Assembly (NCBI GenBank): GCA_002633005.1
Contig: NMRA01000053.1
Span: 1,163,322-1,227,321, forward strand
Direction of reading: 5' to 3'
DNA length: 64,000 bases
Origin: Phoronis australis
Lineage: Eukaryota > Animalia > Phoronida
Position 1 is the stretch's first letter. Every line of letters begins with the position of its first letter. The position numbers and the translations under genes were made by a program. The notes below the pieces were generated by a model. It saw only the letters and a program-made list of their open reading frames with translations, was not told where the DNA came from and searched no databases. Below are positions 1-64,000 of this stretch, piece after piece.

Positions 1-328
1 TATTACGCTTGAGACCAGGCTCAAGTTTGTAACTGCGTCTCATTTCATGTGCGTTTTTTGCAAACAGAAATCACTTGGCAACTGACTGTGGAACAAGTTG
101 ATGCCTAGTTGACATGACTGTAGCGGTAAGTGGCCTAAATAGTTCGCTTCGTCGGTGGCCGGAACACGCGCGGACCGGGTTAATAGCCGATTTAAGGAAT
201 GAAATAGATCTAGTGCATTAATTAGAATACTCAGTTTGTTAATGAGTAAATTTGTTGGACAATTAGAGAATTCGTTTGTTAGTGAGTTAAAACCAGTGCA
301 CTCATTTCTACCGAGAGTGTAGACTCAC

Positions 329-409
329 CAGGCGATCGGAATAGTCATCATGCTGACTGTAGTGGCCTGTGGCTGACGACATCATTAAACCTTCTTCACT
401 CGGGAACAT
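329..409 (-). CDS. Possible first coding exon of a neighbouring minus-strand gene (MFPSEEGLMMSSATGHYSQHDDYSDRL)
   Basis: AAAC-ATG context, 27 open codons ending at a GTGAGT donor (323-328), upstream ctttcag acceptor (447-453); no homology recognised. Confidence 0.3.
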
Positions 410-1881
410 GTTTTACGATGGGCACTGGGAGGGAATAAAATCTCGTCTGAAAGCTTTCTGGATACTGCGTTGCCTACAAGAGGTTTACAGTTTTTTGATG
501 GCGTCTTTATGACTGTGATAAATGTACGTAAACTAAAAGGTAAAACTACAAACTGCGCGAATTATGCTCACTTTTGTTAACCAAGAACTGAACTAAACAA
601 CGCTAATAAGACATTAAATTGGTGTAATATCGTGGCACACTTTCTACGCTTCTATTAGGAGCTCCGTTCTAATGAGCCTTGTTCCATAAAGGAAGATATT
701 AGCCGTGCAACGTCACAAATTGCCTTCAATACTGGCAAGGGATCCAACAGCGTGGCTCTACAGCTCTACAGAATCAGTAAAACACGTAACTGAACAATAT
801 TTTTCCAATTTGTAATTTACTTTATAATCAGCAAACGCTGACGTCGATGAATACAAAACAAAAAAGTAAAACACAGACACACAAGCCCAAAAGAAAAATG
901 TTTCTCGAACACATTGGCGTCTTCAGGGTTCTAAGATCCTTGCCGAAATGCAGAACGGTTCCAGCAGTGAAATTAATTCTTTAATTTCAATTCTGCTTTG
1001 TGGAGGCATTGACCAGGAGCTGGACAATACTGTGTCTTTTTAAAAAAATCTCGTTCTTATGGTGATGGCATTCACTCAATAGGATTTGAACATTACATCT
1101 TTTTACGCAAAATCCCAAGTTCACGATTTCCACGAAAGACAGTTTTGTGTTAATAACACAGCTAGCAACATGTAACATTGAGCAAATCTTACCTATACCA
1201 AAGTCTAGGACGGTATCTAGGCAAATCACGTCGCGTGGGTAATCTATACTCAGTTTTTACGTTGCGAATACATAATGCAGACATAACTATTATCGCTTGT
1301 CGCGAGGTGCTTAATTTTAATGGTGGCTATTGAACTTTACATTTACACGTGGTGCGATTATAAATGTTTTGTCACTCCGGGATTAACACATGAGTGGTAA
1401 ATACTTTGGCGTTTTTTGGTATAGACGCAGATAGACTTTTAAATACGCAGGATATATACATTGTATACGAAAGTTTGACGGCCTGCCGCGTAAGGTTGAT
1501 GTTATATTTCGTTTTAGCTGTGAATCAAAACGCGGAATTTCACTGAAGCAACTGTTGCTTGTTGAGTCGAAACAAGGTGTTCTTACCTGTGATAAAATTT
1601 CTACTCGCTTATATGTACTGCTATGCCATCAGACATATGGAGCGCATAAGCGACTGGCCAATATAGGTTTGTTCTTTGTTGTGTACATGTACATATGGCA
1701 CACATCACGGGGTTAATAAATTTGATTTATAATAGAAATTAAGCTAAATAGTCACTATGAATTATTCCGTTCTATTGAATAAGTAATAAGTTGAATAAAC
1801 TCTGCGTAAGAGAATTTCACCCATTACAAAGCCTTGTGTTTGTATTTTAAACACTTCATTATATGGCGCTGTAATGATCGC

Positions 1882-1927
1882 GCTATGCGGTAGCGTGTTG
1901 GCAAGCTATGCGGTAGCGTGTTGGCAA
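1882..1927. repeat. 23-bp perfect tandem duplication
   Basis: GCTATGCGGTAGCGTGTTGGCAA x2. Confidence 0.85.
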
Positions 1928-2062
1928 GACGGCTGTTCGCTTAGTTGGCCAACTGCCTATGAATTTATTTATACCGAAGCACTGACATGCGCCTTGTCTC
2001 TTCATTTAAAGTATTGAAAGCATGGTTTTGTATCACACAAACATGTATTTGGTTAATTGTAG

Positions 2063-2650
2063 TAGTGGCGTATCTAGGATATTATGAGGGGGGAGCAACA
2101 TTTGTCTGGGGCAATTGAACAAAGCACGATTGGTTGCGAGAGCGCAGCGCCTGAAAGAAAGATGGGGAGGGGGGGGGGGGCAGTCGACAGTTGACATTCG
2201 AGTGTCTAAAACAAACGGAGGACTAAAATAAATTTTAAAAAACCAAAAGCGGTTGCGCAGGTCATGGGGGCCTCGGGACGGACACTTAAAATGGAGTGTT
2301 AACCTCCCTCAGCCGCTTGTTAATAATTGTTCAACTCAATGTTTCCTTAGGCTCTTGCTGTTTTATTTTTTTGCGGCAACCAAGGGGGGGGGNNNNNNNN
2401 NNNNNNNNNNNNNNNNNNNNNNNNNNNNNNNNNNNNNNNNNNNNNNNNNNNNNNNNNNNNNNNNNNNNNNNNNNNNNNNNNNNNNNNNNNNNNNNNNNNN
2501 NNNNNNNNNNNNNNNNNNNNNNNNNNNNNNNNNNNNNNNNNNNNNNNNNNNNNNNNNNNNNNNNNNNNNNNNNNNNNNNNNNNNNNNNNNNNNNNNNNNN
2601 NNNNNNNNNNNNNNNNNNNGGGGGGGTGCTGGGACCCCCTAAATCTGCCT
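2063..2650. mobile_element. GC-rich MITE-family copy spanning a gap
   Basis: Starts TAGTGGCGTATCTAGG, G-runs, ends CCCCTAAATCTGCCT; shares CTCTTGCTGTTTTATTTTT..GCGGCAACCAAGGGG with 46207-46290. Confidence 0.5.
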
Positions 2651-3129
2651 TTTTTAGTTATATGGGCTAATAATCTCGTTCGCCTTTATGTCACAACATT
2701 TTCAACATGACTTTGAAACGTCACAGTCTCGTAACGCAGTCACCGCTTTAAACAGTGGGTCATCATATATTGGTTTAAAGGAGATCTGTTTAGAAGTAGT
2801 AATACGACCACCAGAATAATACCAACAACATATCAATATAAATTGTAATAACAATCTGTCCCCAGGCTGAATTGAATTTATACGTCATTTCAGAATAAGA
2901 CATAATAACAATTAACAGCTTTAAAGTATATATGTAATAAACGTCTTTGCTTGTACCCAGACTTAACAGTGACATTTGAGAAATTGCCTAGGAACATGCT
3001 GAAATATTGGTTTCAATCCTTCTAGTCTGACGGTCAGAGATTTCAGTGTATAGATATATTATAGATATTATTAAGAAATAGATTCGTTTTCGTGAATGAA
3101 CCGTAATCAAATACAAAATGCAACTCATC

Positions 3130-3414
3130 TTCAACTGAGTGTTAGTCAAAACATACACATATCCTGTCATTTACACGGAGTGACCATTCAACTGAGTGTT
3201 AGTCAAAACATACACATATCCTGTCATTTACACGGAGTGACCATTCAACTGAGTGTTAGTCAAAACATACACATATCCTGTCATGTACACGGAGTGACCA
3301 TTCAACTGAGTGTTAGTCAAAACATACACATATCCTGTCATTTACACGGAGTGACCATTCAACTGAGTGTTAGTCAAAACATACACATATCCTGTCATTT
3401 ACATAGAGTGACCA
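3130..3414. repeat. 57-bp minisatellite, 5 copies
   Basis: TTCAACTGAGTGTTAGTCAAAACATACACATATCCTGTCATTTACACGGAGTGACCA x5, near-identical. Confidence 0.95.
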
Positions 3415-6400
3415 GTTTCTACATGTCGGAAAAAAGTTACAGCTTTTAGTCCAAACTAACTTTTACATAGTGTTTGTGCTTTTTGCTATTTAAAAGAAAG
3501 GCAACTTAGATTTGGCTACTATAGATTCAGTTCATACATTTTCTAGCGTTCGGTTTCATTCCCACATCACTTATCTTAAGTTGTTACAACATCAACTTTT
3601 AAAACAAGACAGAACACCAACTGGTCAGGAACTTCTTCAGGATTTCCTCACCGCTAGAGGCCCCGGAACGAGGTTACAACTACAGCGTTCGCGTAACGAC
3701 CGATCGACCGTCTCATCTGCCGTCAGAGGAAAATCTGGGGAACGCACGTCATACGCCTGATCTACTTTTATATTATCAGCCATGAAATCAGACGCAGATC
3801 TGCCGTCAAACCATGAGTTTGTGGAAACCTTTTGGTGCCGGATGTCACTGCGCCTTGGCAAGTTAGCATTTTTCACTTTAAATCGTTGCATTCTTGCCTT
3901 AGGTCACTTACCGTGAGGGTTGTGTAATGGGTCTCAAATAGTTCCTTGGAACTGACCACTTGTTTTTTTTTTCAAAGCTCATAAAATTTTCGGTCACGGG
4001 GTGACATGATTGATTTAGTTCTAAGGAAATAACAAATTAAAAAACTAGGGGGTTTTCAATTTATACTCATTGCAAAAACTATTTTAAGTTGGTTTCAAAT
4101 CCAGGCACCCAATTTTCACATCGAGGCTGGTCTTTTGTTCGGCGTCTCCGGTTTCGGGGGCCATTTATCTACCACGACTCAAATTCTGTTACTATAGGAC
4201 CATGAGCCGAGCTGCACTGTGCCCTCATCAGTCGAAATCTAAAGCACCTTTGGCTTTGTTCTGCTAAAATTATCCTGACAATTATATCTTTTCACGACGA
4301 ATTGAATTTCAAAATCTTTGGCTAAACAGCGCGTAAAAACATTTTTGCACCCATTAATTCAAACCTTGAGCATCCTTGACTTTCTTCGGTTAAAATTATC
4401 CCAACAATTATATCTTTTCTCGAAGGTGTGAATTTCAGACGTCAAACAGCGCGAAAAAGACGTTTTGGTGCACGATAGAAAATTTTATTTTGTCAATGTT
4501 TTATTACCATAAAAACAAAAATGATGCGGCAATGGTCCTGCTTCACATAAAGGGACCTTAGACGGACAAATGGTGAATGACTTTCTAGTTAATCTATTGA
4601 CGATGTTCAAGGACGTGGGAGAAAAACGTCCAAGTTAGCCCGCTGTCGCCGAGTAGGCAGCGAAGATATGCGTGTATCATTTTTAATTGCCGCTGTAACC
4701 CGATTCCACCAAGCGTCTGAGAACGGCATGGCACCTGCTGCACTCCACTATATACATGTAGCCTAGTTGTACGTCTGCCTGTCCGGGTCATCGCGTTGTA
4801 GGCTCATCGTAAGCTGAGTGATGTACGTCACTCCCCCGCAGTTGGCTATAAGAAATTAAAATACAATTTCCTGACTTATATTTGGAAAAGTTGCCTAGAC
4901 TGATAAGGGTTCCCTACATACGGACTGTTATTTAGGATACTCAGTCAAGTAGCTGCATGAGGACAAAAAACCCTTGTTATTTATCATGTAGTTAGACAAA
5001 TGTACACTGTGAGGGACAAGGTTTGGACCAGAGCTCCCAAACCGAACTAATTCCATTTTTTAAATTGGAAACTCAAAATCAGTGCTTTAAGCATTTTGAC
5101 CGGACTGAGAAGATCCCAATCATTTGGGTTGCTAGGGCAGCCTGTCGGTGAGGCTACTTGAAGACATTTTTCCGTCCACCAGTCATATGAGCCATTTGTG
5201 AAAAGATCGGACTTAAATTGTCTGCCATTGTACGACGGATATGCCAGCCGGCCGAGGGACTTGTTTTGTAGTCTCTGCTTGCCAGTGGACAACGACGTTA
5301 GCTCCCTTTCTCGTGTTTCTGGGAACAAGTTCTCGTGTTGGAGCTCTTCTGTACTTGGAGGTTCATACGCAACTATTCAGTGGGTCGCCGATATCTCGTG
5401 ACAACAATACACACATGTGATGACTTATCAGTAATCAGGTTATGTAGGTTCAACCTGAATTCTAGTTCCACTTGAGTCATCGAATTGTTCACAGGTAAAT
5501 ATAACTCGTTTGCTAATAAGCCTCGCCATCATATTCTAGTCTCATCCCAACTTGAAGCCTCGAATAGTGGAAGGGTTCATCATCGCTCGTTCTGGATTGG
5601 TTACGTAATTAGGCCTACTACTGTGTATTTTGTGTTCTCGAGTGTGTACTTACTCTGACCACCTGATCATCATATCTATTTCTTTAGTGCCCACATCTAT
5701 GGTGCCCACTACATATCCTCTCAGCTCTCGCCTGAACTTTTGTAGAAATTACCGAAACTCACCTTTTGAGTCCTGTAGCTGTAGCCAGTGTAGCGACGTT
5801 TAATGACTCATCAATATTTTTCTCATTTGGTTCAGCTTTGATGAACTACCCCCTAGCATCCAAACTATTAGGCAATGGGCAGCCCGATTGAGCAAGTGCC
5901 CATTGAAACTAAATGGAAGTGATTTAAATGCCTTATATTAGCACGACATATACGCAAGTCATATGCTGAATATCGGATGCAAATGGTTGGAATCTGTCAG
6001 AGACAGCTGTTCAATTGGCAAAAATGGGAGGCCTACAGTAAAAATTTTTTAGTTTGGGACAAAAATAATTGCTAAAATTGCCATATTTCTATTTCCAGAG
6101 GCTTACCACATTGTTGCAAATGCTCAAAATTTTACGAAGCATTGTTTGGTAACTAACTTAGTTACACCATACAAACCAAATGCTAAAAGCATTTAGTGAA
6201 TTTTCATAAAAAGTTATTTTTGTTGAAGTGTTAACAAAATGAAATTTCTCCTGTACAACATATTGTGTCCCAAACTGTCAAAAAAATTCTGTTTGCAGTG
6301 ATTCGCCAAAAATTGCAAGTGCTCGAAACTTTGGCCGACAATTTTGCTGACTCATAAGAAGGCAAAATGGCATTGTGTCAACAATTTTGTCCATTTTGAT

Positions 6401-6639
6401 CATTGAAGCGGCACATAAGAAAAAAATCTTAGTGTTGTTAATCAGACCTGCAGACTAACTAAGCTAAATATAGTTTGACTTGCCCTTAAGTCTGCTTATG
6501 TTGAGAAATTTGAGCATCGAGTTGTCCATTTGCTCAATTTACTGTTCTTATTTTGCTGCAATTTTGAATGACATTTTTTAATCACCATTTTCTCTCACTC
6601 AGGGAGAATCCTCTGTATCAATTGGGTAAGGATTCAAGT

Positions 6640-6799
6640 CGGGCGGATCAAGGATTTTTTAAGGGGGGACGTCGGATCAAAGATTTTTTTAAAAGGGGTA
6701 TTGAATCCAAGTCAACAATTTGAAAATTTGATATTCACTGAAATCAAGGGACGGGGGGGGGGGGGTCTGGAACCCGTGATCCCCCTGGATTCACCTATG
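6640..6799. mobile_element. GC-rich MITE with 5-bp TSD
   Basis: Ends GGGCGGATC / GATTCACCT, internal G-runs, TSD CAAGT at 6635-6639 and 6800-6804. Confidence 0.65.
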
Positions 6800-6832
6800 C
6801 AAGTGGTAAATGTTTTCTTGTATAGGCCTACA

Positions 6833-6973
6833 ATGGTGGAACCAGAAGACTCTGCTGGGGAAGATACACCGCTGCTGTCTAGTGGTAGAAGTTTACGTAA
6901 CGGACGTCGAGGATTTGAGATTGCAGCCGGGCAGGTGGCAATACCGGACGGAGAGAAAAAGTCAGATGGATCC
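6833..6973 (+). CDS. Nramp: NRAMP coding exon 1 ([15 protein letters not shown]...DGS)
   Basis: Acceptor ttcttgtatag ends at 6825, ATG at 6833, donor GTAAGG at 6974; phase 0 matches exon 2. The VAIPD..FSFKKLW junction resembles NRAMP N-termini. Implies an upstream non-coding exon. Confidence 0.8.
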
Positions 6974-9900
6974 GTAAGGGAATAGTTCTCGTTATGGCAT
7001 GTTTATGGGGTGTCGCTTACACACTGGGCCAAACTTTCCTAGAAGAAATCTGATTTAGAGCCCAAACACTTAAAAATTGACACCTTCAATCCTTGATATA
7101 TTGGCTTCATTTCAGTCAGTAGTTTAATATTGTATTGCTCTCATCCACTTTCCTAGTCTCCATTGTTGGTAACTTCATCATGAATTTCTGTTTTTTCCTG
7201 ATGATGATTTTAGATTAGAAGCGAAACACTCACTGTGAACTTGTTTGTATCTAAATGTTGCTAAATTTTCTTGACCTCTAATTTTTTGATTGAATGATCA
7301 AGTGAACATTTTGTTTCAGTTTAAGTTCAGTTTCAAGAAGCTGTGGGCATTCACTGGGCCAGGTTTTCTAATGAGTATAGCCTACCTAGACCCGGGAAAT
7401 ATTGAGTCGGATCTTCAGTCTGGAGCTATTGCCAAATATAAGGTAATGGTTATTGTCTTATTATGGAACGTTTTGCTATTTATTTTGTAATAAACTTTGC
7501 ATTGTTTATTTACTTCAAATTCATTGTGTTTCCTTTGTTTTTGACACTGGCTGTAGTCTGGGTGAACTGGCATTACATTGATCTGTCTTCTTCAAAATAT
7601 GGTCTTCTAAACTTTCAATGTTTTGTGCTGGTGGTAAAGGAAAATTGAAGGTTTCTAAGAAGTCCACAACTTTTGCCATTTTTCATACGACGTTGTGCCA
7701 CCATTATTATTATTATTAATTTTATTACTTATTCTTATTGTTTTTTTGGCATCTACCTTTTTGCGCCAAACAGCTTCAAGGGTTATTATGAAACCAGACA
7801 GGTGTCTTTCTTCGACAAGGGCCTGATTTAACATTGCTTTTCTGACTGCTGTGGTGGTACCCTAGTGGTCTCTAGAAACACAGTGCTTGTGTTGTAGAGG
7901 GGCACCTTGTGTTACTCTTTTTTCTTTTAACATATTTTTGGGATTTGTAGAAGTAATCCTGGTATGTCATGCTCACCCATTTTTGGGTTATTCATCTTGA
8001 TTTTAAGAATGTTGCATTTTGCTTGTGGTTGCTACCCATTTCCATATCGCTGTTATTACTGTAAAAGTATATTACTTTCAATTCTAAAATATACGTCTTG
8101 CCATCTGTCTGTCTGCTTTATGTCTGTCCGTCTTTGATTGTATGTATTCGTGCGATTATCTTTTACCATATACCACTAATTAGGTCACATTTTGCTCCTA
8201 AAGGAACTATTCTAAAGCTTGTTTATGAATAACAACTGCATCTTAAACTAATAACCTTTAACCTTGCTTCATTGATAGCTGTTATGGGTTCTGATGTGGT
8301 CTACTGTGCTGGGTCTTGTCCTACAGTTACTAGCTGCCAGACTTGGAGCTGTTACAGGTAAGTCCTCAGCAATAAGGTCACACCACATGCACCATGTAAC
8401 CAGCATAATCTTTTGCCACAGGATCACCAACATTTTGTAGATATGAGTGTTAAGGCCCCAGTGGTAACGAGCTTAGATATTTCTGCTACGAGTTTGTCTG
8501 TGCTGCGGTGATTTTGAGAAAGAATTAACGGCAAAGCACGACAATTTGGATGTCTGAAACCAATCATTATTGCAAGGATTCACATGCTAACCCTTCCCTG
8601 TATGGACAAAGACCTGGCAATGCATTCGTGACTTACTTAGTTCCCCTCGAGCTTGAGTTTATCTGTTGTGGAGTACACTGGGCCTGTGCATCTGTTTGTG
8701 AAACTTCTGTGAAAAATCACAGAGCAGGTTTTTGAAATGGTGTGTTATTGACGCTTGGCTTAAAAAGTTACACGGTGACGTTTATTCTATATAATATCAG
8801 TTATTATGGAAAATAATAACAGTGCACAAAAGACAAGCATAAAACACCGATATATAATACTCACATGCAATGAAAGCTACCTGTCATTGCCAAATATTTA
8901 CACATGACCTTTTCACCTGTTTATAGTGCCAGCATTGCTTTGTTATCAAAAACATTTGCAAGCTTCAACTTGATTTGTTTATGATCTGCCGACTTGAGTG
9001 AAATATTATCACTTTATGTAAACTGTTAACGTTGGTTAGCTCTTAATCTTATCTGTATTGACTGCGGCACCTGACCATATCAGATAATTTGATTAATACA
9101 CCCTGACCTCTATCAAAGTGTTAGATGGTTATCTGTAAACAGCTCATGATACTCTATTTGCATGAGTATGTATCATACTGTTGGAATATGATTGAACAAG
9201 AGAATCTATTAGTGAATGGGGCAATTTGACACTAATCCTCAATTCCTTGCAAATTATCTATTAAGGCTAGGTAGGACCCTTAGAAAATTCCAGTTTGGCT
9301 AAGTTCAGAATGTCATATCTCAGAAGTGATGTTTTGGATCATGATGGCATTCTCTCGTTCAGCGACTTTACCAGACGTAGAGGGTTGTGAGCGTGTGATA
9401 ACATCTAGCTCCTTTGTTAACCGCCAAGCACGATCTTTTGTCTGGTATGACAACAGGCAGGCCAATTATCTACCAGGCTTATTACAGACCACCTGTGAAC
9501 ACAGTCAAACCCAGAGCAAATTGGTATATGTTCGAAAAGAATAGATTTTCGTAATTTCGGTAGTAGTTGGGCGATTTTGGCAATTCTAAAACTAAACATG
9601 ATCAGCATTTGACGAGGATTTCAGAAATGCTATTTGTTTATGTTCAGATATGTTATAACTTAACTTTTATTTTTAACAGCACAGCCCAGTCAGGCTAGCT
9701 ACGATCTTATTGGAGATTAGAGCAATTATCGAACAAAAGAGAGCTGGCCCTCCAACCATAAATGCCAGAATGGAGTTAAGCAGTTGTGTAAGATATTGGC
9801 CACAGGGGTCATCTTCCCAACTTCAAACAAGTTGGGAGCAACGGGGAAAATGCCATAATGATGATATGAAACTTTCACATGCCATGATTTATGTGTTATT

Positions 9901-12900
9901 CTCTAAACCGCTGGTAGGAATTGTTTCTCAAAATTTCCACAGGTATGAGGGCTATGAAATTGGACCTAAACCTTTATTTCCACTAAAATTGGGTCATGTG
10001 ATTGGTACCATTGTTTTGATTGGAACGTACCTTTCATCTTTGAAAAATATTTGCTTGACACAATCAATGACATAAACGTATAAAGTTAAATTCGAAATTC
10101 GTTGTCTTTCCATTTTCAGAAAATTTGTAATTATACTTAGTTAATTTCAATAGTGTTGTAAATATTTGGCTAATATGCGTAGACTTGTTGATTAGGTCTT
10201 TCATAACCCTATGAAAAAACTTTTGATATGAATCTTTGTCGAGACGAAAGTCCACAATGTGAAATCATTTCTAAGGGGCATTTCTATTCCTTGAATCTTC
10301 TATCTGCTTGGTTATCTTTATCTCTGATATTTTTTTAATTAATTTATTTTAAACTAATTTATTTTTAATTAATTTATTTTTCATGATGCTGTTTTGCATT
10401 ACCTTGTTGTTTGCTTTATAGCCGACATTTACAGTGTCTTGTAAATAAATGGTCCGAGGCCAAATCTAGCAAAATTTTGTTTATTTAGCCATGTAGGTAT
10501 GGCTTTGACATTATTACGCAATGCCAAAAACGAATCATTATTTTTCCTTACATCAATCCTTTTTCAACATCCATAACAGAGCCTGGTATTTTATTTTGTG
10601 GAGCTAGATTTTGATGAAAAATATTGAAAGCGCATTTTCTGTCCTTTTTCCTTCTGGACTGACATGTGATTTTACTGCTTAGGTATTGTCAAATGCAACA
10701 AAGCTCTTCTGATCGCCAAAAGTTGTCTCTTGCCAATAATTTTTTCAGTCTGTTTTTGACGGAGTGTAGTATTTTTCCCATCCAACATAGTGTAACAATA
10801 AACTTTCCGGAAACATCAAAAATTCGCTTTTACCAGGAGCAGCCTAGAACTGTGTGTCATGAACTCAAGCTTTCACTAAAATTCCGCATGTTATAACCTT
10901 GACAGCCTTTGAGATCTATAACAGTCATGAGGTTAATTGGACTAATGCAGCGCAAAATAATTGAAGAATGCGACTTAAGTTGTTGTTGTGGATACAATGC
11001 TGTTATCTCCAGTTAGTTCCTGTACATCTCTATGTGTTGTGTGTTGTAGGCTTGCATCTGGCCCAGGTGTGTTATAGTGAGTACCCCCGTGTGCCGCGCA
11101 TCGTCATCTGGCTCATGATGGAGATCGCCATCATAGGTAGCGATATTCAGGAAGTGATCGGATCTGCAATTGCTATTAATCTGCTGTCTTCCAACAAGTA
11201 GGCAAACAAAAATGTTTTTTCATAAAAGTGATATTATTATGTACTCCTATATACATGTTGGCAGGTATTGCTGTCGTCTCTGTCTGAGCATCTGTGCCCA
11301 GTTGCATTAAACAGTCCCGAGTAGAGACTCTACTAATTTTCCTGCTGCCTATTGGTGGGCTTGTGCAAACACTAATTGTCCTTTCTTAATATGCTGTTTG
11401 TGTCTCATTTCCAAAGTCGACTTTATTGGCTTTGATACAAATTGAGAGTGAGCTCTATGCTGAATTCTCAATAGTAATGAAAATAATTAGGGATATTTTC
11501 ATGCAACGCCCCATTAAGGACTAGGTCCCTAATTATTGTGACTCAATTAAGTGCCCAGTTTTTAATTAGAAAAGTTCATTAGTCAAAGAGGATCTCCTAA
11601 TTAAGGTAAATTGTTAGAAAAGTTTAGCTAACGTCTGTGAGTACAGAATGAAACAAAGGGTTTAAGGACTTTGTTGAATCCTTATTTGGGACTGTTTCAT
11701 GCAACCGGGCACTGGCATCCACTGCTATGTATCCTAAATCTCTTGTTGGATCTTCATTAAACAGTGCTACTGTCTCGACTGGCTGCAGTAGAGACGGTAG
11801 CCTTCCCATAAGCTCTCAATATGCTGGAAGTTTTTCGGCAAATTATGCCTCACACTGATTAAACCATAGTCATGTTGTAAAAGTACCTTGTGCGCAGAGA
11901 CACCATAGGAAACTGTTGATGTCTTGAACACTTCCCAGCTAGAACAAATAGTCGCACAATCAGTTTTTTGAACAGTCCTTTGTTCAGTTGCGTTAATTGG
12001 CAACTAGCTATTTTTTATATTGCTTGCGCTAGGCGATAGACTGATCTATATGGTGCCCTCAAGTGGCAATTTTGTTTCTGCCTTTATATCTACTTTTTGG
12101 GGAATATGAAATCAGTATCCCCAACTGGCATGGGATCATGATGATCGTAATTGGTGCTTATACTGTCACATTCCTGCTGTCAATATCCCCATCTAGGCTG
12201 GGGGTCATCTTAATTGGTGCTGATACTCTCATATTTTTAATGTCAATATCCCCATCTGGGCTGGGGTCATGTTATAATAATTATTTTTTAATTTATTTTT
12301 TAATATTAGAACATTTACCTAGAAATCACTTTTGCATTACATCCAGGTTCTCATTCACTGTCTTGCATTACATTCAGTAAGACTAAGCTCTGAGGAGTTG
12401 ACGACACCTGTATGCAAATATCTGCCAGTAAAGCCAGGATTTGAACCAGAGTTTCACAAACCAGAGTCCAACGCTCAAACCGCTGCACCACAGTGTCTTC
12501 TTAAGTGGTGCCAGTGCTCTCATATTCCAACTTCCAATTATCCACTCTTGGCTAGGGTCATGTGACCCGGTGCTACTCTTCGTGATCCCTATCTGGGCTG
12601 GGGTCATCATTATACTGGTGCTGGTATCGTAACATTCTAACCATCACAGTCCCCATCTGGGCTGGAGTTGTCATCACTGGAGCTGGTGATGTCACATTGT
12701 ATTTCCATCTGGGCAGAGGCCGGTCATCATAACTGATGCTGATAACCTTTACAATTCTAACTTTAATGATCCCATTTGGGCCAGGACTCAATCAATAATA
12801 CCCATTATATCTTTCAGGATTCCCATTTGGGCAGGGACACAATCAGTACTACCCCATCTTTCAGGATCCCCATTTGGGCTGGGACTCAATCAATACTACC

Positions 12901-15900
12901 CATTATATCTTTCAGAATCTCTATCTGGGCTGGGACACAATCAATACTACCCATTATATCTTTCAGGATCTCTATCTGGGCTGGGACACAATCAATTCTA
13001 CCCATTATATCTTTTAGGATTTCTATATGGGCTGGGACGTAATCAATACTACCCATTATATCTTTAAGGGTCCCCATCTGGGCTAGGACACAATCAATAC
13101 TACCCAATCTTTCAGGATCCCCATCTGGGCTGGGACACCATCAATACTACCCATTATATCTTTCATGCTATGAACATTCCCACTTAGTAAAATTGGTTCT
13201 AACCCCAGTGGATAAGGTAAACGGCGGGGTATGGATAATTGAACTAGACCGTATTTATCCACCTTGGCTGAGTCGCACTCGGCTCACGATCAAAGGGATG
13301 CCGCCAAGCTGCTCTAGTCATCGAGTCACGATCGAGGATAATTGGCTTCGCTCATGCGGATATGATCAGCTGATTACAATCTAGCTAGCAGACTGTACTT
13401 TTTATGGTGAGAGTTTTACGTAGTTTTTACTGTAATATTTGAAAAGAGGAGCGAAAACAAATATGAGTACAACTTTGAATTTTTCAAATCGGCCCAGGAT
13501 AAGAGATTTTGCAACACAGCAACACTCACGATTACTTTCATTCGGCGCGCACTAATACAAAAATATAGGACCCAAGTTATTTAGATTTTGGAACACATNN
13601 NNNNNNNNNNNNNNNNNNNNNNNNNNNNNNNNNNNNNNNNNNNNNNNNNNNNNNNNNNNNNNNNNNNNNNNNNNNNNNNNNNNNNNNNNNNNNNNNNNNN
13701 NNNNNNNNNNNNNNNNNNNNNNNNNNNNNNNNNNNNNNNNNNNNNNNNNNNNNNNNNNNNNNNNNNNNNNNNNNNNNNNNNNNNNNNNNNNNNNNNNNNN
13801 NNNNNNNNNNNNNNNNNNNNNNNNNNNNNNNNNNNNNNNNNNNNNNNNNNNNNNNNNNNNNNNNNNNNNNNNNNNNNNNNNNNNNNNNNNNNNNNNNNNN
13901 NNNNNNNNNNNNNNNNNNNNNNNNNNNNNNNNNNNNNNNNNNNNNNNNNNNNNNNNNNNNNNNNNNNNNNNNNNNNNNNNNNNNNNNNNNNNNNNNNNNN
14001 NNNNNNNNNNNNNNNNNNNNNNNNNNNNNNNNNNNNNNNNNNNNNNNNNNNNNNNNNNNNNNNNNNNNNNNNNNNNNNNNNNNNNNNNNNNNNNNNNNNN
14101 NNNNNNNNNNNNNNNNNNNNNNNATTATCATTTTATGGCCTGGTCATCCATTCAGCCAAAAGTAGTTCCAGAGGTGGCTTATCAGCCAATTATTCAGGCA
14201 TGCTGACTCACAATAGAAGCCTGATAAGAGTGAAGGTGGATAAATGCGGTGTTCCTACAGTTTCTTGTTTTAGTGGATGTGTTCACGACATGCAGGATCC
14301 CCATCTGGGCTGGGACACAATCAATACTACCCATTATATCTATCAGGATCCCCATCTGGGCTGGGACACCATCAATACCACCCATTATATCTTTCAGGAT
14401 CCCCATCTGGACTGGGACACAATCAATACTACCCATTATATCTTTCAGGATCTCTATCTGGGCTGGGACGCAATCAATACTACCCATTATATCTTTCAGG
14501 ATCCCCATCTGGGCTGGGACACAATCAATACTACCCATTATATCTTTCAGGATCCCCATCTGGGCTGGGGTCATCATTACTGGTGCTGATACGTTTACCT
14601 TCCTGTTCTTGGAGAGTGCTGGCCTCCGTAAGTTGGAGGCTCTCTTCGGTGCTTTCATTACTGTAATGGCCGGCTGTTTTCTGTACATGGTATGTTGTGC
14701 AAAGTAGCTGTGTTTACTCTGGTTGTGGAATCTTTGTGAATGCACCCTGTATAATTGTATGTTGGGTTAGCCTTTGACCCTTTGAGTTAAAGCAATGTTA
14801 CCCCTATTGATGACTTACAAACACGAGGCATGGCTGTGATCTCTCTTCACTTCTCTACAGTCTGTGGTGTAATAATTAATATATTGCATGTTTTAATACT
14901 AGCGAATCATGAAGCAAGTTACTAGAATTTTTCTAAATGTGAACTGAAAATGACCCGAGTTCAGCGGTCCAAATGGTCTGTCTGGTCTTGTCTATAATTC
15001 ATAATGACATCTCAATTATGTTCATGAAGTTAACAAATTTCTCGATTCTGTGTTGTGTTGTTGTTGCGGTGCTCCGATCTGTCGCTTACACTGGCAATGT
15101 GTGTGGGCCTCTCATATGCATGTGGGTTGATCTGACACAATGACTGGTGACTGTTAAACGTTACAGTAAATTAGCTCTGTTGAAGTCGGGTTGACTTGGG
15201 GGCTTCCATGATAGGATCGGCAGCTCCTTATTGTCTTTGCAGCATTCTAGGATTTCACTGTCAAAGGCCGCGTTACTGTCAGGAACTTTTTTCTCCGGTT
15301 AAAAGACTAGATTTTTTGGAATAATTGTCTGGTCATAGTGTTTGGATCATGACCTGATGAGTTTTATGGTCCATAGATGCTCAGAACTGGAAATTTAGTC
15401 TGTATTAACATCCCATGTCTTCTGAAGACCACTCTGATTTGGTTATGTCATTCTGTCACAGCTTGCGTCAAGAAAAAATAAAAAATGCTCATCATTGACC
15501 TTCATGAGTGTACCATACACCTAATGCTCATTCTTCTGAGGATGCTGTAGTACCTGAAGATGGCCAGAGAAATGACTGACTGAAACATCGTCCAATTATG
15601 ATTGGATGTGTCAGACTGGCTCAGCCCACCAACTGGACCTTAGTATTTCACGTTTGCTTTGTTCATTATCACGCTAGGAAGAGCTCATGAAGACTGATGA
15701 CATACAATTTAGCTCAATCTTAAGTCATATTTTTTCATGGGTTTGAAGAATATATTCACTGTAAGGGAGACAAAAATCACTTCAAAATTGAATGTTGAAT
15801 ATGGGACTTCCCTCAAAGTATTCTTGGAAGAAGGATAAACAAGCTTCTGAAACAGTAACTTCAATTTACATTTCTGAATTACTTAATCCATAGAGCTTGC

Positions 15901-18900
15901 TCTATTGGAAAAGTTGGTTACTATAACTACAAATAGTGGAGTTTGTGCAAATCATCACCATAACACTGTTCAGCTGAAAGTTGAGAGACAAAGATGTGTA
16001 GTGTTACCTGAATGAAGATTAAACTAGTAAAATAATTTGTTAAAAACCTTGCCCATCTGAACAGCTTTGCATCCTTTTTAACTGTTCAGGTACAAAACCA
16101 ATCGACATTCTATTGTGTTAGACCTTTCACTTTAGACCTGATGATCAGTTTAATTAGGTTTTGACAGATTTCGCTAACGTTTGAACTGCCATTGTTTCCT
16201 AATATCTTGTGTGCTAAATTGTGCCAAACAGTTAAGTTTCTTATTTTAGGAGAACAAGTAACTGCTAAAAGAGACATTTATCATTTCTGCAATGTGACCC
16301 TGTCTAATTTTGGCAAATAATGTTTAATGACTCTGGCACTATGCAAATTGACTGAACTTATGTTGTAGAATGATGGTATAGTTTAATATTATAAAAATCT
16401 CACTTAGACTATGTTGTGCCAAAAATCAAAATTAAAGAAGTTATAACATAGAAAGTAAAATAAACCCATGTGGTGTTTCATATTTTGATATAGCTAATGA
16501 TTGCAACAGTTTAAATTATTATTTTGATAGTAATTAAATGTAGATGGATTCCGATTTCAAATTCAAAGGATGCTAACCACGTGTACTTGTATTTGCTAGA
16601 GCTGTTTGTAAGCGTCATTAATTTGACAGTTGTTTTTATTTCACTTTGATATTCCTAAATTAGTTGAGCCTGTAGTGGTCTTCTCCTTGTGTCACCAGTT
16701 TTCCTTGTAGTATATTACAGTTGTGCCAAACCAAGGCGACATTCTGATTGGACTGTGGTTTCCGTGGTGTCAGGACTGCGACAAAAGTGCCATCCAGCAG
16801 CTAGTGGGCATTGTTGGTGCTGTAATCATGCCGCATAATATATATCTTCACAGTGCTCTGGTGTTGGTGTGTATCACGAAGCCACAATATTGACACAGTT
16901 GAGACAATATATTTTGTCAGAGCATTTCTTGTAAACATGGGGGTTGATGTTCATGCTTATAAAACCATGCATTACATTCTGTAATCATTTAATTATTATT
17001 AGGTGACTGAGTAAAGCCCTTGAGGCTGGGGTTGTGTGGTGAATATTATATATTTTAGATTTTGTATTCACTGGCACCCTTATGTCACTGTAATAAATAA
17101 ATAATAATAATTCAGCAAGTTCTTTGATCTCTTGGGTCTGAGGATATCAATTTTGAAGGTCATAGCTGGCCAGGCATCTGTCTGGCTCGGCCTAAGCACT
17201 AGTGTTTGGTTAAGTGCCCACCTACTATTACACAAAATTTCCGTTTTAATTGGCCATCCCTCAGTTACACACCCCCCAGAATTCCAGCTGCTGTAACTTA
17301 TAGAAAAATATTTAGATTACACTCCTAAGCACCATTGAGCTCCTATTGGTCTAGACTTTATTTAAAAATTGTCTCACTTCAGATATAGTATACATGTGTG
17401 CTAACAAATACACGTTCTCTCATTTAGTCCCGGGACTTAAACAGAGGACAGAAAGACAAAATTGAGGAGGCTAATTTCTATTATGCCATTGAATCTGGTA
17501 AGTATTAGGAACTTTCTTTGATTGGAGGTTTCTTCTGTGCCAGGATAATCAGATGTTTACCAAAGTTGAACCTTGGCAAATTTTTTGATCTGTCGAAATG
17601 TGTCATTGTACTACATGCAGTTAGACTAGTCTTGTGTTGACCTTATGTATTGTCTCAGTTTTGCACTAAAATTTGGTCGTAGACCAGGGCCCAATCAGTT
17701 ACATTTTGTAGTGGATCTCAGGTGTTATCAAAGATAGTTTAATGTCAGCTAGGTTGCAAAATGTTGTAAAAACATACTGACTAGTATAAAGTGCGTTATG
17801 TTGAACCTCTAATTGTCCTATTTGGTTTTTTCAGCCATTGCACTCTTTGTGTCGTTTCTCATCAACTTGTTTGTTGTCGCCGTGTTCGCCAAGGCTTTCT
17901 CAGCTGGATCGGGCTATGATCCAGACTCGGCCAGTCTCAGTGTGGCTGTAAGTGTGCGTCAGACACAGACGCCCATTTGCGTTAAATACTCAGATGTGTA
18001 TGGTGTAGATTTTCTAAAATTAATCAACGGGCAGAGGATTACGGAAATCGTGCTAAGAAATGACTAATTTTAATTCGTTGTTATTTAAGTCCACTCCATT
18101 TCTGGCTTAGTAGGTCCAGTAGTGTCCAAACATAGACTTTTACAAAATTAATGCAGCCCTCAATCACACGACCAGTCAATCACTACTTACATGTACTTGA
18201 GAGGTATTGTCTCCACATCCAGCCTCATGCATCATGTTTGGATTGTAAAAAGCATGGCACTTTCTTGTAACATCAAGTATCAAAACCAATGCCAGGCGAC
18301 AATTTCTGCTTTTGATAATATCTTCTGCTTTCCTTGCTCACATTTGTCTCTTTCCCGAACTTTTGAGTGGACTCACGAAATGTCGATTTCCGTGTTCTTT
18401 GACAGTTCTGGGTGAGCTGACTTGTGGACGAAGCAATCTTTCCACTAGTGACTGACTTCTTAAAAGTTATTAATTTTGATTAACACTAGGTTAATGCTAA
18501 GGTATGTTGAATTGTTTGACTGAGCCATTCTCTAAATTCCGCATATGCACACATTTAGTCTGAAATGGGAAAACCTCACCAATTTTGGACAATATGACTG
18601 ACAAGGAAAATGTATTTTTTCCTTCTTTTCTTATTCAAGTATACAGAATGAAAATTAGGCTTTGCCATGTTCAAGTTCTGCATCATTGTTACTAACGTAC
18701 AGTGTTGTACAAATGTGCGACCATTCACAAAATTTTACGTGGGCAATAATGACTACTGTTCCAAACTGGGGGTGAGATTTTAGCGATACATATTTTGCTC
18801 TGCCTCCTAAGCATCACCAAGTATACTTAATTTTGTGTATGACTTGTACAGTGGCAGGTCATGCATTGAGTGTTTTGTGTATTTTTACCGGCCCTTTTAC

Positions 18901-21900
18901 TTTAATTGTGACCAAAGATGAAAACATGCAAAGTACATGTACAAAGCTGGGCTAAAGATTCTGAACAGATGTGAGCTAGTGTCGCTTGAAGTCAGAGATT
19001 ATTGTTCAATTGTTTTTCATTCTGGTAATTTTGGCAAAACATATGGGAATTTCTCTCACATGTCTTGCAATAATTAAACTCGTGGTGGACATTATCATTC
19101 ATCCACGTAAATTTACTAGATGCGCAAAAGCGTTAATCAATTCTGGAACTTACAGTAAATGTTGCGGAGCCGCTTGGTTTCTTCTATTGGTTATTGATGA
19201 CTGACAGGTTCCCATTGATTACAGACTGAACCTATTAGCACTTATATCTGGATTTTCGAAATTGAATTACCACAGACTGTACAATAGTTTTCAAGAGAAA
19301 GGTTTGAATATTGACTGAATTTCAAAAACAGATTGAAAGTTTTGTCAAATTTTGAATTATGAAATGATATTTTTTATCTGATTTCCTACTTGGTTTTTGC
19401 AATAACTTCCGACGAATTTTGATGATCTTCAAGTACGGATCTGGCACACGTGCCTGATTACTGCTCATGCAATACGTTCTTTGCTTTGATTCCGTGACGC
19501 ATTTTTCTCTATGTTTAGGGAGAATGGATTCGCGCCAGCTTCGGTTATGGCATGATGATTGTGTGGGGAGTGGGCATCCTTGCAGCTGGGCAGAGCTCCA
19601 CAATGACAGTAAGCAAACTCTACTCTTGCTTATTTGTTACTTTCTCAATTGTTTTTATGAAAAAATCATTTTATTATTAGTATACGGTCCTTACGACAAA
19701 TTTTGGTGAACTTGCATCATGTCGTTAAACAATTAAATTATAATTCCTTCATTTTTTGTAATTTTTAAGTTTTGACTGAACGTATTTTGAAACTGGAGTG
19801 TACAGTATTATGTAGTTTTGTTATCATTTTCTTTCAGGGTACTTACGCAGGTCAGTTTGTGATGGAGGTTAGTAATTTTAAGATGATAGTAAACATTTTG
19901 CTATTCATACGAACTTGCACCATAAAATTTTGCTGTCTTGTTTCGCTGGGCTGACCCGAAATTACTGGGCATCCATTTTTATGTTCCTGACAAATTCTAG
20001 TCGGGTTTGGTACAAGAAATCACTGACCATCAATTTTTGGCAAAATGATTCATGATTCAGCTGTTATGTAAATTTTGTGCAAAGTGTGCATGTTTGTGGC
20101 TGATTTTATTTTAAGCAAAGCCATGTTGCAAGATGAAAAATGTCAACTCAGACTGGCTGACTATAGTGTACACTTTCAATAAAATCCAAATCTTTAGCTT
20201 GTCATTGTCAGAAAATGGGACACCAAGTTGCAGTGCAGTAACTCACATTGCCCTTATGTTAATTTGAACTTTCCAGGGTTTCATCAACATTCATTGGGCT
20301 AAATGGAAGCGCGTGCTGTTGACCAGGTCTATCGCTATGGTACCCACAATCCTCGTCGCCCTATTGGCTCATCAAAGTCTTGACCTTCTCAACAGTTGGT
20401 TGAACGTTCTTCAGAGTGTCCAGCTGCCATTCGCACTATTACCCATACTGCATTTCACAAACAGTGAGCGTGTCATGGGTGACTTTAAAAATGGGAAGTA
20501 AGTCAATAGCAGGCATTTAGGTAGGCCTATAACAGTTATTCAGCTCATGTAGTTAAGCCTTGGCGTATGATTTTTCATACGATTTGCCCTGCTGCTGTTA
20601 CTCACATTGAGTGTGTCAATAAAACTACGTCAATGGCATGCATTTTAGGCATTTTTGTCCTTCAGGATGTACTGTCATGCTTCTAATAAATATAAGGCAA
20701 TCTGCTTTTTTATTGTTAGTTGTTCAGTACAGAGTTTCCATAAGAATTCTTAGCGACATTTAGTGATGGTGATAGTGGTAATGCTGACAGTTGATGGTGA
20801 TGGGAACTGTTGCGGCCGTGGCAGCAAAGCTGACAGCATCCATCACCATAGTTACAGTTAAGTTCTCCTCTTTGGGATAGTAAAAATGTATTATTTTGCT
20901 CAGAGGTTATCCCAAATTCAAGAATAAATTACTGAAAAAATGGCCAAATTACCCACTCCGTGGATTGAAAACGCATTGTCTAAAATCTTCCGTGCCCCAA
21001 ATTTCAGTAGGAGGAAAATAATGTTTGAGTGAATTTCTGTGTCTCAAATTTTGTAAACTGTCTTAAATTTTGTAGACTGGCCCAAATTAGAGAACTTTCA
21101 CTGTACGCGCTTTGTGGTGATTCAAATGGTAATGATATGCATATACATTTTTGTTTCAGAATGACCCAGGTGGTTGTTTGGTCACTAGCTGCTCTTGTCC
21201 TGGGAATCAATGTTTACTTAATATATTTATTTGCTGTAAGTCAACACAGCTTCTTTTCTACACACTCTACAGTACACAAACTGAAACCTTTGGAAACAAA
21301 TAACCACAAACTATGGCAAAATCTCAATGATCTCGGATGAAAATCATTGCGAACATTGCTGCTGTTTTTTCAGTTTCTTAGCGCTCTATCAGTGTTTTGA
21401 ATGTCAACGACTCAAAATTATGCAGAACATTAAAAATTTAAAGTAAATCACTAAGTTTGTGCTACATAGTGTTAATGAAAAAATGAGAGAACTAAAATTT
21501 GGGACGACCTGTATTGCATATTTCTAAAATTTGACACCAACCTCAAGCAAAATGATTGATTTTCAGCATGACAGTATTTCAGTTAATAATTTTCTTTGTT
21601 TTGCAATTAATATGATTATGTTTTAGTTCTTGAATATATGATTTGTTTCAGTTTGCTGACAGTCAGGCTTGGTATGTTTACCTCATAGCTGGCATGGTCT
21701 TGTTTATTTACTTCCTGTTTGTTATTTACCTGGCAGTGGGTAACTCCAAAATATTGAAACTAAAGGTAAACACAGCTTGTTATAATTGCTCTATGTAACA
21801 TTTGTCAGCTGCATTATGTCACCATGCAGTAATTAAATGCTGTTTACACTATCTTTATGAGAGACTGTTAGTTAAATATTGAGCAACCTTGTTCATTCAG

Positions 21901-22859
21901 GTAACAGAACAGTCAACAAAACCTATATCCATTTGAGCTCTACTTGATATTTCCAGTTTTGATACTAGATTTCAGCGATTTACTTTTCGATGCTTGCATT
22001 CATGTCTTAAAGCCTATGTTGAGTGACAGCGCAATCGTGCAGACTTGGGTCTTAAAACATCCCTCCAATCACTTCAAGACAATATTAGAACCTTGACACC
22101 TTGTATTTCTTCTGTACAAAAACCGCTGTCGCCAAGAAGCCTCCTAGAAGCTCACCATTTGCGGTGCAGTTGTGGGCACCTTTCAATGGTCCACAATGCT
22201 CTCGTTACTGGAAGAAGTGCAAATAAAAATAAACCAATAAATGTTGTTAGGTGTGTAGTTCCACGTTGTACTTCACTACCCTTGGTCAGCATTGAGTCGC
22301 TGTTTTGTCAGGGGCCCAATTTATCAACAAGTCGAAATATTTTACAAACAATGCCCAGGTGTACTGGTGCTAGTCATTTACAGGGGTCCAGAGTTTTGAG
22401 ATCCAATTTGATCCCCCCGTTATTCAGTTGTGGAAACTGGTTCTAAAATCAGAGGGTAATAACTCTGTAAGTGATTGTTATAATTTTACTTACTTTTGTA
22501 GGTTAAAAATGATCCTGCACTGTCTGACTAGGGGTGCCTGACAAGCCAGTCCAGTTTGATCTTCATTAAAGTAGACTTACTTGCAAAATAATGAAGAATT
22601 TCATAAATTGTTCTCCAATGCAGTTGTCATTGCTTCTTTCAATGTGTTCTTGAAGTTCAATCATCTTTATGCTTTTCAGATATGGTTGTGTACAAAGCTT
22701 GGCTGGGACAGTGCAACCTTGGAGGGCGAGCTAGAGGAGTTAAGATCGACCACGTACACGGACCTGCTCTCAGATGAAACTTACCGTCAGTTTGACTGTG
22801 TCGACGACAGCGGAGCTTTCCAGAGTTCTCCAGATGTGTTGGTGAACCAGGCTTGTTGA
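6833..22859 (+). CDS. Nramp: NRAMP/SLC11 family divalent metal (Fe/Mn) transporter, 14 coding exons, ~559 aa
   Basis: Exons 6833-6973, 7320-7442, 8279-8357, 11050-11197, 14551-14689, 16711-16866, 17428-17497, 17835-17947, 19519-19608, 19838-19867, 20277-20497, 21160-21235, 21652-21765 and 22680-22859. All introns are GT-AG with compatible phases (1680 nt total). Hallmark motifs: [23 protein letters not shown] (TM1 DPGN), [15 protein letters not shown] (TM6), [19 protein letters not shown] (conserved transport motif), [14 protein letters not shown]. Confidence 0.97.
7320..7442 (+). CDS. Nramp: NRAMP exon 2 (TM1, DPGN motif)
   Basis: [41 protein letters not shown]; tttcag / gtaatg boundaries. 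Confidence 0.97.
8279..8357 (+). CDS. Nramp: NRAMP exon 3 (TM2)
   Basis: [27 protein letters not shown]; gatag / gtaagt. Confidence 0.95.
9350..9860 (+). repeat. Dispersed repeat (uninterrupted copy); paralogue at 46568-48559 carries three insertions
   Basis: Shared blocks include TCTCTCGTTCAG.GACTT, CAGGCAGGCCAATTATCTACC, ACGATCTTATTGGAGATTAGAGCAATTAT and GGGGTCATCTTCCCAACTT. Confidence 0.85.
11050..11197 (+). CDS. Nramp: NRAMP exon 4 (TM3)
   Basis: [48 protein letters not shown]; tgtag / gtaggc. Confidence 0.96.
12116..12767 (+). repeat. Degenerate ~55-65 bp tandem copies of the 5' part of NRAMP exon 5
   Basis: About 7 copies of (A)TCCCCATCTGGGCTGGGGTCATC..TGGTGCTGAT.. (peptide remnants [32 protein letters not shown]). 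Confidence 0.8.
12434..12491 (-). mobile_element. tRNA-derived SINE head
   Basis: Minus strand GTGGTGCAGCGG (A box) ... GGTTCAAATCCTGG (B box). Confidence 0.55.
12768..14569 (+). repeat. 51-bp minisatellite made of the NRAMP intron 4/exon 5 junction, split by an insertion and a gap
   Basis: Unit ACACAATCAATACTACCCATTATATCTTTCAG|GATCCCCATCTGGGCTGGG; about 8 units at 12768-13163 and 5-6 at 14293-14569; the last unit supplies the real acceptor (14550). Confidence 0.95.
13164..14292. mobile_element. Insertion with imperfect terminal inverted repeats inside the 51-bp array (contains gap)
   Basis: Left end CATGCTATGAACATTCCCACT vs reverse complement of right end CATGTCGTGAACACATCCACT; removing it rejoins TATCTTT^CAGGATCCCC. 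Confidence 0.5.
14551..14689 (+). CDS. Nramp: NRAMP exon 5 (TM4-5)
   Basis: [46 protein letters not shown]; ctttcag / gtatgt; the acceptor is the last unit of a tandem array. Confidence 0.95.
16711..16866 (+). CDS. Nramp: NRAMP exon 6 (TM6, MPHN motif)
   Basis: [52 protein letters not shown]. Confidence 0.95.
17428..17497 (+). CDS. Nramp: NRAMP exon 7
   Basis: [23 protein letters not shown]; tttag / gtaagt. Confidence 0.94.
17835..17947 (+). CDS. Nramp: NRAMP exon 8 (TM7 and short loop)
   Basis: [38 protein letters not shown]; tttcag / gtaagt. Confidence 0.94.
19519..19608 (+). CDS. Nramp: NRAMP exon 9 (TM8, start of transport motif)
   Basis: [30 protein letters not shown]; tttag / gtaagc. 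Confidence 0.95.
19838..19867 (+). CDS. Nramp: NRAMP exon 10 (30-nt mini-exon)
   Basis: [10 protein letters not shown]; ctttcag / gttagt. Confidence 0.95.
20277..20497 (+). CDS. Nramp: NRAMP exon 11 (TM9-10)
   Basis: [73 protein letters not shown]. Confidence 0.96.
21160..21235 (+). CDS. Nramp: NRAMP exon 12 (TM11)
   Basis: [25 protein letters not shown]; tttcag / gtaagt. Confidence 0.92.
21652..21765 (+). CDS. Nramp: NRAMP exon 13 (TM12)
   Basis: [38 protein letters not shown]; tttcag / gtaaac. Confidence 0.88.
22680..22859 (+). CDS. Nramp: NRAMP terminal exon 14 (acidic cytosolic tail)
   Basis: [59 protein letters not shown]; cttttcag acceptor, phase 0. Confidence 0.8.
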   Translation: MWLCTKLGWDSATLEGELEELRSTTYTDLLSDETYRQFDCVDDSGAFQSSPDVLVNQAC

Positions 22860-23037
22860 GGCTTCTTTATATAGGGTCTTCCTGTTCTGATGTTCTGTTA
22901 TGTGGCTCTAGTCTTGTTGAACAGTTATCATTGACACAGAGGTTGATAGATCATTAAGTTGTGTATACAATCGTGTTCTTATTGAGGAGAGTGTGGCTGG
23001 TGTTTATTTTTCGACGGATCTGACTATTGCGTTGCTN

Positions 23038-23420
23038 AGTTCAATCATCTTTATGCTTTTCAGATATGGTTGTGTACAAAGCTTGGCTTGGACAGTGCAA
23101 CCTTGGAGGGCGAGCTAGAGGAGTTAAGATCGACCACGTACACGGACCTGCTCTCAGATGAAACTTACCGTCAGTTTGACTGTGTCGACGACAGCGGAGC
23201 TTTCCAGAGTTCTCCAGATGTGTCGGTGAACCACGCTTGTTGAGGCTTCTTTATATAGGGTCTTCCTGTTCTGATGTTCTGTTATGTGGCTCTAGTCTTG
23301 TTGAACAGTTATCATTGACACAGAGGTTGATAGATCATTAAGTTGTGTATACAATCGTGTTCTTATTGAGGAGAGTGTGGCTGGTGTTTATTTTTCGACG
23401 GATCTGACTATTGCGTTGCT
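23038..23420 (+). other. Second copy (383 bp) of NRAMP last exon plus proximal 3'UTR; probably an unmerged allelic overlap
   Basis: Near-identical to 22654-23036, separated by a single N at 23037; three substitutions seen (W>L, L>S, Q>H); exon copy at 23064-23243. Confidence 0.8.
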
Positions 23421-24513
23421 CCTTGTGGCAATTATAAGTTTTCTTTACATCTGCCTTTGTCAATGTTTACCAAATTCTTAATGTGGATATTGATGAATTT
23501 GGCACACGGTTTCCTATTGATGAAAGGGCGACGGATGGTAATTTTTGGATGGATCTAGCTACTGTGGTTCCTCCTAGTGGCAAAAATATTCATTGCATCT
23601 GCCTTAATATATCCCAAACTCTTGGATGGATCTTGCTTTAATTTACCCAATGTATTCCTAATAAGGAGATCACAATGGATGAACTCAACTATAGTGGAAA
23701 TATTTGAAAAAATGAACACTCCCTTTGTCTTTACCCTTTGTTGTGCACTATGGGTGGCTTGTGTATGGATTCTGTGCACTGCAGTAGTTTATGTCAAAGA
23801 TCTGTATCATGTTGCAACTATAGCAAATTCCGGTGAAGTTCTATCCACTGTGTCATTGCATGGTTGTTGCTTTGTTGAATTTTTCCTTTGTTCCTAGTTA
23901 TTAATGTAGATTTGTGACATTCTTTTGTGTTTTTGAAATAATGATATTGTTAAAAATGCTGTGCCATATTTATGCAATGAATATTCATAATACAGTCTCA
24001 TGGGTGTATTGAGTGAAGGAGTCATTGATAGCCAGTTTGTCAGTTACATATTGGTTGCCATTTGTGGCAGCTTTTCTAGTAGGGACTCGGCTTAGGTCTC
24101 CAAATCTACTGCATAACTGTGGACTTTTGAAAAAAAGGATAATCCTGTCTTACGTTGTTTAATTTGATATAAATGGAGAAGGACCTCTGCGTTGAATTTT
24201 CAATGTTACTGAAGATGTGACTTTTGTTGAGATCTTTTCATGCAGTGTTAAGGATTAAGTCCCTGAGTATTTTCATTTAACTAAGGGCTCAGTTTTTAGT
24301 TAATGTATTTTTTTAGAAAGTGTCAGTAGTCGAAGAGGAGTTGACATAAAAATATAAATATTGACGCTTTGGTGGCCAATGGTGAAATATACAAACACAG
24401 CTAGTCAAGTGCTCTTATGATTGAGCTACTGAGGACCGATATATGTGCAATTACTGCTGCTCATGGGATCTATAACATGACAGCTGGCTGCAAACAGTAA
24501 TTGCACATGTATC

Positions 24514-24590
24514 GGTCCTCAGTAGCTCGGTGGTAAGAGCACTTGACCGCCAATATGGAGACCTGTGGTTCGATTCCCAGTTGGTGTTCC
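24514..24590 (+). mobile_element. tRNA-derived SINE head (Pol III A/B boxes)
   Basis: A box TAGCTCGGTGG, B box GGTTCGATTCC (24567); no pairing acceptor stem; an inverted partial copy lies at 24404-24456. Confidence 0.6.
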
Positions 24591-24856
24591 TGGTTTTTCT
24601 GTGTTTTTGAAGATAATATTGGATATTTGAGTAAAGAATGACACAAATATGCAGAAGATTTAGGGAGCTTAGTTGAGTCTCTCTTTGGTACTATTTTATA
24701 CAACTGTACACTGATTGTCTTATCTGTACCAAAACTGGAGCCAAGCTGTTTTAGAGTGATGTTTGATATGTATATTCATGCAGTCAATATGACACAATTG
24801 TTTAAAAATTTAAACGCTGTTATTTACATTTTCTGATTTCTGTATTTTTAAATTTT

Positions 24857-26343
24857 TATGCACCCACATATTCATTTGTGGATTCATATTGCTTCCATTT
24901 CTGTGTGGGCATCTGGCGCATATTATGAAGGTGATGCCAGTGACGGCGATTTTTGAAGTGATCCAACTATTGGTGTGCTTTCTAGTGGCAATTTTAGTCT
25001 CTTACGTTTGTGTATCTGTGCAGTTCCATGATGTATTCTCATGAAATTTGGCAATTAAGTTTCTCTTCCCATTTTCAGATAAATTTGAGGTATTCTGTGC
25101 CACCTGGTGGTCATTTTGAAAATTTTGTAGTCATTTGACATCACCTTTCAATTAGCTAAACTGCTTGAAGGATCATTGTGAAAATTGAAAGGGCGTTTTA
25201 AATTTTCTGATATGAAGTCCAAGGCTAATGCTGGTTTTCGGACGGGTTTTAATACTTTGGCGCCCCCTTGTGTCAATCTTTTGTTTTGCATCTACAGTTG
25301 TATCTCCTTAATATTCACAGGATCTTGGGGAAATTTCACTTATTTGTTCCTGCGGATATGACAACAGATGACAAGTTTCAGACCAATCGGATTACCCCTG
25401 TGCCCCCTAGTGACAATGTTAGTTTTTTTACACTCACCTCTATCTTTCGAGTTCATTGATAAATTTTTGTGAACTTGACAAATAGGTTTAAATTAAGGAA
25501 ATGCCGATGTGTTCTGATCATTCTTATTTTTCAAGGTAATTTTTGTCTTCTGCTGGTTTACCCACCATACTACTAAAAGGATCATTTTAAAAACTTAGCA
25601 AATGTGTTTCTGATGAGGAGACCCTGCTGACATTGATTTTCGAGCCGGTCTGACAACTGTGGTGCCCCTGATGGTGATATTGTCTTTTGGCGTCTACAGG
25701 CATTTGGATATTTTATAAATGTGACAACTTTTCACAACTTATATGGATGGCTTTGATTACATCTGTCTCTTCTATTAGAGTTCTTTGGTCGTTTTTCATG
25801 AAATTTGGCCAACAAGTTTCTATGATAAAGACGATAGCACTTTTCCATTTTGGGACGGACTCGTATTTCGTGTTGCCTAGTGGCAATTTTTTGTATTTGG
25901 AATCATCTGTTTCTGTATACGGCAAAGCACTCAGAGGTCATTAGGAAACTGGAAGGTGTCTTACTAAGTAGAACACAATGGACATGGATATTCAAAAGGG
26001 TCCATCTGCTGTGGTGCCCCCTTTGAATATTTTTGTGTATCTCCTATACCCCTTGCAAGATCTTTTGGAAGTGGCAATTGTATTTCTATTGACTTAACAA
26101 CAGATGGAGTGATCGAACAACCGCTTCACTACCGTTTTTCCACTTTCACTTCTATAATCTTGACGAATTTTCTTGAAATTCAGCAAATAGTCTTCTACAC
26201 AGGGAAATAACGGCACCTTCCCATTTTCAGATGGGCTCGATGTCATCTGCACCATCTAATGGATGATTTTTGAAATACTACTAAACATTCCTGTAACGTA
26301 CTATTTATGATGCAGTTGTGGGAGCTCCATGTTGCTCTAGTTT
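24857..26343 (+). mobile_element. Older, diverged HINE/DINE-1-like copy
   Basis: Starts tttttATGCACCCACATAttcatTTGTGG; internal TGAAATTTGG...CCCCTAGTG(G) repeats; ends GTGGGAGC..GTTGCTCTAGTTT. Confidence 0.65.
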
Positions 26344-28671
26344 TGAAATTTGTCAACTAAGTGTTCTTATCAGATATTTCATGTGATGGATAATGCTGCC
26401 ATATTCAGCAGTTAAAGAGGTTATCTCTCACAATTACCAATGTGAGACGTGTTAGGCTTGACAGTTGCCATTTCTCTCTTACACTTATAATGTTTGAGTT
26501 AATGATTATTAATCACAGTAGGTGACAGGTTCAATCAGGCTTGGAAATTTCATGGCAAATGCACAGGTTTTTGTTAAGCGCACCACTTTAGACATCAAAA
26601 GTTCGTACTGCACATTTGAGATGGTCTCTGTATTTTTTATTTATTTTTTGTGCTTGCTCTTAGTGATATTGTGTTGTTGAAAAGAACACACTAGCGTTGC
26701 TTTAATAACCTACCTTTGTATTGGTGTTCTCTATTGAACCTGTCCAGGGTGAAACTTCAGTTCGGACACAAGGTGGCGTACCAATTCTGCCATTCAAGTG
26801 CTCTGTTGTTCCTTGTCGCCAATTTATAGCTTTCCCAAATCATCATCAAGCTCCAATGTTGGCCTTACATCACAGCTTTGCCCTTTTTAGATCAGCAATT
26901 ATTGGGAGGTGCCATTCCCCCTACCCCCTTCCCTTTTGTTTGTCCCCTGAACCTCTCTCACTGGTGTGCATGAGCTTGCAGTTTCTTTTATCTTCAAGCT
27001 ACGTATAGTAACTGGTTATCAGCTTCTCAGCTCACATTTCATTGGCAGAACTAAGGGTCCCTAAAAAATAAGTTTGATTGAGGAACTTTCCTAGTAGTCT
27101 TCAAAACAGAATAGCAGTTTTTGTTTGGTCTTGCCAGCTGGGTGAGCCCACTCCACCCTAAACCCATGTATTTTGCGGCCTTGTGTTTTTTCTTATGTTC
27201 GATAATGTTATAGTTCTGTTCAATTGATAATGGATATTTACACGGTTCCATTTTGTGGTGTTCAATATTGTTTTTCCTTTAATTTGGACACATGACTAAA
27301 TGTTTCTTTCTACTGTTCAAATTTTTATGGTGTCTCCCACGACTTTTTATCAGGGAGGCAAATATTGAAATACTCCATTGAGCAGATATACTGATATTCT
27401 AAACATAGGAACCATATCCGTTCCTAGTTTTGAAAGCTTAAATCAGCAACAGCTGTGTATGGTAGTTTTATTGAAGTTTTTTTTTCTGCATTATTTGATG
27501 TTTGATGTTTAGTGATGGTCTCATTAATTCCTGGCCAGTCTGTCGAAATGTGTTAGTCATGAATTCCGAAGTCATTTAATTTGGTGCCCGTTTTACAAAC
27601 TTGATAATAATCGTGATTAATTAAAAAGATTGACTGATGCACTATTTTAGGGTATAGACGTCTGGATATCATTGCTAATTGTTAAATTATTTTATCCCAT
27701 TATCATTTTCGTATCTCTTGATATTGTAACGATCATAAATTTAGTCAACGGATGGTTATAAGCATTACATGTATATATTAGACAAAATCGTGTTAGTCGC
27801 CTCTTGTGTTGAAGCTGCATTATTTCGCACAAACTTTTATCTGTTATGTAAACATTGTTACATGGTTAATGTTCATATGAAATATAAAGTGAAAGCGGCT
27901 GTTAATCCGATTTTTGTTTCAAAACTGTTTTTAGTTTGACCGGCTATGCACTTTTCTCAACTCGTTCAACATATCTTATGTAGTCAACGAAATCAATTGA
28001 ATTTGAATATTAATTGAAGTTAATTGCAATAATTCACCAGCGAAAGGCTTGATGTTGTACGCTTAGCACAATATTTATGAGGATCGCTCAATAGTGTCTG
28101 TATAGTTTATCTTCTTGAGGGTTCCGTTAGATCAGGGTCCAGTATTTGATATTTCATTTACAATTAAGTTAATTGCAATTAATATAATTAATAAAACAGA
28201 AAAGAAAACCCAATGTGATCAAAGACCTACATGTAGCGTGCGTAAACTCAGGCACATATTTCAGTACATTTATGCAGCTCGTACGCACAACACTATATCT
28301 AATCACAAAGAACAGGTAATGGTGTGATTAAGGCTTTCTGGAGGACATCTGTCGGTAATTCCAGTACTTAGCCTTTCCCTTATCCTACATTATTTGAAAA
28401 CAGATGAAACTGAAAGTTGTTAACTGAGCATTTCCTAAATATTTAACATTTTGTCCGCCAAAAAGTGGGTTTTCGCGATTATTTCAGCCCAAAATGACCC
28501 CCAATTCGATCCAGCAACCATAAAATGATAGCAGAAATGGATTCCAAATCTGCGAAAACATTAGAAACGCTACATTGGAGGATCCTGCAAGCCGTCATGT
28601 CGGAAGGTGGGAATTGAGCGAAACTCTAGGTGGCAAATGCCACCATATCCTGCATTGTAAACATTTTTGCT

Positions 28672-29137
28672 CCTGTGGCGGATTTTAGCTGGGGGGAGGG
28701 GGCAAGGGGGCCGTGCACCTCTAAAATTCTCCCAGATTCCATTGGGCAGTTTGGGGTGCGAATTGCTGACTACCCCTACATCTCTACATTTTAGGCAGGG
28801 CGCGCGCAATTGGCGAAATTCTGCCGCGATGACTTCACAGGGACCTCAGGGGTCTCACACTCCACTGATTTATCCACAATATTTTGAAAACGCTTTGCCC
28901 AGTCACACATTGTGTGTCATAAAAGAGATAAGCATACCAGCAGCTGACGCAGCAAGTAGAACTACTCTCGTTTATCACATTGGTGTAGACTCACAGTTGA
29001 ACTGTGGTTTTCTGTAGACCCTAGACCGTCCCGAGTTGCACCATATACCAACTCCGGACGGTCTCTCACGACGATTAAGCGTTAAGGGTTATTCCTGTGC
29101 CCTGCCCCCCCTACTCAAAATCCTGGTTCCACCCCTA
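28672..29137. mobile_element. GC-rich MITE-family copy
   Basis: CTGTGGCGGATTTTAG...G-runs...CCTGGTTCCACCCCT; no clear TSD. Confidence 0.45.
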
Positions 29138-30184
29138 ACTACATGTACTAAATTTCCAAAAAAAAAACAACTTTACACTAAACGTCAACGTTCTGACAAC
29201 TAGGGTGCTCCTGCTCTGAACAAGGAACAACTTACGTCAAACTCAAAGGTGTGGTGGTTTCTTTGGAGGAACCCGTGTTCATAGCCGCTACAAATCGAAA
29301 CTGTTTTTGTGTTTTCTTGTTGGGCTACTTGAAAATTTCGTCATACAACTACTCTGTTATGGTCGTTTAAGTAAGTACACGAAGTTTGCCCATCTCTTTG
29401 TCGTTGTCTAAGGTCATGTCTGTGCTTAGCATGCATGCAGTTGCGTTTTAGTTATGGTGACACGACATTCTGTCCAGATTCTACTTCACTGTTCAATTAA
29501 TGCTGTTTAGCGCATATTATATGGCACGAGTATCCAATGAACATTGTGAACGAATTATTTTAAAAACACCAATTGGGTCATTCTTTTACAGTGATTTTAT
29601 TAAACGTGCTTCGATTTCGCTCTTTGACTCTTGAGGATTTTTGCATTTCGGACAATGGAGGCCCTTCTGTGGGTTTTAATTGATTTAATAAGAAGTTTTC
29701 CATTTGCGCAAACTTTGTTTTCTGGACATCAGTATTCAAGTAAGTATCTGATAATCGTCGTCTCATTAAGAACCCTGACCTGTAGGTGATTAGTCCCCCG
29801 CGCATTGTTATTTGCAAACAAATTTACGTACAGCTTAGGCTACGGATGTGAATGAAAATAATTTCGGCCTCAGACGTGAAGAAGTATTGACCATCAGCGT
29901 CGGTCTCCAAGGGCACAACTCTCAACTCAGCATGTGGTTCACACGTTTAGTGCAAAATTTGTATATCAATTAGTCACATGACACCTTTTTGGCTATCAAT
30001 TCAGTCCTGACACCTATGTCGCGCCCGCTCGCCACACCACCGCCAGAGTTAGGTGTTCCCAGTGATAACACGTGAACGTTTGAGAGATTGAGTTGCGAAC
30101 TTTTCAAACAGCCTGTGCAATTCAACCTCAGCTACATAATAACACTGTGCAACTGAACAAGTTCATCATCACTCGTCGTACATT

Positions 30185-33100
30185 ATGTGGTCTACCATCG
30201 TCCTCTGCTGCAGTGCGCTTCTCTGGTCGTCGGCGCCGCAAGTTAGAAGTCAGTTGCTACCCAAAAGGTAAGACGAGATATAAAGGCACGCCTGTGTATT
30301 TTTTTTCAATCTGTTGTGTTCCAAATGTCCTTTCTTTGAAACCTATACATGTATGGAAGTAAATTCACTGACTTCGTCAAACGAAACTGATTCGTGAGCC
30401 AGAAGCTAAACACTAGTTACGCGTCTAGCCAGAACCAAATTAAGCAAAGAGCTAGCTTACACGTGCTCCTCGTCTCCTCCAGTGAACTATTCTTCTCCCA
30501 CTACACTATGTACCCCTACTCACCCCCCCCCCCCTCCCCACGATCTCTCGGCACAAAAGGTCTGTTTTTTGATAGAAGAAAAACTAAACTACCGGCCCTG
30601 GAACAGTCTAGTCTTTTTTCGTCGATATATCGCTTGACTACCGCCATCTTTTATCAATTTGCTCACAGCTCCAGATTTGCGGAATTTTGCAAGGGGTGTT
30701 TTCCAGTTACGGTCACAAAGCTGCTCTACTGCATGCATACATGTATACTTTTGGACGCTTTGGCTACCGCTGTGCATTCTAGAATCAATTTTAGTCTTAC
30801 GTTTGCCTCGATATTGTAGGAGTTCCAGAAGCTTTTTCGTGAAACTTGGCAAACGGTTATCAATTTATAGCATCGTTCATTTTGGAACAGGTTCGGCGAA
30901 TTCTGCCCATTATTTTTCCTGTAATGACCATCTTAAACACGTCTAGAAACATACCGTTTGCTACGAAGTCGTGAGTGCATTCCAACGCTTCTCGTTGCTC
31001 TTGTTGCAAATCTGGAGATTAATCTATGCGCTTATTTATGATGTTGATTCACTTTCCTCTATTATCTTACCCGTAAATAGCTTCTCGATATTTACTATGA
31101 ATGAGGTGCAAAAATGTCACCCTGTTCCTTGTCATTTAATTTGATTAAGAGCAGAAAGCAGTTCATCACGAACACCCTCATGATTAGACGGGAAACTATC
31201 GTCTTATAGTTTCCCTGGCGACACCTAGTGTATTTCTAGTTGCTTATTTTTCACACTGAAACACAAGAGACTTGGTCGCTATGATGTGTTTTGACACTGT
31301 CATTTGAGGACACCAATTGTCAAAGGTAATGAACGGTAATGAACTGCTTACAGTAACTACGCTGTCCTCGTTATCGATAGAATGGTCATTTAGTCCAACT
31401 CCTATTTTTGTCCAGTCTCGCAATTACTCAGTGTCGCCAAAAAATGCTACTTCACGTACTCGTCAGGTTGCGTAGACCAAGCTTATCAACAAAGTATGCA
31501 ATGTGTCTTTCCTAAGGCTTAGCATTGATCCTAGGTTATTATCCGCACACGATATCCCTCCACTCTCCATATACCTTTTCGTACACTACAAACCGAACAT
31601 GAACACGTAACCGGGCGTGCGTTCATTGGACGCTAGGACCTACTGTACACTAGGACCTAGCTAAAACCTAGTTAGTCACGTGTTCTCATTTAAAATGCAC
31701 GGCAATATCTCACGTAATATCTCACGTAATCTCGCGAAGTTTTGCTTTTTAGCGAGGTCCGAGCGTACATTTTGGGGCTAACATGAACTTCCGTTTGGAA
31801 TTAAAATTGTGGTTGCCATTGCGAAATTATCCTAGAACCGCCGGTGATCGGAAGAGAATTGGTCATTACTGATCCGACATTGTTTATGCTGCAAAGCTGC
31901 AACGGGGAAACTCGGCCTTTAACCTAACCGACTTTTCCCCGAAATGCGGTTTGGTTAGGATTGCTTACTTGTGTCCTCATTGCTTCCCGACTGTAGCCTG
32001 AAGGAGTTTTTCGACTTCAAATGTATTGTTACAAAATCAAATTTTGAATAGATGGCATGTCTTGGTTATAATGATCTAAATATATATTTTAAAAATGACA
32101 CTCGCACCCCTACTGTAGTCACTCGTACCAACGTAGATGATCTTTGAGAAAAAATGAAGTCAGTGGCAGCTTGATATACTTTCCTCTTGAAAATTCAAAT
32201 TATCGAAAACCAAATTGTTTCGTTCTAGGAGGTATGAATACACCCCATATTAAGGATGTCGTGCTAAATAGACGTGTTGATTTTTTTGCGAAAAACGTAC
32301 CACTGAGTTACGTTTTTGTTAAAATAAGAAATTTTAGGTATTGTTCCGATGTAAGGGAGATTTTGAGAAAACAAAAATTCCTCTGAGTTGAGAATGTCAG
32401 AGAAGAACCTAGATTCGTGAACGCTTAAACGAACTTGGTAAAATTTCCATTACACACAAGTTCTCCTTATTTAGCACCCTTACACTGACTGCTAATTTTT
32501 GTTTCTGCAGGTGTCTTTTCAAAGATTACTCATTGGTGACGTGGTTTAAAGATTGTAATATTGAGTGGGAGATGGATGAACCATTTTGTGTTACTGCCAT
32601 CAACAACTGCCCAACTAGTAAGTAAAGTTGTCAACATATATTCCGCTCATGAGTGAATTCGTAGTTTTTGACCCTTCGTTACTCACAAAAATACTACCGA
32701 GTTCATTTCCACTGACCGAGAGGGAAACCGTTAAATATTTAGCACTAGCAGCCAAAATTGAATTGATAGGACGAAAAATGAACGGATATTCGATTACTTG
32801 ATAGTTTTCTTGTAACGAAAGGGGCAAGTACTGTGGAATCAGCCCCGTAGCGACCTAAACCCAAGTTGGCCAAAATATTATCTTTATTTACACTTGCAAG
32901 CGAAAGTTTCATCCAGAACCCCCATCACCAATATACTGAAATTTGAAGTTTCGACATTTTGGACTTGATAATTGGTTTAAGAGCTACATGTATTATTGGC
33001 GAGAAAGGCGATTTTCTGAATTTCTCCATACCGTAATGGAACCCGGCGGAGCTTTTGCGTCACAGTCAAACGCTTTGCTGACGAGCTAAGTCACACGCTA

Positions 33101-36100
33101 GTGAACGAGAGAGTATTTTAGCCTGGTAGTCGCCAACCTTGATTTCAATGAATTTCTGGTAGACATCGGCGAGAATAGGCAATTCGTAATAAGATCGCAA
33201 AAGCAAAACGAATGTCTTTGTTTAATGCTTCTGGTCAGTCTATCCCATCCATTAATAATCCCCGACACGATAATGGCCCTTTACTGGTAATGTAACATAA
33301 CCTGGGCCAATCTCATTGCTGGCGGACTGTTCAGCCTTTTTTCACTTGGTCTATCTGCCCTAGTCTCGAAATTTGACTTCGAATTAAGGTAAAAATTAGA
33401 GAGCGATATACTGACAACAGCCGGTTCACTAATTTAAGCGTTTTGTCGCTCTCTGGCGAAAACACCGTCACTTCAACTGATCATTTACACAGTTCAAGGC
33501 TGAAGCTTGGCTCCATGATTGACAGCAGTAATGCAACTTGAACAAGGGTAGCAACATATAGAGTCATGCAAAACTTTCCCCGTTCACAATTCGTCCATCT
33601 TAACACCTGGTGTTAACTTTTGTTCAATAGCATGTATAGATGGAAGTGGTGGAACTCACCAATGGCAGGAAAAGTGGACGGAAACTAGGGACGCGGCAAC
33701 ATTTGACTGTGAGTGTGAACGCTGGCGCCCGTGGATGTTTCCTGCTGAACTACCATCACCTTTACAGGAGATAATTCCACCATCGGCAAACTGCTTCCGA
33801 CGAGGTATGCATTTTTACACAAGACAATATATATCTGTCACGAAACCTAGAAGGATTGTAATTGTTTCTGCAAGTACGGTGAGAAAGAAATTGTTTCCAG
33901 AATTGTAGAATACCAGAGATGCGTTCTGAAGGCCCCCCAACCCTTCAGAAATAATTGGGACAAAAAAATCTTTGTTTATGAAAGAAAACACTGAACTCTA
34001 TTCTAAAACTTCCATTTCATCCTTACCGGACAAATAGGTGGCCTTTAATATTTTTGGGCACTGTACTAAGCTGTAGAACAAGGGTTTATTAGTGGAGAAC
34101 TTGCCCTTCCGTGCCCTTGGCGTTTCTCCAGATTCTTGGAAGTTTTGGCCGGCAGCCCAGAATAGCTGACGGCAGCAGCGCTTCAAAGTGTTTCCCAGTG
34201 TGCAAAGAAATGGATGTCTGCTGCTGTTTACACTTTGAGTGTGGCCCTTCAGTGAGGATCCTATAAAAGGGACAAAACTGAGCTGCATAACATTACACGT
34301 TGAAGATTCCGGTCAAAAATGATTTAAAACGAACAATTCTGGCTGAGTGAGCACCGAATGACTCACGACAGATAAGTTGCAGTTTGGAAATATCACACCA
34401 GAAACCCCCAAAACACCCTCCCACAATTGAACTACTTAAGAAGCTCAATCAGTTGAGATAACGCACAAAATCTTTGATACAGTGTTAACTGAATGAACTT
34501 GACAAATTAAACTCTGGGTGGCCGGGAGCCCAGCTCCAGAAACCCCCTAAATTTTCGCTCACGGAATACTGTTCAAATATGAGCAAGATTAGATATTCGA
34601 AGTACCGGCCAAAACTGATTGAAAACGAGCACTTGTGTCACGCTGAACGCCGCCGGGATGTTCTATGACACGGAAACTGCATTCTGGGAAGGTTCCGCCA
34701 GAAACTTAAAAATAATTTAGTTCAAACATTCGAGGAACCATAAAAGCCAGTTCCACATAATTCAGTACATGTCACTAAATATGACAGACAAATGCATCCC
34801 CTTTTCCTCTGTATATTTGGCGCTCCTTGGTGGATTTTAATGCACGCGCATACTTAGCTGTAGGTGCATATTGCTGTCGTCTCTGTATGGGCATCCGGTG
34901 TCTGTCGCCCGGCATCCCGGATGCGGCGAAGCTGTATCTCCAAAACCCCTCACAGAATCTTAACGAGATTTGGCAGATGAAGCTCACAACGGATGACGAA
35001 AAATTTCGTATCTACCCGTCCATTGGTGTGGCCCCTGGTGGCAACTTAAATTTTTATGCTCTCACATATTTACATGTATTTGTGGGTGTATATTGCCGTC
35101 ATTTCTGCTTGAGCGTCCGAGCATCCGGCGTCCGTAACCGGCGTAAAGCGTCCTAAGCCCTCACAGGATCTTGATGAGATTTAGGAGATGTGTTTCTATG
35201 ACGCTTAAGATGAAGGACTTAGAATTTCAGAACTCTCCGGCCACTGGTGTGCCCTCTAGTGGCAATTTTAGTTTTTACGTTACCTCTGTATCTTCAAAGG
35301 TCCTCGGCGCATTTTCATAAAATTTGGCAGATAGGCATCTATTACTGAGGCGACGCTATCTTCCGGTTTTCTGATTGATTTAAGTTTTTACGCCATCTAG
35401 GGGCCAGTTTTTGCTGTTTTTGCCGAAGTTTGGTTGACAGAGGTGCAGAAGTCATAAAACAAACCACTATGTAGAAGGAGGAAAGTATGTTGCTAATGTG
35501 GAGAGGATGGCTGACAATCATTTTCCGACGACCTCGACTACTGTGACGTTTGCTGGTGGCAGTTTTGTTTTTTACGCCCATGGCTGAATCTCCTAAGCCC
35601 TTCGTAGGATCTTTATAAAATTTAGCAAGTGAATTTATATGAGGTTGACAACGAATGACGACGACTTTCAGATGGATCGGTCAAATACTGTGACCCCTTG
35701 GGGCAATTTCATATTTTTCCGATTTCCTCTGTTTCTCTGAAGCTGTTTATTGGATTTCTATGAAATATGGTAAGTAGCTATCTGTTGAAACGGTGACATA
35801 TTCCTGTTTTCAAATGTATTTTACATATTTTGCGCCATGTAATGGCCATTTTTTTCTGTTTTCAGTTTGTTTTTAGCAACAGTCTATCTATCTGCCAAAT
35901 CTTACTCTAAAATGATTGTGAAAATTCGCATATATGTTCTTAGTGTGAAGAGGACGGTTGACAACTAATAATTTTCCGCCGACTTCAACTACTGTGGAGC
36001 CTATTAGTGGCAGTTGTTTTTTGCGCCTATAGCCTCCTAGTGACAATTTCATTTCTCTCCATTTTTCTCGGTTTCTCAGAAGTTCCTTGACCGATTTGTT

Positions 36101-39100
36101 TGAAATTTGGTAAATAGCTTTGGTGACATATACCATTGAGCTTTCGGATGGATTCGACGTATCTTGTGCCATCGAGTAACCATTTTATGATTCAAATAAA
36201 CACCCCTAGAGCCACACGGTTTGCGGTGCAATCGTGGGCGCATTTTGACGCTCCGCGTTGCTCTTGTTTACATGTACGTTTACAACTGTATATTCTGACT
36301 CGAATTTTCAAAAAATTTGACAGACATAAATTTATTAGTAAGATGACTCTATGTTCCCGATGTACTTTGCGCCACCTAGTGGCCATTTTCAATATTTTTG
36401 AGTCTCTTTTTTGGCTTCCAAAGCTCTCAAAACAAACCACTCTACGGATGAATGTTAAAATTGACATTTATGATCTTATTGTAAAGAGGGCGGTTGACGA
36501 TGATTTTTGACTACTGTGGCGCCTCCTAGTGGCAGTTTTGTGCGTTTTGGGGTCCACGAATGCATTTCCTAAACGCTCTGCAGGTTTTTTAAATTAAATT
36601 TAGCAAGTGTATTTGTATGAATTTGATAACTGACGACAATGACTTTCGGAACGATCAGACTACCAGTGTGCCCCTTAGTGGCAATGTTATTTTGTTTTAC
36701 TTTTGCCTCTGTGTATTCAAAGGTTTTCAGCGAATTTTCATATAATTTGGCAGACAGGTATCTATTAGTGAGGTGACGCTATCGTCTTGTTTTCGGATAA
36801 ATTCGGAGATAGTTTGCGCCACCTTGTGACCATTTGTACTGTTTTGAGTCTGTATTTTGGCGTTCGCCCCTCTTTCACTCGAATGATGGAAGTGAAAACT
36901 GGCATGTATGTTCCTACTGTGAAGAGAACAGCTGACAACGGTTTTCCGACGGCTACTTCGATTATTGTGTCTCCTCCTAGTGGCAGTTTGTTACACCTAT
37001 GTCTGTATCTCCCACACCTTCTGCAAGATCTTTATAAAATTTACCAAGTGTGTCTATATGAAGTTGACAACAGACGACGACGACTTTCAGACTAATTTGA
37101 CAAACGCTGTGCCCCTCAGTAGAGACAATTTCATTTGTTGTTGCTGTCCTTTGTTTCTCTAAAGTTCCTTGACGGATTTTTTTGAAATTTGGTATATAGC
37201 TTTCTATTAACGATTAACGTATTCCTGTTCTCGTATTAATTAGACTATTTTGCGCCGTCTAGTGGTCATTTTTATGCGCCCACATATTTATATGTGGACG
37301 CATTATGCCGTCATCTCTGTCCGTCCGTCCGTCCGTCCGTCCGTCCGTCCGTCCGTCCGTCCGGGCGGCGTCCGTCCGGCGTCTGGCGTCCGCTGCTCTA
37401 TCTCCAAAACCCTTTGACATACGTTCATGAAATTTGGCACATATGTTCCATTCATAAATGGGACGGCATGTGCGAACTTTCGGACGGATCCGACTACCGG
37501 TGTGCCCCCTAGTGGCAATTTTAGTTTTTTACGCTTACCTTTGTATCTTCAAAAGTCCTGAGCGGATTTTCATGAAATTTGGTATGTAGGCACCTAGTAG
37601 TGAGATGACGCTATCCTGCCGTTTTCGGATGGATTCGACATAGTTTGCGCCACCTAGTGGCCATTTTTACTGTTTTCGAATCTGTTTTTGTGCTTCCACC
37701 CCTCTATCAACCAAACCGCTCAAAGGATGATTGTGAAAATTGGCATGTATGTGCTTACTATGTAGAGGACGGTTGACGATGATTTTCCGACGATTTCGAC
37801 TACTGTGGCNNNNNNNNNNNNNNNNNNNNNNNNNNNNNNNNNNNNNNNNNNNNNNNNNNNNNNNNNNNNNNNNNNNNNNNNNNNNNNNNNNNNNNNNNNN
37901 NNNNNNNNNNNNNNNNNNNNNNNNNNNNNNNNNNNNNNNNNNNNNNNNNNNNNNNNNNNNNNNNNNNNNNNNNNNNNNNNNNNNNNNNNNNNNNNNNNNN
38001 NNNNNNNNNNNNNNNNNNNNNNNNNNNNNNGATTATTGTGTCTCCTCCTAGTGGCAGTTTGTTACACCTATGTCTGTATCTCCCACACCTTCTGCAAGAT
38101 CTTTATAAAATTTACCAAGTGTGTCTATATGAAGTTGACAACAGACGACGACGACTTTCAGACTAATTTGACAAACGCTGTGCCCCTCAGTAGTGACAAT
38201 TTCATTTGTTGTTGCTGTCCTTTGTTTCTCTAAAGTTCCTTGACGGATTTTTTTGAAATTTGGTATATAGCTTTCTATTAACGATTAACGTATTCCTGTT
38301 CTCGTATTAATTAGACTATTTTGCGCCGTCTAGTGGTCATTTTTGTTGTTTTCTAAACTTTTTTGGCGTCCGGTGCTCTCTATCACCCAAACACTGTTCG
38401 TGTGATGTTAGTGTTTATATTTCTACTGTGAGGAGGACGGCCGATGATGATTTTTGGACGACTCTAATTACTCTGGTTTTTTATGCCGTCATCTCTGTCT
38501 GTTCGTCCGTGCGTCCGTCCAGCGTCCGTCCGTCCGGCGTCCGCTGCTCTATCTTCAAAATCCTTTGACGCTGTACGTTCATGAAATTTTGCACACGTGT
38601 TCCGTTCATGAATGGGACGGCATGAGCGAACTTTCGGACGGATCTGACTGCCGGTGTGCCCCCTAGTGGCAATTTTAGTGTTTTATGTTTGCCTCTCTAC
38701 CTTCAAAGGTCCTCAGCGTATTTTCATAAAATTTGACATGAAGGAATCTATCAGTGAGATTCAACGAAGTTTGCGCCACCTATTGGCCAATTTGCCGTTT
38801 TCGAGTGGGTTTTGGCGTCCACTCCTCTATCAATAAAACCGCTCTATGGATGAAAATTGGCATGTAAGTTCTTACTAAGAAAAGGACAGCTGACCACGAT
38901 TTTCCGACGACTTCGACCTCGTTTTTTGAATTCATGGCTGTATCTCCTAAACCGTTTGCAGAATATTTACTAAATTTAGCAAGTGTATTTATATGATGAT
39001 GACAACAGATGACAACTTTCGGACGGATCTGACCACTGGTGAGTCCTCTAGTGGCAATTTTAGTTTTTTAGGTTTACCTCTGTATCTTGAAATGTCCTCA

Positions 39101-42100
39101 ACGGATTTTCAGAAAATTGGGAATATAGGCATCTATTCAGTGGTGAGATGGTGCTATCCTCCGAGTTGCATGGTCATATTTACTTTTCATGTTTCGAACC
39201 TAGTTTTCCGAAAAAAATATACCCTTTCGTTAGACAACTCTTTGGTGCACTAACTTATTTTCTAATGTATTTTTATGCGCCCACATAGTTATATGTGGAC
39301 GCATTATGCCGTCATCTCGGTCCCTCCGTCTGGCGTCCGCTGCTCTATCTCCAAAACCGTTTGACGTACGTTCATGAAATTTTGCACATATGATTCTATT
39401 GTGGATGGGACGGCATGAGCAAACTACTGGTGTGCCCCCTAGAGGCAATTTTAGTTTTTTACACTTACTTCTATATCTTCAAATGTCCTCAACGTATTTT
39501 CATAAAATTTAGAATACTGGCACCTATTAGTGAGGTGATGCTATCCTGCCGTTTTCGGATGGATTCGACGTAGTTTGCGCCACCTAGTGGCCATTTTTTG
39601 CCGAGTCTGTTTTTTGACGTCCTCCCACCTATCAACCAAACCGCTATAAGGATGATTGTGGAAATTGGCATGTATGTTTTTATTATGAAGAGGATGGCTG
39701 ACAATGATTTTCAGACGGTTTGACTACTGTGGCTCCTCCTAGTGGCATTTTTGTCTCTTTTTGTGCCCATGGCTGTATTTCCTAAACCGTTTGCAGGATC
39801 TTTACTAAAATCTGCACGCGCATTTATATGGTGTTGACAATGGATGACGACGACTTTCGGACGGATCTGACAACCGGTGTGCCCCCCTATGGGTAATTTA
39901 TTTTTTTTACGTTTACCTCTGTACCTTCAAAGGTCCTCAACGTATTTTCATAAAATTTGAAATGCAGGCACCTATTAGTGAGATGAAGCTATCCTCCCAT
40001 TTTCGGATGGATTTCACGTAGTTTTCGCCACCTAGTGGCCATTTTTACCGTTTTTAGTCTGTTTTTAGCGTCCACCCCTCTATCAACCAAACCGCACTAA
40101 AGACGAATGTGAAAATTGGCATGTATGTTCTTACTACGAAGCTGACGATGATTTTCCAATGATTTCGACTACTGTGGCGCCTCTTAGTGACAGTTTTGTT
40201 TTGTTTTGTGCTCATAGCTGTATCTCCTAAACTCACTGCAGGATTTTATTAAATTTAGTAACTGTATTTATATGAAGCTAACGACAGATGATGACGTCTT
40301 TCTGGTGGATCAAATGAAGGCTGTCTCCCAAAGTGGCAATTTCAATTTTTTCCTTTGTTTCTCTGAAGTTCCTTGACAGATTTTTATGAAATTTGGGAAA
40401 TAGCTTTCTATTAAAGAAGCGATGGCATGGTCCCATTTTCAGATGGGTTGGACGTTTTTTCGCCCTGTGGTGGCTATTTTTATGAAACAAATAAACAACC
40501 CTGGAAGCACTCCATTTGCGGTGCATTCGTGGGCGCATTTTAACGCCCCGCGTTGCTTTGGTTTTACGTCTCTGTGGTTAATTATGGACACATTTTTATG
40601 CGCCCACATATTTATATGTGGACGCATTATGCCGTCATCTCCGTCCGTCCGTCCGGGCGGCGTCCCGCGTCAGGCGTCCGCTGCTCTATCTCCAAAACCC
40701 TTTGACATACGTTCATGAAAGTTGGCACATATGTTTCATTCATGAATGGGAAGGAATGTGCGAACTTTCGGACGGATCCGACTACCGGTGTGCCCCCTAG
40801 TTGCAATTTTAGTTTTTTACGCTTACCTTTGTATCTTCAAAAGTCCTGAACGGATTTTCATGAAATTTGGTGTGTAGGCACCTTTTAGAAAGATGACGCT
40901 ATCCTCCCGTTTTCAGATGGATTCGACATAGTTTGCGCCACCTAGTGGCCATTTTTAGTGTTTTCGAGTCTGTTTTTGTGCGTCCACCCCTCTATCAACC
41001 AAACCGCTCAAAGGATGATTGTGAAAATTGGCATGTATATGCTTACTATGTAGTGGACGGCTGACGATGATTTTCCGACGATTTAGACTACTGTGGCGCC
41101 TCCTAGTGGCAGTTTTGTTTTTTTTGCGCCTATGGCTGTATCTCCTAAACCTTTCGCAGGATCTTTACGAAATTGTGTAAGTATATTTATATGATTTTAA
41201 CAACGGAAGATGACGTCTTTTGGACGGATCCGACTACCGGTGTGCCCCCTAGTGGCAATTTAATTTTTTACGCTTACCTTTGTATCTTCAAAAGTCCTGA
41301 ATGGATTTTCATGAAATTTGGTATGTAGGCACCTATTAGTAAGATGACGCTATCCTCTCGATTTCGGATGGATTCGACCAAGTTTGCGACACCCAGTGGC
41401 CATTTTTACTGTTTTTGAGTCTGTTTTTTGGCGTCCACCCCTCTTTCAACCAAACCGCTCTAAGTATGATTGTGAAAATTGGCATGTATGTTTTTACTAT
41501 GAAGAGGACGGTTGACGCTGAATTTCCCATGACTTTGATAACTGTGGTGCCTCCTAGTGGCAGTTTTTTTGCGCCCATGGGTGTATCTCCCAAACCGTTT
41601 GCAGGATCTTTACTAAACTTAGCAACTGTATTTTTGTGATGTTGACAACGGACGGCGACGACTTTAGGATGATTCTGACTACCGGTATGCCTCTAGTGGC
41701 AATTTAAGTATTTTACATTGACCTCTGTATTTTCATAGGTCTTCAGGTGTATACTTAGTGTTACTTCGTGACTATGAAGGAAAAGTTCCAAGTAGAAATT
41801 TGTTTCTGGCATTCTAATGCTGTGCTAATCTTGTATGTTGATAAATTTGTTTTTAATTCTTTGTTTCTGTGGTGCTTTAAGCAACTGATGTATAGGATGT
41901 GCATGTATTATGAAGATCACTCACATTTTGCCCCTAGCCTATTGAGGAGACAATGACCATCTGTCTTTCCATTTTGCAAAGTACAACATACTACATATAC
42001 ATGTGTGCCCTCTACTGGTCACTTTATGGTACCAATAAACAACCCTAGAAGGATACCGTATACGGTGCAATTGTGGCGCATTTCAACGCTCTGCGTTGCT

Positions 42101-44671
42101 CTTGTTAAGATTTAATATCCAGGTTGGACTCTAAAGACCGGCCATTTATTAAACTCACGCAATGTCAACTTCCGCTTTGCTTATCGCAGTGAGCCTCGCT
42201 TTGGATTTTAATGTCCGCCGCATGAATTAGGTCTATTGGCAAGAGCATTGCTGACTTGCTATGTACCCCTAGAGGCTCCTTGAAGTTTATTGTATTGCTC
42301 TATTTAATGATATTTTTAAAATAGTTATCTTCCCTTGTATCTGCGCTGTACGCGATGCACACGGAGGTTGCAATTTCAACGCTTCGCGTTGCTCTTGTTT
42401 GGAAAGTCTTCAGTTCCGGACACCTAGTTAACATTTTGTGATATTTTTAAAAGAAGGCAGATATGAAGAACAGACAGATGTGACTTATTTGTACATTTCT
42501 GTGAAACATATTGTGTAAAAGGTTTCAAACTGAAAATACTTCCCGCCAAAACGGGCTTTCGTTGACAACTCCAGAAAAGTCCAAGGACACAGGTACTATA
42601 TCAATTCACTACTACACCCACAAAAACAAATTGAGAAAAATGTGATGCTAAATATGTAGGGAATAATTGCTTTATCGGTATACTGAGTTTGTAATCATTA
42701 AATGCAACTCCTGTGTCGGCAGTAACAATCACTACGAAACCAAGGGGCATCAGTTGCTCCTAGGCGTTCACACCACCTATTCGCTTGCAGAATTTATTTT
42801 TATTTATTTATTTAAACTTCTTTAAAAGACAAGGTGTCCACTTCAGTGAATACGCTGATTTTCAAGTAGACCCAGTCGGAAATGATTACATGAAGTAAAA
42901 TACAGTCAGTTACGTGTATTAGTTAGATCGAAAAAATTAATAAATAAATAAATTACGTATTCAATCTGTTAATATGTAAAATTTGATGAATAAATCAGAT
43001 GAATTAGAGTAAGAAAGTGATGAGCTGAGGCCTGCAGTCCCGAACAATGCACAAAGTCCCTGTTTGAAGACGTGCACATTGGGCGCGTTCGCGACGGGAG
43101 TCCCCAGCCCGTTGTAAGCGGCAGCATCTCTGTAGGCAAAAGTTCTTTTGCCACAGTTGTTTTTAGGTTTATCTGGTACCAGGCAGCCAGAAGCGCTTTC
43201 TCTAGTATTGTAATTGTGAGAATCTCTGACTGCCTTGAATTTAGTCGTAAGGTAATTGGGTGTGAGGCTATGTGTGGCTTTGTACACCATAAAGTTTAAA
43301 TGAAAGGCACGCCTGCTAACCAGGCTGCACCAACCAAGTTTATCGAGGTCAGCAATAGCAATGTCATAATAAAATGAAATTAAAACACCTTCTCATTTGA
43401 AATGGGCTTTTCTCAAATAAATGAGCTTCGAAAAAAGGACTTAAATTGAATACTTAATAATAGATTAATAATCTAATGTCCGAATATTTTGTTTCTTTTG
43501 ATAGTTACTAGCAGGCTAAAACCAAATATTTTTCTTTTGGCAAACTCCTTTGTGACAAGTGGTTTCCTGCAAAATCTTGTATAGGTGAGACAGCTGAGTT
43601 TTAGAGATTCACTTTTGTGTTTCTGGAGGGCACTTTCCAGATAACGAATTCGATGCTCAGTGTGACACACGCACAGTACGACTGTTCAGTTTGAATCAAT
43701 GTGGGCCGGTACTTGGAATTTCAACATCACATGGGCGAGATGTTTAGCAAGACCTATTTAGAGTGTATTTTATCTGACATATGCGCCATCTAGTGCACTG
43801 AATCGTATGGAATTCGTTTTCGAATGACCTGAAATGATTGAGGTAGTTTAATTTTTTGGGGGCCTTCTGGTGTTTTTGTCTAGCATTCGCAGGGTGCAAC
43901 TCTTGTGGTCTTGAGTCTTGCGGTGATAAGTGTTTTACGATCATTCATTTTAATTCAGTTTTGAAAAAACTCCTCAACATGTGTTGTAATCTATCTCGCA
44001 TTTTTTAGTGTTCTATGGGTGATAATCCATATTAGTTTCTGGTGCACCTAACAATGAGTGTATATTATGTATAAGCTATTTACTGATCAGTGGCTTGTCC
44101 TGGATCACATGAAATTATTTGTGTGTGTGTTGCCTCGGCTACTTTGATGCAGGTAATTTTAGAGATTTGTTTTCGGGTTTCTGGCCGGCACTTTTCAACG
44201 TGCAATTTTTTCTCTGTCTTGGTCATTCAGTTCCCAGTTTGCGAAGGAATGTTCATTAAAAATCCGTTTTGGTCATTACCTCGAATATATGATCTCATGT
44301 ATAGCTCAATTTCGGTTCCTCTTATAGTGTCCCCAGGGGACTCACACAGAGTGCAGACATTGACAGAGACCCATTTATGAACATACAGTACTGGGGTGTA
44401 ATCTGTACTCCTGTGATTAAATGTCTAGGCTAAGTACTCTGGACTGCCGGTCTGTTAGTTCTTTACTACTGTACGTTAAACTGGATATCGACGTGTTTCG
44501 TTGGTAGGTTGTGAACGCTCAGATGGACGGCACATGGAGTACGGCCAGACGTACATGTACCACGTAGAGGATAGCGGCAAGAGTTACAAGTGCACGTGCG
44601 TTAACGGTCGAGATCCAAGAGTATTGGATGATGCTCCTCATTCACACATTAAGTGTGAGCCTGTTGAGTAG
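30185..44671 (+). CDS. Secreted cysteine-rich protein, gene 1 (signal peptide-KR + modules A, B, C), 175 aa, family unassigned
   Basis: Exons 30185-30267 (MWSTIVLCCSALLWSSAPQVRSQLLPK/R), 32511-32617 (CLFKDYSLVTWFKDCNIEWEMDEPFCVTAINNCPT), 33631-33804 (TCIDGSGGTHQWQEKWTETRDAATFDCECERWRPWMFPAELPSPLQEIIPPSANCFRR) and 44508-44671 (GCERSDGRHMEYGQTYMYHVEDSGKSYKCTCVNGRDPRVLDDAPHSHIKCEPVE*). GT-AG introns with phases 2,1,1; each exon has clear paralogues at 49.5-63.6 kb with conserved Cys and splice sites; AATAAA at 44836. Confidence 0.88.
34838..42400 (+). mobile_element. Cluster of nested/tandem DINE-1/HINE-like (Helentron-associated non-autonomous) elements in intron 3 of gene 1
   Basis: 5' ends after T-runs with hairpin ATGCGCCCACATA-TTTA-TATGTGGACGCAT followed by GTCC-type microsatellite (37274, 39275, 40598); 3' subterminal inverted repeat GTGGGCGCAT plus stem-loop AACGC-nnn-GCGTT and GCTCTTGTTT (near 36234, 40529, 42072; stem-loop only near 42377); central ~150-bp tandem repeats. 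Complete-looking copies at 39275-40565 and 40598-42106. Confidence 0.8.
38031..38344 (+). other. Duplicate of 36960-37273 across a gap (likely alternative haplotype)
   Basis: About 314 bp near-identical; diverges exactly where the HINE at 37274 begins. Confidence 0.7.
42790..43350 (-). mobile_element. 5'-truncated LINE (CR1/L2-group-like) ORF2 C-terminus, 3'UTR and AAAT-type tail
   Basis: LGW.SL..RR..H..MVYKATHSLTPNYL..F...HNYNTR...L..P...GKRTFAY..A..YN.L....FKQGL matches the typical CR1/L2-group ORF2 end; (TAAA)n tail on the minus strand at about 42790-42812. Confidence 0.8.
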
Positions 44672-44835
44672 TGCAAAACTAAGTAAATTCGATTTTCGCA
44701 TTTAAATGGAGAGAAATATTTATAATAATGATGCTGTAACTGAGAAATATTGAGTTTTTCTGTCATTTTAAATTTGCTAAATCGCCTTCTAATCTCAATG
44801 GCAATATCAAAATTGTCATTTTAGTGCGCTCACAC

Positions 44836-44841
44836 AATAAA
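44836..44841 (+). terminator. Candidate polyadenylation signal (AATAAA) of gene 1
   Basis: 165 nt after the stop at 44671; a second AATAAA lies near 44928. Confidence 0.45.
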
Positions 44842-46654
44842 CATATACATATACATATACAAAATTGATTAAACACACGAGACTTTTCGTTATTTACAGT
44901 CTTTATTCCGTTTCGTTCATATGCTCGGAATAAAACTCTTCACTCAACGCAACATTGATGAAGTAACTGACCAAGAGACATGATTAAAATGTACACGATA
45001 TTTCGAAACATAATTGTTTCATTCTCAAATGGAAATAACAGGACGCAGTAATTTCACCACAGAGCATAAGCTGGAGACATGCTCAGTGGGACACAGCATA
45101 CAATAACGATGAACTTTTTTCCTGTAATGAAAATAAATTCCTTTGAAAAACTAAAATTATGCTTGATGTACATGTAGTACTCACGGCAATTTAATGGAAA
45201 TATGCTGTGTTGTTGCTCAGTTTTGATACGAAAGTAACACAGTAATGATACAAAATGTAATTAATTCATTGCACCACTCTTATTTTGTAACCTTTTTCAT
45301 GTTTTATGTGTAGAAAGTTCATTACTGTTCGACACACAACGATGCGTTCCCGATCGCATAAACAAACACAATTTTGCGTTCTCGATCGCTTATCGTTGCG
45401 TTCTCGATCGTATCTTTCAGCAGAAAAGCGTAGAAAAATCAGAGATCCTGACAAAACTACAAAAAACAAGCGTTGCGTTATGTTTTCACGCGTCATTTCT
45501 TCATAACTTCATGGTAAATTCATTGATTTAGTACCAAAAATAACGGCAATTTACCAAAAATGACATACAAATTACCTTGGGCTTAAGCGATGCCTCTGTC
45601 AATGTAGCTTTTTCCCTATAATTGAAAGAGACTAGCCTAAACCTCTACCTGCCCTTCCTCAATGTGTTACGCCTTGAACTCATGTCTCTGTTTTCACATT
45701 GGAAGTAAAAACAACTAAAATTCATCAAATTTACTCACCTTGCTCGGCTTTGCTTCTCGCGCCAAATTTCGTTCTCGATCGCCTTCCGGTCGTTCTCGAT
45801 CGCGGGTTGGCCGGGGTGTACTACACCACCACTAATTTCACTCGTAATTTGGTACTAAGAGACCTACTTGTTTATGGTCCACAGCGTTTGCGCGCGAAAC
45901 CTACTTCTTTTTGTACTATTTATTACACTTTTTTACATTTTGTGCAATCAGTTCGTAACAACTTTGTTGTATTTAAAATAGTCTTCAATTGCCCAAAAGA
46001 CCAAATCCATTATTTTTTATTGGCATTAATGACGCGATTGCTTTGGAAATCGTCTTAAGGTTTGACAGCGAGAGAATTATGAGTTTCTGAGTGATTCACT
46101 AAGGCTTCGATTAAAATTCACATCTTGCCTGCACACATTTCAATCTTGTTTCCGCCGTATAATGTTAATTACCGAGGTCAATTAATAAACTAAACATTTC
46201 CCTACACTCTTGCTGTTTTATTTTTTATGCGGCAACCAAGGGGAGAGGGGGGGGGGGGGGGGGGGGNGGTGGGGTGGCGGGGCCCCTGGGCCCCCTCAAT
46301 CCGCCTATGACCATCATTGTTGAGACTATAGTGCTAGATACATGTATTACCATTCCACTTCATTAGCCCAGATCTACACCAATACAAAGGGCGAGTTAAA
46401 TAGGCGTCAAAGTTGTCTGTTGTTGAGGAAATCTGAGCAGTGTAAGTGAGAAATTCTTCACATGGTCAAGGTTTAAGAAAAGCCACGACAGTGCAAAAAG
46501 CGAGTCAACAGCTGGCAGGCTCCAAAGTCAAGGAAATGACATTCGCAACCTTCACACACGACGGCGTTCTCTCGTTCAGTGACTTAACCAGACGTACGGT
46601 TGCGCGCATGCTCTGTTGTTCATTGCCAAGCAGTCTTTTGTCTGGTATGACAAC

Positions 46655-47645
46655 GCAGACCGCTCATCCAAAACCTTTAAGGCAAACAGATGGCGCTTCT
46701 CATCAATCACGTGTCATTTTATCGCTCAAATAAGACTGTCTGCCAGAGAATCTTAACCAAGTACATTGACCTAGATTCTGATGTTGCTGACTGTAGCCAC
46801 AGGTCACGAGCGAGAGCTCATGAACCAGACAGTGTATGTCCTGATGAGTGGCGAATTTGTGTGGAAAAGAAATCTGTGTGTCCGACATTCCATGTTTAAA
46901 ACCCCATTTGTAATAACTATTTATAACATATAATTAAGATGAAAGCGTTAATAATCTACGCTGTTGTGGTTGCTCGGCCTAAACGCTGGGGGTAAAATAT
47001 ATATTCAATGAACGTGACCATGGCCGGTGAGACTACTAAACCGGGCCCGGCCACTTTTCCGCCCGGCGAGATTTTGCCGGCAACTCAACAACCATAATTT
47101 TAATTAGGTTGGAATATATAAACCACTATATTTTTTAAATTATGCTGGAATTATACATGGTGATATACATGTTAGGTTTTATTCCCTTGCGATTTTTTCT
47201 TTTTCGTTCAGTGTCTCGTTAGCCAGCAACACTGAGCCCAGCAGACTGGACTGGCCGTGGCACGGCACGGCAGCTGATGATGGTTCACCAAGTAGAAATG
47301 TCTGTAATATTTTATGTTCTATCAACACTAAGGCAAAAGAGAGTGGTTTCAACTTATATAGTATCTATTTAACGAACTGAACCATGCACTATGAACATGT
47401 TGGTGGCCATGATTAATAACAGCTGACGGTATAAACAAAGAGTAAAGCACTGAGCTCATCATGTCACGTTGTCACAACGGCGATGTGACGTCAGCAGCTG
47501 TGGAATGTAGGTCAAGGTGCTGGGTCAAGATTCAGTTCATACAAGAATGTCACATGACAGTAAGCAGCGCTGCCTGTTAGTGAAGCATCATTGCATCCAG
47601 CGCCATCTGTTTGCCGTAAAGGTTTTGGATGAGCGGGTACCTTTT
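46655..47645. mobile_element. ~1-kb non-autonomous element with 38-bp subterminal inverted repeats
   Basis: 46660-46697 vs 47599-47636 are 37/38 reverse-complement identical; flanked by ACAAC/ACAAC; absent from the paralogous site near 9450. Confidence 0.7.
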
Positions 47646-47760
47646 ACAACAGGCAGGCCAATTATCTACCGGTTTATTACAGACCACGTGTGAACACAAT
47701 CAAACCCAAAGCGGTACGTTCGGAAAGAACAGATTGTCGTACAGGAAGTTCGGTTGTAAT

Positions 47761-48077
47761 CGTAGGCGGATTTCATAGGGGGGACAAGGGGGCCCGACCT
47801 CCCCCTTTGGCTGCCGCCAAAAATAAAACAGTAAAAAAGCAAGAGCGTGGGGAAATATTTGTAACGACGAAGTGGCCGAAACAAGCTGGTGTAGAAAGCG
47901 TCTTTCCGTTTTTTTTAATCGTGCGATTGAATTTCAGCAAGGAGGTCCACATTCTCGGCAGTCCAAGCCCTCCTTCATTTCAGACTGGGTGCGCGCATGC
48001 AGTCGTGCTTTACGCGGTTGCCCGAGACAACTTGAAGGTGATGGGCCCACCCTTATGGTATCCTAGATCCACCACTG
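47761..48077. mobile_element. GC-rich MITE, same family
   Basis: Ends CGTAGGCGGA / TCCACCACTG; flanks GTAAT/GTAGT; internal segment shared (reverse complement) with 2352-2392 and 46207-46250. Confidence 0.6.
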
Positions 48078-48096
48078 GTAGTTAGGCGATTTTGGC

Positions 48097-48253
48097 CAGT
48101 GGCGAATTTACAATGCATAGTCCTGAACAAACACCGTTTACCGTTTTTTTAGTCAACAGGTCCGCAATCCCCAAAATTCGAGACTCCTGCATCCCCACGT
48201 TTTAGGCTGGGCGGGCGCGTCCCCCCTAACTCCAAATCCTGGATCCGCCCCTG
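48097..48253. mobile_element. GC-rich MITE with 5-bp TSD
   Basis: TIR CAGTGGCG / CGCCCCTG; TSD TTGGC; the empty site is visible in the paralogous repeat near 9575. Confidence 0.75.
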
Positions 48254-49494
48254 TTGGCAATTCAAAAACCAAACGTGATCAGCATTTGACAAGAGATTCA
48301 GAAACGCTATTGGTTTATTGGTTTATGTTCAAATATGTTATAGCTTAACTTTTATTTTAAACAGCACAGCCCAGGCTAGATACGATCTTATTGGAGATTA
48401 GAGCAATTATAGAACACAAGAGAACTGGCTCTCCAACCAAAAATGCCAGAATAGAGTTAATCAGTCGTGTAAGATATTGGCTACAGGGGGTCATCTTCCC
48501 AACTTGTTGTTGAGCTATAGAATCGAACAAGTTGGGATCAACGGGAAAACACCATAATGTGTAGTACACTAAAACACGAAATCTTCACCCAACCTAGCGG
48601 GCGCCTATTTCTAATGAAATTGGACCAAGTACACGGCTCAAAAAACTATTGAGTGTGATTCATAGTTCGATTGTTCACTACAAGGTGTCTACAAAGTAGC
48701 CAGGCGGCTTGAACACATATAGACACCCCACCATCGCAGATATGGTGACTGACATTTGCTCAACGCAAGATTTGTTGACATCATCGCTTTGTGTCCTCGT
48801 CTTCCTCACAGGCTAAAGCGACACCTCTCGGTCTGTTGCATTGGACACAGCACAAGGCCTTTCAAATCGGATTTGGACAAAGACTGTTTGAAACGATAAA
48901 AAATCGAAATGAAATCGGGTGACACACGCATTTAAATCATGTTTAAGCCTATTATCACACGGGAGTCCCGGCATATTCACAGGACTGGGAGTCTTAGATT
49001 TGCTCCAATGATCAAGCTCGCACATCTGCAGATGAGAAACACCAGCCGCCCCAACAAGATCATTCATTGTTTTAATAATTAGTGCTTGACGGGTTACTAA
49101 CCGATTAATAACGGTAGATAAAGGCCAATTATGGGCTTCAGTCCTGCCGTAGAAGTTGACTACGGTCTCCGGGCGACCTACTTGGCGCACGCCTGTTATT
49201 TGATACGGTACGATATGCACAAAATCGAAAGAAATGGAGTTAGTGCCCAAGACATTCAGCAAATATTTGGATGTGTATAAACACACCATTTTATCCTTCA
49301 GAAACTAGAGTAACCACGACCTGAAAGGCTAATCTCAGTACGTCCGTGGGTCGTGACTGGCGGATCACTTGTTTCGGAAGTGACTTGATCGCAGCGCCAC
49401 CCATTGTAGTTTCGTAAAGTTCTGACTCCATTCACGTTGCAAACTTTTAATCTCCCTGTACTCTAGCAAAAGTTCAGACATACACTGTACTTAG

Positions 49495-49502
49495 TATAAA
49501 AG
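49495..49502 (+). promoter_or_regulatory. TATA box (TATAAAAG) of gene 2
   Basis: Canonical TATAAAAG about 60 bp upstream of the ATG at 49556. Confidence 0.55.
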
Positions 49503-49555
49503 ACCTATTTAGCTTAAAGCGTATGACTGAATAAATTAGTCGTCATTCGCTGTGG

Positions 49556-52500
49556 ATGATGTGGTCTTCCGCCGTCCTCTGCTTCGTTTCGATGTTCGTC
49601 TCGTTAGCTCTGCACGTGAAAAGTGTAGAGCAGCGTAAGCCCTATCACCTAAAAAGGTAAGACAGATAATCAAGACACTCTCGTTAAACTTAGTATAGCC
49701 ATGTTGCTCAGTCAAATGGCGTCTCTTGGCTAATGGGACTCAACATCAGAGTGTCCCACGATTGAATCAGTTGTATATTTTAATCTTTGTTTGGGAGGTG
49801 GGGGAGGTTGGAGGCTATCAGTACTGAGTGTTTAGGTTTTTCATCAGCAGTAGCCTACGTACATTATGATTTGAGTTAAGGTTACTGCATAATCTGAAAC
49901 GAATTACTTTTAAAATGCAAAAAAATCAAACCATCCTATATGATATTAGAGAAACAGTTGTCTAATGGTATAAAAGCTGCGATACTTGTAAGTGAAGCTT
50001 TGCTGTTATTCTGACCGGAACCGGTGTGACGTCGGTAGGTTTGGTGTTGGGAAAAAATCTCGGATGTCTGAGAAATTTTCAATGAAACGACGCACTGCGT
50101 TGTTGATTTATTGCATTTCACAATGTGTGAAATATTTTCGAAGGAAACGAAGTCTAGCACGAGCCTGTTCTGACTGACATCTGGGCCAACTATAGGGAAA
50201 CGCAAACGTGAACGTCATCAACACTTTCTGGAGTCGTCGCTCAATTGGTTGAAAAACAACGATACAAAAATAGACAGCTAAATTTCACATATTTCATTGA
50301 ATCTAGGGGATATGTTCTCATACCTGACTGTGGTTATGACTCCAGTGTTACCTTTTTAAAGCTAAAACAACTGAAGAAAACAGAAAACTGTCAGACTATT
50401 ACATGGAATACATGTAAGCAAATCAGAGTTAATGAGGTGACATGGTTTGGTTGCCTTGTATAAGGATCGAAAAGTGATCTCAAACCAGTCATTTGAATAA
50501 TGACTAGGCGATTTCCTATCAAACGAGTGTATACATGTACATATGCGGTAGTTTGGCTCTTATCGTAAAATCCTGCAAATAAGGACATGCGCATGCATAC
50601 GAAGTGCTGCGTTTTTCGCAAGTTTTTTACTCAAATGTTTCGCATCAGGGTCGTGTGCACAAAGTCTGCAAATACGCGCATGCATTTACAACGAACACCC
50701 GTTGAGTCCGTAATCCAGACCACACCTGTTTTCAATCTTTCTTTTGTTAATCGCCAGGCTCATTTTTTACCGATGTCGCTACGCAAACGTCAACTACCTA
50801 CCACGCTGAATAAATACATCAATATAAACACGCATCGGCTCGAAACCTGCGTTGAAAACAAATAAAAACCAATCGCAGCGTTTCGGCCAAATTTTATTGT
50901 AGGTCTATGGCGAAAGAATGATTTTGTGACAACATTTCACGAGGAATTCAGTTTGAGAAGCCAAACACTTAAAAAAACTACCAATTTCTGTCCTTAACAT
51001 TTCAGCTTATTTCAGCCAATATTGTATTGTCGCGAAGACTCGCTATAGTAATAATTGGCCTGTATAACACAATAGGAGCTTAGATCAACTATGAGGTGTG
51101 ACATCAAGGGAGGACGGTGACACCGGTTTTCCCCTCTTGATGTAGAGAAGCCGATTGCTTGTCTTCAAGATACCACAGAACGGACCCGTTTCTTCATGCT
51201 GGTCTCCTTGTGCTCCGATTCTAGGAGCACCTTGAATGTATTTGAAAAATACACTAAACCAGTTACGCATCTTAGGATAGCTTGCAAACCGGGTTGGCTG
51301 TTGAAAGAAAGATACAGAAACGGATAACAGATCGCAGGGCACTGTGGCCCAGCACAGCTGGAGGAACTGAACTTACCGAAGACTTGTTCTTTTCTTGATG
51401 AGACGAACAAGCAAAACAGGTTTTTTTGGCTCTATGTCATCGTTAAGAATATGCTCGAATTCCACATGCAAAGTACAAAGCATAATTGACTCTGTGGTCT
51501 GAAAATCGAATCGGTAGTGCGGTACTTTTTAGTTGCTCACTTTTTCAAAAACGAAATGACGCGGAATTTGGGTTTTTAGCCACAACTTGGCAAATCATGG
51601 CCGTAAAACCTTGGCTTCAAATTAATCGTGTAGGTGGGCGCTTTTCTTTGTTTATTAAGTCAGTGGGCACAGGTCTCAAAATGAGTTGGGAAAAGACCAG
51701 AACTAAGTTTGCTTTTTTGGCCTCATACAGTGCTTGTCAAAACTGTTGTTGCGTCTATTTTTTGTAAAAGTAACTAGAAAGCAATGTCACGCTTTCATCA
51801 TTGTTATCACATTAAAAGCTGTAAATAGGTCGATACTTCTAAGCTGATTATTCTCATATGTATCACTTTACGAAAGCATAATAGTTTTTTAAATAGAAAA
51901 AAACTGATAGTTAAGATACTCAATTTATTCAGTATTTTGCATTCCGGCCCATATACAAGTATGAAAGTAGTAAATACAAGAGCTTAATTAAAAAAACGGT
52001 TGACGTAATACAGGCTGTTACATTAACTATGTAAGTTCCAAACGCTGCAAGACTTCATCAAATAAATGAACTGATCACCATAGAAGTTATAATACCAAAC
52101 TTTCTCCTACGATCTTCACATAGTGGACACTCTAAAAACGCGTTTTTCATCAACAGTGTCAGAACAAACATAGCAGAAACGCTGATCTCTAGCTATATCC
52201 AAGTGTATAAAACGTGCAAGAGCTGTAATTAAATATTTTTGTCTAGATATCTTGCATTCATAAGAATCTAATTTACTAAAAGATAATATTTCGTTCAGCT
52301 ATTGCTGTTCGTCTATGTACAAATAACTCTTCGTTACCAAGTGCTTGACTGACTCAAACAATACCAAACCCAGTCCTGACGTGGAGACCCCAGTTTTCAC
52401 GATTTTCTTCTGTAAAGTTTTGCTGGACCTTATGGCATGAGGAGGTGTATCAGTCTGAGGCAATTTCATCGACTTCAACCAATATCTAATAATCCCAGTA

Positions 52501-55500
52501 AACTTTCTTAACATCATTGTAGACATGCCAAGCTCACCCCTGGTTGCTGAATTGAGGGCACGAATTTACAAAATTTATTTTGAAGAATCTCGATGTTTGG
52601 GCCACTGTGAAAACCCCACACTTCCGAACCATATATAACATTAGGGCATATTTTAGTGTCGAACAATTGTAACCAAACGTTTACAGGAACACTTTAGAAT
52701 TGTGACATGTCCTTTTTAACAAAAACAGGTCTTTTCCAGCCTTATCAACAAAATTTGACTGACTTTTTGTAACTAATCTCAACAGTGATTTGTTCTCTAT
52801 TAATGAACCATTTTTCATAATTACGTAAGTATCCTCCTTTTCTGATAACCACATTTCTGGTTTTTGACATGTTAATTACTAGTTTCCATTTTTACAATAC
52901 ACTTCAACTTTCTTACTCATCCGTTGCAATTCAATGGCCGTCTTAATACCAGCAGATCATCTGCAAATAGCAAGCAATATAACTTTAACATACCTAATGG
53001 CACACATAGTGACCAGAATTAAAAATGAAAAAAGTACATCTGTCCCACAGATGTCAAGAAAGGCAAACTGCTGGTTTCTAGTTACTTATTGAACAAGCGT
53101 AAGTAAAGAATTGAAAAGACATACCCGATGTTCTTGAATGAAAAGCAAACCTCTTGTTTAGTTATATGTATAACGTTTTCATTGCAGGAAGACTTTGAAC
53201 GATTTAAAAACACGACTATTTTACAAAACTTTGATAAATATACTGAGAAGCAGCCATACCACTTGAAATAAAACATATGTTGCTCAAAGCGTTCTTGCTT
53301 TACGGACGGGTGTCCTTTTCAACAGCTAATCCTATAGGTGGACGAGGAAGCAGGAAGCTGGCCTTACTTTGCTTCTTACCCAGATTTGAAGTGATTTCTG
53401 AGCTTGGGAGGCGTGGTTAAAATACGTGGGTAACAGTGGGGGTCATTTTTGGGTGGAGAATAGTCTTAAGAATTCTTGAACTGAAAACAGAAACAGACCA
53501 ATGCTTGGATGAGAATTTTAATGCAACGTTTTATCAAGAGAAATTACAGATTTACTTTAGAAAACCACATTTTGACATTCATTGAAATTTTGAAAAAATT
53601 ATCTGGTCGCTTTTTCTTAAAAAAGAATCCAGTGATTGATAAAACTATGTGCAAGTAGAGGTTTTGAAGATTCTTTCAACAGATTGAGTGTGGCAAACAA
53701 AACGCCAGCCCTGTGATTATGATAAATTTCCTTCAATAATCCCCAGAAAGTTTGGAAATTGTGTTTGACAAAATTCGTCAAAAACTGACTGAAAACCCTA
53801 ATTATGCACTTTATTTTAATGAGAAAATGCTGTTCAAAGCAACTTTTGTTTATCTGCACTATTTGATTTAGTATGGAGTTGTAAAAATACATGATTATTA
53901 TAATGTCCTCTTCTGTAATTTTCAATCATTGGTACTTCCGGTTGAAAGTTAAACCATTTGAATAGTGCATGTACTAATTAGTAAAATAATTTTATTTACT
54001 TGCACATCTATGTATATATGTAGGTCATACAACTGAGAACACAAAACTGTTGGCATTTTGAAAATATGTATGCAGCAAACCTCTGCGCATTGTTGCGTCA
54101 TACAGTTAGCGAATCCTTGCGGTCATGCATGTTTTAAACTTTCGTGTGACAAGTCTAAAACAACATCACTTTGAAATGTTCACAAAGTGTCAACGCCTTA
54201 TTCCGTTTCTAAAAGGTGTCTGAAATAGAAAATATGTACAGTAGTTAAACGGCAGAATGAAAAGCAAATGTTGTAAACAAACACTCTTTGTGAATTTGGC
54301 AACATTTTCACTTTTGCACACGGCTTGAAATTTTCACGTTCAGGTTTGATTTGAAGTTTATCGTCTCTCTGCCAGCTTTTTGAATAATAAATAAACTTAA
54401 AACCAGGTTTTGTGTTTTATGTCTTCCAGTCTGCTTCGAAAATATGAAAATGTGATAATGTTTAAGTTTCAAGAAATTGCTGTAAAAATGTACTTAGCGA
54501 ATTGGTGAAACACACGTGGTTTCTAGAGCTTTGTTCGTGCGTGCGCGTTGTCTGGGTAACCGGTGTATCGGTGCATTCCGTAGTTTCAAGGTTTAATTAA
54601 TCATGGATGACTGTTACTTTTACAACCCAAAAACGAATTTAATTCGATAAGTCGTGTTTTCATAACCAGTGTACTTTTAGTTGCTCGCTTATATTTAATA
54701 GTCAATTTGTATCCTTCAAAAACGAATCCCCGCCTAAGCAGCTGGCAGTCACTGAGGTGAACCGTGGGCATTTCCTTGTTTTTACCCGTGACGCAAATCT
54801 TGCACTCGATTAGGAATAATTTCACGACGCTCGGCCGTTCATAACCCCGGGTCAGTGTCTCGTCATTGTCTCTACCACTGATAAATTTGGTAGAACTTAA
54901 CATTCATGAAGTCTCACTCACTGATGATACATTATGACCGATCTTTAAAGTACGTGGTGTTTCATAGACGGTAACCTGTAAAAAACTAACATTTGATTTA
55001 TAGTGCCTTTAAATATCTGGTGTCATTTGTTTCTTATATTAGAAAAAAGTTCTACGTTTGAGGAAACTGACCGTCACAAATATCAGTATTATCTGAGTAA
55101 GAAATTAGTTCTGTTGCTATAAGTGGCCTAAATAAAATGCATTTATTTATAGCAGCTTTTAAACAATGATTTAAACTGTAATTATGTTAATCATAAAAGC
55201 TCAATTGTAAAGTCAGAGTGCATTTTCAAAGGTGGTTATCGCCATTGTGACCGTAGTTGAAAACATTTCACAAATTCTTCCAATGTCTACCGTGTCAACG
55301 TGCCTTCCACGGCGGTGACCTTAAAATTTGGACACTATTTTTATTTTCTATAGTCGTGACATATTATATTGAAAAGTAATTAATAATACTCATTGAAGAG
55401 CCCAAATCATCAGAGCGCAACTGCTGGTGGTAATGGGTTTTATCTTATATTAGAACTCTGTGACGTCAAGGTTGTTCTTTATTGAAAGTGAGTTTACACT

Positions 55501-58500
55501 AGCAAATCAGGTATCTCCTAATTCTAATGAATGTTATCGGTTAGTATGAATATTCATTGTGAATATTTTCATGATGTGTAGTGCAATAAATAACTGATAT
55601 ATCATATGCATAAGAGATCTAATTGGAAAAAGAAATGTAATTAATTAAATGCATTTGGTCCGCAAGTATGTGGAACCTTTCAAAATTTAGAACACATTAG
55701 TTGTTTTTATCAGAAAGAAACTTTACCATCAGCAAAATCAAAAGTCTAATTTATATAAACTAAGAAAATGTCTGTAAACTTTAAAAATGAAATTACAATG
55801 ACTCTAACTAGGTACTGGTGTTTATTTCTCTAGTAAAAATACTGAATCATGATACAGGTGAGCGTATATCACGACAGACAGTCATTCACCGTTCACAATA
55901 TTGTCAAAAACATTAGCATCGTGATTGAAATCCTGACACGACAATAGCTGTACGAACACTGTGCGAATGGGAATCTAGAAGCATACGGTAACTCCTACAA
56001 GTTCATGATTAAAGTTTTTGTACAATTCATATAAACACTGCGAGGTCGTAGTAGACGACAAATAATGCTGGCCGGTATGTTACTGCTGCCTGGCAGTGTG
56101 CATCAACCTCTTGGTTTTTCTACGCAGTTCATTTGAATTAATCCCACAATTATTAACGGCGGGTTGACCACTAACATGCCGCAATGCCAAGGGAACTATT
56201 TTTCGCATTTATTCGAAAAATAAAGAGCATAACCGAGTTGATGTCGTATATGGCTGCCAACGCGAACTCCGATCTGAATCTGACTTGGTTGCACCACCAT
56301 CGTGTGAGAGAAATCATCAAAGCTACCTCATTAAATATTCAAGATGGTGGGTGAACCAGTGTACTCGATCGTCAAAATGATACACGTCAGTTTTGGCTTG
56401 CACCGTCCGTAGTTAATGACAGCAAACCTTCATGCGTGGAGCCAAAAGAAGCAAAAAAATATTCATCTGTCCACTTCCGCCTATAGAAAGGAACTAGAAA
56501 TTCACTAGGCCATGCTAGGTAATGCAACGGGTAATTAGTAAAAATACGTGGGCTGCATTTCATACACTCGCAAATTAAGCTAATGTTGTCACGTGCTCCC
56601 CTGGTAAAGCATGGCGAAATCAGGCAAAAACGTACGTGATAGTGTGTCATCCGTCGCGAGTGTCTTGCGTCTACGTAACACAGCTATGCACTCAGATCAT
56701 CGCGTGGGACCACAGGCACGCCTCCTCTCTCTGTCATTTCAGGAGTTAAAAAGAGGGTTGTCGTTAGCACCACCTGGTGAATAAGGAGTAGCCCATTGGA
56801 ACTAATACCTCCGAACTATTTTGCAGAGTGAAAAATGTGACCTAAGAAAACTTTTTTTTCGCTTTTGAGCCCGGTCTTCATGTGATACTAACATTTACTT
56901 CTGTATCAACTTTTTCTAGGTGTCTAAATGTACCTGATGATTTGCTTGAGTGGTTTAAAGGTTGCAAAATTAAGAAGTCTTCACGGTTAGATTGTGTGAC
57001 TGCTATTAAATGCCCAAAAGGTAAGTACAGATTTCAACAATTTCCTGTATTCAGTGTGTTAATCATGAATCTTAGAAATTTTCTTGGTCGATTTTTATCG
57101 TAATTTTATTGTAATTGTTGCAAATTTCCAAAGCTGTACGGTGGGATGTACCAATGGCTTACGAAAGAAGACAAAAGGTTTTCAAATATCAGTTGATTAT
57201 CAGGGATGTCGTGTTCCATTCATTTCCCACTGTAAAGATGTATCCGCGACAAAGCCAGTGACCGCCGCTGATAAAACGGGAGAATTGCGATTACAGACAG
57301 TGTCAAAAACCTAAAATAAATTAGTGAATTTAAGGAAATCCTAACCCTTATTCCCAAAAATTGGCCATATTTACAATATGTCACATATTTATGTGCATAT
57401 CTAGCAAAACACATTATCTTCATTCTCGGGGAACTTCAAATTCGAAATACATACCGTGTAGCGAGAAAAACAGATTTGGCACAAACACCTTGGAACTGCA
57501 CAACCGCGTGCAAATTACTTTACTACTTATTCGAGTTCAAAGGTTACAGGGCTCTCACTCAAATTGAATCTCCCGCCAGGCACAGAGCAGCTCCGTATGT
57601 ACCCTCAGTTTTTCATTCACAGAGTCGTCATAATATTACTTCAACGGCGTGTACATACTGTATGATAGAAATATGTCGGGGAAAACGAAGACAAACTACT
57701 CACGACGTGCTTTAACCAACGACCCGATTTCTGTAACCATGTCGTACTTTGTTTTCATATCAGTTTCCCAGGTCGTGATATGTCTAACAATGAGCTGTAT
57801 GACCTACTTTAAAGTGGACCACAATGCACCAGGTTGACCCACTTCATATGGTGACTCCGCCCATGACAAAATCGACTTGGTTTAAGTGAAAAGTTTTTGT
57901 GATAATTAAGTTAATTGGGCACTGCAAATTCATATGACATTGTTCGTGAATGTTGAAATAATGAACGTGGCTAAGGGGTGTATAGGTTAAATTGACCAAA
58001 AACAAGTTTTTACCGAATAATTGACTCGGCCTTGAAATTTTCACGTCTTGCCACCTAATCGGCTTTTCTGGGCTTCGGCAAATCGACTTAATTGGAAATT
58101 AGGAACACGAGTTCTCGAAAACGGCTCGATGGATTTTACTGTAACTTTCCAAACTCAATACTTATTCATCAACCTCAGAGACGCTTTTAGGATTTTCGAT
58201 ATAAAGACCTAGTTTTTACGCAATGTAACAAAGACGAACAGGACTTCTATTTTTTACAAAAATACCTTACACTTTGCGAGTTGACTTGTCATAGAAATCA
58301 CACAAAACCGTTAATTGAAAACTCTTAATAGCATTTCTGGGGTAACCGGTGAAGTTTTCATTTTTATAAGGTTTCACTAAAATCGACCCAGGGGTTACTC
58401 TATCATGAATGTACCTTTCGTATCATAGAATTTTGTTAACCTAATAATAATAATGACACATAAATATAAACATATTTTTATATTCCCTGACCATTTTTTT

Positions 58501-61500
58501 GGAAAATTTATACTTATACTAGTTGACACAGCGTAGTTTCTTGATATACAAGTTAGAATGGAGGCCACTAAATAAAGTTTGAGATAACCTTAACCAACCA
58601 AACTATGGGAGGACTGACAGTGGAATTATCTCCTCTACATTTATATTTCAGAACCACTATGTAGTAGTTTACTTTCTGTCCACCAAATCTGAGTCTGGAT
58701 CAGTCGGAAGTCACTTTCGTGGTACCATTACTCTTCTAGAGATCGCTAATATGAAAAGCCCCCCCCCTATTAAGTGATCCGTTTAATGTAAAGAATCCAC
58801 TAGTGTTTATTTTTCTAATAAACGTACCGAAGCATGATACAAGTGGACGTTCATCGCGAAGGACAGTCATTCAACGGTCAAAATACAAACAAGAACAGTA
58901 ACATTGTAATATTTCGTTGGTGTACGCGACAACTGCGCTGCAACTCCTTTGATAATCTTTGAGTAATAAATAAATTGTCAAGACCAGGAGCCACTTCTTA
59001 TCGAATACAGGAAAAATTTAGATCAATTCTTGTGGAGGTGCTTGGTGGCTTCAATTTGTAAAAAATAAAGAATGATAAATTGAGAAATAGCCAAATCTCA
59101 AAATATCTGACGACGTCACTCTGATTCCACGGTATAACCCGTAATACCGTCGTAGGGTACTCGTCTCAATCTTGCCCTGCTTATCCTTAATGTATGTCAA
59201 AGTCAGTACCTCGTTCTTCAAAGTTTTGCCGTGGCGCCTATAAGCTGTACAACCGACACAAAAACTTTGACTAGTTGAGTGGAGAGATATATCGTTCTGA
59301 ATGGTTGGGTTAACTTAAATACAAATATTTATCAAAGCCAAAGACCAAACGTGGACTTTCTAACAAAATAATAACTACATAGGTACATTCATAATACATG
59401 TACGTTCTTTTATACATTTGATTATCTCGTACAAAGACCGTAACTCAGGGGTTTTCACTAGAAGCTGATACTGTGATTGCGCAAATACTTTCCTGTATGA
59501 ATGCAATCCCAGAACCGTAGTATCATGTGGAGACAAGTAGGTCTCTGATACAGCTATTTGGACAAAAGAACACATACATGTACGGTGAGCAATCAATTCG
59601 CACTTACCAGTTTTGTTCGTTACTAGTTCGAATCATCACAGAAGTGTGCCAGCAGCATAATCTTTTAAAAACTAGGCCAATCATAAAACGCGTTTTTCCA
59701 CCTTCGCAACAGAAATGCGTCTATTTCATACGAAGCGTTTTTTGTTCAAGTACGTTGTTGTTCTACTAGGGAAATCAGCATTTGACAACGATGTGTGACA
59801 TAAGAAGCTGCATGTTCACGTTAGTTGCCGTTTCTTCTCTTGAATAGAATGTAAAGATAAAAGCGGTCATATTCACAAGTTAAACGACGAGTGGGCGGAG
59901 ACAAAGAGCGGGGTCACGTTTGACTGCGAGTGTAAACGCCCAACCACGTGGTTGTTTCCTTCTCCCGAAGAATTGCCACAAACATTGTACAAGAAACTCC
60001 CACCGCAGGCAATCTGCAAACGACGAGGTATACACATTTTAGTCGTTTAGTATACAATATCTGAATTAACAGAAAATTCTTCATTGCGCTATCAAATCTG
60101 GAGCATTGGAGTGCAATGTGATATTTAGTGCATCTCAAACATAAAGAACTGGGGAGTAGGTAATCACTAGAAACTGTGTCACAGTTTGATGAAAAGATAA
60201 TTTTTACCGATTTGGTTGGACAGCACACAACAGTCCACAATAAGTATGTAGGCTAAATTATCACCCGATTTATTATCATGTTTTTGTGTCAAGGTTGCGC
60301 TCGTTCAGGCGGACTTCACATGAATTACGACGACACGTATTACGAGGAACATGGCGGTAAGAGATACAAGTGCACGTGCGTCAATGGACCAGACCCCCTC
60401 GTGATGGATGACGCATCCCATTCGCACATTAAGTGCGAGGTTGTACATGTAGTTAGGTAACAAGAGGCAGTATCCAGGATTTACACAGGCGTTCGTACGC
60501 GCGAAATGAGCTGTATTTCAACAGACTATTCTTGGTCAAGTTTTTGGCAAATAAGCACCTACGTCTAAACTAATCTTTTCAACACATGCTGGACTTCGTT
60601 CCTCAGGTTGGTGGTTGAAGCTGGTTGCATTTGCGTGTTTTTTTTCGGACATTTGTATTGTTCAATTTATTCCTCAAAGTACATTATCGGTTTTACACTA
60701 CAAAAACGAATTTTTGAGACTGTTGTTGTTCAAAGTTTTTAGGTTTAACCAGAGTTCCAAAACAACCAAATCCGTTGTGTTCTTATGATTTTGTTACAAA
60801 TTGTCAATTTTCGCCGTTGTCTACCACGTCTTAGCTAAAAACAAGGCCGTGGATTGTGACTTATCGCTGCCAGCAGAGCGTTGGACAGCGGTGGCAAGGG
60901 GTTTGCAGTTTTAATTTCACGCAGAAACCGACCCCAGAAAATCACTTTTATCGCTGACAATATCCCTTTAATCTTAAATGGCAGAAAAGTAAAGCTTCAC
61001 CCAAATTATGATGGTTTTCCTGAGTTCTTTCGCATTTTTCCACATGCGCCAACACTCGTTTTAGACAAACTACACAAAAAAGGGTTACGTCAAATTGCTT
61101 GCCCTGAAATTGAAGAGACTTAGACAATGTCGCTGATATGCGTGTATTTCCAATTATTCATAATATCTTTTCTAACTTGGCTTGTACTGTTTCGAACACC
61201 GGTTTTGAAAAAAATACATGGCATCCCACAGGCAACCTTTATTTTCATGAACTATGACTTTAAAGGTGTTATCAAAAGATACTGATTATTTCCCAGAATC
61301 AGCATGTACACCCTGTATTTATATTATCACGTCGGCGCTAATTGAAGAAGATAATCGTATAATGTAAACATGTTAACTCGAACTTTTGCCAAAAATGTTA
61401 ATTAATGAAATTGAGATTTACGTTTATAATTAGGAATTGTATTAGAAAGCTGCAGTCACAATTTCCTTTGATCACTTTTCCAGGTGTATTTCGATACGTG

Positions 61501-63608
61501 AAACATTACTTACGTGGTTTAAAGGTTGTGTTATTGAGAGGGCTATGTCAGAAACTCCCTGTGTCACTGCCATAAGTAACTGCCCAAGAAGTAAGCATAT
61601 CGGTTTTTTATTCTCTAGTATCCAGTTAATTAAACTAAAATCGCCCGAACCATTGATTTGATTTGCTTTATTTTAAGTTACGCAAGGTAAGTTGAGGGCG
61701 TTATTTAACGATATCTGAACGCCACTTTTCATACATACTGGCTTTTCTCATGTCAGGCTCTGTAGAAAGCATTTGGAATTGTTAGTATACTGTGAAAGTA
61801 AATAATAATTATTGTTAACTTCTTTTGATTTCAGTTGTCTTTTCTGGTACCTCTTAAAGGCAAATTATCAATTGTTTAACATCATGAGAGTAATCAAATT
61901 TTGACATTTTGTAACTAACTCAGTTTAAAAGACGATAAAATTTCACTTTGCACGTGTAAACAGCTTCTGTTATTACAGTTTCGTTACGTTTCACCAACAG
62001 CATGTAAAGATGGGAGAGGTCAAACTCACCAATGGAATGAAGAGTGGGTAGAGACAAGAGGAGTCGCTAAGTTTGACTGCAAATGTAATCACCCGGTCAC
62101 TTGGGTGTTTCCCTCCCCCGATGACTTACCACCAGGATTGATCGAGAAAATTCCTCCATCGGCAAACTGTAAACGACGAGGTATCCACCTTTTGAGTGTA
62201 CATTCTGCTTTGTACAAAAACAATGAACAAGATTCATGTATAATTTCGAAAATCGCAAATATTTTTGCGATAGATTTAGACGACTCAAAAATAACTTGCT
62301 GAACAAGAAATTGCGTCAAAAAGGCTTTCCTTGTTATAAAGAAAGTATGAAACAAACTAACGAAAGAATGGCAAGAACGTTTCAAGAAATGTGGTGTCGC
62401 TTGCCGACTTCTAAATAGGTATTGTTTTGTGAACGCCCTAGAATGGAATGCGTTTATGTCAATTTCAAGAGAAGGGTTATGCTACCGAAGCAATGAATGA
62501 GCTTCTAAAGCGCACGTGTTAAAATATAGTTTTTTGCCATTGCGATTCGGACGGAAAAGTTTCGATATTTATGCATGCCATCACATTATTCACCAGTACG
62601 CCTTTCTCTCAAGCTTGTGCTCGTTCCGGCGGACTTCACATGAATTACAACGATACGTACTACGAGGAACGCGACGGCAAGATATACAGGTGCACGTGTG
62701 TCAATAGACCAGATCCCTTGTTAATGGATGACGCACCCCACTCCCACATTAAGTGCGAGGCCCTAAATAGGTAACAAGGGGTAGCAAGCACTCAAAAATT
62801 TACATATTCACTGAAACAAGCTGCTTTTTCAACAGACAATTCCGAGACAAGTGTTTCGCACATGACCAGAACGACATAAACTAGTCTTGAAGATACAAAC
62901 TGGTGTTTGCTGTTGAGCTACGTGGTTGACATTGGTTGTGTAGGCTTGTATTGACCGGATGTATATAAACGTATTGTTTAATTTATTCCTTAAAAGGACA
63001 TTCTCGATTTATAGTAAAAAACTGAATTTTGGGATTGTTATTCAACGGAATAATTTTTTGAAGTTATGAGCTTTGACTAGAGTTCTTTTTTTCTTAAAAG
63101 CACCTTTGTTTTTGTGATTTTGTTGCGAATCGTCAATTGACGTATCGCAACCTCCGTCCCCTTGCAAAATGTCGACAAACAAACAATAAGTTTTAACCAG
63201 CAACGTGTTGTTTGTTGGCCAATGGCGGCTTGGAAACGAATGTGTGTTAATAATGCTGCATTCTAATTGGTCACTTAAGCCGTCACTTGGCAGCAGAATG
63301 TTGGACAACGGTTGCGTGGAGTTGCAGTTTCGATTTCACGCTGAAATGGATATCAGAAAATCACTTTTATCGCCGATAATGTATCATTAATCTTTGCACT
63401 TTTGCCAACAATGGTAGTTTTTGAAGTTGAGAGTTACGTTTTTAATTAAGAATTCCATTTGACGGCTACAGTCATAATACCATTTGATAATTTTTTTCTA
63501 GATGTATTTTGATACGTGAATCATTACTCACGTGGTTTAAAGGCTGTACTATTGAAAGGGCGACGCCTGAGTCTGCTTGTGTCACTGCCATAACTAACTG
63601 TCCAAAAA
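49556..63608 (+). CDS. Secreted cysteine-rich multi-module protein, gene 2 (signal peptide-KR + [A-B-C]n, n>=2 complete plus a third A; runs off the window)
   Basis: Exons 49556-49656 (MMWSSAVLCFVSMFVSLALHVKSVEQRKPYHLK/R), A1 56920-57020, B1 59848-60027, C1 60294-60456, A2 61484-61590, B2 62001-62180, C2 62614-62770, A3 63502-63608. All phase-compatible (2,1,1,2,1,1,2) and homologous to gene 1 exons. No signal exon seen between C and the next A. If C1 is not spliced, the CDS ends at TAA 60458-60460. Confidence 0.82.
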
Positions 63609-64000
63609 GTAAGTTTATTAATTTATCTATTTTGTTGCTTTCACTTCATTTAACATATATCGCCCAAAATGTTGTCTTAATTTGATTTTCCTTTATTTTA
63701 AGTTGCACACGGTAAGTTGACGGCGCTATTTGATGATCTCTAAACGCTAGTTTTTATACAATTAAGCTTTTACATGTAAGCTTGTACAGCATGCGCGCAC
63801 CCAGCCTTTAATATGGGGGGGGGGTCGAATTTCTGGCGATGTGGACCTTTTGCTGACACAAAAGCGGGAGGACTAAAAAACGGGGTACCACCTTCACTGT
63901 GCGTCTGCCCCTTTTTAGTGGACTTTTGTCTCGTTTTCTCGGACTTTTTGTTTCTCTGGGGCGGACCTTTTTGCCCACTTCGAACCCCCCGAGCCCCCCC

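What the first reader, a model, noticed from the sequence alone, without database searches (positions are those of the whole stretch)
56920..63608. Exon-triplet concatemer chained by a splice donor that overlaps the stop codon (possible monomer/polymer switch)
Seen: after one signal-peptide exon, gene 2 repeats exons A-B-C-A-B-C-A with homologous introns (60457-61483 resembles 62771-63501) and no new signal exon. Each C exon ends ...AG|GTAACA (60456, 62770). Unspliced this reads R-STOP (AGG TAA), giving a one-unit protein like gene 1. Spliced, it is a phase-2 donor that fits the phase-2 acceptor of the next A exon, regenerating R-C. In gene 1 the stop sits at nearly the same position (CEPVE*) followed by AATAAA; I saw no AATAAA in the two gene 2 C-to-A introns. 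Inference: a terminal exon's stop context became a donor, turning a small secreted protein into a tandem-module polyprotein, and donor usage could set chain length.
Basis: partly seen in the sequence, partly recalled or inferred. Interest (0 to 1): 0.85.

Follow-up and report, generated by a model that had tools for sequence, protein, structure and literature searches.

The report
Secreted protein chained by bridge introns
A marine invertebrate gene carries at least three tandem copies of a small secreted cysteine-rich protein, likely spliced into one long chain through a site that probably arose from the old stop codon; a regulated short-versus-long switch is possible but untested.

Summary
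The anatomy is real. After one signal exon, gene 2 has exons A-B-C-A-B-C-A; both C exons end AG|GTAACA; the spliced frame stays open for 365 codons with all 12 cysteines per unit; dN/dS is 0.22. RNA reads show splicing inside units 1, 2 and 3. No C-to-A joint reached the listing threshold of 3 reads, but coverage is too thin to decide. The donor/stop overlap itself is ordinary: any phase-2 intron starting GTAA reads residue-stop when unspliced, and 4 of 4 other phase-2 introns in this window do. What stands is the likely origin: the site lies near the family's stop, is far more donor-like than the single-unit gene's stop, and a G|TAA donor is necessarily phase 2, matching the acceptor inherited from the signal intron. 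The two donors look like one origin copied, since the duplicated block starts just before C. Best reading: a bridge-intron polyprotein made by tandem duplication, a known kind, in an undescribed lophotrochozoan family with fibronectin-type-I-like modules. A regulated monomer/polymer switch is unproven (about 0.15-0.2): no canonical poly(A) signal lies in either bridge, though about four sense reads fall in the first.

The parts
49556..49656 (+). Gene 2 signal-peptide exon; ends K-R in phase 2 at AAG|GTAAGA (also reads R-stop unspliced)
56920..57020 (+). Exon A1, 4 Cys, phase 2 to 1, no known family
59848..60027 (+). Exon B1, 4 Cys, phase 1 to 1, weak fibronectin type I likeness
   Evidence: joint to C1 in RNA
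60294..60456 (+). Exon C1, 4 Cys, predicted FnI-like fold, ends TAG|GTAACA
60457..61483 (+). Bridge intron 1 (predicted), phase 2, no AATAAA/ATTAAA; about four sense-strand reads in run X1
61484..61590 (+). Exon A2
   Evidence: joint to B2, 3 reads in X1
62001..62180 (+). Exon B2
   Evidence: joint to C2, 6 reads in X1
62614..62770 (+). Exon C2, ends TAG|GTAACA
   Evidence: depth 4.5 falls to 0.15 in the next bin
62771..63501 (+). Bridge intron 2 (predicted), phase 2, homologous to bridge 1, with repeat insertions
63502..63608 (+). Exon A3; joined in reads to a B-type exon that is not in the window
   Evidence: 2 reads each in X1 and X2
30185..44671 (+). Gene 1, single-unit paralogue: signal 30185-30267, A 32511-32617, B 33631-33804, C 44508-44671 with stop TAG; 175 aa; AATAAA at 44836

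Best explanation
Gene 2 is a tandem multi-unit member of a small secreted cysteine-rich family, and its units are likely joined into one polyprotein by phase-2 bridge introns whose donor probably arose from the old stop codon. Inferred history: a single-unit gene (signal, A, B, C, stop) was duplicated without its signal exon; a stop preceded by G already holds GT in phase 2, the same phase as the acceptor that exon A inherited from the signal intron, so a few substitutions around the stop made an in-frame donor; a later unequal crossover with a border in the B-C intron copied C-bridge-A(-B), giving the second identical donor. The bridge is most likely spliced as an ordinary, somewhat weak intron; unspliced molecules would give a one-unit protein as leakage. 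The product would be a secreted chain of at least three 12-cysteine units, probably acting as a multivalent binder or cross-linker in extracellular matrix, mucus or tube material (function inferred only from the FnI-like fold and repetition). Shown: exon layout, phases, open frame, purifying selection, within-unit splicing. Inferred: the C-to-A splice, the origin from the stop, the order of duplications, the function.
For: Open frame of 365 codons with 29 Cys. dN/dS 0.22, bootstrap 0.10-0.44, Fisher p 8e-6 for A2/A3 plus C1/C2, 86 codons. No second signal exon. The site is the best-scoring GT near each C end and in each bridge, scores 1.84 against -6.97 for the GT at gene 1's stop, and is matched by 94 of 3486 stop triplets in the window (2.7%; 94 of 694 G-preceded ones, 13.5%). 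The most abundant relative in the reads ends in a true stop whose context matches C1's at 9 of 12 letters, and all three differences (-2, -1, +4) move C1 towards the donor consensus (read by eye). No canonical poly(A) signal in 1758 nt where 2.5 are expected, P about 0.08. In X1, depth 4.5 over C2 drops to 19 bases in the next 128-nt bin (10 of them exonic) and 0 in the one after, as at an internal exon. A2 and A3 are spliced to B exons in RNA although no promoter-signal exon precedes them.
Against: No C-to-A joint is listed, which showed all 5 joints above threshold; with a mean of 4.25 reads at the four within-unit joints in X1, missing both has P 0.04, or 0.14 if mates overlap. About 590 bases of sense coverage (about four reads) lie in bridge 1 in X1 while the B1-C1, A2-B2 and B2-C2 intron bins are 0. 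The donor scores below 16 of 22 other donors, in a matrix trained on only those 22. The 3' end of the bridges does not align with the 3' end of the signal intron (scores 32 and 29, shuffle maxima 36 and 37). The terminal exon lies outside the window and no genome is held. X2 has no cover of A2 or C2.
Confidence: 0.6

Rival explanations
1. Regulated monomer/polymer switch: C1 (and C2) are composite terminal exons; a weak donor competes with a non-canonical poly(A) site in the bridge, so one gene yields 1-, 2- or n-unit proteins in set ratios.
For: Donor in the weaker third of the window's donors. Read-through gives a complete unit ending 1-3 residues past the family's stop. Sense reads only in bridge 1 among the non-repeat intron bins, ending near 61350, with AATACA at 61213 and AATGAA at 61404.
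Against: No AATAAA or ATTAAA. No read-through after C2. The bridge reads are about four, one run, and may be pre-mRNA. Every phase-2 GTAA intron offers the same apparent switch. The family already has single-unit genes, one of them far more abundant (393 and 282 reads).
Confidence: 0.18
2. Shared leader, alternative units: the single signal exon is spliced to A1, A2 or A3, and each unit ends at its R-stop, giving different monomers from one promoter; AG|GTAACA is only a stop context.
For: All A acceptors are phase 2 like the signal donor. Purifying selection and within-unit splicing fit equally. No C-to-A joint listed.
Against: Needs a 3' end after every C, yet there is no canonical signal and coverage stops at the end of C2. 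Does not explain the donor-like shift of the stop context. No signal-to-A2/A3 joint among the 15 rows shown (11 rows hidden, and signal-to-A1 was not shown either).
Confidence: 0.13
3. The downstream units are leftover or separate copies: decaying duplicates, or genes with first exons that were missed.
For: Very low expression; X2 shows none of A2 or C2.
Against: dN/dS 0.22, all cysteines and splice sites intact; spliced reads in units 2 and 3; no candidate signal exon in 1027 and 731 nt. Not an assembly duplicate: exons differ by 16-30%.
Confidence: 0.06

Closest known systems
Bridge-intron multi-domain genes (Barbatia two-domain globin; trematode two-domain taurocyamine kinase)
   Same: A single-domain gene duplicated in tandem and joined in frame by an intron between the copies, with single-domain relatives alongside. 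PMC4732748 (passages) ascribes the Barbatia bridge to unequal crossing over; PMC3836730 (one passage) lists a bridge intron.
   Different: Here the bridge is phase 2 (the kinase bridge is listed at 426.1, phase 1), the old stop is kept inside the donor, the protein is secreted, and there are at least three units. The primary Barbatia papers were not held, so how their stop was lost was not checked.
Domain gain by joining exons of adjacent duplicated genes
   Same: PMC2926785 (passages) names this as the main route of domain gain in animals.
   Different: Here the joined partner is a copy of the same gene, and the donor is proposed to come from the stop codon itself.
Composite terminal exons, intronic polyadenylation and intron-retention switches (e.g. 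NXNL RdCVF/RdCVFL)
   Same: An unused donor lets the frame run into an intronic stop and gives a shorter protein (PMC4227790 passages; 10.1101/2022.01.06.475223 passages).
   Different: Those cases have shown short mRNAs. Here no poly(A) site or short mRNA is shown, and the switch would set the number of whole units.
Fibronectin type I (FnI) modules
   Same: B and C share C...G...CxC...C; top PDB sequence hit is the fibronectin 1F1-2F1 pair (E 0.0044); the C1 model's ten best structural rows are all FnI-containing entries (Z 3.3-4.4).
   Different: Below Pfam's cut-off; 18-27 residues between CxC and the last Cys; preceded by module A with no match; the organism is nearest to nemerteans and brachiopods.

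Membership tests
Bridge-intron multi-domain gene | Tandem homologous domain blocks in one open frame with one first exon | tested here: met
   365 open codons if spliced, one signal exon
Bridge-intron multi-domain gene | Single-domain relative exists | tested here: met
   Gene 1, 175 aa with stop and AATAAA; stop-ending relative in reads
Bridge-intron multi-domain gene | Bridge intron removed from the mRNA | tested here: inconclusive
   No joint with 3 or more reads; P 0.04-0.14 under full splicing; coverage edge at C2 fits splicing
Bridge-intron multi-domain gene | 3' end of the bridge matches the 3' end of the first intron | tested here: inconclusive
   Same phase, but no alignable sequence; A1 versus A2 dS is 0.76, so the trace may have decayed
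Composite terminal exon / intronic poly(A) switch | Weak 5' splice site | tested here: met
   Scores above 6 and below 16 of 22 window donors; small training set
Composite terminal exon / intronic poly(A) switch | Canonical poly(A) signal in the intron | tested here: not met
   0 AATAAA and 0 ATTAAA in both bridges; only variant hexamers
Composite terminal exon / intronic poly(A) switch | Both short and long mRNAs exist | tested here: inconclusive
   About four sense reads in bridge 1 in X1; no poly(A) end listed; no C-to-A joint listed
Composite terminal exon / intronic poly(A) switch | Ratio changes with tissue or condition | not testable with these tools
   Needs deeper or 3'-end data
Fibronectin type I domain (PF00039) | Pfam gathering score 27 bits | tested here: not met
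   18.1 bits, E 0.0031 for B1; 0 of the other 5 B and C exons hit fn1
Fibronectin type I domain (PF00039) | Four cysteines with a central CxC | tested here: met
   All 6 B and C exons
Fibronectin type I domain (PF00039) | Short loop (about 6-9 residues, recalled from PROSITE, no call) between CxC and last Cys | tested here: not met
   18 residues in C, 25-27 in B
Fibronectin type I domain (PF00039) | Two- plus three-stranded antiparallel fold | tested here: inconclusive
   C1 model pLDDT 75.9; best Z 4.4, rmsd 2.4 over 44 residues, top ten rows FnI, but Z under 8; Foldseek no E<=0.001; B2 model pLDDT 47.9 unusable

The most novel reading that the evidence does not exclude
The retained stop inside the donor is a working chain-length switch: one gene makes 1-, 2- or n-unit secreted FnI-like polymers according to how often each bridge is spliced. 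More generally, because a G|TAA donor is always phase 2, any gene whose signal intron is phase 2 is pre-adapted to turn tandem copies into a polyprotein while keeping the monomer as fallback.
Probability: 0.18. Interest if true: 0.7.

Novelty: new variant of a known kind. Interest (0 to 1): 0.4.

Why it matters
If the joint is real, this is a clean, fairly recent snapshot of a single-unit secreted protein becoming a polyprotein, with the single-unit gene next door and the old stop still readable inside the new donor. It suggests a simple testable rule for how bridge introns start. It also points to an undescribed family of FnI-like secreted proteins in a lophotrochozoan. If donor use were regulated, it would be a compact way to tune the valency of a secreted protein.

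Tried and rejected
No RNA holder listed in the index; three raw-read runs were added by species label. Homologue searches found no relative: B2 exon, 0 of 6 candidates; B+C profile, 0 of 722; metagenome contigs, 0 of 83 and 0 of 151 pattern matches confirmed; module A profile against PDB, 0 hits at E<=10. These searches are weak for 35-59 residue queries. The two hits of the full HMMER search are bacterial-type Ig-repeat proteins whose scores add up over many weak repeats: rejected. The protein atlas gave no answer. Rfam: 0 matches. The B2 model was too poor to search. Earlier scan findings: none in 3 look-ups. The NRAMP-like exon phases were off by a wrong start and were redone; donor sequences were unaffected. 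Assembly duplication rejected for the units (70-84% exon identity). Literature: searches for bridge intron with stop codon, stop codon with splice donor and tandem duplication, phase-2 intron with in-frame stop, protomodule and FnI in invertebrates listed no paper whose title or abstract start describes a stop-derived bridge donor or this family; most were seen as listings only, and subscription papers are not held. PMC6526912 and PMC11401434 term look-ups gave nothing relevant.
Full report
Setting. The window is animal DNA with gaps. An NRAMP-type metal transporter gene at 6.8-22.9 kb has its nearest relatives in a nemertean (90%) and a brachiopod (89%) among 87 hits, which places the organism among lophotrochozoans. 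No whole genome is held. Two genes of one family follow: gene 1 (30185-44671; signal, A, B, C, stop, AATAAA) and gene 2 (from 49556 to beyond the window's end).

Observation. Gene 2 has one signal exon and then A1-B1-C1-A2-B2-C2-A3. Phases run 2,1,1,2,1,1,2,1, the spliced frame is open for 365 codons, and each complete unit keeps 12 cysteines. The two C-to-A introns align far above shuffles (253 against at most 41). Neither holds a signal-type exon or a canonical poly(A) signal. The downstream exons are under purifying selection: dN/dS 0.30 for A2/A3, 0.17 for C1/C2, 0.22 together (0.10-0.44; p 8e-6).

Is the donor/stop overlap special? No. In a phase-2 intron the first G completes the codon and TAA, TAG or TGA follows whenever the donor starts GTAA, GTAG or GTGA. 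That holds for 16 of the 22 other donors I drew in the window. All 4 other phase-2 introns read residue-stop unspliced: both signal exons and NRAMP-like introns 4 and 11. The junction Arg is also forced by AG plus G or A. The overlap therefore says nothing about a switch.

What is special is the position. The stop falls 5 codons after the last cysteine in gene 1 and in the most abundant relative seen in reads (393 and 282 reads), 6 in C2 and 8 in C1. Around the stop, that relative and C1 agree at 9 of 12 letters, and the three differences, at -2, -1 and +4, all move C1 towards the donor consensus (read by eye; a short match that needs a 9-nt offset, so homology is not proven). In a matrix built from the window's 22 donors, TAG|GTAACA scores 1.84, the best GT near each C end and in each bridge, above 6 of 22 true donors, against -6.97 for the GT at gene 1's stop; 94 of 3486 stop triplets in the window reach that score. 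A donor made from G|TAA is by geometry phase 2, and exon A's acceptor is phase 2 because the signal intron is. So in this family a stop-derived donor is in frame automatically. This is inference, but it explains why the join was easy.

One origin, not two. Similarity between the units begins about 11 nt before C. The bridges and the start of the A-B intron are 73-78% alike, while the B-C introns do not align. dS is 0.45 for A2/A3 and 0.62 for C1/C2, but 0.76-0.84 for A1/A2 and B1/B2 (short exons, wide error). The latest copied block is thus C-bridge-A(-B). The identical donors are one event plus a copy; the true terminal C exon should lie beyond the window.

RNA. The index listed no RNA holder; three raw-read runs of the same species label were offered, and 18-19% of each was read. 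At 80% likeness on 59817-63656, one search listed 5 joints in all: B1-to-C1 (35 and 21 reads, plus 33 and 11 at a shifted place, mostly from relatives: only 6 of 36 in X1 and 0 of 27 in X2 carry the window's letter at 60007), A2-to-B2 (3, X1), B2-to-C2 (6, X1) and a B2-like to C1-like joint from a relative (135 and 102). Two reads in each run join A3 to a B-type exon outside the window. No C-to-A joint reached 3 reads. With a mean of 4.25 reads per within-unit joint, missing both has P 0.04, or 0.14 if mates overlap: mild evidence against full splicing. Against read-through, X1 depth is 4.5 over C2 but only 19 bases fall in the next 128-nt bin, 10 positions of which are exonic, and none in the following bin; the bin holding A3's first 27 nt has 83 bases. 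That fits two or three spliced reads under the threshold but cannot prove them. At C1, none of 429 reads at 60436 carries the window's letter, so that end is likely untested. About 590 bases of sense coverage, some four reads, lie in bridge 1 in X1, while the other non-repeat intron bins are empty; this is the only hint of retention or a short form. X2 does not cover A2 or C2. In one search, 11 joint rows were hidden, so joints from the signal exon were not tested.

Protein. B and C resemble each other weakly (hhalign E 0.0015, probability 17%) and fibronectin type I modules: Pfam fn1 18.1 bits against a cut-off of 27 for B1, best PDB sequence hit the 1F1-2F1 pair (E 0.0044), and a C1 model (pLDDT 75.9) whose ten best structural rows are FnI-containing entries at Z 3.3-4.4. 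They are FnI-like, not members by the curated test. Module A matches nothing. No true homologue was found. The signal exon ends K-R before the first cysteine in both genes, a candidate processing site (convertase rule recalled, no call); each bridge places a single Arg at the same position, so the chain might be cut back into units. Function is inferred only: a multivalent secreted binder or cross-linker.

Comparison. Multi-domain genes joined by a bridge intron after tandem duplication are known: Barbatia two-domain globin (PMC4732748, passages; PMC4503718, passages) and trematode taurocyamine kinase (PMC3836730, one passage). Joining of adjacent duplicates is described as the main route of domain gain in animals (PMC2926785, passages); phase-2 introns are the rarest class in human genes, 21% (PMC3632108, passages). 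Short forms made by an unused donor are known as composite terminal exons (PMC4227790, passages) and intron retention as in NXNL (10.1101/2022.01.06.475223, passages). My searches listed no paper on a bridge donor that keeps the ancestral stop, but the primary Barbatia papers were not held and no supplements were read.

Verdict. Observation confirmed. Polyprotein through an ordinary bridge intron 0.6; regulated switch 0.18; shared leader with alternative units 0.13; leftover or separate copies 0.06. The first two share the C-to-A splice, about 0.78 together. New variant of a known kind; interest 0.4.

Noticed in passing
window 6833-22900: NRAMP/SLC11-type metal transporter gene, 14 exons as drawn, 523 codons before the first stop; nearest hits in a nemertean and a brachiopod. 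Its predicted intron 13 starts GTAACT, a donor type close to GTAACA.
   Followed up: partly
window 12760-13215 and 14191-14646: A 51-nt tandem repeat flanking an N gap carries the acceptor and first bases of NRAMP-like exon 5 (14551), so many candidate acceptors lie in a row.
   Followed up: no
window 22654-23420: The last NRAMP-like exon region is doubled around a single N at 23037, 380 of 383 letters identical: probably an assembly overlap.
   Followed up: partly
window 60294-60456 (reads): Reads show about three other family sequence types: a dominant one ending in a true stop (393 and 282 reads), one with four linked differences at 60348-60355 (42-45 and 25 reads), and a gene-1-like one (12 reads each).
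   Followed up: partly
window 49650-49656, 30261-30267, ends of B exons: K-R just before the first cysteine in both genes and a conserved R-R-G at every B/C junction: candidate convertase sites (rule recalled, not tested).
   Followed up: no
window 35200-41750: Dense nest of dispersed repeats, about 450-nt spacing, inflating gene 1's B-C intron to 10.7 kb.
   Followed up: no
window 63130-63290 and 63790-64000: High-copy repeats with read depth on both strands inside gene 2 introns.
   Followed up: no
window 3073-3414: 57-nt tandem repeat, 5-6 near-identical copies.
   Followed up: no
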